A stretch of DNA of 64,000 nucleotides from Alphaproteobacteria bacterium (GCA_050249355.1 JBFWQQ010000001.1:12274-76273); one strand, 5' to 3'. Numbered from the stretch's first letter, positions 1-64,000 are shown. Notes: generated from the letters alone by a model not told the origin. Numbers and translations: made by a program.

Positions 1-2
1 TC

Positions 3-491
3 ATGCTGCAGTTCGGCAGCATAATCGGTCTTGCCGCCGATGCCCCTTTGCGGGGTGAAGGCAGTCTGGCTGCATGGGGCATCATTGCCAGCGGGCTGTG
101 GCTTCTGTGGACGCAATTGCTGGCGTCGCTGGCTGGCGGATATACGGCGGGACGACTGCGCACGGCGAACAGCGCATTGGCAGAACATGAGAATGAACTA
201 CGTGACGGGCTTTGCGGTCTTCTCGTATGGGCTGTGGGCAGCGTGGCCGTATTTATCGCGGTTTCATTTGCTGGCGCGTTTGCAACCTATGTATCTCTGC
301 TGGCGGATACATATAGACCGTTGGACAATATGACCGATACCGAGAAAAATACCGCCATCATCTTTGCCTTTATCGTCGGCAGCACCTCGCTGATGTCGGC
401 GGCAGCGGCGTGGTGGGCTGCAACGTGCGGTGGCGACCACCGCGACAAGGGCACTGATCTTAGTACCCACCTGTCTTTCCGCCGCAAATAA
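3..491 (+). CDS. hypothetical integral membrane protein (N-terminus may lie outside the window)
   Basis: 162-aa ORF reaching the window edge; hydrophobic helices (GLWLLWTQLLASLAGG, LLVWAVGSVAVFIAVSFAGAF, AIIFAFIVGSTSLMSAAAAWW); no family recognised. Confidence 0.45.
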   Translation: MLQFGSIIGLAADAPLRGEGSLAAWGIIASGLWLLWTQLLASLAGGYTAGRLRTANSALAEHENELRDGLCGLLVWAVGSVAVFIAVSFAGAFATYVSLLADTYRPLDNMTDTEKNTAIIFAFIVGSTSLMSAAAAWWAATCGGDHRDKGTDLSTHLSFRRK

Positions 492-495
492 ATGT

Positions 496-523
496 GATAC
501 GGCAGGGTCATTCCTGCCGTATC
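496..523. terminator. hairpin between convergent genes (possible bidirectional terminator)
   Basis: perfect 11-bp inverted repeat GATACGGCAGG/CCTGCCGTATC with 6-nt loop; overlaps the last codons of hemW; T-rich run (TTTATTT) follows only on the - strand. Confidence 0.4.
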
Positions 524-1725
524 AGTTCTGTTATAAGCCGATTTAGCACCAGCCTGCCCGATAAAGTAACCTGCAATAGATTAGACTGCTCGGTCAACAA
601 CCCTTTATGAATATAAAACTGTAGCTTATCCTTGTCCAATAACGGTTCCACCTCCTGCAGCGTCACTCCGTCAGTAAGACGTAACCCCATCATAAGGCGT
701 TCCTCCATGATGCTGCGTTCATCTAGCGCATCCCATACCTCGATGCCATTGCCTTTTTCATGCACAGAAGATAGCCAGCGTTCCGGTGATTTGAGGGTAG
801 CTGTAGCAATGCGTGCCGAAGAAGCGCTGACAGCTGGCAGCGCCAGCCCTGAGCCTGTAGCGGTGGCAATAGATATTCTGCCATGTGCTCCCGGCCCTAC
901 ACCAACATACTCCCAGCCGCGCCAATAGGCGAGGTTGTGGCGCGATTCTTCCCCGGGCTTAGCATAGTTAGAAACCTCGTAAGCGGGCATGCCGCGCGCT
1001 ACCATGATGTCTTCGGTTAGCCGGTAAAGCGCTTCGGATGTTTCCTCGTCCGGCATGGCAAACTCGCCTTTTTTATAGGCATGGGCAAAGGCGGTGTTCT
1101 CCTCAATGGTCAACTGGTACAACGACAGGTGTGAACCGGCATGGGTAAGCGCTTCTTCAAGCTCGTGCTGCCATTCATTCACCGTCTGGTTCGGGCGGGC
1201 ATAGATCAGGTCGAAGGTATAACGGTCAAATATCTGCCGCGCACGGTCAACGGCTTTGAGTGCTTCTTTGGCGCTATGCTCACGGCCGAGCAACTTCAGC
1301 TGCGCGTCATCCAGCGACTGCACCCCTAGCGACACGCGGTTGACCCCGGCTTTATGGAAATCGCCGAACGTGTCGGCTTCCACCGAGGTCGGGTTGGCCT
1401 CCAGCGTGATCTCTATGCCTTCGGCAACCGGCCACAACGTTAGCACCCGTTCAATCAGAGCAGCGGCGGTTTTGGGCGGCATCAGCGATGGGGTGCCGCC
1501 CCCGAAGAATATGCTACTCACTTCGCGATCGCGGCAATGCGCGGCCATCCACTCCAGCTCACTCAGCAATGCCTGCCGCCACGCCTCCTGATCGACGGAA
1601 TCACGTACATGGCTGTTAAAATCGCAATAGGGGCATTTCGACCGGCAAAACGGCCAGTGAATATAGATGGCCAATCCCCGCACTTGTTGCGGGGTCTGGT
1701 TTTGTGCTATGGGTGTTTTTATCAT
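508..1725 (-). CDS. hemW: radical SAM heme chaperone HemW / HemN-like oxygen-independent coproporphyrinogen III oxidase family
   Basis: 405 aa; radical-SAM CxxxCxxC (WPFCRSKCPYCDFNS), GGGTPS motif, HemN_C-like tail; N-terminus starts directly at the Cys motif as in HemW-type proteins. Confidence 0.85.
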   Translation of the reverse strand: MIKTPIAQNQTPQQVRGLAIYIHWPFCRSKCPYCDFNSHVRDSVDQEAWRQALLSELEWMAAHCRDREVSSIFFGGGTPSLMPPKTAAALIERVLTLWPVAEGIEITLEANPTSVEADTFGDFHKAGVNRVSLGVQSLDDAQLKLLGREHSAKEALKAVDRARQIFDRYTFDLIYARPNQTVNEWQHELEEALTHAGSHLSLYQLTIEENTAFAHAYKKGEFAMPDEETSEALYRLTEDIMVARGMPAYEVSNYAKPGEESRHNLAYWRGWEYVGVGPGAHGRISIATATGSGLALPAVSASSARIATATLKSPERWLSSVHEKGNGIEVWDALDERSIMEERLMMGLRLTDGVTLQEVEPLLDKDKLQFYIHKGLLTEQSNLLQVTLSGRLVLNRLITELIRQE

Positions 1726-1785
1726 GCAATATGTTTATCTTAATGGGGCCATAATTACCAGACCCCGCCATACGGCGGGGATAGT

Positions 1786-2625
1786 ATGAAGTTATCGGCA
1801 GCCGAACAGGAAGAAATCACCAAACTGCTTACTCGCATCTACCAGGATATCCTGGCGATCGAAACCGACTATGAACTGCGCACTGGTAACGGCGATGCAC
1901 GCTGCCGCATTGAATACTTCCACGATGCCATACGTGCATTCTTCAGCGGCAATGTTACCGCCCAGCGCCTGCAAGTCGAGTTGCTGGCATATGACCTCAA
2001 ATGCCTGCGCTATGTAGCAGACAATCCCTTCGCCCCGTTCACCCCTGATGGCGGCGCGCTGTCCCCCAAGACCGATCTGGTGGTAAACAGTGCAGGACTG
2101 GTGGCCCAAAGTAAAAAGCCCGACCGTAGTACGCGCGAACGTTTAAGCGAGCTATATAAACATTATGCTGTGCTGTTCGCGGCGCTGCTCAAGCTGATCG
2201 CCGATAATGATTACGAAGAACGCACCCACAACCTGAACGAGGATGTGCGTGAGATCCACGAGATTATGCAGACCATGCAGAAGCTTGGCATTTCAGCCTC
2301 GGATATCGAGCATATGATAGCCCAGGTCAACCACATTGATGACGGGCAGTTGCGTAACGAACTGATGGCCTTCGTTCAGGCTGGTAAAGCCAGGAAGCCG
2401 GATGAAATAAAAAAGCTGCTGGGATACCTCAAGAACCGGATCAGCCAGAAGGATAAGCAGATTGCTACGATCGATAAGGCGCATCTGGAATACGCCACCA
2501 ACCAGCTGGCATTGTACGAAGCCGCCAAAGATATGCTGAAGTCGCTGGCCCGGGGTGGCATGAATCTGGTAGGAAAATTTGTTGAAACATCCATTGCGCA
2601 GGCACGCCGCGAAATGGGCAGGTAG
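1786..2625 (+). CDS. hypothetical protein, apparently helical and soluble
   Basis: 279-aa ORF, charged and helix-favouring composition, no TM or signal peptide, no motif recognised; ends 21 bp before the response-regulator gene. Confidence 0.5.
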   Translation: MKLSAAEQEEITKLLTRIYQDILAIETDYELRTGNGDARCRIEYFHDAIRAFFSGNVTAQRLQVELLAYDLKCLRYVADNPFAPFTPDGGALSPKTDLVVNSAGLVAQSKKPDRSTRERLSELYKHYAVLFAALLKLIADNDYEERTHNLNEDVREIHEIMQTMQKLGISASDIEHMIAQVNHIDDGQLRNELMAFVQAGKARKPDEIKKLLGYLKNRISQKDKQIATIDKAHLEYATNQLALYEAAKDMLKSLARGGMNLVGKFVETSIAQARREMGR

Positions 2626-2646
2626 CATCCTAGCATAAGGCGCCTT

Positions 2647-3321
2647 ATGAAATTGTTATTGATAGAAGACGATATGGAAGCCGCGCAATACCTGATCAAG
2701 GGATTGCGCGAACAGGGATATGTGGTGGATCATTGCGATTCAGGAAAGGATGGGCTTTTCCGCGCCGCATCCGAAACGTACGACGTCCTGGTCATCGACC
2801 GCATGGTACCCGAGGTGGATGGACTGACCATACTGCAGACATTGCGCGCATCCGGCAACCAGACGCCAGCGCTGATACTCACCGCACTCGATAAGGTGGA
2901 CGAGCGTGTAAAGGGCCTGAAAGCCGGGGCCGATGATTATCTGGCCAAGCCTTATTCGTTCACCGAACTTACCGCCCGGCTGGAAGCCATCACGCGCCGC
3001 AAATCGAGCGAAAAGGCCACGACCATGCTCCATTGCGGCGATCTGGTGATGAACCTGCTGGATCGTACGGTCACCCGGGGCGGCCAGGCGATCGACCTGC
3101 AGGCACGCGAGTTCTCGCTGCTGGAATACCTTATGCGCAATGCCGGTACTGTGGTCACACGCACCATGCTGCTGGAACATGTATGGGATTATAACTTTGA
3201 CCCGCAGACCAATGTGATCGATGTACACATCTCGCGCCTGCGCCAGAAAATAGATAAAGGCTTCGACAAGAACATGATCCTGACGCTACGCGGCACAGGC
3301 TACAAGCTGGTATGTGATTAA
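2647..3321 (+). CDS. OmpR/PhoB-family two-component response regulator
   Basis: 224 aa; receiver domain (LLIEDD, DVLVIDRMVPEVDG, AKPY) plus winged-helix output (TRTMLLEHVWDYNFDPQTNVIDVHISRLRQKID, LRGTGYKL). Confidence 0.9.
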   Translation: MKLLLIEDDMEAAQYLIKGLREQGYVVDHCDSGKDGLFRAASETYDVLVIDRMVPEVDGLTILQTLRASGNQTPALILTALDKVDERVKGLKAGADDYLAKPYSFTELTARLEAITRRKSSEKATTMLHCGDLVMNLLDRTVTRGGQAIDLQAREFSLLEYLMRNAGTVVTRTMLLEHVWDYNFDPQTNVIDVHISRLRQKIDKGFDKNMILTLRGTGYKLVCD

Positions 3322-4756
3322 CCCATTAAACAACGGCAATGTGCCGTCCTACGGTTGTATGCAATCTCGGATACTACGCACAATCAAAACCTTCACCTTC
3401 CGGCTAACGCTGGTATATGTGGGGCTGTTTGCGCTGTCGGTCATATTTCTGTTCGGCTTCATCTACACTTTCTCCATGAGCTATGTGCGCGACCAGATGG
3501 CAAACTATGTGCGCGGACAGTATTATTACTTGCTCAACGCATACCGGGAGAACGGCTCCGAGGGGGTGGAACAGAGCATACAGGAACTCATGCTCGACGA
3601 TCCTGAAGGCACCGAGATCTACCTGCTGGTGAACAAGGAAAAAGAAAAACTGGCCGGCAACCTGAACAAATGGCCTGAAACCGTCGGGATCATCGGCCCA
3701 TTCGAAGATAATGGCGAATGGATACGTTTCCAGATCGAGGATATGAGAGACCAGCTCAGCGGCATCGAAGTGAACGCCATCCGTATTCCCCTTTCGGAAT
3801 GGCGCTCGTTACTGGTAGGCCAGAGCACGCTGAATACCGACAAGATCGAGCAGACCATTATACAAACCTTCTGGGCCAGCATGGCCTTGAGTTTCCTGAT
3901 GGCGCTCACCGGCGCATTGATCCTGACACGCAGCGTGGTCGGCCGTATCAATGTCATCAATCAGTCGGCAGGCCGCATCATGCAGGGCAATATCTCCGAA
4001 CGCTTCCCGTTCACACCGGGAGGCGATGAGTTCGATGAGTTATCGCTCAACCTCAACCGCATGCTCGATACCATCGAAAACCTGCTGCAGTCCTTATCGC
4101 AATTTGCCAACAATATCGCACACGATCTGCGTAGCCCGCTCAACCGTATCATTTCGCGGCTGGACGCCGGATTGCGTGATATCGAACCGAAGAACCCGGC
4201 CATGACCCTGTTGCGTAAGAATATCCATGACATGGAAAATCTGGTCGATACGTTCAACGCCATTCTTAAAATATCCGAGCTTGAGGCCAATACTGAAATG
4301 CGGCCATCGGAACTGTGCGACCTGCAGGAGATACTGGCCGAGGTGGCCGAATTCTATGAGCCTTATGCAATCGAACACGGACTGGCACTGCGCTGCAACC
4401 CGCATGAGCCCACGCTGGTATATGGAGACAAGAAATTATTGACCCAGGCGTTTGCCAATCTGATCGACAATGCCTTGAAATTCACGCCGTCCGGTGGCAG
4501 TGTCACGATTGACACCGAACGTACGGAGCACTTTGCCACTGCGGTTATCGCCGATACAGGCCCCGGTATTCCCGCTGACCGCAGGAAGAAAGTATTTGAG
4601 AAATTCGTGCGGCTGGAACAAAGCCGTAACACGAAAGGCAATGGCCTGGGGCTGAGCATGGTTGATGCGATTGCGCGTATACATACTGCGCGTATAGAAC
4701 TAGACGATAACACGCCGGGATTGATCGTGCGCATCTTTTTCCCGCGCGGAGCATAA
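3314..4756 (+). CDS. sensor histidine kinase (HAMP-HisKA-HATPase)
   Basis: 480 aa; two TM helices around a periplasmic segment; H-box FANNIAHDLRSPLN; N/G boxes LIDNALKFTP, DTGPGIP, GNGLGLSMV; GTG start overlaps regulator stop, alternative ATG at 3359. Confidence 0.85.
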   Translation: MINPLNNGNVPSYGCMQSRILRTIKTFTFRLTLVYVGLFALSVIFLFGFIYTFSMSYVRDQMANYVRGQYYYLLNAYRENGSEGVEQSIQELMLDDPEGTEIYLLVNKEKEKLAGNLNKWPETVGIIGPFEDNGEWIRFQIEDMRDQLSGIEVNAIRIPLSEWRSLLVGQSTLNTDKIEQTIIQTFWASMALSFLMALTGALILTRSVVGRINVINQSAGRIMQGNISERFPFTPGGDEFDELSLNLNRMLDTIENLLQSLSQFANNIAHDLRSPLNRIISRLDAGLRDIEPKNPAMTLLRKNIHDMENLVDTFNAILKISELEANTEMRPSELCDLQEILAEVAEFYEPYAIEHGLALRCNPHEPTLVYGDKKLLTQAFANLIDNALKFTPSGGSVTIDTERTEHFATAVIADTGPGIPADRRKKVFEKFVRLEQSRNTKGNGLGLSMVDAIARIHTARIELDDNTPGLIVRIFFPRGA

Positions 4757-4766
4757 TGGAGGACGC

Positions 4767-5549
4767 ATGTTAAAAGGAAAGAACGCCATCGTCACCGGGT
4801 CAACCTCGGGTATCGGAAACGCTGTTGCCGTGGCGCTGGCAAGGGAAGGCTGCAACATCATCCTGAATGGATTCGGCGATAGTGCCGCCATTGATACGCT
4901 GGTCAGATCCATGCAGGAGAAACATCGCGTAACGGTGGATTACAGCCCTGCCGATATGACCCGGCCCAATGAGATAAAGGAAATGGTGGAAATGGCACAG
5001 AAGCGATTCGGCAATGTCGATATTCTGGTTAATAACGCCGGAATCCAGCATACCGACCGTATCGAAAATTTCCCGGAAGACAAGTGGGACGCCATCATCG
5101 CCATCAACCTGTCGGCCGCGTTCCATGCGATTCGCCACAGCATAGGCGGTATGCAGCAGCGTGGCTTCGGCCGTATCATCAATATTGCTTCGGTGCATGG
5201 GTTGGTCGCTTCGGTCAATAAATCAGCGTATGTGGCAGCCAAGCATGGTATCGTCGGCCTGACCAAAGTGGTGGCGCTGGAGAACGCGCAAAGCAACATC
5301 ACCTGCAATGCCATTTGCCCGGGCTGGGTACACACGCCGCTGGTACAGAAGCAGATCGACGCGCTGGCCGAACGCGAACACATCGACACTGAAGCGGCTA
5401 CCAAAAAACTGCTGGGAGAAAAACAGCCGTCCATGCGCTTTGTGCAGCCGGAACAGATCGGCGGTATGGTCGTTTTCCTGTGTGGGCCGAACGCTTCTGC
5501 CATGACCGGTGAAATGATGACCATGGATGGCGGCTGGCTGGCCCAGTAA
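4767..5549 (+). CDS. bdhA: 3-hydroxybutyrate dehydrogenase (SDR family)
   Basis: 260 aa; TGSTSGIG NAD motif, NNAGIQH, S..YVAAKHG catalytic YxxxK, ICPGWV.TPLV, C-terminal DGGW; near full-length pattern match to BdhA as I remember it. Confidence 0.85.
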   Translation: MLKGKNAIVTGSTSGIGNAVAVALAREGCNIILNGFGDSAAIDTLVRSMQEKHRVTVDYSPADMTRPNEIKEMVEMAQKRFGNVDILVNNAGIQHTDRIENFPEDKWDAIIAINLSAAFHAIRHSIGGMQQRGFGRIINIASVHGLVASVNKSAYVAAKHGIVGLTKVVALENAQSNITCNAICPGWVHTPLVQKQIDALAEREHIDTEAATKKLLGEKQPSMRFVQPEQIGGMVVFLCGPNASAMTGEMMTMDGGWLAQ

Positions 5550-6560
5550 CTACATCACTACGCCCAGCAGCAACAGTAATAGCAAATGCTGAACCGCAAA
5601 CAGGTATTGTGCCGTTCGGATATGCTCCGGCAGCAGTTTTACCGTTCCACTGCCCAGCCATGCCTTTGCGGTATATGCCGAAGGCGGGCCACCCAGCGTG
5701 ACCTGCAGCACAGTAGCGATACATGCAACTTGCAGGGCCTGCGGCAATATGCTCGGCATGGCTTGTGCGTTCTTTGTGCCATGGTCGGTTTTTGACATGT
5801 ATTGCCAGATGGACGCTGCGGTCTGCTTCATTTTCCCTCGTGACTGGAACAGCGCCGCAACAATCCACATGCACGCCACCATGCGCGAAGGAATCCAGTG
5901 CATCACCAGATATACGCCTTGCGCGGGTTTCCCAAAGGCGCTGCCGGATATGGCGAATGTCTCATACATCAGCGTCACCAGCAGGCAGAAAAAAAGACCG
6001 GGCAGGCCACCCAGCAGATACCACATAACCGGGGCAAATATTTTTTCGGCGAACTGCACCGCCTGGTATTCCACAGCCGCGCGCGCCACCCCATGCGCAT
6101 CCAGCCGCGCGTGATGCCGCCATACGGTGCCCTCCAGCGCCTGCTGTGCCAGCTGCAGTTTCTGATCGATAAGCGCCGTACGTATGGTGCTGGCAACATC
6201 CCAGGTGGGACGCACCGGAATCAGCAGAAACAGCAGCACAACATCCAGAAAACGCCCAGTGGCTGTCGATATAGCTGTAACTATGATCCCCACCACAACC
6301 GAAAGGATGAATATGGCCGCCACCACCACCAGACCGCGCATCTGCCGTTCGCCGTCGCTGCGGTGTTCCCGGTTGAGCTTACGCTCCATGGTGCGCAGTG
6401 GCCGGGCAGGCCAGTGCAGAAGCGGTGATATGCCCAGACGGTCAACCAGCGCTTTTGGCCCGGCCAGCAGTGCATTCATCACTAATGCGATAACGACAAT
6501 AACGGCATGTTCCACGACAGCAATCCAATATAATTTATGGCAGCATAGGTTTTTTTGCAT
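5550..6560 (-). CDS. cobD: CobD/CbiB-family membrane protein (adenosylcobinamide-phosphate synthase-like)
   Basis: 336 aa polytopic membrane protein; segments ARAAVEYQAVQFAEKIFAPVMWYLLGGLPGLFF and N-terminal HWPARPL..MERKLN resemble CobD/CbiB conserved blocks but are divergent. Confidence 0.6.
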   Translation of the reverse strand: MQKNLCCHKLYWIAVVEHAVIVVIALVMNALLAGPKALVDRLGISPLLHWPARPLRTMERKLNREHRSDGERQMRGLVVVAAIFILSVVVGIIVTAISTATGRFLDVVLLFLLIPVRPTWDVASTIRTALIDQKLQLAQQALEGTVWRHHARLDAHGVARAAVEYQAVQFAEKIFAPVMWYLLGGLPGLFFCLLVTLMYETFAISGSAFGKPAQGVYLVMHWIPSRMVACMWIVAALFQSRGKMKQTAASIWQYMSKTDHGTKNAQAMPSILPQALQVACIATVLQVTLGGPPSAYTAKAWLGSGTVKLLPEHIRTAQYLFAVQHLLLLLLLGVVM

Positions 6561-6593
6561 TAAATGGGTAGCAGTTTAGCCATACAGCCCGCC

Positions 6594-7451
6594 ATGACCG
6601 ATACACTTGCCAATCTGCCACCATTAAAAGACGTGATCCGCATGCATGAGTTGCAGGCAAAGAAATCCCTCGGCCAGCATTTCCTTCTGGATGGCCGCAT
6701 TACCGATGATATCGCCCGTTACGCCGGTGACCTCAGCGCCTGCCATGTGATCGAGGTGGGCCCGGGACCGGGTGGCTTGACCCGTTCATTATTACGGGGG
6801 GGGGCACTGCATGTGCACGTGATCGAAAAGGACGTACGCTGCCTTGCACTTCTCGAAGAATTACGTCAGGCCGCACCGGGTCGGCTGAGCGTGCACAACG
6901 ACGACGCGCTGAAATTCGATTACTCGGCTATTCCTTCACCACGCAAGATCGTCGCCAACCTGCCATATAACGTCGGCACTCTCATGCTTTTGAACTGGCT
7001 GGATATGATCTACCGGGATCCCGGCAGCTTCACCTCGCTGACGCTGATGTTCCAGAAAGAAGTCACCGAACGCATCATCGCAGCACATGGTAATAAGGAT
7101 TATGGCCGGTTGTCGGTACTATGCCAGTGGCTATGCGACGTGCGCACCGACATGACTTTGCCGCCGGGTGCATTTGTGCCGCCGCCCGCCGTTTCTTCGG
7201 CGGTAGTGACGCTGACACCACGCGCTACGCCGCTGGTGGATGTAAAAAAAGAAACGCTGGAAAAGGTCATGGCCGCCGCATTCGGCCAGCGCCGCAAAAT
7301 GCTGCGCAAAGCCTTAAAGCCTACATCGAACGATGTGGAAGCGTTGCTTGCATCTGCAGGAATTGATCCAACGTGGCGCGCCGAGCAGGTGGATGTGCGC
7401 ACATTGTGCGCCCTTGCGCGCGCTTATCAGGAACAGGCCGCCGGGCTATAA
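6594..7451 (+). CDS. rsmA: 16S rRNA (adenine1518/1519-N6)-dimethyltransferase
   Basis: LPPLKDVIRMHELQAKKSLGQHFLLD, VIEVGPGPGGLT SAM motif, ANLPYNV; ORF track starts at 6564 but ATG 6594 (MTDTLANLPPL) fits family N-termini and leaves promoter room. Confidence 0.9.
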   Translation: MTDTLANLPPLKDVIRMHELQAKKSLGQHFLLDGRITDDIARYAGDLSACHVIEVGPGPGGLTRSLLRGGALHVHVIEKDVRCLALLEELRQAAPGRLSVHNDDALKFDYSAIPSPRKIVANLPYNVGTLMLLNWLDMIYRDPGSFTSLTLMFQKEVTERIIAAHGNKDYGRLSVLCQWLCDVRTDMTLPPGAFVPPPAVSSAVVTLTPRATPLVDVKKETLEKVMAAAFGQRRKMLRKALKPTSNDVEALLASAGIDPTWRAEQVDVRTLCALARAYQEQAAGL

Positions 7452-8099
7452 CGATGCAATGAACTGCCCCAGACCTTCCTGGCGCACCCGGCGCAGGCGC
7501 TCGGCACGCAGTATGGCATCAATACGCTCCAGCGTTTCATCAAGATCCTGGTTGATCAGCACATAGTCATATTCCGCCCAGTGACTGATTTCTGCCTGCG
7601 CCTTGTCCATGCGGCGCGCCACCACCTCGGCACTGTCCTGTGCGCGGACCTTCAGGCGGCGTTCCAGCTCGGTCATGGACGGCGGCAGGATGAACACGCT
7701 GACCACTTCGTTTTCCGCACGTTCTTTCAGCTGTTTGGTTCCCTGCCAGTCGATATCGAACAATACATCGGTGCCGCAGATAAGATTTTCCGCCACGAAC
7801 TGGCGCGGGGTGCCGTAAAAATAGTCGAACACACGGGCATGCTCGAGCAGGCTGCCTGCTTGCACCATATGCTGGTATTTCGTATCGTTGATAAAGAAAT
7901 AGTCTTTGCCATCCGTTTCACCGGGCCGGGAAGGACGGGTGGTAACCGATACCGACATGACCATCTTTTCATGGGCAGCCGCATCCTTGTAACGATCAAG
8001 CAAGCGGCGCGACAGCGTGGTTTTACCCGCGCCCGATGGCGATGACAATACGAACATCAACCCGCGACGCTTTACTTCCACTGCCTGTTGTAACGACAT
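7446..8099 (-). CDS. gmk: guanylate kinase
   Basis: 217 aa; P-loop SSPSGAGKTT, TTRPSRPGE..GKDYFF, DIDWQG; 3' end overlaps rsmA 3' end by 6 nt. Confidence 0.9.
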   Translation of the reverse strand: MSLQQAVEVKRRGLMFVLSSPSGAGKTTLSRRLLDRYKDAAAHEKMVMSVSVTTRPSRPGETDGKDYFFINDTKYQHMVQAGSLLEHARVFDYFYGTPRQFVAENLICGTDVLFDIDWQGTKQLKERAENEVVSVFILPPSMTELERRLKVRAQDSAEVVARRMDKAQAEISHWAEYDYVLINQDLDETLERIDAILRAERLRRVRQEGLGQFIASL

Positions 8100-8106
8100 A
8101 CGTTCC

Positions 8107-8799
8107 CTATTGCAGATACGGCTTTATGGCATCCGCCAGTTCCTGTTCCGATACATCATAGCGGAAATGCTCGACATAGTTGCCTTGCGGATCCATCAGA
8201 TACACATAGCCGGAGTGATCTACCATATAGTTATCGCCAGCACCATGTCCGACATGCGCCGAGTGATCGCCACTCTCCTGTGCGCCATAACCATCGGCTT
8301 GCTCTGTCGGTTGCTGTGCCTGCGCATAGTATACCTTATAGGCATCCGCCGCCGATTTTACCTGCTCCGCTGTACCGGTCAGCCCGACAATACGCGCATC
8401 AAAATTACTCAGGTAATCTTTCATTACGGCCGGTGTATCACGGCCGGGATCCACGCTGATGAACAGCGGCGCCACCTTATCAGCCTTATCGCCCAGGAGT
8501 TCCATTAAACTGGAAAACGTTGATACCGTAACCGGGCAGATATCCGGACAATGCGTAAAACCGAAAAATACCAGCATGATTTTACCCCGGTAATCCTGCT
8601 CGGTACGCTCGGCCCCCGTATGATCAATCAGGGTGAATTTTCCACCAACGCTAGCAGGCGCTACGTAGCCTTCGGCGTCTTCCCCTGATACGGCAACCGC
8701 ATCAGCTTCGGGGGCAGGCTGGCGGCCCTGGGTAGCCCACAACAATACAGCAGTCGCAACCAGAAAAAGCAGGGCAACGATAGAGAAAAGTTTATTCAT
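8107..8799 (-). CDS. SCO1/SenC-family copper chaperone (cytochrome oxidase assembly)
   Basis: 230 aa; N-terminal membrane anchor; thioredoxin-like FGFTHCPDICP motif and distal VDHSG; His/Gly-rich insertion SGDHSAHVGHGAGD. Confidence 0.85.
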   Translation of the reverse strand: MNKLFSIVALLFLVATAVLLWATQGRQPAPEADAVAVSGEDAEGYVAPASVGGKFTLIDHTGAERTEQDYRGKIMLVFFGFTHCPDICPVTVSTFSSLMELLGDKADKVAPLFISVDPGRDTPAVMKDYLSNFDARIVGLTGTAEQVKSAADAYKVYYAQAQQPTEQADGYGAQESGDHSAHVGHGAGDNYMVDHSGYVYLMDPQGNYVEHFRYDVSEQELADAIKPYLQ

Positions 8800-8930
8800 A
8801 ACAGCACTTAATTCTTTATTTTTAGTAGGTTAATCATATGCGGGCCGTAAAAACTGTTCCCGCGCTGGTTGATTGTCGCATTAGCATTTTTGTGTTAAAA
8901 TAAGTTAAACGATACAGTGCGATAGCTACC

Positions 8931-9551
8931 ATGCTGGCTTTAGTGAACACCGCTTATATTCCCGTTAGCACGCAACCGCTGGTCAATACCGCGATACCGG
9001 AAAATATTGCGCAACGTGTGCCATATGACAATGTCGCTCCCCCTGTTTCTAGCCCGCGAACCGAGCCGGATGCAAGAGGGAATCGACAATTTTTTTCATC
9101 CTCCCCGATACCGACCGCTTCGCAAACCCCACCACCGGAACAGACTGCATACGGCAAACCGCTGTCTGGCGCGCCATTTGGGGCACCTGCCACATTGCTT
9201 GCCCAGCTTATCGGGCAGCCGGTTCCCCAACAGACAAGCAACCAGTTGCGCACGATACTCAGCGAATATGAAAAATTGCTGACCAACAGCCAGATCAAAT
9301 ACCTGCCCAGCAATGCCGGACGCCCAGCGGCCGAACCGGCAGGCGCATTTTCCCGGCTGCTGGCACAACCGGCAAAGCAGCAACAGGCAACCCGCAGCGA
9401 GAACCGGATAAATACCAGCTCGCCGGCAGAATCGGCTGAAGATGATGGAAATTATCAGGACGTGGCACCCGCACGCACAGCGGCCACTATGGCATCAAAT
9501 GCCTACCGCGCCAGTGCAGCACGCAATAAAACACTAGAAGCAGTTAGCTGA
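8931..9551 (+). CDS. hypothetical Pro/Gln/Ala-rich protein, probably disordered
   Basis: 206-aa ORF, low-complexity (PPVSSP, TPPPEQT, QPAKQQQ); no motif recognised; coding status supported only by ORF length and lack of alternatives. Confidence 0.4.
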   Translation: MLALVNTAYIPVSTQPLVNTAIPENIAQRVPYDNVAPPVSSPRTEPDARGNRQFFSSSPIPTASQTPPPEQTAYGKPLSGAPFGAPATLLAQLIGQPVPQQTSNQLRTILSEYEKLLTNSQIKYLPSNAGRPAAEPAGAFSRLLAQPAKQQQATRSENRINTSSPAESAEDDGNYQDVAPARTAATMASNAYRASAARNKTLEAVS

Positions 9552-10080
9552 CAAAGCTGGCTTTGCCAGCCAGCAGATCGTCCAGGGATTGCGTATGCAG
9601 GTGGTCGCGGTTGCGCTCCACATACGCCATCAACGCATCGAGCTGCGCATCTTCCACCGCATCGCTCTCGCGGTACAGGTTACGGCGCAGGCTTTCCTTC
9701 ATCGCTTGCGGGTTGCCGATATGCTTTTCATATGTCTGCAGGCGACCATAAAATGCCTGCGCCATGGCATTTACACGTTTACCGGTGCCGGTATCGGTCG
9801 AGCCCATTTCACGCAAACTGCGATCCATGTCGGCAAAGAATACCTCGGATAATACGCGCACAAATTCACTGGTTTGCGTGCTTACGTCCTGCTGCAGCCG
9901 GTTGGCCAGTAAAAACAGGTGCAGCACGATAAGGTCGAACCGGCCATCCACTGTGTCTGGCACATTCTGCCTGGCATAGAACCACGGCGAGCGCGCCTGA
10001 TTCACCAACGCATTATACGCTGCGTGTGCCTCGTAGGTATAGGGGCTGGATGAAAATATCTTTTTTACCGTCGACAACAT
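9544..10080 (-). CDS. ubiquinol-cytochrome c chaperone (Cbp3/UQCC1-like) family protein
   Basis: 178 aa; YNALVNQARSPWFY..VPDTVDGRFDLIVLHLFLL..RL pattern typical of Ubiq_cyt_C_chap domain. Confidence 0.7.
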   Translation of the reverse strand: MLSTVKKIFSSSPYTYEAHAAYNALVNQARSPWFYARQNVPDTVDGRFDLIVLHLFLLANRLQQDVSTQTSEFVRVLSEVFFADMDRSLREMGSTDTGTGKRVNAMAQAFYGRLQTYEKHIGNPQAMKESLRRNLYRESDAVEDAQLDALMAYVERNRDHLHTQSLDDLLAGKASFVS

Positions 10081-10127
10081 GGCGCCCCCCTGATGTTTAT
10101 TATGAAGGAAATATAATGGCGAACAGG

Positions 10128-10994
10128 TTACTGCGCAATCATTGCCTGCTGCAGTTTTTCGAAGGCACGCACTTCAATCTGGCGCACGCGTTCGCGGGAA
10201 ATGCCATAGGCCTGGCTCAGGTCTTCCAGCGTATCTGCCGGCTCCTGCAGGCGGCGGCGGGTAAGAATGTCGCGCTCACGTTCATTAAGGCTCATCATGG
10301 CATTGGCGAGCAGGGCACGCTTATTCTGCAATTCCTGATGATCGGCAAGCACGGTTTCCTGATCGGCGCGGTCATCCACGAGGAATGCCATTTTCTCTTC
10401 TTCGCTTTCATGCGACATGGCGCTGTTCAGATACACGTCGCTGCTGGACATGTGATTGTCCATATCGATGACGTCCTTCTCGCTCACATCAAGCAGGCGG
10501 GCAATATTGCTGGCCTGCTCGTGCGACAGGCTGCGCTCATTTTCAATACCGATCTTTTTCTTCAGTTTGCGCAGGTTGAAGAACAGGCGTTTTTGCGTAG
10601 CGGAGGTTCCCACCTTTACCGTAGACCAGCTGCGCAGGATATATTCCTGGATGGCAGCGCGTATCCACCACATGGCGTAAGTGGCAAGGCGAAAGCCCTT
10701 GGCAGGATCAAAACGTTTTACTGCCTGCATCATGCCAATATTGCCTTCGGCAATGAGGTCGCCCATCGGCAGGCCATAGCCTTTATATTTAAAGGCAATC
10801 TTGGCGACCAGACGCAGGTGGCTCGTCACCAGCCGGTGCGCTGCCTCGATATCACCCTCTTCAGCCCAGCGGCGCGATAATTCCTGCTCTTCTTTTTTTG
10901 TAAGCAGCGGAATTTTCGCGATTTCCTGCAAGTACCGGCGCAGGCCATCCTGCGATGAAACTATGGCGGGCAATGCGATATTTTGACTGGTCAT
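10128..10994 (-). CDS. rpoH: RNA polymerase sigma-32 (heat-shock sigma factor)
   Basis: 288 aa; region 2 (LRLVAKIAFKYKGYGLPMGDLIAEGNIGMMQAVKRFDP), RpoH box-like QKRLFFNLRKLK, region 4 HTH (TLEDLSQAYGISRERVRQIE). Confidence 0.9.
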   Translation of the reverse strand: MTSQNIALPAIVSSQDGLRRYLQEIAKIPLLTKKEEQELSRRWAEEGDIEAAHRLVTSHLRLVAKIAFKYKGYGLPMGDLIAEGNIGMMQAVKRFDPAKGFRLATYAMWWIRAAIQEYILRSWSTVKVGTSATQKRLFFNLRKLKKKIGIENERSLSHEQASNIARLLDVSEKDVIDMDNHMSSSDVYLNSAMSHESEEEKMAFLVDDRADQETVLADHQELQNKRALLANAMMSLNERERDILTRRRLQEPADTLEDLSQAYGISRERVRQIEVRAFEKLQQAMIAQ

Positions 10995-11057
10995 TCAAGT
11001 CTCCTTCGATCCGGGCATCTTCTATAACACAATTATAATGGATATGCAATGACATTT

Positions 11058-11082
11058 CAAGGGCTTGCGCCGTAAGCCCTTG
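11058..11082 (-). terminator. GC-rich hairpin, candidate original lpdA terminator
   Basis: perfect 9-bp inverted repeat CAAGGGCTT/AAGCCCTTG with 7-nt loop, 33 nt downstream (- strand) of the lpdA-end remnant stop; no clean U tract. Confidence 0.4.
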
Positions 11083-11118
11083 TTATACAAAGTGTAGTAT
11101 GCGCCGCGTAAATTCTAA

Positions 11119-11147
11119 ATATGAATCGGTCGGCCCAGCACCGCAAG
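11119..11147 (-). repeat. remnant copy of the lpdA 3' end (direct repeat, distal copy)
   Basis: 25/29 identity to 12092-12120 incl. exact 17-mer CGGCCCAGCACCGCAAG; reads LAVLGRPIHI-TAG in the lpdA orientation. Confidence 0.8.
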
Positions 11148-11209
11148 GCTGAAAAATACGTAGTTACTAAACTGCAGAACCGCAATCTTTTAAAGGAAGC
11201 TTTACCCCA

Positions 11210-12082
11210 TCACCGGATAAAAAAATGCATTGCACAATCGCGTTGGTTATTGGTTAGGTCATAATCGAACAGCGAGGCAGGATCGGCATAATTGATTAAC
11301 GTAGGGCCGCACAGGTTCGAACCGGCACCTGAACCACTATCACGACCACTGTTTGAGCGCACCCCTCCGCTATAGGCGATGCCATCATCTATTTTACTAT
11401 CAATCCTATATGCATCGATGGGAGAAATAGCACCGGCATCGTTATATGGGCTTTCCACCGCATTTTCGCGCCCAAACTTGGCCCCCAGGAATAGACGTTT
11501 CCCCTGTAACCCATAAATAGAGCTGCTTGCACTATGGCATGTGCATATATCACTGCCAGTACCTGCTTCATCTTCGGCAAAACGGTATCCTGTGTCTCCG
11601 CCCAAGGGAGTAGTTGGAATATTTATCCTGTCCGCATAGGAGCTTCCTGAAACGAAAGTACTACTTGGCCAGCCTTGTGCACGATAATGCCCGCTCACCA
11701 GCCCTGCAAGCGACATATGATGCCATGCGTACAGGGTTTCGCCGCGCGAGCCGCCATTCCACATTCCATTACCATTGCCATTGCAATTGGTAGAAAAATC
11801 AGGGCAGTCGGTAGTCCCCCACATATTCTGTGCGCCGGGATCATCGCCCGGCCAGTGGCTGTATTTTAACTTATATGCATTGAGCGCTGTTTTATACTGC
11901 TCAACGTCAGTAAGCACGGTTCGAAGTTCAGCCATTTTAATAAGATCTCGTCCCGCCACCACTCCCCCGATAACAAGACCAATAATTACAAGCACGATGG
12001 ATAGCTCTATCAGCGTAAAACCGGTTTTATGGGCAGGCCCTATCATGTCTGGCATAATAGGGTAGCAAAGAAATTCTGGCAA
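11210..12082 (-). CDS. prepilin-type N-terminal cleavage/methylation domain protein (type IV pilin / T2SS pseudopilin-like) with unassigned C-terminal domain
   Basis: leader ..KTG|FTLIELSIVLVIIGLVIGG is a class-III signal; remainder Gly/Ser/Asn-rich with 6+ Cys; start ambiguous (ATG 12082, 12055 or 12046). Confidence 0.8.
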   Translation of the reverse strand: MPEFLCYPIMPDMIGPAHKTGFTLIELSIVLVIIGLVIGGVVAGRDLIKMAELRTVLTDVEQYKTALNAYKLKYSHWPGDDPGAQNMWGTTDCPDFSTNCNGNGNGMWNGGSRGETLYAWHHMSLAGLVSGHYRAQGWPSSTFVSGSSYADRINIPTTPLGGDTGYRFAEDEAGTGSDICTCHSASSSIYGLQGKRLFLGAKFGRENAVESPYNDAGAISPIDAYRIDSKIDDGIAYSGGVRSNSGRDSGSGAGSNLCGPTLINYADPASLFDYDLTNNQRDCAMHFFIR

Positions 12083-12087
12083 TCCAA

Positions 12088-13479
12088 TTACATATGGATA
12101 GCGCGGCCCAGCACCGCAAGCGCGGCTTCTTTCACCGCTTCGTTGTGGGTCGGATGGGCATGGCAGGTGCGGGCGATGTCTTCCGATGATGCGCCGTATT
12201 CCATGGCAAGTCCGGCTTCGGCTATCATGGTGCCGGCGAACGGGCCGATGATGTGCACGCCCAGCACCGTGTCTGTTTTTTCATCGGCTAATATTTTCAC
12301 AAAGCCCTCAGCATACCCTACCGCACGGGCGCGGCTATTGGCCATGAAGGGAAATTTACCGGCTTTATATTTCACGCCAGCGGTTTTCAGCTCTTCTTCG
12401 GTTTTGCCTACAGATGCTACTTCCGGCCAAGTGTATACTACCGAAGGAATCGCATCGTAATATACGTGGCTTTTCTGGCCTGCGATCATCTCGGCCACCA
12501 CCACACCTTCGTCTTCGGCTTTGTGCGCCAGCATAGGACCTTTGATCACGTCACCAATCGCGTAAATGCCCTTCACGTTGGTCTGGTAGTGGCTATCCAC
12601 ATCCACTCGGCCACGCTCATCCAGTTTCACGCCCACTTCTTTCAGGCCAAGGCCTTCGGTGTAGGGCTTGCGGCCAATAGAAACCAGCACCACATCGGCA
12701 TCTATCGTTTCCGTGCTTCCACCTTTGGCCGGTTCCATGGTGAGGGTTACTTTTTTGGCAGCTTTTTTGGCAGCCGTTACTTTGGTACCCAACTTGAACT
12801 TGATACCCTGTTTCTCCAGCACGCGCTGGAAGTTCTTGGCCACTTCCGCATCCATCGGCCCACCGATGCGGTCGAGGAATTCCACCACGGTCACTTCTGC
12901 GCCAAGTCGGCGCCATACCGAACCAAGCTCCAGCCCGATCACGCCGCCGCCGATGACGACCATATGCTCGGGGACTTCGGAAAGCTCCAGTGCGCCAGTG
13001 GAAGAAACAATGTGTCTTTCATCCACATCCACACCCGGCAGCGACATGACATCCGAGCCGGTAGCGATGAGGATGTTCCTGGTCTTCAGTGAATCCTTGC
13101 CGTTCACCAGCACTTCGCTCGCGCCCTTGATACTGCCGGTGCCTTTGACGTAATCCACCTTGTTTTTCTTGAACAGCATCTCGATGCCTTGGGTCAGGCC
13201 TTTTACTGCCTTGTCCTTTTGCGCCATCATGCCCGGCAGGTCTAGCTCCACTTTGGCTTTGATACCATATTCGGCAAAGTGATTCTTGGCGTCATCGAAT
13301 TTCTCCGACGAGTTCAGCAACGCTTTAGAGGGTATACAGCCCACATTCAGGCAAGTTCCGCCCAGTGCGCCACGTTTTTCCACACACGCCACCTTCATCC
13401 CAAGTTGCGCCGCGCGAATTGCCGCCACATAGCCCCCCGGCCCACCGCCGATAACTACCAGATCATATTGTTCGGTCAT
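12088..13479 (-). CDS. lpdA: dihydrolipoyl dehydrogenase (E3)
   Basis: 463 aa; FAD motif [19 protein letters not shown], redox disulfide [19 protein letters not shown] motif [13 protein letters not shown]-terminal HAHPT..E. Confidence 0.95.
12092..12120 (-). repeat. functional lpdA 3' end (direct repeat, proximal copy)
   Basis: encodes LAVLGRAIH(M); duplicated 973 bp downstream at 11119-11147. Confidence 0.8.
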
Positions 13480-13551
13480 AAAGCCCCTTATGTCGTATGG
13501 GTTTGCTGGAGGCGGGATAGTAAACCCAAACAGCCCCGCTGTTCCAGTAAA

Positions 13552-14502
13552 TTATGTGCTTCGTTTATAGGCATGCTGCGATTTCATGAAGCGCTGGATC
13601 GGCCGTTTATTGTTGCGCGGCGTTCCTTCCGCGCGCATCCATGTCGCCAGAACAATGCGCTCTCCCCCGGTAATGCGCTCGGCCTCGTGGCGGTAACTGT
13701 GCGAAGAGGGGAATGCCACCATCATCCCGCTGGCCGGGACGACCTTAAAGCCAATATCCGGAAAATCCAGCGCGCCGCCGCTGAAGTCATCATTCAGGTA
13801 TAACAGGAAGCTGATATCGCGATCCATGTAGGGCTCCCAGCGACCCTTGGTTTTTTTTTCGTCCTCCCATACCCAGCTGACCCCGTCGGCATGCGCCTTG
13901 TAGATGCCGCCCTCCTTGTAAACCATGCATTGCGGTGGCTCCCAGCTTTCGATATTCAAATTATAAAACGGCTCGATATACTGGCGAGCCAAATCGCTGA
14001 TCAGTTGATGGGCGAGGGCCTCCTGCTTGCCCAGGTCGGCGAGCTGCGTGGTGCGGTATTCTTCGCCCAGTGGCTTGAGTTGCTGCCCACGCGCATGATC
14101 ACAAAGTTTTTGCATGGCGGCTTGCGGCACACTGTTTTTCTGAACCAATACATGACAAGCCTCACCCTGTTTCTCCTGATAGGGTTTCACCTCCATGCCC
14201 AGCTCGACGGCAATGTCTGTGCCCAGCCAGATTCCGCTATCGCTGACATGCGCACCCATGGTCTGCTCGGATGTGTGATACTGCACGCTGGCAAAGCCGG
14301 GAAACCACGCCTGCTGCTCCATCAGCACACCTGAGTGCATTACCTTTTGGGGCATCACCACCGGTTGTAGCTGCAACCGATCAATAAGCGACTGCGGAAT
14401 ATGTAATCCCGGCTGGTCGGTCACCATAGCCTTGCACTTAATGTGCGGTACAGCCGCATCGTCCGCATTACCCAGTACGATATCGGCAAAGCGGTACAAC
14501 AA
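13552..14502 (-). CDS. 2OG-Fe(II) oxygenase (prolyl 4-hydroxylase-like) with unassigned N-terminal domain
   Basis: C-terminal ~130 aa: HxD (YKAHADG), LLYLNDDFSGGALDFP, distal His/Arg (SYRHEAERITGGERIVLATW); N-terminal ~170 aa unrecognised; TTG start at 14502, first ATG at 14427. Confidence 0.7.
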   Translation of the reverse strand: MLYRFADIVLGNADDAAVPHIKCKAMVTDQPGLHIPQSLIDRLQLQPVVMPQKVMHSGVLMEQQAWFPGFASVQYHTSEQTMGAHVSDSGIWLGTDIAVELGMEVKPYQEKQGEACHVLVQKNSVPQAAMQKLCDHARGQQLKPLGEEYRTTQLADLGKQEALAHQLISDLARQYIEPFYNLNIESWEPPQCMVYKEGGIYKAHADGVSWVWEDEKKTKGRWEPYMDRDISFLLYLNDDFSGGALDFPDIGFKVVPASGMMVAFPSSHSYRHEAERITGGERIVLATWMRAEGTPRNNKRPIQRFMKSQHAYKRST

Positions 14503-14508
14503 GATGGC

Positions 14509-15702
14509 CTACAGGCCGAGCAACAAACGGCGCGGATCTTCGATAGCTTCTTTCACGCGCACGAGGAAGGTCACCGACTCCTTGCCGTCGATGATACGGT
14601 GATCGTAGGAAAGGGCGATATACATCATCGGGCGCACCACCACCTGGCCTTTGATGGCGATCGGGCGTTCTTCGATCTTGTGCATGCCGAGGATACCCGA
14701 CTGCGGCGGATTGATGATCGGGGTGGCCATCAGCGAGCCATACACACCGCCGTTGGATACGGTGAAGGTGCCACCGGTCAGTTCCGGCATGGACAGGGTG
14801 CCTTCGCGCGCCTTTTTAGCAAGGCGGCCAATCTCGGCCTCGATCTCGGCGAATGACATCAGGTCAGCATCGCGGATCACCGGCACCACCAGCCCCTGAT
14901 CGGTGCCTACCGCTACGCCGATGTCGTAGTGGTTCTTGTACACGATATCGGTGCCGTCGATCTCGGCGTTCACTTCGGGGATTTCTTTCAGCGCATTCAC
15001 AGCGGCTTTCACAAAGAAGGACATGAAGCCCATTTTCACGCCATGCTTTTTCTCGAATGCATCCTTGTATTCATTGCGCAGCGCCATGAGGTTGCTCATG
15101 TCGATCTCGTTGAAAGTGGTCAGGATGGCGGCGGTGTTCTGCGAATCTTTCAGGCGACGGGCAATGACCTGACGCAGCTTGCTCATTTTCACGCGCTCTT
15201 CACGCGGGCCGGTGGCGCGCGGCGCGGCGGGTGCGGATTTTCCTGCGCCGCTGGTAGCCTGCAACACATCGCCTTTGGTCACGCGGCCATCTTTGCCAGA
15301 GCCGTTGATGTCTGCTGGTTTCAGACCCGCTTCGTCCATCATTTTGCGGGCGGCCGGACCGGACTGCTTCTCAGGGATCGGGGATTTTTCTTGCTTCGAT
15401 TCCTTGGGTTCTTCTTTCTTCTCTGAATCCTGACTGCTGCCCCCTGATGCCTTACTGCCTTTGGCGCCCACTTCGATCATGCCCAGTACCGCACCAACCT
15501 CCACGTTCTGGTCGGCCCCGATCCTGATCTCGGCCAGCTTACCCGCAGCCGGAGCATTCACTTCCAGCGTCACCTTGTCGGTTTCCAACTCTACGATCGG
15601 CTCGTCGGCCTCTACGCTATCACCCACCTGCTTGAACCATTTAGCAACAGTAGCTTCGGTAACGGATTCACCTAGGCTAGGAACAACGATTTCCCCGGAC
15701 AT
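14509..15702 (-). CDS. sucB: 2-oxoglutarate dehydrogenase E2, dihydrolipoyllysine-residue succinyltransferase
   Basis: 397 aa; lipoyl domain ([11 protein letters not shown]), Ala/Pro/Lys linker, E3-binding segment, catalytic SYDHRIIDG. Confidence 0.95.
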
Positions 15703-15791
15703 TGATTTTACTCCTTGGTCAAGCAGGCTGAGAATAATGATTCCTTATGCCCCGAACATTTTGGAAAATCAAGCCTGTTATCGGATAGACT

Positions 15792-16478
15792 TTAATACAG
15801 ACAGGTTATATCCGCCCTGTGAGCCGATGCCCTGCCGGCGATGACCCCGGCGGCGCTTTTCATGAATGCGGTAGGACGCGATGGCCTACGCACCTTGGGA
15901 TTGGGCAGCGTAGCTGCCAGCAGTGAAGCCTGTGATGCGGACAAGCTGGTGGCATCGGTGCCGAAATGGTGCCGGGATGCCGCCCCCACACCGTATATAT
16001 GCGGGCCCCATTCGGCGGTATTAAGGTAAATCTCCAATATGCGGCGCTTGCTCAGCACCAGTTCCATCCACAGCGTGATCGGCGCCTCGATTACTTTGCG
16101 CACCCACGAGCGGCCATTCCACAAGAACAAGTTCTTCACCGTTTGTTGGGTGATGGTAGAGGCGCCGCCATAGCGCTTACCGTCGATCGCCTTATCGAGA
16201 TTACGCTCGATCTGCTTCCAGTCAAACCCGGTATGACTGCAAAATGCGCTATCTTCGGCCACGATCACCGAGCGCACTAAAACAGGCGCCATACGTGATA
16301 TTGGCACCCAGTCGCGCTTAGGCCAGTGCAATGTGGCAATATCCGCCAGCATCAGTGTCGAGGGCGGGGGCACGATAATATATACGAGCGTCAGGACATA
16401 GGGCAGCAATAGAATGGCCGCCAGCCAGCGAAACCACCGCGATTTTAGCAACCTGCGCTTTGCCGCTTTTCTTTTCAT
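15792..16478 (-). CDS. mtgA: monofunctional biosynthetic peptidoglycan transglycosylase
   Basis: 228 aa; N-terminal anchor; GT51 motifs EDSAFCSHTGFDW, GASTITQQTVKNLFL, RKVIEA, ILEIYLN. Confidence 0.9.
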   Translation of the reverse strand: MKRKAAKRRLLKSRWFRWLAAILLLPYVLTLVYIIVPPPSTLMLADIATLHWPKRDWVPISRMAPVLVRSVIVAEDSAFCSHTGFDWKQIERNLDKAIDGKRYGGASTITQQTVKNLFLWNGRSWVRKVIEAPITLWMELVLSKRRILEIYLNTAEWGPHIYGVGAASRHHFGTDATSLSASQASLLAATLPNPKVRRPSRPTAFMKSAAGVIAGRASAHRADITCLY

Positions 16479-16785
16479 GGCGGCAAATGTGCCAGAAAAT
16501 CAGACGGCGTTAAAGTACCTAATTATCGGCGAGGCAGGGATTTTCTTTTTCAATGGTATCGGGCATACGGTCGGGGTTGGTTAGGCCGCGAACATATTAA
16601 ATTCCGAATCCGTATGCGGATAAATCTTAACGCCTTCTTATAGAAGAAAAAACCACCGCTTCAAATCTCTCGTTTTATCACTATTATTAGATTTAAATTT
16701 AATTGATAAAATGATTAACTAACTTCCTATTTTAGAAGAGTAAAACATAATAATACTATTTCAAAATTAAGGCATAGCACCACAT

Positions 16786-17571
16786 ATGACCCACGATCAG
16801 CCTAAAGTATTTGATATTAGCTTACCGAGGCATGGCACCGTATCCATGCAAAATGCTCTGCATCAGCTTGGCTTTAATACTGCGCACCTTGGACATATCA
16901 TAGGGAGCCATATAGGCTCTTCTGGGCACAGCGACCCTGCACGACTTAAACAGATGTATGAACAAATTAAGCAAGGTGACTACAAGTTAGATATACTAAA
17001 TGAGTGTGATGGCCTCGGTGACTATCCTATTTGTGCGCCTCAGGTTTTTAAAGAAATCGCAAAACAATACCCTGATGCTAAATTTATCCACGTAAAGCGG
17101 CGTGATGTTTCAAAATGGCTACAATCTGTCGAAGTACAATTTGTCGGATCACAGTTTGCCAACTTTTTTAAAGGCACGCAAAGCGACGAAGAGTTTACTG
17201 CGCTCATGCAAAATTTTCGCGAAATGACTTTTGGTCAAAAGGAATTTGATCCTACCGCATATACCCAAGCGATGCATAGGCATTATGACCAAGTAAAAGA
17301 AGTATTTGCCGATCAGCCAGATAGGCTATTAGAGTTTGATGATATTAGTGAATTTAATGCCGAAGGATTTTCCCGATTGGCGAAGTTTTTAGGAAAACCC
17401 GACCCACAAAGAGAATTTCCACTAAATAACACTCACAGTAGCAACCCACAAAAAGCCTTTATTCGGGCTGTTGAGCAGGGCTTATACACCCCTAAAAGTG
17501 CCATCGACATAGATGAACTGAAAAAGATGGTTGCAAAACAAGATGCAAAAGCTGCCGCAGCTGGCGTATAA
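16786..17571 (+). CDS. sulfotransferase-family protein (Sulfotransfer_4-like)
   Basis: 261 aa; N-terminal PAPS-loop-like LPRHGTVSMQNALHQLGF and DYP..PQVFKEIAKQYPDAKFIHVKRRDVSKWLQSV match my memory of the Sulfotransfer_4 pattern; sampled lines 42-47% GC. Confidence 0.6.
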   Translation: MTHDQPKVFDISLPRHGTVSMQNALHQLGFNTAHLGHIIGSHIGSSGHSDPARLKQMYEQIKQGDYKLDILNECDGLGDYPICAPQVFKEIAKQYPDAKFIHVKRRDVSKWLQSVEVQFVGSQFANFFKGTQSDEEFTALMQNFREMTFGQKEFDPTAYTQAMHRHYDQVKEVFADQPDRLLEFDDISEFNAEGFSRLAKFLGKPDPQREFPLNNTHSSNPQKAFIRAVEQGLYTPKSAIDIDELKKMVAKQDAKAAAAGV

Positions 17572-17598
17572 TAATGTTCTTTTATTATAACGGCAGAG

Positions 17599-20490
17599 TT
17601 AGCTAGCTTTCGCTTTCTTGCCGCTGGCCGCTTTCGATAGTGTCAGTGCTTCTTCCACCAGCGCTTTTTGCTCTCTCTCGAATATGCTGTAATAACCTGC
17701 GGCAGGCGAGGCGGCTTCCGGCCGGCCGACATATCTCAGCCGTTCGTTGCGACCCAGCTTCTGCATAACCTCCTCGATACGGAACGCCACAAAGCTCCAT
17801 GCACCGTTATTACGCGTTTCTTCCTGACACCACACGATCTCGGCATTGGGGTACATCTTCATATCAACCTCAAGTGATGCGGCCGGGAAGGGGTAATACT
17901 GCTCCATACGGATAATGGCGATATCGTCGATGCCTTTTTCCTCGCGCGCTTCCACCAGATCATAATAGAGTTTTCCGGTGGTAATTATCAGGCGCTTCAC
18001 CTTGTCGCCTGCCACCAGTTTCTTGTCCTCGGAAATGATCCGCTTGAAGGTGGAGGATGGCCCCATATCCTTCAGGCTGGATACACACAGCTTATGACGC
18101 AGCAACGATTTTGGGGTCATCACGATCAGCGGCTTACGGAATTTTCGGTGCAGCTGGCGGCGCAGTGCATGAAAATAGTTCGCCGGTGTGGTTGGGGTAA
18201 CAACCTGCAGGTTGTTTTCCGCGCATAGCTGCAAATAGCGCTCGAGCCGCGCCGAGCTATGCTCCGGCCCCTGACCTTCCTGCCCATGCGGCAGCAGCAT
18301 GACAAGGCCTGACATGCGCAACCATTTATTTTCGGCACTGGAAATGAACTGGTCGATGATGACCTGCGCACCGTTAGCGAAGTCGCCGAATTGCGCCTCC
18401 CATAGCGTCAAATGGTTCGGGCGACCGGTGGAATAGCCATACTCGAAACCTAATATAGCAAACTCGGAAAGTGAGCTGTCGATCACTTCGTATTCGGCTT
18501 GTTCACCGCCCAGATTGTTCAGCGGCAAATAGCGCTCTTCGGTATCTTGGTCGACCAGCACCGAATGGCGCTGCGAGAATGTGCCGCGCCCCGAATCCTG
18601 ACCGGACAGGCGCACACCGAATCCTTCTTTAAGCAGCGAGCCAAACGCAAGCGCTTCGGCGGTAGCCCAATCGATATCTTTGCCACTTTCCATCATGCTG
18701 GCCTTTGCATCCAGCTGGCGGGCGACCTTGCGGTTGAGGTTGAAGTTATCCGGCTTTCTCGCCAACCCCATGCCCACCTGCTTCAGTGTTTTTTCATCCA
18801 CACCGGTGACGGCTTTTTCAGGATCGTCCCTGCCTTTTTCCATGCCTGACCACACGCCTTCCAGCCAGTCGGCCTTGTTGGGCTTGAAGTTCTTGGCCAG
18901 CTCGTACTGCTTGTCGAAGAATTGTTTGAACTCCTCGAATTTTGCATCGGCCTCTTCCTGGGTGATCACGCCTTCACGCACCAGACGCGCCGAATAAAGT
19001 TCCGCCGGCAGCGGTTTCTCCGCAATGCGCTTGTACATGATCGGCTGTGTGAACATCGGCTCGTCGGCCTCGTTATGACCGTATTTGCGGTAGCAGAAAA
19101 TATCCACCACCACATCGCGCTTGAACTCCTGGCGGAACTCTGCTGCCAGTTTGCACACATATACTACCGCGTCCGGATCGTCACCGTTCACATGGAATAT
19201 CGGCGCCTGTACGGATTTTGCCACATCGGTCGGGTAGGGGGTGAAGCGCGAATATTTCGGGCTGGTGGTAAAACCGATCTGGTTATTCACCACAATATGG
19301 ATGGTGCCGCCAGTGCGGTAGCCGCGAAGCTCCGAAAGCGCCAGCACTTCCGGCACCACACCTTGTCCGGCAAATGCTGCGTCCCCGTGCAGGGTGATGC
19401 CCATGGCTGAGCCTTTGTCTTCCTTGTCGCCCATGATGTCGAGCTTGGCGCGCACTTTACCGGCCACTACCGGGTTCACCGCCTCAAGGTGCGACGGGTT
19501 GGCGAGCAGCGACATATGCACCTTGCCATACGGCGTTTCACGGTCGATCGAGCAACCGAGATGGTATTTCACGTCGCCCGACGAGCTGACCCATTCCGGG
19601 AAATCGAGGTTGCCGTGGAAAATGGAAAGCAGCTCGGCATAAGGCTTGCCCATGACCGTGGTGAGCACGTTCATGCGGCCACGATGCGGCATGCCGAGTA
19701 CGATCTCTTTTACGCCCAACTTGCTGGCGGTGTGGATGATGGCCTCAAGGCCCGGCAGCATGACATCACCGCCCTGAATGGAAAAGCGCTTGGTGCTGGT
19801 GTATTTTCGCTGCAGGAACTGCTCGAACGATTCCACTTCCACCAGCGTGCTCCACGCCGCTTTTTTATCCTCTGTGCTTAGCGATACGTTGCCGCGATCC
19901 TGCTCGAAACGTTTTTGTATCCACGATTTCTGGTCGGGGTGCTGGATATGCATGAACTCCACCCCGATATTGCCGCAGTAGGTCTGCTTCAGGATGGCAA
20001 TGATCTCGCGCAGGGTGGCGCGCTGGATGCCCAGACTGCCATCGAGGAATATTTCCTTATCCATGTCCCCATCAGAAAAGCCGTAGGTGCGGTAATCCAG
20101 TTCAGGGTGGTAATCATTCACTTCGATGCCCAGCGGGTCGAGGTTAGCGATCAAATGGCCGCGCACGCGAAATGCGCGCACCATCATGATGGCGCGGATA
20201 GAGTCGTGCGCCAGTTGCTCAATCTCCTCGCGGTTAACCGGGCCTTTTGCTGCCTTGGTGTCCGGTTTGTTTTCCACCGGCTCTTTCACACCGATCACCT
20301 TGCTGGTGATCTGTGTCCAGCTGGCTTCGCGCTGTGCTTTACCTGCCGATCCGTTGGTTACATCACGAAAATAGCTGCGCCAGCTCTCATCCACATGGCC
20401 GGGATTCTCGAGATAGCGTTCGTATAATTCTTCAATGAATGGAGCGTTGGCGGCGAAAAACGGCGAGGATTGGTCAAATTCTTGTGACAT
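17599..20490 (-). CDS. sucA: 2-oxoglutarate dehydrogenase E1 component
   Basis: 963 aa; full-length SucA pattern (FFAANAPFIEELYERYL, GMPHRGRLNVL-like MPHRGRMNVL, HGDAAFAGQGVV, LLPHGQEGQGPEHSSARLERYLQL). Confidence 0.95.
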   Translation of the reverse strand: MSQEFDQSSPFFAANAPFIEELYERYLENPGHVDESWRSYFRDVTNGSAGKAQREASWTQITSKVIGVKEPVENKPDTKAAKGPVNREEIEQLAHDSIRAIMMVRAFRVRGHLIANLDPLGIEVNDYHPELDYRTYGFSDGDMDKEIFLDGSLGIQRATLREIIAILKQTYCGNIGVEFMHIQHPDQKSWIQKRFEQDRGNVSLSTEDKKAAWSTLVEVESFEQFLQRKYTSTKRFSIQGGDVMLPGLEAIIHTASKLGVKEIVLGMPHRGRMNVLTTVMGKPYAELLSIFHGNLDFPEWVSSSGDVKYHLGCSIDRETPYGKVHMSLLANPSHLEAVNPVVAGKVRAKLDIMGDKEDKGSAMGITLHGDAAFAGQGVVPEVLALSELRGYRTGGTIHIVVNNQIGFTTSPKYSRFTPYPTDVAKSVQAPIFHVNGDDPDAVVYVCKLAAEFRQEFKRDVVVDIFCYRKYGHNEADEPMFTQPIMYKRIAEKPLPAELYSARLVREGVITQEEADAKFEEFKQFFDKQYELAKNFKPNKADWLEGVWSGMEKGRDDPEKAVTGVDEKTLKQVGMGLARKPDNFNLNRKVARQLDAKASMMESGKDIDWATAEALAFGSLLKEGFGVRLSGQDSGRGTFSQRHSVLVDQDTEERYLPLNNLGGEQAEYEVIDSSLSEFAILGFEYGYSTGRPNHLTLWEAQFGDFANGAQVIIDQFISSAENKWLRMSGLVMLLPHGQEGQGPEHSSARLERYLQLCAENNLQVVTPTTPANYFHALRRQLHRKFRKPLIVMTPKSLLRHKLCVSSLKDMGPSSTFKRIISEDKKLVAGDKVKRLIITTGKLYYDLVEAREEKGIDDIAIIRMEQYYPFPAASLEVDMKMYPNAEIVWCQEETRNNGAWSFVAFRIEEVMQKLGRNERLRYVGRPEAASPAAGYYSIFEREQKALVEEALTLSKAASGKKAKAS

Positions 20491-20639
20491 AGCGGTATTT
20501 TAACCTAAATCAGGCATCAAAGGTTGCAAGGGCCGCAGATTATAGCAAGCACGACTGCGGCGTCCAATACTTTATACACAGAAGATTAAGGGAGATTTAA
20601 GAGGGAGAGGTGTTTATAAGCCCTGCCCACATGTGTAGG

Positions 20640-21524
20640 CTATGCCGCTTTTTTCTTCAGTAACTCCACCAGAGTTTCGCCCAGCAGAGCAGGAGAATCG
20701 GACACCATGATGCCGGCGGATTTCATCGCCTCGATCTTGTCTTCGGCACCGCCCGTGCCACCTGATACGATAGCCCCTGCATGACCCATGCGGCGGCCCG
20801 GAGGCGCTGTACGGCCCGCGATAAAGCCCACGACCGGCTTTTTGGCTTTACTGGATTTTAAGAATGCGGCAGCTTCTTCTTCCGCGCTGCCGCCGATCTC
20901 ACCTATCATCACGATAGCATCGGTTTCAGGATCAGCGAGGAACAGTTCCAGCACGTCGATAAAGTTGGTGCCGTTTACAGGATCACCGCCGATGCCCACA
21001 CAGGTGGACTGGCCAAAACCAACAGCGGAGGTTTGGGCTACCGCTTCATAGGTGAGGGTGCCGGAGCGCGACACGATACCGATCTTGCCTTTTTTATGGA
21101 TATGGCCGGGCATAATGCCAATTTTACATTCTTCCGGCGTGATGACGCCGGGGCAGTTCGGGCCGACGAGACGGGTCTTGCTGCCGGAAAGCGCGCGTTT
21201 TACATTTACCATGTCCAGCACCGGAATACCTTCGGTGATGCAGATGACCAGTTCCATTTTGGCATCGATCGCTTCCATTATGGCGTCGGCTGCAAATTTT
21301 GGTGGAACATATATCACCGAAGCATTGGCCTTGGTGATATGCTTGGCTTCGGCCACCGTGTCGAACACTGGCAGGTCGATATGCGCTGTACCGCCCTTGC
21401 CGGGAGTCACGCCGCCCACCATTTTAGTTCCGTAGGCAATCGCCTGCTCGGAGTGATAGGTGCCTTCACGGCCCGTGATACCCTGACAGATAACTTTGGT
21501 GTTTTTGTTGATCAATATCGACAT
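20640..21524 (-). CDS. sucD: succinyl-CoA synthetase subunit alpha
   Basis: 294 aa; [27 protein letters not shown], catalytic His loop RMGHAGAI; AGGAG Shine-Dalgarno 7 nt upstream lies inside the preceding ORF. Confidence 0.95.
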
Positions 21525-21527
21525 AAT

Positions 21528-22058
21528 TTATCTCCTATGCTCGCTGTCAAGAACAGCCTGTTGCAGTTTGGTATGCTCGGGTTTGGTCAGAACGATCTCG
21601 TGGGTTGATTTGGGGCTTGCAATAGCCGCCCGCAATGCTGCGGCTTTGGATTTATCTGGTAGCCTGCTTAGCAAGCTGAACATTGGCCATGCTGTGGCCA
21701 ATGTCGCATCATCTTTTTGTAATAGCCTGGCCCTTTCATCGCCTACTGCATACACGGCACTTCCAGTATCGGATACTGTTCCCCTGAACTCCTGCTGCAG
21801 ATCAGCAGACAAAATAAGATCCATGTGCCGTAGCGCCGCTCTACTTAGGGTTTTTACATACTTATCACCCTCCGGAGCAAACCCCCGCAGTGCATCGCGC
21901 TCGCGTTGTAACAGAAGAGCTTCTCCCATACCGCTGGTGTATGCAAGGGGATCATCTGCGTCTCTACGAAACCGCGAGCTTAAACCATGGCGGCGTGCCG
22001 AGCGGGCTTTTGCTTCCCGCTCGTCCGGCGTCATATCCTGTCGTCTTTTATCTGCCAT
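21528..22058 (-). CDS. hypothetical protein inserted between sucC and sucD
   Basis: 176-aa ORF filling the 540-bp sucC-sucD gap (starts 6 nt after sucC TGA, stops 3 nt before sucD ATG); basic N-terminus (KRRQDMTPDEREAKARSARRH); no motif recognised. Confidence 0.55.
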   Translation of the reverse strand: MADKRRQDMTPDEREAKARSARRHGLSSRFRRDADDPLAYTSGMGEALLLQRERDALRGFAPEGDKYVKTLSRAALRHMDLILSADLQQEFRGTVSDTGSAVYAVGDERARLLQKDDATLATAWPMFSLLSRLPDKSKAAALRAAIASPKSTHEIVLTKPEHTKLQQAVLDSEHRR

Positions 22059-22064
22059 TTAAAT

Positions 22065-23237
22065 TCAGGCCGCTTCATTTTCTACTGCGCCGACAATTTT
22101 TTCTGCCGCATCGCCGAGGTCATCGGCGGCGGTGATAGCCAGACCGGAAGATGCCAGCATCTTCTTGCCCAACTCCACGTTGGTACCCTCCAGGCGTACC
22201 ACCAGCGGAATATTCAGGTTCACCTCGCGCGCGGCGGTGATGATACCTTCTGCGATAATGTCGCAGCGCATGATGCCACCGAAAATATTCACCAGAATGC
22301 CTTCCACATTCTCATCCGAGAGGATAAGCTTGAACGCTTCGGTCACTTTTTCGCGGTTCGCGCCGCCGCCTACGTCAAGGAAATTGGCTGGCGATCCGCC
22401 CTTGAGTTTAATGATGTCCATGGTTGCCATGGCAAGGCCGGCGCCGTTTACCATACAGCCGATGCTACCGTCCATCTTGATGTAGGACAGGCCGAAACCG
22501 GCGGCTTTCTGTTCCAGCGGGTCTTCTTCGTCCGGGTCACGCAGCTCGCCGATATCGGGGTGGCGGAACAATGCATTTTCATCGAAGTTGAATTTAGCAT
22601 CCAGCGCCACCAAGTGACTATCCTCGGTGATCACCAGCGGGTTGATCTCCAGCTGCGATGCATCGGTTTCATTGAACGCCTGCCACAGACCCTGAATGAA
22701 TTTGGCAAACTCGCCATGCATGGTTTTGGGGATCTGCAGGCCGAACGCCAGCTTGCGTATATGGAAATCCTGTAGGCCGGTGGCCGGATCCACGCTTTGC
22801 TTGATGATCTTTTCGGGTTCTTTTTCCGCCACCTCTTCGATCTCCACGCCGCCTTCGCGAGACGCCACGAATGTCACGCGCGAGGTCGCACGGTCTACCA
22901 ACATGCTGAGGTAAAGCTCTTTGTCGATCGACGTGCCTTCTTCAACATAAATGCGCTTTACCAGCTTGCCTTCCGGCCCGGTCTGGTGGGTCACCAGCGT
23001 CATGCCCAGCATGTTTTTGGCCAGCGTTTCCACTTCATCGAGCGACTTTGCCAGCTTCACACCGCCGCCTTTGCCACGGCCGCCAGCATGGATCTGCGCT
23101 TTTACCACCCATAATTTTCCGCCCAGCCCTTGTGCCGCTTGCACCGCCTCTTGCGGTTTGTAGGCCACCTGGCCGCGTGGCACGGCCACACCATATTTCG
23201 CTAAAATCTGTTTGGCTTGGTACTCATGTATATTCAT
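22065..23237 (-). CDS. sucC: succinyl-CoA synthetase subunit beta
   Basis: 390 aa; [15 protein letters not shown]-grasp, [25 protein letters not shown]. Confidence 0.95.
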
Positions 23238-23256
23238 GAATTTCTCCTATGTTTTC

Positions 23257-24234
<978 letters not shown>

Positions 24235-24310
24235 TCATGGGAATGAACCGCTAGCGTCCTTTTAGGCGCTGCGAAAAGGTTTTGCAACCGCAGAGTTGAC
24301 CCGTGCCACC

Positions 24311-25573
24311 TTAGGCTTTGTTCATCTTGTCGAAGAACTCGGAATTGCTCTTGGTCTCACCCAATTTTTCCAGCAGGAATTCGATGCCGTCCATCGGCCC
24401 CATCGGTGCAAGAATCTTGCGCATCACCCACATTTTGGTGAGGGTGGCTTTATCCACCAACAGGTCTTCCTTGCGGGTGCCGGACTTGGTGATATCCATC
24501 GCCGGGAAGGTACGTTTATCGGCCAGCTTGCGATCAAGCACGATCTCGGAGTTGCCGGTGCCCTTGAACTCTTCGAAGATCACCTCGTCCATGCGGCTGC
24601 CGGTTTCGATCAGCGCGGTGGCGATGATGGTGAGCGAACCGCCATGTTCGATGTTACGCGCCGCACCGAAGAAACGTTTCGGGCGTTGCAATGCGTTCGC
24701 GTCGACACCACCGGTCAGCACTTTACCGGACGACGGTACAACCGTGTTGTAGGCGCGGGCGAGGCGGGTAATGGAGTCGAGCAGGATCACTACATCTTTT
24801 TTATGCTCCACCAGTTTCTTGGCCTTTTCTATCACCATTTCGGCCAGCGCCACGTGGCGGGTTGCCGGTTCGTCGAAGGTAGACGATACCACTTCGCCTT
24901 TAACCGTGCGCTGCATGTCGGTCACCTCTTCGGGGCGCTCATCGATCAGCAGTACGATCAGGAATGCATCGGGATGGTTGGCGGTGATGGAGTGCGCAAT
25001 ATTCTGCAAATATACCGTTTTACCGGTGCGGGGCGGCGCCACGACCAGCGCGCGCTGGCCAAAGCCCAGCGGCACCACGATGTCGGCCACACGCATGGAC
25101 ATATCTTTTTTGTCCGGGCGGTTTTCGATCTCGAGCTTGATACGACGTTCAGGATAGAGAGGGGTCAGGTTGTCGAAATTGATGCGATGACGCACTTGTT
25201 CGGGCGCATCGAAGTTGATGGTGTTGACCTTGATCAGGGCAAAATAACGCTCGCCGTCTTTGGGCGCACGAATTTCGCCATCCACTGTGTCGCCGGTGCG
25301 CAAACCGAAGCGGCGGATCTGGGCCGGGGCCACATAAATATCGTCGGGGCCCGGCAGGTAGTTAGCCTGTGGCGAGCGCAGGAAGCCAAAACCATCCTGT
25401 AGCACCTCGATCACGCCGTCGCCAGTAATTGGTTCTCCGTTCTCCGCCTGCTTCTTCAGGATGGCAAATATCATTTCCTGCTTGAGCAGGGTGCTGGCGT
25501 TTTCTACCCCGGCGTCTTCGGCCAGTTGCAGCAATTCATCGGCTGATTTCAGCTTAAGTTCTTGGATTTTCAT
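24311..25573 (-). CDS. rho: transcription termination factor Rho
   Basis: 420 aa; N-terminal RNA-binding (GFGFLR), Walker [20 protein letters not shown]-terminal LEKL..T.SN.EF. Confidence 0.95.
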
Positions 25574-25714
25574 ATAGCACTATGAGTTTGGAAGTGGATG
25601 GATGATCGATTTTAAGGGCAGGGGATTCGCCGTGAGTCGGCAAAAATCAGGTTAGGGCGATATCATATGCCAGTTATCCCGACGGGTCAATGGTTTTTTG
25701 TTCATTACAGGCGC

Positions 25715-26056
25715 TTACCGGGGGCTCTCGTCCAATGCCGCACGCATTATTTCGCCAGCATCGAATGCCAGATCTGGCCTTTTGTGCTTTATTTCCTGCA
25801 GGATTTCCGGCGGGGGGGCCGCACCTTCGCCCGATGCGAGTATCTCACGGGCATACGCACAAAGATCATAACCGCCTCGCGCCTGCGCCGCAAGAAATGC
25901 CGGATAATCCACCGGCGACAGGGTGGCGTAAGCCCAATGGTCCGCCCCCTGTATTTTGCCCTGCACCAGTATCAGTATGCTGGTATGCTGGGCCAGTTCA
26001 TCTGCCAATTCCGACATCACCTGGTCTAATATGGTCTGTTCTACCTGATGCTGCAT
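25715..26056 (-). CDS. hypothetical protein
   Basis: 113-aa ORF 3 nt downstream of the 259-aa ORF on the same strand; acidic, no TM; no motif recognised. Confidence 0.45.
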   Translation of the reverse strand: MQHQVEQTILDQVMSELADELAQHTSILILVQGKIQGADHWAYATLSPVDYPAFLAAQARGGYDLCAYAREILASGEGAAPPPEILQEIKHKRPDLAFDAGEIMRAALDESPR

Positions 26057-26059
26057 ATG

Positions 26060-26839
26060 CTACTTACTCTGCCCGAACGATTCGGGGCGCTGGCGCAGCG
26101 CCTTGGCGCGCGGTTTGAAATTCTCGTCACGCATTTCGCGCAGTATGAAATTCGATGTTCCAAGACAGATGCCCGAGAGAGCGCGTGCCATATCCTTGTT
26201 TGACAACCCATCAAACAATACCAGCAGCGCACTGAGCTGCAACATGTCCGATGCTAGTTTTTTCGGATTGGCCGCATAATCATGCTTTACCTTATCCGCA
26301 TGCTTTCCCCTTTCGCGGGTGGCATACCCTTCCGTTTTATGGCTGGTGGGGCTGTTGTCAAACACCAGAGGGCCGGCTCTTTCCAATCGTTCCGGCATAA
26401 CTGCGCCATAACCCGTCCATGCCAGAGTCCACAGCCCCGCCATCGTTTCAGTCGTACGTTTTTTCATGACGCCAGATGCTACCAAGCATGCCGCTGATGC
26501 CGCAAGTATCCCATAATAGGTGCGCCCTACATAAGCGGGGCGCAGACGGTCAACAAAGCCTGCTTTCGCGTCATTCGCCGCTTTGCCCGATTCCGCTTCC
26601 CCGAAAGTGGCCAAAAACGCCGCCCCTAGCACACCAAGTCCCCCGGTAGCCGCCCGCAGGGGGCTTGGTTTTGTGCCCACTCCCATGCCGGAAACAATCA
26701 CCAGACCGTGCGATAACATGCGTATCGTGCCTGCCACCCGATACTGGTTGGCCTGCCACCATTCATTTTTTGCTGTAACCGCAACCGGTTGTGCCTCCGA
26801 TGCATCAAAAAGAAGCGGGGTGTATCTATCCCTAGACAT
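26060..26839 (-). CDS. hypothetical integral membrane protein
   Basis: 259-aa ORF with about 4 Gly/Ala-rich hydrophobic helices (GLVIVSGMGVG, GGLGVLGAAFLATFG, YYGILAASAACLVASGV, MAGLWTLAWTGYGAV) and a basic C-terminal tail; no family recognised. Confidence 0.5.
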   Translation of the reverse strand: MSRDRYTPLLFDASEAQPVAVTAKNEWWQANQYRVAGTIRMLSHGLVIVSGMGVGTKPSPLRAATGGLGVLGAAFLATFGEAESGKAANDAKAGFVDRLRPAYVGRTYYGILAASAACLVASGVMKKRTTETMAGLWTLAWTGYGAVMPERLERAGPLVFDNSPTSHKTEGYATRERGKHADKVKHDYAANPKKLASDMLQLSALLVLFDGLSNKDMARALSGICLGTSNFILREMRDENFKPRAKALRQRPESFGQSK

Positions 26840-26880
26840 GTGGAAAATGTTAACAATTTTGTTAACTTTTCACAAGCGCT

Positions 26881-27324
26881 TTATAGGGGCTTCACTACTG
26901 CCAATACCACAATACCCACCATCAGAACTGCTGGTATTTCATTGAATATCCTGAAGAATCTTTCTGATTTTTGCCGTTCGTCGCGATAAAAGGCCTTGCG
27001 GTAACGGCTCATCATGGCATGGCTGACCTGCATGCCGACCAGCAACGTAAACTTGTAATGGAACCACAGGCCATTCACCGGGTCGAACGCGTTGATGTAC
27101 CACGCCATCCATAGGCCCGCCAGCCATGCCACTATCATCGCCGGGTTGATGATTAGCCGCATCAGCTTGCGCTCCATCACCTTGAACAGTTCCGAGGCTT
27201 CACTGCCGGGCGCCGTCCTCGAATGGTACACAAACAGGCGCGGCAAGTAGAGCATCCCGGCCATCCAGGATAAAACGGCAATGATGTGTAACGCTTTAAC
27301 CCAGTGGTATAGGCTATCTATCAT
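26881..27324 (-). CDS. hemJ: protoporphyrinogen IX oxidase HemJ
   Basis: 147 aa; WVKALHIIAVLSWMAGMLYLPRLFVYH signature of the HemJ (UPF0093) family; ATGA overlap with hemH stop. Confidence 0.85.
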   Translation of the reverse strand: MIDSLYHWVKALHIIAVLSWMAGMLYLPRLFVYHSRTAPGSEASELFKVMERKLMRLIINPAMIVAWLAGLWMAWYINAFDPVNGLWFHYKFTLLVGMQVSHAMMSRYRKAFYRDERQKSERFFRIFNEIPAVLMVGIVVLAVVKPL

Positions 27325-28355
27325 GCGGCAATTTTTTCCTGCTCCAGGTACTCACACTGGCCATGTTCCCGGCAATATCCGCAATGTTCTTTTTTACGGG
27401 TTTCCTTTTTGGTGCAAAGTTCCGCCAACGCCTGGATATAATACGGATCGGTGCCCAGCGCCGGTACGCGCCAGTAATTCGGCACCCCATGCTCTTGGGC
27501 CAGTTCGCGGTATTCCACATCCAGTTCCACCAGTGTCTCCGAATGCTCCGATACGAACGCCACTGGCACTACAAGCACCGATACGCCTTCTTTTCCGGCT
27601 TTCTCTATCTCTTCTTCCGTGGAAGGACCGATCCATTTTTTCGGCCCTACTTTGCTCTGGTAACAGATGCGGTGATCTATGCCGTCTATCGACAACACCT
27701 GCACGATCAATTCCACCGTTTTTTCCACTTGCTGCTGGTAAGGATCGCCCTGTCTTATAATGCTTTCGGGCAGGCCGTGTGCAGAAAACAACACGCGTGG
27801 CTTGCTTTCTTCTGCTGCGCGCCAGTAGGTGTCCTTGATGTTGTTCACATGCGCCGCAATAAAACCGAAATCGTCATAGTAGCAGCATATTTTGGAAGTC
27901 GGCACGTCCAGTCCACATTTTCGCGCTGCCCTTTCCCAGTCGCGTATAGACGACTCGGTAGTGGTAGTTGAATATTGCGGATAGAGCGGCAGCAGGATCA
28001 CTTCGTCCGGGCTATATGCTTTCACATTCCTGACTACACTATCGCTGCGCGGATCCCAGTAGCGCATGCATACGAATGTTTTATATTCGTCTTCTTCGGC
28101 GGCCAGTTGCTTTTCCAGTGCCGTTGCCTGTGCTATGGTCTGATCGAGTATAGGGGACTTTCCCCCCATTTGCTGGTAAATCCCTTTGGCTTTGCGTGTG
28201 CGCAAAGTGGTTATCAGCATCGCCAGCAGCCACCGCAATGGCTGGGCCAACCGTATGATCGCAGGGTCATTGAACAAATTGAACAGGAACGGGCGAACCG
28301 ATTTCAGATCGTCGGGGCCTCCCAGATTGAATAATATGACTGCTTTTTTGCTCAT
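27321..28355 (-). CDS. hemH: ferrochelatase with C-terminal Cys-rich extension
   Basis: KKAVILFNLGGPD, LLPLYPQYSTTT, FSAHGLPE, VAFVSEHSETL; start at ATG 28355 shares one nt with hemE stop (TAATG); tail HCGYCREHGQCEY. Confidence 0.9.
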   Translation of the reverse strand: MSKKAVILFNLGGPDDLKSVRPFLFNLFNDPAIIRLAQPLRWLLAMLITTLRTRKAKGIYQQMGGKSPILDQTIAQATALEKQLAAEEDEYKTFVCMRYWDPRSDSVVRNVKAYSPDEVILLPLYPQYSTTTTESSIRDWERAARKCGLDVPTSKICCYYDDFGFIAAHVNNIKDTYWRAAEESKPRVLFSAHGLPESIIRQGDPYQQQVEKTVELIVQVLSIDGIDHRICYQSKVGPKKWIGPSTEEEIEKAGKEGVSVLVVPVAFVSEHSETLVELDVEYRELAQEHGVPNYWRVPALGTDPYYIQALAELCTKKETRKKEHCGYCREHGQCEYLEQEKIAA

Positions 28356-29395
28356 TACACTAATCGTATGCCTTTCAGATAGTGGCACAATGCCTGTATA
28401 TTCTCTATCGGTGTGTGTGGCAAAATACCATGTCCAAGATTAAAAACAAAAGGTTTGTCTTTTAAATTTTCCACTATGTCCGCCGCCGTTTGCAGCATGG
28501 CATGCGTGTCCCCTGCAAGCATCTCCGGGTGCAGGCAACCCTGCACTACGATATGCGGTTGTAACTTTTCATGTATCCATTCCAGCGGCACCGAATCGTC
28601 TACACTGATTGCATTAGCTCCGCTTTGCTGTGCGTAGGATAAAAACTTGATTCCCGACTGGCGGGGAAACGCTATCACCGGTAACTGAGGACATTTCTGT
28701 TTTATTTTTTCTATGATGCGCCTGGCCGGTGCGATAGACCATGTAGCATATTCCTGCTCACTCAAAATTCCGGACCAGGAATCAAAAAGCTGGAACACAT
28801 CGGCCCCAGCTTCCGCCTGTTGGATCGCATGGTGTGCAATGGCGTCGATCAGCCGATCAGTCATCTCTGAAAATAATTCCGGCTGCTGCTGCATCATCGC
28901 GCGAACCTTATGGAAAGACCGGCTAGAGCCTCCCTCAATCATGTAACACAATAGTGTCCATGGCGCGCCCGCAAAGCCGATCAACGATTTTTCTTTGGGA
29001 AGTTCTTTTCGCGTCCGTTGTATCGCTTCGTAAACAGGTGCCAATTTTTCCACATCAAATCGCGTATATTTTTTTGCGTCCGTTTTTCCGGTGATCGCAT
29101 CCAGTTTTGGGCCCTCGCCTGTAACGAACGATACGCCTTGCCCGAATGCGTGCGGTATCACCAGTATATCGGAGAATATAATCGCCGCATCCATGTCAAA
29201 GCGACGTACAGGCTGTAACGTTGCTTCGCTAGCTGCCTGTGGCGTATAGCAAAAATGCATGAAGCTTTCATACTTGCTTCTGAGTTCGCGATATTCAGGT
29301 AGCGAACGCCCTGCCTGCCGCATGAACCAGAATGGCGGCCTTTGCTGTTGGGTACCTAATAACGTGCGGTGCAATATCGAATCGGGAGGAATCAT
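28355..29395 (-). CDS. hemE: uroporphyrinogen decarboxylase
   Basis: 346 aa; RPPFWFMRQAGRSLPEYR, DAAIIFSDILV, FAGAPWTL, FNLGHGILP. Confidence 0.95.
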   Translation of the reverse strand: MIPPDSILHRTLLGTQQQRPPFWFMRQAGRSLPEYRELRSKYESFMHFCYTPQAASEATLQPVRRFDMDAAIIFSDILVIPHAFGQGVSFVTGEGPKLDAITGKTDAKKYTRFDVEKLAPVYEAIQRTRKELPKEKSLIGFAGAPWTLLCYMIEGGSSRSFHKVRAMMQQQPELFSEMTDRLIDAIAHHAIQQAEAGADVFQLFDSWSGILSEQEYATWSIAPARRIIEKIKQKCPQLPVIAFPRQSGIKFLSYAQQSGANAISVDDSVPLEWIHEKLQPHIVVQGCLHPEMLAGDTHAMLQTAADIVENLKDKPFVFNLGHGILPHTPIENIQALCHYLKGIRLV

Positions 29396-29731
29396 TAATA
29401 ATAATATTATATATATATTTAAGATAGTAGTAGTAGTTGTATGCAGGCTAAGCGGGGATTAAATTTTATACCTCTATTACTAACAGGAGTTATGATAAAA
29501 ACCAAAGAGGAAAAATACCGGGGAATAAAACTAACTCACGAAAGAAAAATAATAAAATCCCTCAGGGTAAAACGAGGATAAATGGTTATTCTCATTTTTC
29601 ACAGCGGCATGAAATAATAATTCAAATGGGGATAAGCAGGCATAAAGGATAAAAAGAAATATGGATAAAAAGAATACACCGGAATATCAGAAGGATTATA
29701 AGGCATTTATCCCCAATGATGTGAACAGACC
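29396..29731. other. putative chromosomal replication origin (oriC) in the hemE / DUF299-kinase spacer
   Basis: longest, most AT-rich spacer in the window; conserved alphaproteobacterial ori context (hemE | RP001/CC0001 homologue-aroE-coaE-dnaQ); DnaA-box-like cluster; near-pure A/T block 29396-29440; gene-strand switch. Confidence 0.65.
29573..29715. promoter_or_regulatory. cluster of DnaA-box-like motifs
   Basis: GGATAA cores at 29576, 29630, 29647, 29663 (TGGGGATAA 29627-35 and TATGGATAA 29660-68 are 1 mismatch from TGTGGATAA) plus inverted TTATCCCCA 29707-15 (1 mismatch from TTATCCACA). Confidence 0.55.
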
Positions 29732-30556
29732 ATGAAATCATTCATTATTCACCTGGTATCCGATTCGACTGGAGAAACAGTAAGCAGTGTGGCGCGTGCG
29801 GCGCTTGCACAATTCGACGAGATAGAATGTGAAGAATATAACTGGACGCTCGTGCGCAGCAAGCAGCAGATAGACAAGGTCATAGCAGCCATACAAGAAC
29901 ATCCCGGCGTGGTGATGTATACATTAGTGGATGCCGACCTGCACGACCGGTTGAAATCTTCCTGCGCCAAGCTCGGTGTTCCATGTATTCCGGTCCTTTC
30001 GCGTATTGTCAATGAGCTGTCTGCCTACTGGGGGGTAAAAACACACGCGCTTCCCGGAAAACAACACGCGCTGGATCAGGAATATTTTGACCGCGTGGAT
30101 GCCATCAATTATGCGCTGGCGCATGACGACGGACAAGCCCACTGGGAGCTTGAAGAATCAGATATAGTATTGGTGGGCGTTTCACGCACCTCGAAATCGC
30201 CGACCTGCATGTATCTTGCCTATAAGGGATATAAAACCGCCAACGTGCCGTTTGTGCTGGATTGTCCGTTGCCAGAAACGCTGGAGACCCTTACCCGTCC
30301 GCTGGTAGTGGGACTTACGATCAATCCCGAGCGCCTGCAACAGATACGCAAAACACGACTACAGTCATTGAACCAGGAGCAGCATAGCAATTATATCGAC
30401 ATGGAATACATGCAACGGGAAATTGCCGAATCGCGCAAGCTGTTCCAGAAACACCAGTGGCCCGTGATCGATGTGACACGCAGGTCTGTGGAGGAAACAG
30501 CGGCCACCATCATGCAGTTTGAAAAGAAGCATCAGGAAAAAATAAAAGGGAACTGA
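29732..30556 (+). CDS. pyruvate, phosphate dikinase / PEP synthetase regulatory kinase-pyrophosphorylase (DUF299 family)
   Basis: 274 aa; IHLVSDSTGET, P-loop GVSRTSKSPT, YIDMEYMQREI..S; homologue of Rickettsia RP001 / Caulobacter CC0001. Confidence 0.85.
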   Translation: MKSFIIHLVSDSTGETVSSVARAALAQFDEIECEEYNWTLVRSKQQIDKVIAAIQEHPGVVMYTLVDADLHDRLKSSCAKLGVPCIPVLSRIVNELSAYWGVKTHALPGKQHALDQEYFDRVDAINYALAHDDGQAHWELEESDIVLVGVSRTSKSPTCMYLAYKGYKTANVPFVLDCPLPETLETLTRPLVVGLTINPERLQQIRKTRLQSLNQEQHSNYIDMEYMQREIAESRKLFQKHQWPVIDVTRRSVEETAATIMQFEKKHQEKIKGN

Positions 30557-30557
30557 A

Positions 30558-31370
30558 ATGAAGAAACAGGCAGGAATCATAGGCTGGCCGGTTTCGCATA
30601 GCCTGTCTCCTGTGCTGTACAAGTACTGGCTGAAACTGTATAATATAGACGGAGCTTACACGGCAAAAGAAGTAAAACCTGAAAAACTCTCCGGCATTAT
30701 GCAATTCATGCAGGAAAGTAATTTTATAGGATTCAATATTACGGTGCCGCATAAGGAAAAGATCATTCCCCTGCTGGACAGCATAGATACAATTGCCGCC
30801 GCCATCGGCGCTGTAAATACTGTGGTTTACAAGGAAGGCAAATGGCAGGGTACCAATACGGATGTTGCGGGTTTCATAAATTACCTGAAAGTATGTGCCC
30901 CCGACATCCGCACAACCCGGGCCGTGGTGCTGGGAGGGGGGGGAGCGGCGCGCGCCGTGATATATGCGCTGAAACAAATGGGTTTTTCAAATATCACGCT
31001 GTGCAACCGTACAAAGGACAGGGCAACGCAGCTGGCAGAAGAATTTTCTGTGCAGCAGGCCAACTGGGAAAGCCGGGAAAAAATACTGCAGTCAGTAGAC
31101 CTGCTCGTAAATACCACTACCCTGGGCATGGAGCAGAAAGGGCCGCTGGAGATCGACCTGTCGGCATTGCCTCAAGATGCAACAGTGTATGATATTGTAT
31201 ACACGCCACTGAATACCGCATTGTTACAACAGGCCGAGCGGCGTGGAAATAATACGGTCGACGGGCTGGGCATGCTTTTGCACCAGGCAGTTCCGGCGTT
31301 TGAGGCATGGTTTGGTGTGCGGCCTGAAGTTGATGCGGCACTTGGCAGTTATATGAGAGCACAATTATGA
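30558..31370 (+). CDS. aroE: shikimate dehydrogenase
   Basis: 270 aa; IIGWPVSHSLSP, GFNITVPHK, GAVNTV, NTDVAGF, GGGGAARAV. Confidence 0.9.
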   Translation: MKKQAGIIGWPVSHSLSPVLYKYWLKLYNIDGAYTAKEVKPEKLSGIMQFMQESNFIGFNITVPHKEKIIPLLDSIDTIAAAIGAVNTVVYKEGKWQGTNTDVAGFINYLKVCAPDIRTTRAVVLGGGGAARAVIYALKQMGFSNITLCNRTKDRATQLAEEFSVQQANWESREKILQSVDLLVNTTTLGMEQKGPLEIDLSALPQDATVYDIVYTPLNTALLQQAERRGNNTVDGLGMLLHQAVPAFEAWFGVRPEVDAALGSYMRAQL

Positions 31371-31951
31371 AGATCATCGGGTTGACCGGAAGTATTGGCA
31401 TGGGAAAAACCACCATTGCCAACCTTTTTGCGCAGCAAGGGGCAGAAATTTTTAACGCCGATGCGGTAGTACATCATTTGCTTGACCAGAATGCCGCGAT
31501 CATTGATGAGGTGCGCGATATGTTCCCGGAAGCGGTAAAAAAAGGGCAGGTAGATCGCAAAAAACTCGGCGAAATCGTATTTTCCGATACAGGTAAGCGC
31601 AAGCGGCTGGAAGAATTGCTGCATCCTCCCGTGTTTGAGGAGCAGGACCGCTTCCTGCTGCAAAAGAAACGCGAAGGGGCGGCACTGGTGGTGTTGGAGA
31701 TACCGCTGCTATTTGAAACCGGATCGGACGCCATATGTGACATTACAGTAGTGGTCAGCGCGCCGGAGGAGATACAAAAGGAGCGGGTTATGCAGCGTTC
31801 CGGAATGGACGAGGATAAATTCTATGCGATTATTGACAGCCAGATGAGCGATGCGCAGAAACGGAAGCTGGCGGATTATATTGTTGAAACGGATAAAGGC
31901 ATGGAACATAGTCGAACGCAGGTGCAACAGATCATAGAGGAGAACGCATGA
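31367..31951 (+). CDS. coaE: dephospho-CoA kinase
   Basis: 194 aa; [15 protein letters not shown]-loop, EIPLLFE; ATGA overlaps on both sides. Confidence 0.9.
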
Positions 31952-32628
31952 TGCGCGAGATCGTGCTCGATACCGAGACCACAGGGGTAGACCCCTATAG
32001 CGGCCACCGTATCGTGGAAATTGGCTGCATAGAGCTGCATGGCACCATGCCCACGGGAAAACATTTCCACGTCTATCTGAATCCCGAACGCGACATGCCC
32101 GAAGAGGCTTTCCGTGTGCACGGACTATCCGGAGATTTTCTGAAAGACAAGCCGCTATTTTCCGAAGTGGTGGATGCATTCATGGAATTCATCGGGGATT
32201 CCCAGCTGGTTATTCATAATGCGCAGTTCGACATGCGATTCATCAATACCGAGCTGGAGCGGCTGGGGTTTTCGCCATTGCCGATGAGCCGGTCGATTGA
32301 TACCGTGCAGATGGCACGCAGGAAATTTCCTGGCTCGCCCGCCAGCCTGGATGCACTGTGTCGCCGTTTCGAGATCGATCTGTCGGCTCGTTCACTGCAT
32401 GGCGCGCTCCTCGATGCCCAGCTGCTTGCAGACGTGTACCTTGAATTAACGGGCGGCAGGCAGGCGCTGTTGGATCTGCAGAGGGATAAAGTGCAGCCGG
32501 TATTGCCCGGCGACGAGCAGGTGCCCCGCAAGATATTGGAAGCAAGGAGCTTTCCGGTAAGTCCGCAGGAGCTTGAGGCGCATGCCAGCATGCTGGCGGG
32601 CATGAAAAACCCCCTTTGGAATAACTGA
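31948..32628 (+). CDS. dnaQ: DNA polymerase III subunit epsilon (3'-5' exonuclease)
   Basis: 226 aa; ExoI VLDTETTG, Exo[13 protein letters not shown], Exo[18 protein letters not shown]. Confidence 0.9.
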
Positions 32629-32632
32629 ACAT

Positions 32633-32667
32633 AAAAAAAAGCCCCCGCCGTTGGGCGAGGGCTTTTT
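32633..32667. terminator. bidirectional rho-independent terminator
   Basis: A8 - GCCCCCGCC/GGGCGAGGGC stem-loop - T5 between convergent dnaQ and the OmpA-family gene. Confidence 0.8.
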
Positions 32668-32686
32668 CAAGTTTAGAACAACCGAA

Positions 32687-33259
32687 CTACTCTTTAATGT
32701 TCAGTTCGATTTCTACGCGGCGATCCGCTGCCAGACAAGCGATAAGCTCGTTGCGCGGCAGGTTGGAATCACAGCTGGTAACAGACATTTTTTCACCCAT
32801 TGCTTCCAGACGAACGTTGCGGGTTTTCAGGCCTTTGGAAGCCAGATACGAACGTACCGTGCGGGCACGACGCTGAGACAGGGCGCGGTTGTAGCTGCTG
32901 GTACCGATCATATCAGCGAAACCAACGATATCTACGCTTTCAACCTGCGAAGAGCTCGCGATGATCTCAGACAGGCTGTCCAGCTTCGTTTTTTCCGAAG
33001 CGTTCAGGGTCGATTTGTTGAAGTCAAAATAAACCGTACGGTTCTCCTTGCTCAGGCGAGCGCGGATATCACCGCCGCGGCACTCATCCATATCGGCGGG
33101 CCACTTGGTAACTACGCAGTTACCGAAGCTGTTCAATACTACGTTGCCACGTGCGTCCTTAACGACATCGTGGATACCTTCGTGCATAGCCATAGCCGAA
33201 GCGGGAGCCAAGAGAGCACCAACTGTTGCCAGCATGCAGGCTTTTCTTAATATTGTCAT
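32687..33259 (-). CDS. OmpA-family (OmpA_C peptidoglycan-binding) protein, secreted
   Basis: signal peptide MTILRKACMLATVGALLAPASAMA; C-terminal VYFDFNKSTL, GFADMIGTSSYNRALSQRRA..V, RRVEIEL; ATG 33259 has AGGA upstream (track start 33265 is TTG). Confidence 0.85.
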   Translation of the reverse strand: MTILRKACMLATVGALLAPASAMAMHEGIHDVVKDARGNVVLNSFGNCVVTKWPADMDECRGGDIRARLSKENRTVYFDFNKSTLNASEKTKLDSLSEIIASSSQVESVDIVGFADMIGTSSYNRALSQRRARTVRSYLASKGLKTRNVRLEAMGEKMSVTSCDSNLPRNELIACLAADRRVEIELNIKE

Positions 33260-33509
33260 GTGCAAATCATCCTATTTTTTAGTTATCAAGTAATGACGTG
33301 TTTAAATAACCATCTGACAACGAAAAATAATCGAAAAGGCAGGCAAACGCAAACCCTATTTTAGCCGTAAATATTGCATAAAGAGCATTTAGAAAATCAA
33401 TAAATATCATAGCGTTATAGGATATTTTAATGCCGCACTTACAAGGGGCCCGGAAAATTACTATGCCAGTGATGCCGTATTGCCACAGATAGACAAAGTT
33501 CTATATGAA

Positions 33510-33986
33510 TCAGTCGGTTGCTATTTTTGTCCGTGCCTTGTTTTGCAGGTACAACGCATGGAAATCGATAGGGTCCAGCATCAATGGCGGGAAACCGCCA
33601 TCACGCGTGACGTCTGATATCACCCGGCGCGCGAACGGGAACAATACAAACGGGCAGTCGACCAGCAATACATGCTGCACCTGGTCTTCGGGAATTCCTG
33701 TCACCTGGAAAATACCACCATAGGCCAGCTCCACCAGAAACATGGTGTTGCTTTCGACGCTGGCTTTAGCAGCAATATGCATGGTCATTTCAAATATGTT
33801 GTCCTGCAGCTTCTGTGCGCGCAGGTCGACATTCACTTCGATGGCCGGTTTCGTATCAGACTGCAGGAGGCTGTGCGGAGCGTGGGGGTTCTCAAAAGAC
33901 AGGTCTTTGATATACTGCCCCTTTACTGCAAAACTGGGTGTTGCGCTTCTGGGCGGACCCGGATGCTCTGATTTTAGTTCGTTCAT
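33510..33986 (-). CDS. secB: protein-export chaperone SecB
   Basis: FAVKGQYIKDLSFENPHAP, PFVLFPFARRVISDVTRDGGFPPLMLDPIDF; start at ATG 33986 (MNELKSEH) rather than 34040. Confidence 0.9.
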   Translation of the reverse strand: MNELKSEHPGPPRSATPSFAVKGQYIKDLSFENPHAPHSLLQSDTKPAIEVNVDLRAQKLQDNIFEMTMHIAAKASVESNTMFLVELAYGGIFQVTGIPEDQVQHVLLVDCPFVLFPFARRVISDVTRDGGFPPLMLDPIDFHALYLQNKARTKIATD

Positions 33987-34069
33987 TATTTGATTCCTTC
34001 GCCTGGAAGTTATAGAAATGCTATGAACATAGAAACACAACCGCTAAATGACAATAAGGAATAATTAAT

Positions 34070-34750
34070 ATGTCCGAAGGAGTTGCTTACGCAGATATAC
34101 TGATCATCGCGCTGATCGCGGGATTTATTTTACTCCGGCTGCGCAATGTGCTTGGCCAGAAAACTGGCCACGATAACCCGCAACACTTTATCAGGCCGCG
34201 CCCCAATGCGGTTGAGAATAAGGATAAAATTGTCCAGCTGCACGATAAGCCCATCAAGGCAAAGCCTAAATCAAAGGAAGACCCTTTCATCGAAAAGATA
34301 AAGGATGCACGTGTTGCCGGGACACTCAAGGATATTCGCGCCAAAGACAGCGAGTTCGATGCCGGCCAGTTTCTCGACGGAGCGAAAATGGCGTTCGAGA
34401 TGGTGTTCGATGCCTTCTCCAGTAACGACAAAGAAACGCTGAAAATGCTGCTTGCCGATAATATCTACGAAGAATTTGCCGGCGAAATCTCCAAACGCGA
34501 AGAGCAGGAAAATAAAACGGAAACCACACTGGTGGCCGTGCTGTCCAAAGACATAGCCGACGCCATGCTGGTGGGCGACTTGGCGCGCATCACTGTAAAG
34601 TTCGTAACGGAGCAGGTCACCGTAGTGCGCGACGCTGCCGGTGAAATCATCGACGGCGATGCATCGGATACCGAACATGTCGAGAACGAATGGACATTCG
34701 AGCGTGACGTCACCTCGAAAAACCCCAACTGGAAGATTATAGAAACGTGA
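34070..34750 (+). CDS. Tim44-like domain protein (inner-membrane anchored)
   Basis: 226 aa; N-terminal TM helix ILIIALIAGFILLRL, C-terminal Tim44-like fold region (F..GAKMAFEMV..AF, WTFERD...NPNWKI). Confidence 0.8.
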   Translation: MSEGVAYADILIIALIAGFILLRLRNVLGQKTGHDNPQHFIRPRPNAVENKDKIVQLHDKPIKAKPKSKEDPFIEKIKDARVAGTLKDIRAKDSEFDAGQFLDGAKMAFEMVFDAFSSNDKETLKMLLADNIYEEFAGEISKREEQENKTETTLVAVLSKDIADAMLVGDLARITVKFVTEQVTVVRDAAGEIIDGDASDTEHVENEWTFERDVTSKNPNWKIIET

Positions 34751-35853
34751 CGCATTCGCTTCTGCCCTTACGGTGTATTGCCGCAATACTGTTGCTTGCC
34801 GCCTGTGAGCCAGTGCAGCAGGAGGAACGTTTCACCGCGACACGCACCGAATATTCGGCGCTGGACGGCTGGATGACAGATGACCATGCGGCTGCACGCG
34901 CGGCATTTGTGGTATCGTGCCAGAAACTGTATGACAAACCGCAGGCAACAACCGAAGAAAGCCAGATCACTATCGGTAGGGAAGCATGGGAGAAACCCTG
35001 CGTTGCCGCACAAAAGATTGCGAATGACACGGCGGCGGCACGGTTGTTCTTTGAGCATTACTTCACACCCTTCACTATAACTAACAACGATGAGCCGGAA
35101 GGATTATTCACCGGATATTACGAGCCGCTATTATATGGCGCGCGCGCGCAGGGAGGCGACTTCCGCTATCCGGTATATGGCCGTCCCGATGACCTGATCG
35201 AAGGGACGCCATATCTGACGCGCGAGCAAATCGAAACACAGGGGCTAGAAAAAAAGGCACCGGTTCTGGCATGGGTGGAAGATCCGGCCATGCTGTTCTT
35301 CATGCAGGTGCAGGGCAGCGGCCGCATTCGTTTCATGCAAGGCCCCGATATGCGGGTGGGCTTTGCCGGGCGTAATGGACATGGCTACCAGTCGGTCGGG
35401 AAGATCATGCGCGAAGAGGGGCTGGTGCCGGAAGACCAGCTGGATTTTTTTGGTATTCGCCAGTGGCTGTATAAAAACCCAACCAAAGCGCGCGCAATGA
35501 TGTGGCGCAACCCGTCGTATATCTTTTTCCGTGAAATGGAAGGCGACGGCCCTGTCGGCGGCGCAGGCGTAGCGCTGACGCCGGGACGGTCGCTGGCTGT
35601 AGACAAGCGTTATATACCGTATGGCCTGCCATTGTTTGTGCAAACCGAATTGCCTGCAGGCCCCGGCCGCGAGGCCGAACCGCTGAACCGCCTGATGATT
35701 GCGCAGGACACAGGTGGGGCTATCAAAGGGCCGGTGCGCGGCGATGTATTTTTCGGTTATGGCGACGACGCGGAGTATTATGCGGGGCGCATGAAATCCC
35801 AGGGCCGTGCGACATTGCTGGTGCCAAAGGCAGTAGCAAGCCAGCTGGAATAG
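34747..35853 (+). CDS. mltA: murein transglycosylase A
   Basis: 368 aa; lipoprotein-like N-terminus (LLLAAC), MltA/3D-domain motifs FMQVQGSGR, GHGYQSVGK, DTGGAIKG..R.D.F.G. Confidence 0.85.
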   Translation: MTHSLLPLRCIAAILLLAACEPVQQEERFTATRTEYSALDGWMTDDHAAARAAFVVSCQKLYDKPQATTEESQITIGREAWEKPCVAAQKIANDTAAARLFFEHYFTPFTITNNDEPEGLFTGYYEPLLYGARAQGGDFRYPVYGRPDDLIEGTPYLTREQIETQGLEKKAPVLAWVEDPAMLFFMQVQGSGRIRFMQGPDMRVGFAGRNGHGYQSVGKIMREEGLVPEDQLDFFGIRQWLYKNPTKARAMMWRNPSYIFFREMEGDGPVGGAGVALTPGRSLAVDKRYIPYGLPLFVQTELPAGPGREAEPLNRLMIAQDTGGAIKGPVRGDVFFGYGDDAEYYAGRMKSQGRATLLVPKAVASQLE

Positions 35854-35855
35854 CC

Positions 35856-36410
35856 ATGCCGAAGAAACCTCCCCCACGCAACCTGACCCCGGAAGAACAA
35901 GCGGCCTGGCAGGCAGCGGCCGGATTGGTCACGCCGCTGCGCGCCCGCGAAAAAAAAACCAAACCGGTGAAGGCGCCCCAGCGTCCGGTATCGCACGAGC
36001 GGCCGGCACGCGCCGACATGCCGTACAGCAGAAAACCGCAACAACCGCTGGGTAAGGGGCAGTATGACGGAGTGGATAAAAGTACGCGCGAACGTTTCCG
36101 CAAGGGCGACTATCCTATTGATGCGCGGCTCGACCTGCACGGAATGACGCACGATCGTGCGTGCCGCGCGGTTGAGGATTTCATCCATCACCATTACCTA
36201 GAGCAGCACCGTTGCCTGCTGATCGTCACCGGCAAAGGCAATCAGGCATCCGATGCCGTGGCACAGCGCGGAGTGTTGCGGGCGGCGCTGCCGGGCTGGC
36301 TTGCCGATGCCAGCCTGCGCCCGTATATACTGGCATTTGACACGGCGAAACCGAAGCACGGCGGCAGCGGTGCCGTCTATGTGCTTCTCAAGCGCAGGCG
36401 CAGCACATGA
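35856..36410 (+). CDS. Smr-domain protein
   Basis: 184 aa; C-terminal Smr domain (LDLHGMT...A, LIVTGKG, GVLR..LP.WL); basic disordered N-terminus. Confidence 0.8.
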   Translation: MPKKPPPRNLTPEEQAAWQAAAGLVTPLRAREKKTKPVKAPQRPVSHERPARADMPYSRKPQQPLGKGQYDGVDKSTRERFRKGDYPIDARLDLHGMTHDRACRAVEDFIHHHYLEQHRCLLIVTGKGNQASDAVAQRGVLRAALPGWLADASLRPYILAFDTAKPKHGGSGAVYVLLKRRRST

Positions 36411-37108
36411 GCAATGCGACCCCGCACGTACTGGTGGTAGATGATGATGACCGACTGCGCCGGTTACTCGAAAAATTCCTGCGCGAACAGGGCTTCGTGG
36501 TCACTACTGTGTCCGGTACGAAGGAGGCGCGGCGGGCGCTGGAAACATTGCAATTCGATGCCTTGGTGCTTGATGTCATGATGCCGGGAGAAACCGGGCT
36601 GGAGTTTCTTGCTGCCTTGCAGCCGTCCGTGCGTCCGCCGGTGCTGATGCTGTCGGCCATGGGTGAAGCCGATGACCGCATCAAAGGCCTGGAAGTGGGC
36701 GCGGATGATTATCTTGCCAAACCGTTCGAGCCCAAAGAGCTGGTGCTCAGGATACAATCGATCCTGCGGCGCAATACCGAAGAACCCGCCGCACCGGGAC
36801 GGCTGGTATTCGGCGAGAATATATTCGATATGCATAATGGCCAGTTACAGCGCAGCCATCAGAGCATTGCCCTGACGTCCGGTGAAGTGGGGATGATGCG
36901 GCTGCTGGGGCAGAAGGCCGGGTTGCCGGTAAGCCGTGATGAGCTGGCAGCGACCTTACCGGGTACGGTCAGCGAACGCAGCGTGGACGTACACATCACC
37001 CGGCTGCGCAAAAAGATCGAAGAGCACGAAGGCAAGCCGGTGCATCTGCAAACCGTGCGCGGCAAAGGCTATGTGCTGTATGCTGCCCGTCAGGACAAAC
37101 CACTATGA
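36407..37108 (+). CDS. OmpR-family response regulator
   Basis: 233 aa; VLVVDDD, DALVLDVMMPGETG, AKPFEP, winged helix (RSVDVHITRLRKKIE, VRGKGY). Confidence 0.9.
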   Translation: MSNATPHVLVVDDDDRLRRLLEKFLREQGFVVTTVSGTKEARRALETLQFDALVLDVMMPGETGLEFLAALQPSVRPPVLMLSAMGEADDRIKGLEVGADDYLAKPFEPKELVLRIQSILRRNTEEPAAPGRLVFGENIFDMHNGQLQRSHQSIALTSGEVGMMRLLGQKAGLPVSRDELAATLPGTVSERSVDVHITRLRKKIEEHEGKPVHLQTVRGKGYVLYAARQDKPL

Positions 37109-38400
37109 TCAGCAAGCGTTTCCTGCCTAAAAGCCTGTTCGGTCGCGCGCTGCTGATCCTCATCCTGCCGACCGTGCTGATCCAGCTGGTGATGGTGTTC
37201 GTATTCTTCGACCGCCACTGGCAAAGCGTGACGCGTTACATGAACCAGTCGCTGGCCGGAGAGATGGCCTTCCTGCTCGACCAGCTGGAAACCGTACCGC
37301 TGGAGCAGACCGGCAACATGATCCGCAGTTTCGAACGCGCCACCGCTATCACCGTATTTTTCGATCCACCCGAAGCGTTCAACCCGTCACTGGCAACTGG
37401 TGATTTCCCGCAGTTCCAGCAGACACTCCGGCATAATATCAGCAAGCCCTTTACCGTGCGCCGCATAGCGCGGGACGAGCTGATCGAGGTTTCCATACAA
37501 CAGGAACATAACACGCTACGGCTGCTTTCCACCGTCAAGCGCCTGGAAAGCCGTACTACGGTTATTTATCTGGTGTGGGTAATGGCGACCTCGGTGATAT
37601 TCCTTGTCATTGCGGTAATATTCCTGCGTAACCAGATCCGCCCGATCGGCAGGTTGGCCAAGGCGGCGGAAGATTTTGGCCGTGGGCTGGATTCGCCGGG
37701 TTTCCGTCCGCATGGCGCGCGTGAAGTGCGACAGGCCGCCAAGGCGTTCGTGGTGATGCGCGAGCGTATCTCGCGGCAGGTGCGCGCACGTACCGAAATG
37801 CTGGCCGGCATATCGCATGACCTGCGCACGCCGCTGACCCGTATGAAACTGCAATTGGCCATGCTCGAAGACAGCGAGGCGGCAAAGGACCTGAGCGAGG
37901 ACGTGCAGCAGATGGAGCACATGATCGAAGAATATCTGGATTTTGTCCGAGGCGGCAGCGGCGAGGAAACCGCCGCGATCGACCTGCATGGGTGGCTGGC
38001 GGGAATAGTGGAGGATTACCAGCGCCATAATGCGCCGGTCACGCTGGGCAATGCCGACGAAGTAAAAAAAGAGATCCGCCCGATCGCTTTTACGCGCGCG
38101 CTGCACAACCTGATCGATAATGCGCTGCGTTATGGCAAGCGTTGCAACGTACATCTGCACAAAACCGTGAATTATTGCGAGATCGTGATCGACGATGAAG
38201 GTATGGGAATTCCGGTAGATAAACAGGATGAAGTATTCAAGCCGTTCACACGGCTCGATGCATCGCGTAATATGAAAACCGGCGGCGTGGGGCTGGGGCT
38301 GACCATTGCGCGTGACGTCGTGTTGGCACATGGCGGTAATATTTCGCTTGAAACCTCGCCTGCGGGCGGGCTAAGGGTGGTGATACGCCTACCGCTATAA
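37105..38400 (+). CDS. EnvZ-like sensor histidine kinase
   Basis: 431 aa; two TM helices, HAMP, H-box MLAGISHDLRTPLTRM, N box LIDNALRYG, G boxes DDEGMGIP, GGVGLGLTI; ATGA overlap with regulator. Confidence 0.85.
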   Translation: MISKRFLPKSLFGRALLILILPTVLIQLVMVFVFFDRHWQSVTRYMNQSLAGEMAFLLDQLETVPLEQTGNMIRSFERATAITVFFDPPEAFNPSLATGDFPQFQQTLRHNISKPFTVRRIARDELIEVSIQQEHNTLRLLSTVKRLESRTTVIYLVWVMATSVIFLVIAVIFLRNQIRPIGRLAKAAEDFGRGLDSPGFRPHGAREVRQAAKAFVVMRERISRQVRARTEMLAGISHDLRTPLTRMKLQLAMLEDSEAAKDLSEDVQQMEHMIEEYLDFVRGGSGEETAAIDLHGWLAGIVEDYQRHNAPVTLGNADEVKKEIRPIAFTRALHNLIDNALRYGKRCNVHLHKTVNYCEIVIDDEGMGIPVDKQDEVFKPFTRLDASRNMKTGGVGLGLTIARDVVLAHGGNISLETSPAGGLRVVIRLPL

Positions 38401-38414
38401 ACGGAGTTATTGGT

Positions 38415-38687
38415 ATGGGACTATTCATTTTTCGTTTCTGGCCGGTACTGATACCGCTGCTTATCTATTGGCTGTGGTACCTGAACAACCGGCGTAAGGC
38501 ACGCAAGCTGGGCAAGGATGTGCCACGGTTCCGCGATGGCCCATGGTATTGGGCGGTGCTGGCCAGTCTGGGCACAGGCCTGTGCATATTCGTTGTGCTT
38601 GGCCTCGGTATGCGTGAAAGCAAAGGAACATACGAACCGCCGCATCTGGAAAATGGAAAGATGATTGACGGAAAAATCCGGCCATGA
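38415..38687 (+). CDS. small membrane protein, function unknown
   Basis: 90 aa; two TM helices (FWPVLIPLLIYWLWYL, WYWAVLASLGTGLCIFVVLGL); ATGA overlap with downstream gene. Confidence 0.55.
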   Translation: MGLFIFRFWPVLIPLLIYWLWYLNNRRKARKLGKDVPRFRDGPWYWAVLASLGTGLCIFVVLGLGMRESKGTYEPPHLENGKMIDGKIRP

Positions 38688-39862
38688 CGACACTGGCGCC
38701 TGACTGGTTTAATTTTGCGCATGTACGCGCTGTGGTACAAGCATTTAGTCCGCATGCGGATGCATTGCGTTTTGTCGGCGGATGCGTGCGTGACAGCCTG
38801 CTGGGACGCGAGGTACAGGATATTGATGCGGCCACACCGTTGCAACCTGAGCAGGTCATGCAGCTGCTGGCAGATGCCGGGATCAAGGCCATACCTACCG
38901 GACTGAAGCACGGTACGGTGACTGCCGTGTCGCACGGACAGCCGATAGAGATTACCACCTTGCGCAAGGACACGGCGTGCGACGGGCGGCATGCCACAGT
39001 GGAGTTTACCGGAAGTTGGCAGGAAGATGCCAGCCGCCGCGACTTTACTATGAATGCGCTATATCTTTCGCCGCAGGGTGAACTATTCGATTATAGCGGC
39101 GGCAAAGAAGACGCTGAAGCGGGACGCGTACGCTTTATCGGCGATGCACGCAAACGTATAGAGGAAGATTACTTACGCATCCTGCGCTTTTTCCGCTTCT
39201 TTGGGTATTATGGCAGAACGGCCCCTGACCGTGAGGCATTAGCGGCCTGTGCTGAATGCAGGGAAGGACTGACCATGCTTTCGGGAGCGCGCATACAGGC
39301 CGAAATGCTGAAGCTGATGTCTGCCGCCAACCCTCTGCCTGCCCTGACGCTGATGCATGAGGCGCGGTTGTATAACATACTGATGCTGACAGGTGAGTTG
39401 AGCCGTATTACCGCTCTACTGGCGGTAGAGCGGGAAACGCATATCGCCACCGCGCAGGCCACGCGACTGGCAACGCTGGTGCAACAGGGCCGGATAGAAG
39501 CGTTGGCGGAGCGCTGGAAGCTGTCTGTTGCACTGCGCGACGAATTGCACCGGTTACACGAAGAAGGCATTGATCCGGTGTTGGATTTGGCAGGGCAGAA
39601 AAAGGCGCTGCGCAGAATGGGCAAGGATAACTTTATACAAAAGCTGTTGTTTGATTGGGCATTAAACGGCAAACATAATTATCCGGTCATGTTGAAACTG
39701 GCGCTGAACTGGAATATACCAGAATTTCCAGTAACCGGAGCCGACCTGAAAGCGCGGGGTGTCAACGAGGGAAGGCAACTGGGCGATATGCTGCGCAAAC
39801 TGGAAAGGCGCTGGGAAAGCAGTGATTACTGCCTGACAAAAGAGCAATTGTTATCGGAGTGA
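38684..39862 (+). CDS. cca: CCA tRNA nucleotidyltransferase / poly(A) polymerase-family enzyme
   Basis: 392 aa; head domain RFVGGCVRDSLLGREVQDIDAAT, TTLRKD, RRDFTMNA, EDYLRILRFFRF. Confidence 0.8.
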   Translation: MTTLAPDWFNFAHVRAVVQAFSPHADALRFVGGCVRDSLLGREVQDIDAATPLQPEQVMQLLADAGIKAIPTGLKHGTVTAVSHGQPIEITTLRKDTACDGRHATVEFTGSWQEDASRRDFTMNALYLSPQGELFDYSGGKEDAEAGRVRFIGDARKRIEEDYLRILRFFRFFGYYGRTAPDREALAACAECREGLTMLSGARIQAEMLKLMSAANPLPALTLMHEARLYNILMLTGELSRITALLAVERETHIATAQATRLATLVQQGRIEALAERWKLSVALRDELHRLHEEGIDPVLDLAGQKKALRRMGKDNFIQKLLFDWALNGKHNYPVMLKLALNWNIPEFPVTGADLKARGVNEGRQLGDMLRKLERRWESSDYCLTKEQLLSE

Positions 39863-39888
39863 CCTAAGGGCAGGCCTCAGGACTCTCC

Positions 39889-40608
39889 CTAAGCCTCTTC
39901 GGCGGTATTCTCACCTTCGGGCAATTCTTCAAGCGCGTAGCCCGCCGAACGTACCGTGCGGATCAGGTCGGGCCGCTTGCCATCGTAATCCAGCCCTTTG
40001 CGCAAGCGGCGTACATGCACGTCGACGGTGCGCAGTTCCACATAAATATCATGGCCCCATACCGCATCCAGCAACTGCTCGCGCGAGAATACGCGACCCG
40101 GATGCTCAAGCAGGTAGCGTAGCAGCGAAAACTCGGTCGGGCTGAGGTGTATCTCCACATCGTCGCGCGTTACTTTGTGGCCCGACACATCCATCACAAT
40201 GCCAGCATAGGACAGCGTCTTTTCAGAAAGTGCCGGACGGAAGCGCCGGAATATCGCGCGGATGCGCGCAATGAGTTCGGCAGGAGAGAAAGGTTTTACG
40301 ATGTAATCATCGGCGCCGGAATCAAGCCCGCGTATACGATCGCCCTCTTCGCCACGCGCCGATAGCATGATAATGGGAATGGATTTTGTTTCCGGGTTCC
40401 AGCGCAGCTGTTTGCAAATCTCGACGCCTGACATGGACGGCAACATCCAGTCGAGCACGATGATGTCCGGCTTGTAATCCTTAACCATGGCCACAGCTTC
40501 TTCACCGTCACCGGTAGAGAACACGCGAAATCCTTCTCTTTCAAGGTTGTAGCGCAGCAAGGTGACGATAGCGGCTTCGTCTTCAACGATCAGTACAGAG
40601 GTTTCCAA
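39889..40608 (-). CDS. phoB: phosphate regulon response regulator PhoB
   Basis: 239 aa; VLIVEDEAAI, DIIVLDWMLPSMSG, YIVKPFSPAEL, PTEFSLLRYLLEHPGRVFSREQLLD.VWG; no pst/phoU/phoR gene adjacent. Confidence 0.8.
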   Translation of the reverse strand: METSVLIVEDEAAIVTLLRYNLEREGFRVFSTGDGEEAVAMVKDYKPDIIVLDWMLPSMSGVEICKQLRWNPETKSIPIIMLSARGEEGDRIRGLDSGADDYIVKPFSPAELIARIRAIFRRFRPALSEKTLSYAGIVMDVSGHKVTRDDVEIHLSPTEFSLLRYLLEHPGRVFSREQLLDAVWGHDIYVELRTVDVHVRRLRKGLDYDGKRPDLIRTVRSAGYALEELPEGENTAEEA

Positions 40609-40707
40609 GGCGTTGGTCCCTTTTTTCTTTTCATTAAGGCAGAGTCAATCTAGCATAATTGCCGGATGTGGCAACAAAGTCTTTTAACTCAAGGACGTTA
40701 AGTAAGT

Positions 40708-41268
40708 ATGAAGGGGTATGTACGTTTTGGGCTCGATATGGGCCCGCTATTGGTATTTTTTATTGTTTACCGCGCTACGGACAATGTTTTGCCCGCCACC
40801 GCCGCCTTGATCCCGGCCACACTGCTGGCTCTGGGAATCATTTACTGGCTGGAAAAGCGGGTGGCAGTCATGCCTTTGGTGTCGGGCATAGCGGTGGCGG
40901 TTTTCGGCGGGCTTACGCTGATCCTGGCTGATGAGTTATTCATTAAAATGAAGCCCACTTTCGTGAACCTGCTGTTTGCCGCCATCCTGCTGGTGGGGGT
41001 GGTGCTAGGACGGCCCATGCTCAAATATGCGCTTTCCGAGGCCATGCAGCTGACCGAAGAAGGCTGGATGATCCTCTCGCGCCGCTGGGGCTTTTATTTT
41101 GTGTTCCTTGCCGGGCTGAATGAGGTAATATGGCGTAATTTTCCCACAGATTTCTGGGTGGATTTCAAAGTTTTTGGTATGTTTACGCTGTCGATACTGT
41201 TTACACTTAGCCAAATCCCTTTTATCAACCGACATATGGTTCAAGATGATGGTAACCAAGAGCATTGA
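40708..41268 (+). CDS. yciB: intracellular septation protein A (YciB/IspZ family)
   Basis: 186 aa, 5 TM helices; GPLLVFFIVY, KMKPTFVNLLFA, GLNEVIWRNF. Confidence 0.8.
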   Translation: MKGYVRFGLDMGPLLVFFIVYRATDNVLPATAALIPATLLALGIIYWLEKRVAVMPLVSGIAVAVFGGLTLILADELFIKMKPTFVNLLFAAILLVGVVLGRPMLKYALSEAMQLTEEGWMILSRRWGFYFVFLAGLNEVIWRNFPTDFWVDFKVFGMFTLSILFTLSQIPFINRHMVQDDGNQEH

Positions 41269-42835
41269 GATCACCGATCGTCACAAGAAGCTTCTGCTTA
41301 TCCTCAGCCTGATAGGGGCATTCCTGTCCATCCTGATAAGCAGCGCTGTTTATGAAGATGCATACATCACGTTCCGCGTGGTTGAGAATTTCATAGATGG
41401 CCATGGGTTGCGCTGGAACCTCGACGAGCGTGTGCAGGTCTACACCCATCCATTATGGCTTCTGCTGCATATACCCTTTCAGGCGGTTCTGGGTAATATA
41501 TTCATGGTATCGCTGGTTCTTAGCTGGCTGTGCGTGGCCGCGACGTTCTGGCTGTCGTGGCGTTTCTTTCGTGCACACGACCTGTTATGGGCCGGGTTTT
41601 TTGTTCTGCCGTTCGTTTTTTCCAAGACGCTGGCGGGCTACTCTGCTTCGGGATTTGAGAACCCGCTGCTGCACCTGCTGTTTGCGGCGTTCATGTGGGT
41701 GTTCTTTTTTGTCAAAAAAGACCGCTGGTTCTATCTGAGTTTAATCACGGCACTGAGTCTGTTGACACGCCTCGATACCATCGTATTCTATGCGCCGTTG
41801 TGGCTGATATTGCTGGCAAGCAAAGGCGGATTAAAGGTTCTGCGACAGGTGATACCGGGTTTGTTCCCCATCATATTGTGGGAGCTTTTCAGCCTGTTCT
41901 ATTACGGTTCATTGCTGCCAAACACTGCGTATGCAAGAATCCAGACAGGTATTGATAACCAGGAGTACCTGCGCCTGGGAATGCACTACTTGCTCAACCT
42001 GTTTGCGGTGGATGTATTTTCCGCACTGCTTCTGCTCGTGGCCGCTGCGGCTGCCGTTATACATGGCAGGCATTATTTCAGGAATCAGCCCGGAGCCGGG
42101 ATATATTTCGGTATTGCTGTGTCGGTTTTATGTTATGCCATATATATAATTCTCGTCGGCGGTACATACCTTAGCGGTCGGTTGTTTTCTCTGCCAGTAT
42201 TTGCATCATTATATCTGCTGTGCCATATGGTGCATCAGGCAAACATAAGGCAAAAAAGAATGCCGATGGGTGGTGCTGTCATGCTGCTGGTCGGTTTTTT
42301 AGCGTTTGCTGTTTATCCATCAGATGTGAAAATGGCAACGGTATGCAAATCTTGTTTTGTCGGTGTGGACAAGGACAACTGGGAACAGAAAATAGAATTT
42401 GTCGACTGGGTGGCCGGTACAGAAAAGCTGCCGCAGTTCGGCGTGCGTAAAATCAAGCAGTCGGTAGCCATAATTGGCTCGATTGGTGTTCTGGGCTACG
42501 AAACAGATACCCGGGTGAAGGTCCTTGACCCCATCGGGCTGTCCGATCCGCTGATGGCCCGATTACCTACAAAAATCCGGAAGATACCCAGCATGGGCAT
42601 GCTGAGCCGCAATGTACCCAAAGGGTATCCTTACGCATCGGTGACCGGTGACATCAGCCGCATGCCCGAAGAGCTGGGCCGGTATTATGCGCCCTTGCGC
42701 ATGATCGTATCCGGGCCGCTATGGAGCAAGGAACGGCTGACGGAGATCGTCCGCTTCAATCTAGGTGAATATGATGGGCATCTGGAAAATTATATTCAGG
42801 CTACCGCGCGCCAGCCGATATCGCGGCGGCAATAA
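41246..42835 (+). CDS. polytopic membrane protein, GT-C-type glycosyltransferase-like (family uncertain)
   Basis: about 530 aa, 10+ TM helices then soluble C-terminal domain; first loop YEDAYITFRVVENFIDGHGLRWN resembles the acidic DDAxISFRY-type loop of undecaprenyl/dolichyl-dependent glycosyltransferases; ATG 41246 preferred over 41174. Confidence 0.5.
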   Translation: MMVTKSIEITDRHKKLLLILSLIGAFLSILISSAVYEDAYITFRVVENFIDGHGLRWNLDERVQVYTHPLWLLLHIPFQAVLGNIFMVSLVLSWLCVAATFWLSWRFFRAHDLLWAGFFVLPFVFSKTLAGYSASGFENPLLHLLFAAFMWVFFFVKKDRWFYLSLITALSLLTRLDTIVFYAPLWLILLASKGGLKVLRQVIPGLFPIILWELFSLFYYGSLLPNTAYARIQTGIDNQEYLRLGMHYLLNLFAVDVFSALLLLVAAAAAVIHGRHYFRNQPGAGIYFGIAVSVLCYAIYIILVGGTYLSGRLFSLPVFASLYLLCHMVHQANIRQKRMPMGGAVMLLVGFLAFAVYPSDVKMATVCKSCFVGVDKDNWEQKIEFVDWVAGTEKLPQFGVRKIKQSVAIIGSIGVLGYETDTRVKVLDPIGLSDPLMARLPTKIRKIPSMGMLSRNVPKGYPYASVTGDISRMPEELGRYYAPLRMIVSGPLWSKERLTEIVRFNLGEYDGHLENYIQATARQPISRRQ

Positions 42836-44058
42836 CCTTCCGGCCATTCGATGAGATCGACTGCCCGGTAGGCATTGACTTGCGCTTCTTTGATCGTTTT
42901 GCCCAGCGCCGTCACGCCAAGCACACGCCCGCCTGTGGCAACGGTTTTGCCATCCCTGATGCTGGTGCCGGCATGGAATATTTTTACGTCAGGCAGAGTA
43001 GCAGTTTTATCCAGCCCATTGATGATGGTGCCTTTCTCGTATACGCCGGGGTAGCCTTTGGCGGCCATCACCACGCATACGGCTGCATCATGACAGAAAG
43101 TTATGTTTACGTTCTCTAGCCCGCCGGCGCTGCAAGCGTGCAACACCGGAAAGAGGTCGCTGGTCAGGCGCGCCATCAGCACCTGCGTTTCGGGATCGCC
43201 AAAGCGCGTGTTGTATTCCAGCAGTTTGGGGCCGCCCTTGGTTAGCATCAGCCCGGCGAACAGCACGCCTTTGAACGGGCAGCCTTCTTTTTGCATGGCA
43301 TCCATGGTCGGCCGGATGATAGTGTGCATCACGGCAGAGCGCAGCGCTGCGTCCACCAGAGGCGGCGGCGCATAGGTGCCCATGCCGCCGGTGTTTGGGC
43401 CTTTATCGCCATCATAAGCACGTTTGTGATCCTGCGCGTATCCGAACTCTACGGCGTTCGTACCATCGCATAATGCAAAAAAGCTGACCTCCTCGCCATC
43501 TAAGAATTCTTCGATGACCACCGAATGGCCGCTGTCACCGAAAGAACCGGCGAACATATCTTCTACCGCTTGCTGTGCTTCTTGCTTTGTTGTCGCAATG
43601 ATCACACCTTTACCGGCGGCCAGTCCATCGGCCTTTACCACGATCGGGAAATTCTTTCCTTCAAGGAATTTGAGCGCATCGGTTCTGTTATGGAAATACC
43701 CGTAAGCGGCGGTGGGTATATCATATTTCGCGCACAGATCTTTCATAAAGCCTTTGGAGCCTTCCAGCCGGGCCGCTTTGGCGCTCGGGCCAAAGCAGGT
43801 TATGCCGGCGGCTTCGAGCGTATCCACCAACCCTTCGACCAGCGGCTGCTCCGGCCCGACCACGACCAGCGCAATGTCCTGCCGCTTGCAGAATGGAATA
43901 ATCTCATCCGCGGTTTTGATCGCCACGCACTCGGCATCTTCCGCGATGCCGCCATTGCCCGGCGCGCAGAAAACTTTTTTCACCGACGGCGATTGTTTCA
44001 TCCGCCAGCAGATCGCGTGTTCGCGTCCGCCGGAACCGATTACTAAAACATGGGCCAT
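42796..44058 (-). CDS. purD: phosphoribosylamine-glycine ligase
   Basis: 420 aa; VLVIGSGGREHA, ATP-grasp, GDKGPNTGGMG, TGGRVLGV; 3' end overlaps previous gene by 40 nt. Confidence 0.95.
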   Translation of the reverse strand: MAHVLVIGSGGREHAICWRMKQSPSVKKVFCAPGNGGIAEDAECVAIKTADEIIPFCKRQDIALVVVGPEQPLVEGLVDTLEAAGITCFGPSAKAARLEGSKGFMKDLCAKYDIPTAAYGYFHNRTDALKFLEGKNFPIVVKADGLAAGKGVIIATTKQEAQQAVEDMFAGSFGDSGHSVVIEEFLDGEEVSFFALCDGTNAVEFGYAQDHKRAYDGDKGPNTGGMGTYAPPPLVDAALRSAVMHTIIRPTMDAMQKEGCPFKGVLFAGLMLTKGGPKLLEYNTRFGDPETQVLMARLTSDLFPVLHACSAGGLENVNITFCHDAAVCVVMAAKGYPGVYEKGTIINGLDKTATLPDVKIFHAGTSIRDGKTVATGGRVLGVTALGKTIKEAQVNAYRAVDLIEWPEGYCRRDIGWRAVA

Positions 44059-44101
44059 TGCTTTTTCTTTCTAATTACAATCAACATGCTAGACTCCCCT
44101 C

Positions 44102-45442
44102 ATGCCAGAAACCGCCCCCGACTTCAACCATAACCAGCCGGAATATACGGTCAGCGAGGTGTCGCAGGCAGTCAAACGGGTGCTGGAAGGTCATTTCGGA
44201 CATATCCGGTTACGCGGCGAGATATCCGGCTGGCGCGGCGCACATAGCTCGGGCCATGCGTATTTTTCTCTCAAAGACGACAAATCCGTGATCAACGCGG
44301 TGTGCTGGAAAGGCACCATGGCGCGGCTGGCCCACAAGCCCGAAGAAGGGCTGGAAGTGATCGCCACCGGTAAGATCAGTTCATTCAATGGTAAATACCA
44401 GATCATTGTGGAAAATATCGAACCGGCGGGCGAGGGTGCGCTGATGGCGCTGCTGGAAAAGCGCCGCAAAATGTTCGAAGCCGAAGGATTATTTGCACAG
44501 GAACGTAAGAAGCCGCTGCCATACCTGCCACGTACGGTCGGCGTCATTACTTCACCCACCGGCGCGGTCATACGCGACATATTGCACCGCATATCTGACC
44601 GGTTTCCGGTGCATGTGCTGGTATGGCCGGTGGCCGTGCAAGGCGAAGGTGCAAAGGAACAGGTGGCGGCAGCTATTCGCGGATTCAACACCAGCATCAC
44701 CCACCGGCCCGATGTGATCATCGTGGCGCGCGGTGGCGGGTCGCTGGAAGATCTGTGGGCGTTCAACGAAGAGATCGTGGTGCGCGCCGCCGCCGAATCT
44801 GCCATTCCTCTGATATCTGCAGTAGGCCATGAAACCGACACCACGCTCATCGATTTTGTTTCCGATCGCCGTGCTCCCACCCCTACAGCGGCCGCCGAGA
44901 TGGCGGTGCCAGTGCGAGATGAGCTGCGCATCACGCTTACCCAAATCGAAACGCGCAGGAGATCAGCTCTTCAACAGCTATTGACGCGGCGCAAGGAACA
45001 GCTGGCCGGGCTGGCGCGTGGCTTGCCCAAACCGGAACAGCTTTTGTCGCATGCGACGCAGCGGCTGGATGACCGGAGTGAGCGGCTGGCGGCAGCATTA
45101 CTAGTGAACCTGCACAAAAAACACCAGCAGCTGGCGGTGTGCGCAGCATCATTGCGCCCGCAGGTATTACGACAGGAGATAGTGCGTTACGGGCAGGCGG
45201 CGGCGGAATTGCAGGTGCGGATGAATACTGCGATGCCGCGTACCATCGCGCGCAGCGAAGAGAAACTTCAGCACATCACGGCACTGCTGGAAAGTGTGAA
45301 TTACAAAAAAGTGCTGCAACGTGGCTTTGCACTGGTGCGTGCGGAAAACAAGCAGCTGGTAACATCAGCGCAGGAAGCGCAAAGGCAAAAGGTTCTTTCG
45401 GTAACCTTTGCCGATGGTGAAATAATGGTAACTGCAAAATGA
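44102..45442 (+). CDS. xseA: exodeoxyribonuclease VII large subunit
   Basis: 446 aa; OB-fold N-terminus (YTVSEVS..V...LE..F..I.LRGEIS), GVITSPTGA, IIVARGGGSLEDLW.FN, SAVGHETD. Confidence 0.9.
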   Translation: MPETAPDFNHNQPEYTVSEVSQAVKRVLEGHFGHIRLRGEISGWRGAHSSGHAYFSLKDDKSVINAVCWKGTMARLAHKPEEGLEVIATGKISSFNGKYQIIVENIEPAGEGALMALLEKRRKMFEAEGLFAQERKKPLPYLPRTVGVITSPTGAVIRDILHRISDRFPVHVLVWPVAVQGEGAKEQVAAAIRGFNTSITHRPDVIIVARGGGSLEDLWAFNEEIVVRAAAESAIPLISAVGHETDTTLIDFVSDRRAPTPTAAAEMAVPVRDELRITLTQIETRRRSALQQLLTRRKEQLAGLARGLPKPEQLLSHATQRLDDRSERLAAALLVNLHKKHQQLAVCAASLRPQVLRQEIVRYGQAAAELQVRMNTAMPRTIARSEEKLQHITALLESVNYKKVLQRGFALVRAENKQLVTSAQEAQRQKVLSVTFADGEIMVTAK

Positions 45443-45444
45443 CA

Positions 45445-45469
45445 CAGGCCGGGGCAACCCCCCGGCCTG
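45445..45469. terminator. hairpin between convergent genes (likely terminator for the - strand gene)
   Basis: perfect 10-bp stem CAGGCCGGGG/CCCCGGCCTG with 5-nt loop; on the - strand followed by TGTCATTTTG; no U tract on the + strand. Confidence 0.6.
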
Positions 45470-45498
45470 CTGGCTGTCAAGTACAACCGTGTTGGCGA

Positions 45499-46179
45499 TT
45501 AGCCAGCGCGGTAGTACGAGGTGGTGCGGTAGATGCGGTCGGCCTCGAGTTCTTTCTTCTCGAACCAATCCTCATCGATCGTACCGTGTACGGTCACCAC
45601 ATCACCTACGTTCAGTTTGTCGGCATCAAAGTTCATATCCGAGGTTTCGACCTGGATATTGCCTGCACCATAATTCAGCAGGAACTCATCGTTGTTGACT
45701 ACCTGTGTGATGGTGCCGCTAAGGCTTATACGCATGTCGTTTTTAAGTGAATTATTATCATAATCGTAGCTGGCATGGGGAACATAGCGGTGGTCTTTTG
45801 TCCAATACACGCGCGAATAATTGGTGCCATCGTGGGTCAGGCTGGTAGCCTCGATCTCTTTACCCGCAAAGTAATTATCGTCTATCTCGCCAGCCACCCG
45901 CACTGCATCTCCTGGCCTGAGCACTAACTCTGCGCCTTCCGTGAACAGGTTCGGCCATTTGTCATTGGTATCCACCTTAATAATGCCACCGTTGTAATTC
46001 ATGGTAAATTCATCCTTGTCGGTCACCTCCTTCACGGTGCCGTGCAACGTGACGTACATATCATCCTTCAGGCGCTTGTTTGTCGTGGTATTCGTGGTGT
46101 CGGCGGCCAGCACACTTGTGGATGCCAGCATTACGGCAGACAGGCTTGTTACGCCTGCGAATCTGGTTATAGTAAACAT
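45499..46179 (-). CDS. secreted protein with two tandem BOF (YgiW-like bacterial OB-fold) domains
   Basis: signal peptide MFTITRFAGVTSLSAVMLASTSVLA; internal duplication DMYVTLHGTVKEVTDKDEFTMNYNGGIIKVDT...GEIDDNYFAGKEIEA vs DMRISLSGTITQVVNNDEFLLNYGAGNIQVET...GTIDEDWFEKKELEA; AGGAG precedes ATG 46179. Confidence 0.7.
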   Translation of the reverse strand: MFTITRFAGVTSLSAVMLASTSVLAADTTNTTTNKRLKDDMYVTLHGTVKEVTDKDEFTMNYNGGIIKVDTNDKWPNLFTEGAELVLRPGDAVRVAGEIDDNYFAGKEIEATSLTHDGTNYSRVYWTKDHRYVPHASYDYDNNSLKNDMRISLSGTITQVVNNDEFLLNYGAGNIQVETSDMNFDADKLNVGDVVTVHGTIDEDWFEKKELEADRIYRTTSYYRAG

Positions 46180-46293
46180 ATATGCACTCCTGTACATTTT
46201 GATTAAACACATCACATGGTGTGCATTATGCGAACATACGGATTATTTTTCCATCGCATGAAGGCATGGATGATATAAGCAGCCCGTAAAGGT

Positions 46294-47154
46294 TTAGGGG
46301 CGTGGCCAGCGTTGGTGCACCCAGAACCATTGCTCAGGGTGTTCACGTATCCACGATTCCAGGATTGCATTAACCGTGCACATGATCTTCTCGGCGTCGC
46401 GTTCGATATTACCGGTTCTTTCAATGTCCAGCGGAGGATAGGTAAAGGATCTGAAATGTGCGCCTGATGTGCGCACTACACGGGCAGGGATTATGGGCAG
46501 GTCATAACGCAAGGCCAGCTGGGCCAATGCTGGAGCGGTCATGGCGTGTATACCAAAAAAGGGCACTGGTATGCCGTCATTCATTTTCTGGTCGACCAGC
46601 ATGGCGATCGCTTCGCCGTTCTTGATCGCGCGTGCCATCTTCACTGCGCCGGCCGGGCCCTTGGGAAACATATTACGCGCCCAGGTGGAACGTATGTCAG
46701 CGATCATATCGTCGACATAGGGATTGTTGGATTTGCGATATACCGATGTAATGGGCACGCCATGGGCGTATGCTACGTATGCCAGTAATTCCCAGTTTCC
46801 AACATGGCCGGAAAAGAAAAATACTGGGGCTCCCGGTTTTGGCATATATTCGCCGCCTATGATCTCGATGCGCCGGGTCAGGACGGGGTTATGGTGATGC
46901 GCCAGCTCGGCAGCTACACGTCCCAGATTGTCCCACATGTTCTGTAAAATAACGTTGCGCTCGTCAGGGCTGCGTTCGGGCAGGAAGCGCGCAAGGTTTT
47001 GCTGTGCTGTACGGTGAGCCTTTAGGCGCGGGCCTATGCGACGCCCCAGCCAGCCGCCAAGGGCAGAGGCAGCATCCAAAGACAGCAGGCGCAGCAGGCC
47101 GAAGAATAACTTCAGGCCCAATGCCTCAATCCGGTATTGCAGGTTCTTTTTCAT
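46294..47154 (-). CDS. lipid A biosynthesis (LpxL/HtrB-like) lysophospholipid acyltransferase
   Basis: 286 aa; N-terminal anchor, HVGNWE (HX4D/E-type) motif, context next to lpxK-waaA. Confidence 0.75.
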   Translation of the reverse strand: MKKNLQYRIEALGLKLFFGLLRLLSLDAASALGGWLGRRIGPRLKAHRTAQQNLARFLPERSPDERNVILQNMWDNLGRVAAELAHHHNPVLTRRIEIIGGEYMPKPGAPVFFFSGHVGNWELLAYVAYAHGVPITSVYRKSNNPYVDDMIADIRSTWARNMFPKGPAGAVKMARAIKNGEAIAMLVDQKMNDGIPVPFFGIHAMTAPALAQLALRYDLPIIPARVVRTSGAHFRSFTYPPLDIERTGNIERDAEKIMCTVNAILESWIREHPEQWFWVHQRWPRP

Positions 47155-48121
47155 TATGTTTTGTCATAACAGGGTTTAGCAACGCGTCCAGCATTTCAGG
47201 GGCATCGAATTGCAGGGAAATGGGCACCACCGTCACCAGTGCCTTGAGCCGGTCTGGCAGGCGTGCCGCATCCTTGCTGGTGGTTGCCAGTATGGCGCCA
47301 GACCGTTGCGCATGCTCTGCCAGCTGCTCGATCTCTCGCTCATGGTATGGATAATGGTCGGCAAATATTCGGGTCTCGATGACATTGGCGCCCAGCTGCC
47401 GCAGTGTATCGAGGAACTTCTCGGGTATCGCCAGTCCGCAGAATGCGAGAACGCTCTTGCCTTTCAGCAATTCAGCGTTCTTATCGGGCACCGTTCGCGC
47501 CGTCAGTACGGGCAGCCGTTGGGGCAATGCCAGTGCCAGAGACTGCGGGTTGATGTGGATAATGGCATCAGCGCGGTCATAGGCTTGTTCGGGCCATTCG
47601 CGTAAGGGGCCGGCAGGAATCGGCAGTCCATTACCCAGCCCGGTCTTGCCATCGATTACAAGCAGCGACAGATCCTTATGCAATGACGGGTTTTGAAATC
47701 CGTCATCTGTGATAATCAGTTCAGCGCCGTGTCGTAGGGCAAAGCGGATGCCATCCAGGCGGTTCTTGGCAATAATGGTGGGCAGCACGTTCGCCAGCAG
47801 CAGCGGTTCATCGCCCACCTCTTGTGATGTGTGTCCGGAGGGGCTTACCTGCAACGGCCCCAAAAGCGTGCCTTTGTAGCCACGGCTGACAAACCATGCA
47901 TTGATGCCGCGTGATTTGCATAGCGTTCCGATATGCAGTGCGGTGGGCGTTTTCCCCGCGCCGCCCGCAGTCAGCCCGCCAACGCAGATTACCGGCACAT
48001 CCATGCGTACCGGCGGGGTAAATAAAAAACGCAAGCGAATCATCAGCGGGTAGAACAGACTGAACGGATATAATAGCCATGCAATAGGCCCGCGCGCGGC
48101 CCAGAATTCCGGCGTGTTCAT
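47126..48121 (-). CDS. lpxK: tetraacyldisaccharide 4'-kinase
   Basis: 331 aa; PVICVGGLTAGGAGKTP, VSRGYKG, GDEPLLLA, IITDDGFQN. Confidence 0.9.
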   Translation of the reverse strand: MNTPEFWAARGPIAWLLYPFSLFYPLMIRLRFLFTPPVRMDVPVICVGGLTAGGAGKTPTALHIGTLCKSRGINAWFVSRGYKGTLLGPLQVSPSGHTSQEVGDEPLLLANVLPTIIAKNRLDGIRFALRHGAELIITDDGFQNPSLHKDLSLLVIDGKTGLGNGLPIPAGPLREWPEQAYDRADAIIHINPQSLALALPQRLPVLTARTVPDKNAELLKGKSVLAFCGLAIPEKFLDTLRQLGANVIETRIFADHYPYHEREIEQLAEHAQRSGAILATTSKDAARLPDRLKALVTVVPISLQFDAPEMLDALLNPVMTKHNEKEPAIPD

Positions 48122-49413
48122 ACGTTCCTGCCTTTGTATGCCAGTACCGGCGACAGGAAGGTAATGAGCCGCTCGACCGCGCCGCCAAGGGATTCCACAC
48201 AGTTGCGTGCCTGTCTTTGCAACAGGTGCGTTTTCTGTTCGTTGCCGAGCAGTACCGAAAGCTGTGCCGCCAGGTCAGCCGCATTCTTCACGCGGATACA
48301 GCCCCCGGCTGCTTCCAGTTTATCGAACACATCGGTGAAATTATAGGTGTACGGGCCGGTAAGGATAGCGGTGGAAAGCCGCGCCGGTTCCAGCGGGTTC
48401 TGCCCGCCATGCGGCACCAGCGAGCCACCCATGAACGCTACGGTGCACAGCCGGTAGAATAACCCCAGCTCACCCATAGTATCGGCAATATACAGTGACG
48501 TGTCGGCGGCGATGGAATCCCCACGCGAGCGCAGGGCAACACGGTGATTCTTGCCAAGTTCCTGCGACAACGCCGCGCCGCGTTGCGGGTGGCGCGGTAC
48601 GATGAGAGTAAGAAGGTTCGGGCGCGTTGCGCTAAGCAATGTGTGGGCCTCGAGTATCTGTTTTTCTTCGTCCGGATGGGTGCTCGCCGCCAGAAGAAGC
48701 GTACGTCCTTTGGTTTTTTCTTTCAGCCATGCAAGTTTTTCTTCGTCACAGGCGAGTGGGCGTGCATCGTATTTCAGGTTTCCGACGCATTGCACTGGAT
48801 GTGCGCCTAGTGCCGAGAGCCGCTGTGCATCCTGCTCTGTCTGTGCAAAAACAAAATCGAATGCCTGCATCATGCGCCGCGCCATGCGCGGCCGTTTATT
48901 CCATCCACGGAATGATCGTTCCGATATGCGACCATTGATCACGCCCATGAAACATTGCCAGCGGTTCGCCGCACCGATCAGGTTCGGCCAGAATTCGGAT
49001 TCCACCCACATGGCGAGGTCGGGCCGCCAGTGGCGCATGAAACGTTCGGTGGCATCGGGCGTATCGACCGGGGCATACTGATGGATAACACCGGCGGGCA
49101 GGCGGGCTGCCATCAGCCGTGCGGAGGTTACGGTACCGGTGGTCAGCAGATACTTCATATGCGGGTATTGCTTAAGCATCAACTCTATCAGCAGCAGCAC
49201 TGAATTTGCCTCGCCCACACTGGCCGCATGTATCCAGCATAACCTGCCCAATGGGCGCTGGGCAGAAGGATGTCCCAGCCGCTCCTGCCCGCGCGCGGCA
49301 TCTTCTTTGCCGCGCCAGCGGCGAAGCTCCAGCCATAGCGGAACCAGCGGCGCGACCGCATGGCTCAAAACCCGATACAAGTCAGGCATGATCTGCCTGC
49401 TTAAGCAATTCAT
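48118..49413 (-). CDS. waaA: 3-deoxy-D-manno-octulosonic acid transferase
   Basis: 431 aa; WIHAASVGE, PRHPQR, GGSLVPHGGQNPLEPA; start may be ATG 49389. Confidence 0.9.
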   Translation of the reverse strand: MNCLSRQIMPDLYRVLSHAVAPLVPLWLELRRWRGKEDAARGQERLGHPSAQRPLGRLCWIHAASVGEANSVLLLIELMLKQYPHMKYLLTTGTVTSARLMAARLPAGVIHQYAPVDTPDATERFMRHWRPDLAMWVESEFWPNLIGAANRWQCFMGVINGRISERSFRGWNKRPRMARRMMQAFDFVFAQTEQDAQRLSALGAHPVQCVGNLKYDARPLACDEEKLAWLKEKTKGRTLLLAASTHPDEEKQILEAHTLLSATRPNLLTLIVPRHPQRGAALSQELGKNHRVALRSRGDSIAADTSLYIADTMGELGLFYRLCTVAFMGGSLVPHGGQNPLEPARLSTAILTGPYTYNFTDVFDKLEAAGGCIRVKNAADLAAQLSVLLGNEQKTHLLQRQARNCVESLGGAVERLITFLSPVLAYKGRNV

Positions 49414-50038
49414 TCATGGCCCGCTCGATGGTGGTTCGTGCCAGTTCTTCATCGGCATCTTCGGTGATATGGATGGGTTTGCCAATCAAAAAGCGAATAC
49501 GCCCGAATGGCAGCGCCAGCATAAATTGATCCCAGCTACGCATGCGCTTGTGGCGGCTGGAATGGAAGGTAACCGGCAGCACGGGCCGTCCGGAAAATTT
49601 TGCAATGGCCGATACACCCTTAGCAGCTACACACGCCGGGCCACGCGGCCCATCAGGGGTGATGCTGATATTGTCGCCCGCCTGTAGAAGTTTTAGAATG
49701 CCGGTGACGGCTTCCTTGCCGCCGCGGCTGGTAGAGCCGCTCACGGTTTTCTGTCCGAAATGACCGATAACCTGCGAGATGAGTTTACCGTCACGATGCA
49801 GCGAGATAAGGACATGCATCTGGCGCTGAGGCGGACAGAAAGCAGGCAGCAACATCATTCGGCCATGCCAGAAGGCAAAGATACCGTTCTCATTTCCCTG
49901 CAGATAGCGCAGCGCTTCGGGGTGAACATGTTTCTCGACCCGGCTGGTGATCCTGACCAGCACGATATACCCCGCCAGCAGCCAGCTGAGGCCGTATTGC
50001 GTGGCCCGATGTTTGAGGATTTTTTTGCCAAGGGCCAT
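49382..50038 (-). CDS. DUF374-domain lysophospholipid acyltransferase-like protein
   Basis: 218 aa; FAFWHGRM, SLHRDGKLIS, GGKEA, ITPDGPRGP; conserved partner of waaA/msbA in alphaproteobacteria. Confidence 0.75.
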   Translation of the reverse strand: MALGKKILKHRATQYGLSWLLAGYIVLVRITSRVEKHVHPEALRYLQGNENGIFAFWHGRMMLLPAFCPPQRQMHVLISLHRDGKLISQVIGHFGQKTVSGSTSRGGKEAVTGILKLLQAGDNISITPDGPRGPACVAAKGVSAIAKFSGRPVLPVTFHSSRHKRMRSWDQFMLALPFGRIRFLIGKPIHITEDADEELARTTIERAMNELLKQADHA

Positions 50039-50041
50039 GGG

Positions 50042-51805
<1,764 letters not shown>

Positions 51806-51807
51806 GG

Positions 51808-53151
51808 TTATACACCTGCAATGGTCATGGCGTCTATGCGCAGGGTGGGCGAATTGGCGGCATATAGGAATTCGAGGTCATTGGCCGGTGTGGCGTGTGC
51901 GAACATATCGGCAAGATTGCCTGCAATGGTGATTTCGGAAACCGGGTGGGCGATTTCCCCGTTAATGATGGCCAGTCCGGATGCTCCCTGGCTGTAGTCA
52001 CCGGTAACGGTGTTGATGCCCATGCCGAATGTTTCGGTAATGTATACACCGTGTTTTATATCCTGTATCAGTTCCTCCGGCGACAGCGTGCCGTTATGCA
52101 TGTAAAGGTTCGATGCCGCAGGCGAGGGCGGTGAGCCCAATGCGCGCGCCGCATGCCCGGTGGTGATAAGTCCCAGCTTGTTGGCCGTGCGCACGTCCAG
52201 CAGCCAGCTTTTTAGCATTCCATCTTCAACCAGATGGCACGCCTGTGTCTTCACGCCTTCGCCGTCAAACGGGCGCGAAGCAAGGCCGCGCACGATCAGC
52301 GGGTCATCCGTTATGGTGATGCCCGGCGCAAACACGGGTTGATTCATTTTATTTTTCAGGAAGCTGGTGCCACGGGCGATCGCGCTGCCGGAAATGCTGC
52401 GTGCGAAAATGCCAAGCAGGCTGCGCGCCGTGCGTGGGTCAAACACCACCGGCATGGCTTGGGTAGCGATTTTCTGTGGGTTCAGGCGGCGCAGTGCCCG
52501 GCAGGCTGCTTGGATGCCGATGCTTTGCGGACTGAACAGGTCGGCACAGTGCCGCGCAGAGCTGTAGGCATGGTCGCGTTCCATTGTATCGCCTGTCCCC
52601 GCGAGCAAAGATGCAGAAATGGAAAACATGCTTTTACGGTAGCAATGCGCAAAGCGGATATCGTTGTCACCCGCAGCAAGGCAGAGTATGGTCTGGTTAT
52701 GGCTGGTGTGCGCGCCTTCGGAATTGGTAATGCCATCTATGTCGCGTCCGGCATCTTCGGCGATCCGGCTTTGCTCCTGCAACCAAGCAATATCAGGCAC
52801 CATGCCATCTTCCAGATTAAGATCGGGAATCGTGTCGGGATACAAGGAAGCATCCGCTAGTGTGCTGTCGGGGTCGTCGGTGGCGGCGCGCGCCATGGTC
52901 ACAGCCTGATCTGCCAGTTGCCTGAGAGCATCTGTGTGCATGCCGGTCGTAGATACGACAGCCTGTTTGTGGCCGCACAGTACACGCAGCCCGATAGCCG
53001 CGCTTTCGGAGCGCTCAATATCTTCGGGCTGGCCCATACGGTAGCCTGCAGAAATGTCCGTGCTTGCGATGAACAATCCGTCGGCTGCATCGGCGCCACA
53101 ACGGCGCGCCTGAGTGATGAGCCAGGATAGAGTATCAAGTTCTTTTTGCAT
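51808..53151 (-). CDS. pmbA: TldD/PmbA-family metalloprotease (PmbA-like)
   Basis: 447 aa; family-wide pattern incl. C-terminal GMGINTVTGDYS.GASG..I.NGE. Confidence 0.75.
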   Translation of the reverse strand: MQKELDTLSWLITQARRCGADAADGLFIASTDISAGYRMGQPEDIERSESAAIGLRVLCGHKQAVVSTTGMHTDALRQLADQAVTMARAATDDPDSTLADASLYPDTIPDLNLEDGMVPDIAWLQEQSRIAEDAGRDIDGITNSEGAHTSHNQTILCLAAGDNDIRFAHCYRKSMFSISASLLAGTGDTMERDHAYSSARHCADLFSPQSIGIQAACRALRRLNPQKIATQAMPVVFDPRTARSLLGIFARSISGSAIARGTSFLKNKMNQPVFAPGITITDDPLIVRGLASRPFDGEGVKTQACHLVEDGMLKSWLLDVRTANKLGLITTGHAARALGSPPSPAASNLYMHNGTLSPEELIQDIKHGVYITETFGMGINTVTGDYSQGASGLAIINGEIAHPVSEITIAGNLADMFAHATPANDLEFLYAANSPTLRIDAMTIAGV

Positions 53152-53275
53152 GACCCCAAGGGTTTAAATTAAAAAGTATGTATTGGCAATGCATACACAG
53201 CTATGCAGATAAAGGAGTTGCCTGTTTTTGTTTTTTAAGTAAATATGGTGGGTGATTCAGTTTAAAATGTGACGA

Positions 53276-53695
53276 TTGGCCTTGTCCTCAACCTCAGCCA
53301 GACCTAAAGTTTTTCGCCTGCCGGTAGCAGAACCGGAGGCACAGGACGGGCGTGCGCGCCAATTATTCGACTGGCTTGCCCTTAATAAACCTGCCGTAAG
53401 TATTACATTGGTGCTGGCATTGATGGCGGTAACCATGACCGGGCTTTCTAAGGAAAACAAAGCCAAACCCGAGCAACTGAAAAAAAATGAAGATAATTTT
53501 ACTTTCTTTGCGCCGGACGCACAAAGGGCGAGGGGAGCAGACCAACCGTTTGTTATAAAGGATGAAAATAGCGAAATTGTCGGCCAGATTACCAAAATAC
53601 CAGCCGAAGGAGAAGAGTTGAATCAAATAAAATCCACTACAGATGTTGACAACAGGACGCAACGGGATTTACTGTCAGTCGTCAATAAACATTAA
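53276..53695 (+). CDS. hypothetical protein with one TM helix
   Basis: 139-aa ORF with TTG start; hydrophobic segment AVSITLVLALMAVTMTGL; no motif; true start uncertain. Confidence 0.35.
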   Translation: MALSSTSARPKVFRLPVAEPEAQDGRARQLFDWLALNKPAVSITLVLALMAVTMTGLSKENKAKPEQLKKNEDNFTFFAPDAQRARGADQPFVIKDENSEIVGQITKIPAEGEELNQIKSTTDVDNRTQRDLLSVVNKH

Positions 53696-53713
53696 CCATT
53701 AGTGGGTTCCATT

Positions 53714-54736
53714 ATGTTCAAGTCATTTGCGTTTGCGGCGCTTGCGTCGCTGGTGGTCTGTTCGTCGGCAGCATTTGCCGCAGGTAAGGCAGATATTTTG
53801 GGTATCGTGACCGGGCCAAAGACCGGAACCTATTTCGCTTTCGGCAAAGATATTTCGGAGGTGAGCGCCAAAGCGGGTGTGAATGTGGAGGCAAAAACCT
53901 CGGAAGGTTCCATCGATAACATCAAGCGTATCAACAGTGCCGAGAATGCTGCGGTGGGTATTGTGCAATCCGATGTGCTGGGTTTCCTTGCGCGTTCAAA
54001 AAGCCCCGATTCGATCAAAATGGCAAGTAACCTGCGCATGATCTTTCCGTTCTACAATGAGGAAGTACACATTCTGGCTCGTAAAGAAATTAAAAACTTT
54101 TCAGATTTGGAAGGCAAGAAAGTTGCCATTGGTGAAGAAGGAAGCGGAAATATGCTGACCTCAATTAACCTGTTTTCCATGATGAATGTGAACCCGGCGG
54201 AAATGAAAAAGATCTCGCCGGCGCAGGGTGTGGTATCGGTGCTGCGCGGCGAACTGGACGCCGTGGTATCGGTGGCTGGCAAGCCGGTGCGACTGTTCAA
54301 GAACCTCGAAGACCTGACGCTGCCGGAAAACCAGAAATACGCGCCCATGCTCGATCAGGTACATTTCCTGTCGCTCGATAATCCCAAAATGCTGGAAGAA
54401 TATAAGCCAGCCGAAATCGCCAAGACCGATTATAATTTCGTGAAACAGGCCGTGCCTACTATTGCGGTGCAAGCCGTACTGGTGTCGTACGATTTTGCAG
54501 GCACCGGCAGTAAACGCCGCTGCGATATGCTGGCGGGCATGGCCAAAGCCGTGCGCGACCATATAGAAGAGCTGAAAAAAACCGGTCACCCGAAATGGAA
54601 AGAGGTCGATCTTGATGGCAAGACGGCGTACTGGAAGAAGGACAGCTGCGTATGGCCGGATGCTGCCGGGCAGGCTGCAGAAGATTCCAAAGGCCTTGAG
54701 CACGACCTGATCACCATCATCGAAGGCGCGAATTAG
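53714..54736 (+). CDS. TAXI-family TRAP-type solute-binding protein
   Basis: signal peptide MFKSFAFAALASLVVCSSAAFA; ILGIVTGPKTGTYFAFGKDI, GSIDNI..I, VGIVQSD, VHILAR, KVAIGEEGSG; no DctQ/DctM permease nearby. Confidence 0.75.
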   Translation: MFKSFAFAALASLVVCSSAAFAAGKADILGIVTGPKTGTYFAFGKDISEVSAKAGVNVEAKTSEGSIDNIKRINSAENAAVGIVQSDVLGFLARSKSPDSIKMASNLRMIFPFYNEEVHILARKEIKNFSDLEGKKVAIGEEGSGNMLTSINLFSMMNVNPAEMKKISPAQGVVSVLRGELDAVVSVAGKPVRLFKNLEDLTLPENQKYAPMLDQVHFLSLDNPKMLEEYKPAEIAKTDYNFVKQAVPTIAVQAVLVSYDFAGTGSKRRCDMLAGMAKAVRDHIEELKKTGHPKWKEVDLDGKTAYWKKDSCVWPDAAGQAAEDSKGLEHDLITIIEGAN

Positions 54737-54790
54737 TTTTTGATCACGCCCAGGCGTCGCCAGCGCTGAGCTCACCCATGTTTTTTACTG

Positions 54791-55888
54791 CTAAAACAGG
54801 TGGCCGGATTTTTTTGCCTTGGCGTCCAGATAGGCCTGGTTATATTTTCCGGCGCCTGTTTTTAATGGTACGCGCTCTGTGATCGCGATGCCGTAATGCC
54901 TAAGCTTCTCGATCTTTGCCGGATTATTGGTCATCAGGCGCACCTGTCCGATACCCAGCTTGCTGAGCATTTCCGCGGCCAGCGTAAAATCACGTTCGTC
55001 TTCGTCATATCCGAGCATTAAGTTCGCATCGTAGGTGTCGAAGCCCTTTTCCTGCAGCGCGTAGGCGCGTATTTTGTTGGCGATGCCGATACCGCGTCCT
55101 TCCTGATGTAAGTAGAGCAGCACGCCGTGGCCCGCTTCTTGAATTTGCCCAAGGGCCACCTGCAACTGGTCGCCGCAGTCGCAGCGCAGGCTGCCCAATA
55201 TGTCACCGGTGATGCACGACGAATGCACACGGATCAGCGGCGCATGTTGTTTTTCCGGTTCACCGACCAGCAGTGCCAGATGCGTTGACGTTCCAAAACG
55301 GGTGCGGAAGCAATAGATGCGGGTGTCTTCGGCGCCCTGCACCGGCAGGTTCGCATGGGTAACTTCCACTATATCCAGCGGCGGCGCGGCCCAGTATCCG
55401 GCAATATCTTCCATATTCACATCCAGCCACTGTGACGGAAAATCGCTGTCCTGAATAAGTAACATGGCGGGCAGCAACGTTGCATGTTTGGCCAGCGTAA
55501 TAAGCGTGCCATATATGCTTTGCGCAGACAGTAGTTTGATATCGGGCAGGTCGGCCTGTTTGGCCAGCGGATCGGCGAGGCTGCGCATCTGCTCCAGCGT
55601 CCAGCCGGAAACATCCACACATACCACGCCCTCTTTGGTCTCGCTTAATTTCAGGTGGTTGGCACGCGCGCCGGTGATAAGCAAGCGCAGATTTTCCTGC
55701 GGCAAACCGGCAAAAAGCTGCGGTGTTATCCCTTCAAGCGGGCAGGCTCCCATGGAGGTATCCTGCGTATCAAACACAATACCTAATTGGCGGCGCAGCT
55801 GGTCGACCGCACGCCCGGCGGCCAGATGCTGCATACTGATAATGCCATCTTCGTTAATTCGTTCCATCACGTTCTTTTCCAGTCTCAC
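54791..55888 (-). CDS. ribA: GTP cyclohydrolase II with degenerate N-terminal DHBP-synthase-like domain
   Basis: 365 aa; C-terminal VHSSCITGDILGSLRCDCGDQL, YLHQEGRGIG..NK..AY.LQ; N-terminal ~170 aa lack the RibB acidic catalytic motifs. Confidence 0.8.
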   Translation of the reverse strand: MRLEKNVMERINEDGIISMQHLAAGRAVDQLRRQLGIVFDTQDTSMGACPLEGITPQLFAGLPQENLRLLITGARANHLKLSETKEGVVCVDVSGWTLEQMRSLADPLAKQADLPDIKLLSAQSIYGTLITLAKHATLLPAMLLIQDSDFPSQWLDVNMEDIAGYWAAPPLDIVEVTHANLPVQGAEDTRIYCFRTRFGTSTHLALLVGEPEKQHAPLIRVHSSCITGDILGSLRCDCGDQLQVALGQIQEAGHGVLLYLHQEGRGIGIANKIRAYALQEKGFDTYDANLMLGYDEDERDFTLAAEMLSKLGIGQVRLMTNNPAKIEKLRHYGIAITERVPLKTGAGKYNQAYLDAKAKKSGHLF

Positions 55889-55909
55889 TGTGCACGGTAG
55901 CGTAATCTA

Positions 55910-56368
55910 TCAGGTTTTTTGATAGATGAAACCTTTTGCAGGATATACCGCACCAAAATTACGTGATCCGGCGGTCTGGAAGCGTACATTTGTCCAGTCG
56001 TTGCGGGCAGACACGTCAATTACCGTCATGGCGTCATAGATAAGGCCGCGGCCAAAGGCATCCTTCCCCCAGTTGGCATGGGTTACTACAATGGTGCGCG
56101 GCTCGACCACCTGCCGTACCACCGCCACATGTCCATGACGTAATTTTGCGGTTTGTGATAGCACCAGCACAGCCCCTGGCCATGGGCGCTGGCCGCGTAG
56201 ATAGCCTGATTGCGGCGCTTTATTCCACCATTCATGGGCGTTGCCACGTATCTGGATGCCCGAAAGCTCGCGCGCATACGGCACACATTGCGTGTAAGAA
56301 CCAGAGCCACTTGGCCCGGAAGAACAGGCACTTAGGCCCAGAATTGTCAAAATCATCAAAAACCGCAT
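55910..56368 (-). CDS. CHAP-domain lipoprotein (peptidoglycan amidase/peptidase-like)
   Basis: lipobox ILGLSAC; catalytic-type C (YTQCVPYAR) and H (GHVAVV) of CHAP domains; the remaining 5' part of the 371-aa track ORF is antisense to rlmN and rejected. Confidence 0.7.
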   Translation of the reverse strand: MRFLMILTILGLSACSSGPSGSGSYTQCVPYARELSGIQIRGNAHEWWNKAPQSGYLRGQRPWPGAVLVLSQTAKLRHGHVAVVRQVVEPRTIVVTHANWGKDAFGRGLIYDAMTVIDVSARNDWTNVRFQTAGSRNFGAVYPAKGFIYQKT

Positions 56369-56461
56369 AGGCAGCAGCATACATCCTGTGGATGTCGCTA
56401 GCAAGCAAAGCAAAAGAAACGATTTCTTTAAGGGGGCGGGTAGGCTATACAGGCAGCCATC

Positions 56462-57568
56462 ATGAACCAAAGAATAAATATTATCGGTCTCAGCCTGCTG
56501 GAGTTGCAAGAAAGGCTGGTTGAACACGGCTTTGAAAAATACCGTGCCGCGCAGATATGGGGTTGGCTGTATAAAAAAGGTGCTCACGATTTTTCGGTGA
56601 TGAGCAGTATCGCTAAGCCGCAGCAGGCCAAATTGGCCGAATTGTTCTCGCTGGAGCGTCCGGAAATTTCCAAGAACCTCACCTCGTTCGACAACACGCG
56701 CAAATGGCTGCTGAAATTTGAAGACGGCAACCAGGTGGAGACCGTGTTCATTCCCGAAGAAGACCGCGGGGCACTCTGCGTTTCCTCGCAGGTAGGCTGC
56801 ACGCTTTCCTGCAGCTTTTGCCACACCGGCACCATGAAGCTGGTGCGCAACCTGACTGCCGCCGAGATCGTCGGGCAGGTGATGATCGCGCGTGACCAGC
56901 TGAACGAGTGGGACAAGCGCCGCGAGGATTGCCTGTTCACCAACATTGTGATGATGGGCATGGGCGAGCCGCTGTATAATTACGATCAGGTGGCCAAAGC
57001 ACTCAAGATCATTATGGATTCGCACGGTATCGCGCTGTCCAAACGGCGCATTACCTTATCCACATCGGGTGTGGTGCCGATGATCGAACGCTGCGGCAAG
57101 GAACTGGAAGTGAACCTGGCCATTTCCCTGCATGCCGTGCGCGATGACCTACGTGATGAGCTGGTGCCACTGAACAAGAAATACCCGCTTGCCGAATTGC
57201 TGCGTGCCTGCCGTGAATACCCGGCAGCCAGCAATGCGCGCCGCATCACCTTTGAATATGTCATGCTTAAAGGCATGAATGATACGGATGAAGACGCGCG
57301 CGAACTGTGCCGGTTGCTCAAAGGCATCCATGCCAAGGTGAACCTGATCCCATGGAACCCATGGCCGGGCGCCAAGTACGAAACCTCGTCGCGCAACCGC
57401 CAGCACGCCTTCGCCAAAATACTTAATGATGCCGGTTATTCCTCGCCTATCCGTGCTACCCGCGGGCAGGATATTTACGCCGCCTGCGGCCAGCTGAAAT
57501 CCGATTCAGAGCGCAAAAAGGGCGAAAAGGTGTGGCTGGGAAAAAATGAAACGCGCCCGCAAAACTGA
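56462..57568 (+). CDS. rlmN: 23S rRNA/tRNA (adenine-C2)-methyltransferase, radical SAM
   Basis: 368 aa; [45 protein letters not shown]. Confidence 0.9.
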
Positions 57569-57824
57569 ACAACTTGAAGATATGATTAATATCGGCCCGG
57601 CGATGGCAGGCTGGTTGCGACAGGCGGGCATACATAGGCCCGATGACGTGCGCGATCTCGGCGCAGTAGAATGTTACTTGCGTATCTCAACTGTTCATCG
57701 CAACGCAGCCAATCGTATGGCGCTTTATGCACTGTATGGCGCCATTCATAATGAGAATTGCACCTGGCTTGCTCCCGATATAAAAGAAATGCTCGAAGGC
57801 ATGTTACAAGAGGCGGGCAAATGA
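57546..57824 (+). CDS. TfoX C-terminal domain-only protein
   Basis: 92 aa; [19 protein letters not shown]....[17 protein letters not shown] matches TfoX_C pattern; overlaps rlmN end by 23 nt and its stop overlaps the MFS start. Confidence 0.6.
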
Positions 57825-59077
57825 AAAAAGTCCTTGTTTCCGGTATGATTGGCAATGGCCTTGAGTGGTATGATTACGCGCTCTACGGCCAGATGGCATG
57901 GCTACTGTCGCGCCTGTTCTTCCCGGAAGGCGACGCTACGGTTGCGCTGCTTGCCACTTACGGCGTATTTGCCGCCGGTTTCATTGTGCGGCCGCTGGGG
58001 GCCATATTATTCGGCTGGATCGGCGACAAATATGGCCGCAAGCGCGCCATGGTCATCGCCGTGCTGATGATGGCGATCCCCACCGGCTGCATCGGCCTGC
58101 TGCCCACCTATGCCGAGATCGGTATTTTAGCGCCTATATTACTTACGATTATCCGCCTGCTGCAGGGCCTGTCACTGGGTGGTGAGTTTGCCGGTTCGAT
58201 GGTCTATATTGTCGAACATGCACCGCAGAATAAGCGCGGTGTGGCAGGCAGCGCGTCGCTCATCAGCCTGAATCTGGGTTTTCTGCTTGGCCTTTTGGTG
58301 GTGCAGGGATTCATGCAGGTGCTGGGAACCGAGGCATTTGAGGCATGGGGCTGGCGCATTCCGTTCCTCACCGGCATCGCCATCGGGCTGATCGGTTTTT
58401 ACATTCGCAGCCATTGCACCGAAAGCCCGGTATACGAACAAAGCCGCGCTACCGGCCAACTGGCCAAGGCACCGCTTCGCCGCGCGTTTCGTGAGCATCC
58501 ATGCGAGATATTGCAGGCGTTCGTCATCTACATGGCGGTGACCATGCCCTTTTACCTTGCCGCAGTATATTTCATCAGCTTCACCCACAAGCAGCTCGGC
58601 CTGCCGATGGAGCAGGCTATCACTTTTAACATCATCAACATATTCCTGATGGGGCTGGCCTATTATCCCGCTGCTTGGCTGTCGGACCGTTATGGCCGCA
58701 AACGAGTGATGATGACCGCAGCGATGGCAGTGTTGCTGCTGATTGTGCCGATATTCACCCTGTTCACGCCGGGTGGTGACCCGCTTACCATCGGTTTCGG
58801 CCAGGCGCTGTTCGCCTTTGTGTTGGGATTTTACCTCGGGCCGGTGGCGGCGCTCTTGGTGGAGATGTTCCCGACGCCGGTGCGCTACACCGGCATGGCG
58901 ATATCGTATAACCTGACGGCGGCGCTATTCGGTGGCACCGCGCCATTTGTGTGCGAATGGCTGATCGCGACTACAGGCAGCTATATGCCGGTCGCGTATT
59001 ATGTGATGCTATGCAATGCGGCAGCACTCATCGCCTTGTGGCGCTACCGCGACCGTTACCGTGAGCCGTTATACTGA
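57821..59077 (+). CDS. MFS transporter, metabolite:H+ symporter (ProP-like) family
   Basis: 12 TM; GNGLEWYDYALYG, RPLGAILFGWIGDKYGRKR, LLQGLSLGGEF; ATG 57821 preferred over 57758. Confidence 0.85.
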   Translation: MKKVLVSGMIGNGLEWYDYALYGQMAWLLSRLFFPEGDATVALLATYGVFAAGFIVRPLGAILFGWIGDKYGRKRAMVIAVLMMAIPTGCIGLLPTYAEIGILAPILLTIIRLLQGLSLGGEFAGSMVYIVEHAPQNKRGVAGSASLISLNLGFLLGLLVVQGFMQVLGTEAFEAWGWRIPFLTGIAIGLIGFYIRSHCTESPVYEQSRATGQLAKAPLRRAFREHPCEILQAFVIYMAVTMPFYLAAVYFISFTHKQLGLPMEQAITFNIINIFLMGLAYYPAAWLSDRYGRKRVMMTAAMAVLLLIVPIFTLFTPGGDPLTIGFGQALFAFVLGFYLGPVAALLVEMFPTPVRYTGMAISYNLTAALFGGTAPFVCEWLIATTGSYMPVAYYVMLCNAAALIALWRYRDRYREPLY

Positions 59078-59392
59078 CATGATATAATAATAGCTCAGGC
59101 CCAGATACGCGATCTCCATCACCACCGCCAGTGTGCGCTGGATGCTGCGCGGCTCGCTGGTGAATGCCCGGATCAGGAAAAAGTATTTGAAGGTATGCAC
59201 GGCAAACAGCAACATTCGCCCGGTGTGCGTGGCATAATAAATCGGGGTGATTTCGGAGAAATGCAAGATCAGGTTCAGCGGTGAGCCTTCCAGCAGCATC
59301 AGGTTGACGAATTCCGGCCGTTCCAGAAGCAACGCAGAAAGCGTAATAACCATCTGAATAAAAATAAGGGTGGTTGCGCTTAGGGTATTCAT
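59069..59392 (-). CDS. hypothetical small membrane protein
   Basis: 107-aa ORF from ATG 59392 with about 3 hydrophobic segments; only plausible ORF in this gap; 3' end overlaps MFS gene by 9 nt; no family recognised. Confidence 0.35.
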   Translation of the reverse strand: MNTLSATTLIFIQMVITLSALLLERPEFVNLMLLEGSPLNLILHFSEITPIYYATHTGRMLLFAVHTFKYFFLIRAFTSEPRSIQRTLAVVMEIAYLGLSYYYIMSV

Positions 59393-59543
59393 TTCGCCTT
59401 TCCCGTGCAGTTGCGCGCAGCATAGCAACGCGTTCGGGCGCTGTCCAGCGCGCAAACAGGGAGTTGCAGCAAAATCTTGACTTTACAGGGGGTATGGATT
59501 AGGCAGACGGTCTGCCCAGAGCGGGCGGGGTTTTCCCGCATGT

Positions 59544-59629
59544 GGAGGAGTGGCCGAGTGGTCAATGGCAGCAGACTGTAAATCTGCCCGCGTATGCGTT
59601 CGTAGGTTCAAATCCTACCTCCTCCACCA
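59544..59629 (+). tRNA. tRNA-Tyr (anticodon GTA), class II with long variable arm, encoded CCA
   Basis: acceptor GGAGGAG/CTCCTCC, anticodon stem GCAGA/TCTGC with loop CTGTAAA, variable arm CCGCGTATGCG, T arm GTAGG-TTCAAAT-CCTAC, 3' ACCA. Confidence 0.9.
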
Positions 59630-59728
59630 TTTTCCAATGCCGCATACAAAATTATGGCCCGTTTTGGGCTTGATTAATATTCGTTAATCTTTAGGGTGGT
59701 GCAAACACATGTTACACCTCATAATGTC

Positions 59729-59938
59729 ATGGAAAACTCTGCTCTTCGCATATTGAAAGAATACTCAGAAGGCAAGCATTGCTGGCGAAGAGTTGTGCGC
59801 AACCTGAAGCTATGGGATTTTGATGAGCTGAAAACTCTTATGGCACAGCACAACCTGCCCATGCCGACATTGCATGCGGCCAGCGACCAGAAAAATATAG
59901 ATGCCCTCATGAAGCGCATAGCTGGAGAAGGCCCATGA
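59729..59938 (+). CDS. small hypothetical protein, possible HTH/antitoxin-like
   Basis: 69 aa from ATG 59729 (80 aa from GTG 59696); LKEYSEGKHCWRRVVRNLKLWDFDELKTLMAQHNLPMP loosely resembles UPF0175-type small HTH proteins; stop overlaps next start (ATGA). Confidence 0.45.
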   Translation: MENSALRILKEYSEGKHCWRRVVRNLKLWDFDELKTLMAQHNLPMPTLHAASDQKNIDALMKRIAGEGP

Positions 59939-62526
59939 ATGCTCCTGCAAAACTGGCGCTTCCTTCCGTCGTTTATCTGATGCTGGATAACAATCTTTAT
60001 TCACGCGATATGATGAAGCTATTGCGGGATTTTTCTGCCGTGTTGGGTAAGCTTGGCATACAAGCCAAATATATTGAGACCACACAGGGCTTTCGGGAGA
60101 AGTCGCGTGATGTATTGCACCCTTCCGTGGATGCTACGGAAAATGGCGGCCGCGTTTCCTCCTACACGCAGCTTTATAAAGATCACCCGGATTGGTTTGA
60201 GCTTATACATACCCAAGAAGCCGATGATTATCTTGCGGCATTTCGAAAGGTGATAGTGGAAAAAGTCATGCCCGCAATGTGGCATAACATGACGGGCAAG
60301 CAGCAGGCAGCGTACAGGGATGCGCACCCCGGATTTGATGAACCCGCAAGCGGAGAGGTACAGGATGTACCCAGCGCATATACCTATGTACGTGAGATAC
60401 AACGCAAAAGTTTTAAGATCTTGCAACACAGCGGGGGTAACCCGGCCATTACACAGGCGGAGGATATTGATGTGTTTAATCCTGCGCTATTGCAGGACAC
60501 CGCCACCCCACTGGCAATGGCCATTTTACAGGCATACAACAAAGAACTGAATAATCGCAGTGTGATCAATGCCATTGTTAAAACCGACGAGGAATTTCAG
60601 GCGGCGCGATTTAATTCCGGTGACCGTTCGTGGCCGCAAGTGATCAGGAACAACCTGACAGAGCGTCCGGATGCCAGCAATTCAGTGGTGGTTGTCATTA
60701 CTGATGACGGGCCTGCCGTGGAAGAATTAAAAAACGGGATAGGCCAAGATAATATCAACAAGCTGGATAGTTTTTATGTGCTATCCGGTACGGGATTTAT
60801 GTTGTTAATTAACCGGATGATCAGGCATCTGGAGAAATCCGGCAAGGATATACAAATGGCAGATGCCGAAGCCGCAAGAAAAATGCTGGAACGTGATGCC
60901 GGCAGCCAATACTGGCAGCAATCCATACGCAGGGATGAAAATCTGGTTTCTGGCGCGGCACCTAAACTGTCTGACCGAATTTGCGACATCATACAAAGAC
61001 AGACACACGTAGCCCCGCCACCTGAAACCGGCAAGGAAGAAATTGTTGTAAAGAATGATAAGGCATTCCCACAAAACCCCAATTACGAAGAGCATCTGGC
61101 AGCTACGGTTCGCCTGGTGGGTGCTATGCACAAACTATCAACCAAAACCCTACAGGAGGAATATCAGGCAAGGCAGGAAGAAAAAGATGGTCAAACGCTT
61201 CTCTATCTGGATGAAGGGTCGAGGAGAAGTGTTGAAAAAGCCCCTGGCTTCTTTACGTTGCACGGCAGTGCGCGAAACGGGCTGTATTTTTACCCTGTAT
61301 TTGCAAGAAAGATCGGCGATGTGGATTTTCGTTTCACTACAAATCCCCACAATGCCGGTGAAATACCCGGCGATCATGAACCGATCATCCGCCAGCAACT
61401 GGAAGGCGCTGGTTTCACAGATATAACAACATCCAAGGAAAAAACGCGCTCGGGGGAGGTCCGAAGGATCAAGTTCGATATGGCGTATCTTTCACCAGCC
61501 GACGGGCAGAAATATGGCCTGAGCATGGATGTAAACTTCAGTAACATGGTGCCTTTGCTACCCACCCGGCAAGTACGCTTTGGTCAAACATTCTCCGGCT
61601 TCCAGAAGCCTGTGCAGACAGGGCCTAACCCCATTCTGATCGAACACCCGTTTGAGATTCTTGGCAACAAACTGGTGGCATTGGTAGATAACCGGGGCGG
61701 CAGCAAGGAAGCACGGCTGAATGCCAAAAAGCAGGCAAAGAACATATTTGATGCCACCCAATATTTGAACCGCCACTTGGGTTATCCCGGAGAAGGTGGG
61801 TTCCATGATGACATAACCGGCCTGTATCTTGCGCAAAAGAATGGCACCATGTGGCTGATGAGCCCGGATAATCCTATTACCCGCCTGCGCTTTAACCTTG
61901 AAGTTGCAGAGAAGCTTGCACAGCCGAATAATGCTGGTGCGTTGGCGCGCATGGGTATCCACGATCAGGAGTTATTGCTTCCATACCTGATGGAGGTATA
62001 CCGCGAATCCTATGGGCGCACCAAATACCTCAAGCAGCATGACCAGGAATTTGACGAAACGGCACATGAGGAGCAGGCACGAAAACGTATTCTTGAGTTC
62101 ACGAGAATCGCCGAGCGCCTGCTGGAGCCATTCCGCGCCCTCAGCCCGACTGCCGGGGTGAAGCTACAGCAGGTCAATACGCCCGAGGCAGAATTCGTGC
62201 GGCTTTTAAAGCAAGGCATTGTAGATCCCGGCATGCTGCTGCGGCCAAAAGAACGTTTTGAACACTACAAGGCCGCAGGATGGCGCAATGACCGGTCACG
62301 CCTATCCTTCAAGGAGAAAATGGAAGCGTTCTTTAGCGAGAACGGCCATCCGGAATTAATCACATCGGTGGATATGGATAAATTGGAACGTGCACTGTAT
62401 GAGCGCATTGCCGGGAATACACTGTTGCGCTCGCGGGCAGAACATTATGCAATACGCAAAAGCAAAAAGCTGACAGTGGTAGGGCCGGATGATCCGCCAC
62501 CCGCTTTAGGAACCCAGATAACATAG
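59935..62526 (+). CDS. large orphan protein (863 aa), no recognisable domain
   Basis: uninterrupted 2.6-kb ORF with GGAG 7 nt upstream of ATG; no TM, signal peptide, Walker A, HExxH or nuclease motif spotted; sampled lines 45-48% GC. Confidence 0.7.
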   Translation: MNAPAKLALPSVVYLMLDNNLYSRDMMKLLRDFSAVLGKLGIQAKYIETTQGFREKSRDVLHPSVDATENGGRVSSYTQLYKDHPDWFELIHTQEADDYLAAFRKVIVEKVMPAMWHNMTGKQQAAYRDAHPGFDEPASGEVQDVPSAYTYVREIQRKSFKILQHSGGNPAITQAEDIDVFNPALLQDTATPLAMAILQAYNKELNNRSVINAIVKTDEEFQAARFNSGDRSWPQVIRNNLTERPDASNSVVVVITDDGPAVEELKNGIGQDNINKLDSFYVLSGTGFMLLINRMIRHLEKSGKDIQMADAEAARKMLERDAGSQYWQQSIRRDENLVSGAAPKLSDRICDIIQRQTHVAPPPETGKEEIVVKNDKAFPQNPNYEEHLAATVRLVGAMHKLSTKTLQEEYQARQEEKDGQTLLYLDEGSRRSVEKAPGFFTLHGSARNGLYFYPVFARKIGDVDFRFTTNPHNAGEIPGDHEPIIRQQLEGAGFTDITTSKEKTRSGEVRRIKFDMAYLSPADGQKYGLSMDVNFSNMVPLLPTRQVRFGQTFSGFQKPVQTGPNPILIEHPFEILGNKLVALVDNRGGSKEARLNAKKQAKNIFDATQYLNRHLGYPGEGGFHDDITGLYLAQKNGTMWLMSPDNPITRLRFNLEVAEKLAQPNNAGALARMGIHDQELLLPYLMEVYRESYGRTKYLKQHDQEFDETAHEEQARKRILEFTRIAERLLEPFRALSPTAGVKLQQVNTPEAEFVRLLKQGIVDPGMLLRPKERFEHYKAAGWRNDRSRLSFKEKMEAFFSENGHPELITSVDMDKLERALYERIAGNTLLRSRAEHYAIRKSKKLTVVGPDDPPPALGTQIT

Positions 62527-62721
62527 TATCAACACCCAGGCTTCGCCGGATTTCTTGTGCCATGCGAGACCCGTCTTTGGTAGATATAACAGCATGTTGA
62601 ATTCAAGCCGTGTAGAATTTCAAGTGGCTCCATCCATGGCTTGGCAAACTCAAATCCCACCCTTGCAAAATCCTAAAAATAGTAGATTATAGGCTCTTTT
62701 TTACCGTGGGGACGTGGTGTT

Positions 62722-63750
62722 ATGAAGGCGCTGGTTAAAGCAAAAGCCGAAGAAGGCATCTGGCTGCAGGATGTGCCTGAGCCGGAATACGGCATCGATG
62801 ATGTGCTCATCAAGGTGCTTAAAACCGGCATCTGCGGCACCGATGTGCATATCTATAACTGGGACAGCTGGTCGCAGAAGAACGTAAAACCCGGCACTGT
62901 CACCGGCCACGAATTCGTCGGCGAGATCGTGGCGATCGGCAGTAACGTGCGCGATTTCAAGGTCGGCGACAAAGTAAGCGCCGAAGGTCACGTAGTATGC
63001 GGCCGTTGCCGCAACTGCCTTGCTGGCCGCCGGCATTTGTGCGCGCATACCAAAGGCGTGGGCATCAACCGCAACGGCGCTTTCGCCGAGCTGGTTGCCG
63101 TTCCCGCTGTCAATCTATGGCAGTGCAGCAGCGATATCCCTCTGGAATATTACGCGATCTTCGATCCGCTGGGCAATGCAGCGCATACCGCGCTGGCGTT
63201 CGACCTTGTCGGCGAGGACGTGCTCATCACCGGCGCCGGCCCGATCGGCATCGCCGCGGTTGGCATGGCCAAGCATGCCGGCGCGCGCCATGTGGTGATC
63301 ACCGATATCAACGATTACCGTCTCGGTCTTGCCAGGCAAATGGGCGCTTCAGCGGCGGTGAACGTGCAAAAAGAAAATATCCGCGATGTGATGAAAAGCC
63401 TGAAAATGAGCGAAGGCTTCGATGTCGGTCTGGAAATGTCCGGCACGCCGGCGGGCCTCAACATGATGATCGACACCATGGTACATGGCGGCAAGATCGC
63501 CATGCTCGGCATCCAGCCCGGCAATACCGGCGTGGATTGGGACGCCGTGGTGTTCAAGGGCATGACCATACAAGGCATCTATGGCCGTAAAATGTTCGAA
63601 ACATGGTACAAGCTGCAAGCGATGATACAAAGCGGCATGAATATCGAGCCGGTGATCACCCACCGCATGGGATATCAGGACTTCCAGGAAGGCTTCGATG
63701 TGATGCGTTCGGGAAAATCGGGCAAAGTGATATTGGATTGGAACATATGA
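62722..63750 (+). CDS. tdh: L-threonine 3-dehydrogenase
   Basis: 342 aa; [13 protein letters not shown], zinc-ADH GHE..G, structural Zn Cys cluster [16 protein letters not shown]. Confidence 0.9.
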
Positions 63751-64000
63751 CGCAGGCAGCAAGGAAAGACGCAAACATGGCACATACGCTGGACGAATCA
63801 TTGGCCGTAGACCTTGCCGCTATGAAATCAGCCGGCACCATGAAAAGCTTCCGCCATATCAACACGCCGATGGATACCACGGTCGGTATGGATGAGGTAA
63901 AAGGCGAGGTGCTGGTGCTGTCTTCCAACAATTACCTTGGGCTGGCCGATCACCCGGATGTTATCAAAGCCGGTCAGGATGCGCTTAAAACCTACGGCGC
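63747..64000 (+). CDS. kbl: 2-amino-3-ketobutyrate CoA ligase (glycine C-acetyltransferase), 5' part only
   Basis: ATGA overlap with tdh; my translation gives ...[56 protein letters not shown], typical Kbl N-terminus; runs off the window (alternative ATG 63777). Confidence 0.8.

Follow-up and report, generated by a model that had tools for sequence, protein, structure and literature searches.

A 336-bp spacer (29396-29731) lies between the divergent genes hemE and a DUF299 kinase gene of an uncultured alphaproteobacterium and had been predicted from the sequence alone to be a probable oriC. All positions given here refer to the window, that is, the whole 64-kb stretch of DNA (64,000 nucleotides [nt]) that was analyzed. 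The locus raises the question of whether the spacer represents the chromosomal origin of replication and, if so, at which site the duplex would open. Synteny, a DnaA-box cluster conserved in 18 close relatives, a skew sign change within gene-strand classes, and a putative unwinding module next to hemE all support the original prediction. We estimate at roughly 0.88 the probability that the spacer constitutes the chromosomal oriC, of the hemE-linked type already known, a function that we infer from these features.

Gene context of the spacer

Two divergent genes form the boundaries of the spacer:

28355-29395, minus strand: hemE (uroporphyrinogen decarboxylase), left boundary gene (Pfam URO-D, E = 4.9e-111)
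29732-30556, plus strand: gene of a DUF299/PpsR-like kinase-pyrophosphorylase (COG1806, yqfL), right boundary gene (Pfam PF03618, E = 1.9e-96; NCBIfam NF003742)

The start codon of hemE (ATG, 29395-29393) abuts an A/T tract, and no Shine-Dalgarno motif was visible when the sequence was read. To the right, aroE, coaE, and dnaQ follow on the plus strand, and the left flank carries hemH, a hemJ-like gene, and rho, as assigned by Pfam. The proposed arrangement of divergent hemE and DUF299 genes followed by aroE-coaE-dnaQ thus agrees with Pfam, and gene orientation flips at the spacer. The dnaA gene had been placed outside the window; in line with this, neither dnaA nor parAB or gidAB was found among the window open reading frames (ORFs) scanned with Pfam/NCBIfam or in the Pfam records for the remaining ORFs, which were judged by the records of MAG GCA_050187605.1, whose DUF299 protein is identical to that of the window.

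Relatives of the locus were fetched via an alignment of DUF299 homologues (a single-protein query of genome contigs gave no relatives), and the comparison set comprised 160 related loci from genomes and metagenomes as well as seven closer relatives of 76-87% identity. More than 130 related alphaproteobacterial loci share the gene order rho-hemH-hemE, spacer, DUF299-(maf)-aroE-coaE-dnaQ, and the related spacers are 260-670 bp long, with a GC content always below that of their surroundings. The Caulobacter origin, which was defined experimentally, likewise lies at the hemE/COG1806 (DUF299) boundary, as do other predicted alphaproteobacterial origins (PMC1914354; bioRxiv 10.64898/2026.09.14.751567), and the predicted origins of Rickettsia and Azospirillum have the same boundary genes as the Caulobacter origin.

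Several features of the surrounding DNA were recorded as well. More distant alphaproteobacterial loci contain maf between DUF299 and aroE (Pfam Maf match at 5825-6421 of locus L029); it is absent at 30556-30558 in the window and from the closest relatives, in which DUF299 and aroE lie 1 bp apart. In the closest relative (L164, 87% DUF299 identity), hemE (1623-2465 of the L164 locus) was called at 280 amino acids (aa) and tblastn aligns it to the expected start; a frameshift or an assembly error of that contig could underlie the short call. Between rho and the hemJ-like gene, two adjacent minus-strand ORFs of 113 and 259 aa (25715-26839) gave no NCBIfam match, the 259-aa ORF gave no Pfam match either, and neither has a Pfam family in the MAG record. 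Finally, a tRNA-Tyr gene (59544-59629) is followed by an 863-aa ORF with only a weak AbiEii-like Pfam match, and the GC content of 59544-62526 is lowered to about 0.50; this segment may be an island integrated at tRNA-Tyr.

DnaA boxes and base composition

With an A/T content of 0.69, the spacer is the most A/T-rich 336-bp stretch of the 64 kb (top 0.04% of all such stretches), and its GC content is 0.31 versus 0.54 for the whole window. It contains the following predicted DnaA boxes, with mismatches counted against the Escherichia coli consensus TTATCCACA:

29443-29451, minus strand: weak tandem box GCAGGCTAA on the proximal side, with 4 mismatches, located in the 13-bp spacer 29440-29452
29453-29461, minus strand: anchoring box CGGGGATTA (equal to TAATCCCCG), 3 mismatches; matches the clade consensus cGGGGATTA (block cGGGGATtAA)
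29466-29474, plus strand: degenerate inverted partner TTATACCTC; clade consensus TTATCCAC (block 29464-29473); palindrome 29455-29472
29506-29514, minus strand: degenerate box AGAGGAAAA; relatives have tGTGGATAAA (block about 29508-29517)
29573-29581, minus strand: box CGAGGATAA, 2 mismatches; clade consensus cGtGGATAA; part of the second copy of the box module, 29565-29607
29586-29603, plus strand: two adjoining boxes, TTATTCTCA and TTTTTCACA, 2 mismatches each; clade consensus TTATcCACATnTTTnA (block TTATcCACAT)
29618-29635: abutting opposed pair, TAATTCAAA (plus strand, 3 mismatches) and TGGGGATAA (minus strand, 1 mismatch); clade consensus TTATTCACATGTGGATAA
29644-29652, minus strand: extra weak box AAAGGATAA, with no conserved counterpart in relatives
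29660-29668, minus strand: box TATGGATAA, 1 mismatch; GGATAA at 29663-29668 conserved
29707-29715, plus strand: box TTATCCCCA, 1 mismatch; the most strongly conserved box in the clade (TTATCCACAG, block to 29716), 17 bp before the DUF299 ATG

The GGATAA core occurs on the plus strand at 29576, 29630, 29647, and 29663 and on the minus strand at 29707. The prediction had listed four same-orientation cores, the last three of them spaced by 16-17 bp, and both coordinates and spacings proved correct, the last three plus-strand cores being 17 and 16 bp apart. Similarly, the two 9-mers that it had placed one mismatch away from TTATCCACA and its inverted 9-mer, which likewise has one mismatch, were all recovered, at 29627-29635 (minus strand), 29660-29668 (minus strand), and 29707-29715 (plus strand). 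Five GGATAA/TTATCC cores were observed against a mean of 0.69 in 2000 dinucleotide-preserving shuffles of the spacer, none of which reached five, and three boxes with at most one mismatch were observed against a mean of 0.11, a count that again none of 2000 such shuffles reached. A DnaA-box scan, as had been suggested, singled out the spacer as the only 336-bp segment in the 64 kb with three boxes at one mismatch or less. A perfect TTATCCACA is absent from the spacer and present twice elsewhere in the window, at 47554 and 57056; the boxes of the window are weaker than the clade consensus, none being a perfect TTATCCACA and two being TTATCCCCA.

When 18 close spacers were aligned with MAFFT (mean column identity of 48%), the conserved blocks coincided with the boxes and with a run of triplets (29418-29439) that is described below. 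Four of the five GGATAA cores occupy conserved box positions, and the fifth (29647) is specific to the window. This extra core is explained by a local 16-bp duplication, visible as two identical 12-nt copies of GGATAAAAAGAA in direct orientation, at 29647 and 29663 (16-bp spacing, 29647-29674). The duplication appears recent and local, adding one DnaA-box core to the proposed origin; Tandem Repeats Finder reported nothing, the arrays being too short.

Criteria for hemE-linked origins have been formulated by Brassinga (2001/2002) and Ioannidis (2007). As those criteria ask, the spacer adjoins hemE as well as COG1806, its A/T content exceeds the average, here that of the 64-kb window, and its DnaA-box cluster is unmatched by any other intergenic region within the same 64 kb. 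Two further criteria, a shift of GC skew and the presence of CtrA and IHF sites, are taken up in later sections.

A/T tract and putative DnaA-trio array at the hemE end

The hemE-proximal end of the spacer has a composition of its own:

29396-29422, no strand assigned: pure A/T tract of 27 nt, proposed first-opening site (DUE), holding the most A/T-rich 40-mer of the window
29425-29439, plus strand: putative DnaA-trio array TAG TAG TAG TAG TTG (3'-GAT-5' repeats as written in the literature), column conservation of 0.8-0.9

An exact (TAG)4 occurs once in the whole 64-kb window, at 29425-29436. Behind the A/T tract, the sequence reads GA(TAG)4TTGTAT, and the plus strand is devoid of any C from 29396 to 29442. 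On the hemE-sense strand, the order is 5'-TAATCCCCG-CTTAGCCTGCATA-CAA(CTA)4-TC-TTAAATATATATATAATATTATTATTA-ATG(hemE).

The oriC of Bacillus subtilis and other bacteria contain a basal unwinding system (BUS; Richardson 2016/2019; Pelliciari 2021). A BUS consists of one or two co-oriented DnaA boxes and, across a spacer with a peak at 10-13 bp (modal value, 13), at least three 3'-NAN-5' trios with the consensus 3'-GAT-5' (Pelliciari 2021). The search program of the same study accepts a box with at most 2 mismatches, a spacer of at most 16 bp, and at least three central-A trinucleotides. Its supplement, which served as our standard for the orientation of boxes and trios, gives the B. subtilis entry in the 3'->5' direction as AATAGGTGT-TTAGGTGT-CCGG-GATGATAATGAAGATGAT-AAAAAATAT, which corresponds to a top strand of 5'-TTATCCACA-AATCCACA-GGCC followed by CTA-type trios and an A/T-rich region.

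The window matches this entry in the order, orientation, and spacing of its elements, namely, a box, a weaker co-oriented box, trios, and an A/T tract that lies beyond the trios and is followed directly by a gene start. Four perfect TAG trinucleotides (3'-GAT-5' trios; 29425-29436) are present, and the spacer from the better box measures 13 bp (29440-29452), the most frequent BUS value, if TTG is taken as a trio, or 16 bp, the upper limit, if only TAG is counted. The window differs from the B. subtilis BUS in its boxes, as the anchoring box TAATCCCCG has 3 mismatches to TTATCCACA, exceeding the 2 allowed, and the proximal box is very degenerate. Yet TAATCCCCG fits the clade consensus cGGGGATTA, and the anchoring box of the closest relative, CGGGGATAA, has 2 mismatches. 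Two further differences are that distant alphaproteobacterial relatives vary the middle base of the triplet (T[A/G/T]G) and that the module of the window adjoins hemE rather than lying in the dnaA-dnaN spacer.

The arrangement is conserved among relatives. An A/T-rich block next to the hemE ATG, at the position matching 29396-29422, followed by a period-3 run was found in every close and many distant relatives, always on the same strand. The run is then followed by a short G-rich spacer, which in distant relatives contains a good TGTGGATAA or TGTGAATAA box at the position of the weak box 29443-29451, by cGGGGATTA, and often by the inverted TTATCCAC. For the triplets, the majority consensus is TAG, and single sequences have T[A/G/T]G; base frequencies anchored on the box were blurred by variable spacing. 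Matches to (TAG)4 in at least 10 of 12 positions were present on the plus strand of 36% of 129 nonredundant spacers and on the minus strand of none (0%), compared with 0.4% of other segments taken from these loci and 1.6% of shuffled spacers. The median distance from the array to the hemE ATG was about 54 nt over all 129 spacers and 20-50 nt in the closest relatives, and the interval between the end of the run and GGGGATTA had a sharp peak at 13-14 nt and a minor one at 10 in the related spacers. Moreover, an nhmmer profile derived from 70 other spacers, to which the window did not contribute, matched the window at 29400-29487 (E = 1.2e-11); the rest of the 64 kb gave no comparable match, only a weak second one at 29565-29607 (E = 0.011). 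At this second place, about 120 bp to the right, the box module of 29443-29487 (weak box, GGGGATTAA-type box, inverted box, and TT..ACAG) recurs without trios.

In single-stranded form, the strand that carries the trios has unusually little structure (z = +2.25) and folds worse than all 200 shuffles, which fits a strand kept extended for a protein filament. The A/T block 29396-29440 with its (TAG)4 had originally been taken as a possible unwinding element as a whole. The part formed by the pure A/T tract 29396-29422 beside hemE has held up, but the (TAG)4 run is not simply part of an A/T block: judged by its strand specificity and conserved position, it is predicted to be a DnaA-trio array in fixed register with the anchoring box.

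The position of the run 30-44 nt upstream of a hemE ATG that lacks a Shine-Dalgarno motif, the middle base of distant relatives' triplets, often G or T where A is taken as invariant for DnaA-trios, and the resemblance of the proximal triplet TTGT to the E. coli single-strand DnaA motif would also suit an origin operating without a trio mechanism. (TAG)n would then be a 5' leader or translation signal of hemE (CUACUACUA in the mRNA) or the site of another protein, and opening would proceed by E. coli-like loop-back unwinding. We regard this as unlikely, given that distances to the anchoring box cluster tightly around the published BUS value, that the orientation relative to the box is always of the BUS type, and that (TAG)4 remains the majority consensus of the run.

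The leader of hemE coincides with the proposed unwinding site, because the 27-nt A/T tract reaches the hemE ATG without a recognizable Shine-Dalgarno motif; an A/T tract up to the ATG is likewise present in close relatives. A hemE transcript starting inside the spacer must consequently cross both the trios and the A/T tract, which recalls the hemE promoter located inside the Caulobacter Cori.

GC skew

The cumulative GC skew over all positions falls from the left end of the window and rises to its right end, with a minimum at 29328, 68 bp from the spacer, which is the minimum of these 64 kb, a span too short to show a global one. Since gene orientation also flips at the spacer, third codon positions were split by gene strand. 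Read on the plus strand, the third-position skew was -0.039 for plus-strand and -0.029 for minus-strand genes on the left and +0.076 and +0.080, respectively, on the right (p = 4e-4 for left versus right; p = 0.03 and 0.006 within the orientation classes). The skew shift asked for at a hemE-linked origin is thus present within the 64 kb, the sign of the third-position skew flipping in both gene-strand classes.

The cumulative third-position skew has two near-equal minima, after 17571 (-188) and after hemE (-184), and because of this pair the skew favors an origin in this region of the window without pinpointing its site. The rise between the minima comes from sucA, sucD, sucC, mdh, and rho, minus-strand genes in 17599-25573 whose third-position G-C skew on the plus strand is positive, opposite to that of their neighbors. 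This probably reflects the codon bias of highly expressed genes and blurs skew-based mapping of the origin.

An A/T-rich region by the second minimum (16479-16785) was considered as an alternative origin and rejected; it has a single box-like site, lacks trios, and shows no conserved origin context. Independently of this question, 16479-17571 comprises an A/T-rich divergent intergenic region with the second most A/T-rich 40-mer of the window and an adjoining low-GC gene of the sulfotransferase family, and it may be foreign DNA.

CtrA, IHF, and methylation sites

As had been noted originally, the spacer contains no exact TTAA-N7-TTAA; the whole window contains one, at 20586. CtrA-like sites with one mismatch are not enriched in the window (14 versus 16 expected), and the only one in the spacer (29448-29462), which overlaps the anchoring box, lacks conservation and violates the published mismatch rule. 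The lack of CtrA sites had been read as a hint of different cell-cycle control. This reading lost its basis in the comparison, as the exact site occurs in only 1 of 129 related hemE-DUF299 spacers (2.9 expected by chance), which makes its absence the rule in these lineages. By this comparison, CtrA sites are not a general feature of hemE-type origins. A paucity of CtrA sites in alphaproteobacterial origins has been published already (PMC1914354). The IHF consensus WATCAANNNNTTR has no exact match in the spacer either, so that the CtrA and IHF sites listed among the features of hemE-linked origins are both missing; the source of these criteria itself includes origins without CtrA sites, and such sites are no absolute requirement.

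No ctrA gene was recognized among the three OmpR-family regulators of the window: by NCBIfam, two of them score far below the CtrA cutoff (one OmpR-like and one above the PhoB cutoff), and the third (2647-3321) was assigned by Pfam only. As for methylation sites, the spacer contains neither GANTC nor GATC. In the window, GANTC is depleted two-fold (100 sites versus 196 +/- 13 expected) and GATC occurs at 321 sites; two GAATC sites (29379-29383 and 29389-29393) lie in the first hemE codons, 3-17 bp from the A/T tract. The GANTC pattern may point to a methylation system of the CcrM or HinfI type.

Alternative functions of the spacer

Other functional elements were searched for in the spacer. Rfam yielded no RNA gene at the gathering threshold, and permissive settings gave only a meaningless match (E = 0.71). 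A small protein gene was judged unlikely, with ORFs of at most 46 aa save for a 67-aa frame that starts inside hemE; (TAG)4 amounts to four stop codons in one plus-strand frame. A promoter scan found one plus-strand site and none for hemE and was uninformative.

DnaA doubles as a transcription factor. The spacer could hence be only a divergent promoter region, in which DnaA boxes regulate hemE and/or the DUF299 operon and the origin lies elsewhere, for example by dnaA, which the window does not contain. The single promoter-like site (29589-29618) and the boxes just before the DUF299 ATG (29707-29727) would be in keeping with such a role, but trios, a 13-bp spacer, co-oriented boxes, and an A/T tract make up an unwinding module and are no promoter features. 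Furthermore, the skew changes sign at the spacer, the same spacer is the experimentally defined origin of Caulobacter, and the origins of alphaproteobacteria typically lie away from dnaA (PMC1914354), all of which renders a mere promoter function improbable.

It is very improbable that the spacer serves a secondary replicon or an integrated element as its origin: although the metagenome-assembled contig does not give the replicon type, the flanks carry core housekeeping genes (rho, hemE/H/J, sucABCD, mdh, lpdA, dnaQ, secB, lpxK, kdtA, and purD), the window contains no repABC or other plasmid replication genes, and the same synteny is present in chromosomes of up to 3.1 Mb.

Comparison with known origins

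The reading of the spacer as a chromosomal oriC is strengthened by its likeness to the Caulobacter Cori and the predicted hemE-linked origins of Rickettsia, Wolbachia relatives, and Azospirillum, which have the same hemE and COG1806/DUF299 boundaries, followed by aroE-coaE-dnaQ. Like the spacer, these origins combine a cluster of mostly weak boxes for DnaA with an A/T-rich block, and their A/T content exceeds the genome average. The boxes of the window with a TCCCC core recall the weak boxes of Caulobacter, a likeness that we treat as a lead only. In contrast to the experimentally proven Caulobacter Cori, the origin of the window is a predicted one, its spacer is devoid of exact CtrA, IHF-consensus, and GANTC sites, and maf is missing between DUF299 and aroE. 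With the E. coli oriC, the window shares a TTGT motif on the strand that would be bound as well as DnaA boxes of graded affinity that flank an A/T-rich DUE; it differs in having no 13-mer repeats, no GATC cluster, and a different gene context.

Automated searches have predicted BUS modules in alphaproteobacteria, but their scores are low and some of the predictions fall on other sites (Pelliciari 2021). In the literature that was searched, we found no description of a conserved hemE-proximal module in hemE-type origins, which is no proof of novelty.

Proposed mechanism and implications

By analogy with B. subtilis and other tested BUS systems, the elements of the spacer suggest the following course of initiation. 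DnaA would occupy about ten mostly sub-consensus boxes over 29443-29715, and the co-oriented pair at the hemE end (the weak box 29443-29451 and the anchoring box 29453-29461) would position an ATP-DnaA filament. Extending 13 bp further onto the plus-strand track (TAG)4TTG (29425-29439), the filament would stretch and melt the adjoining 27-bp A/T tract (29396-29422) directly before the hemE start codon. Helicase would then be loaded at the melted tract, and forks would depart in both directions, giving rise to the sign change of GC skew; the spacer would presumably fire as the sole origin. Counting against an oriC at this place are the lack of a perfect TTATCCACA in the spacer, the 3 mismatches of the anchoring box, and the absence of dnaA from the vicinity.

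The analysis reveals no new kind of system; its main addition to the original prediction is the conserved putative trio module in a hemE-linked origin. As an annotation, the origin can help to orient the replicon, to estimate growth rates from read depth, and to analyze strand bias. The comparative result provides a compact, testable hypothesis for the opening site of hemE-type origins, namely, a trio array in register with a cGGGGATTA box.

More tentatively, and with less than even confidence, we propose that hemE-linked origins widely in Alphaproteobacteria share one deeply conserved, strand-specific unwinding module. It may comprise an A/T tract at the hemE start codon, a C-free T[A/G/T]G track, a spacer of about 13 bp, and tandem boxes TGTGGATAA-cGGGGATTA, and it may span this uncultured clade, Rhodospirillales-type lineages, Sneathiellales, and Kiloniellales, with remnants in Erythrobacter. 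If functional, such a module would determine where alphaproteobacterial origins open, would loosen the "central adenine" rule for DnaA-trios, and would physically couple the expression of hemE to the melting of the origin.
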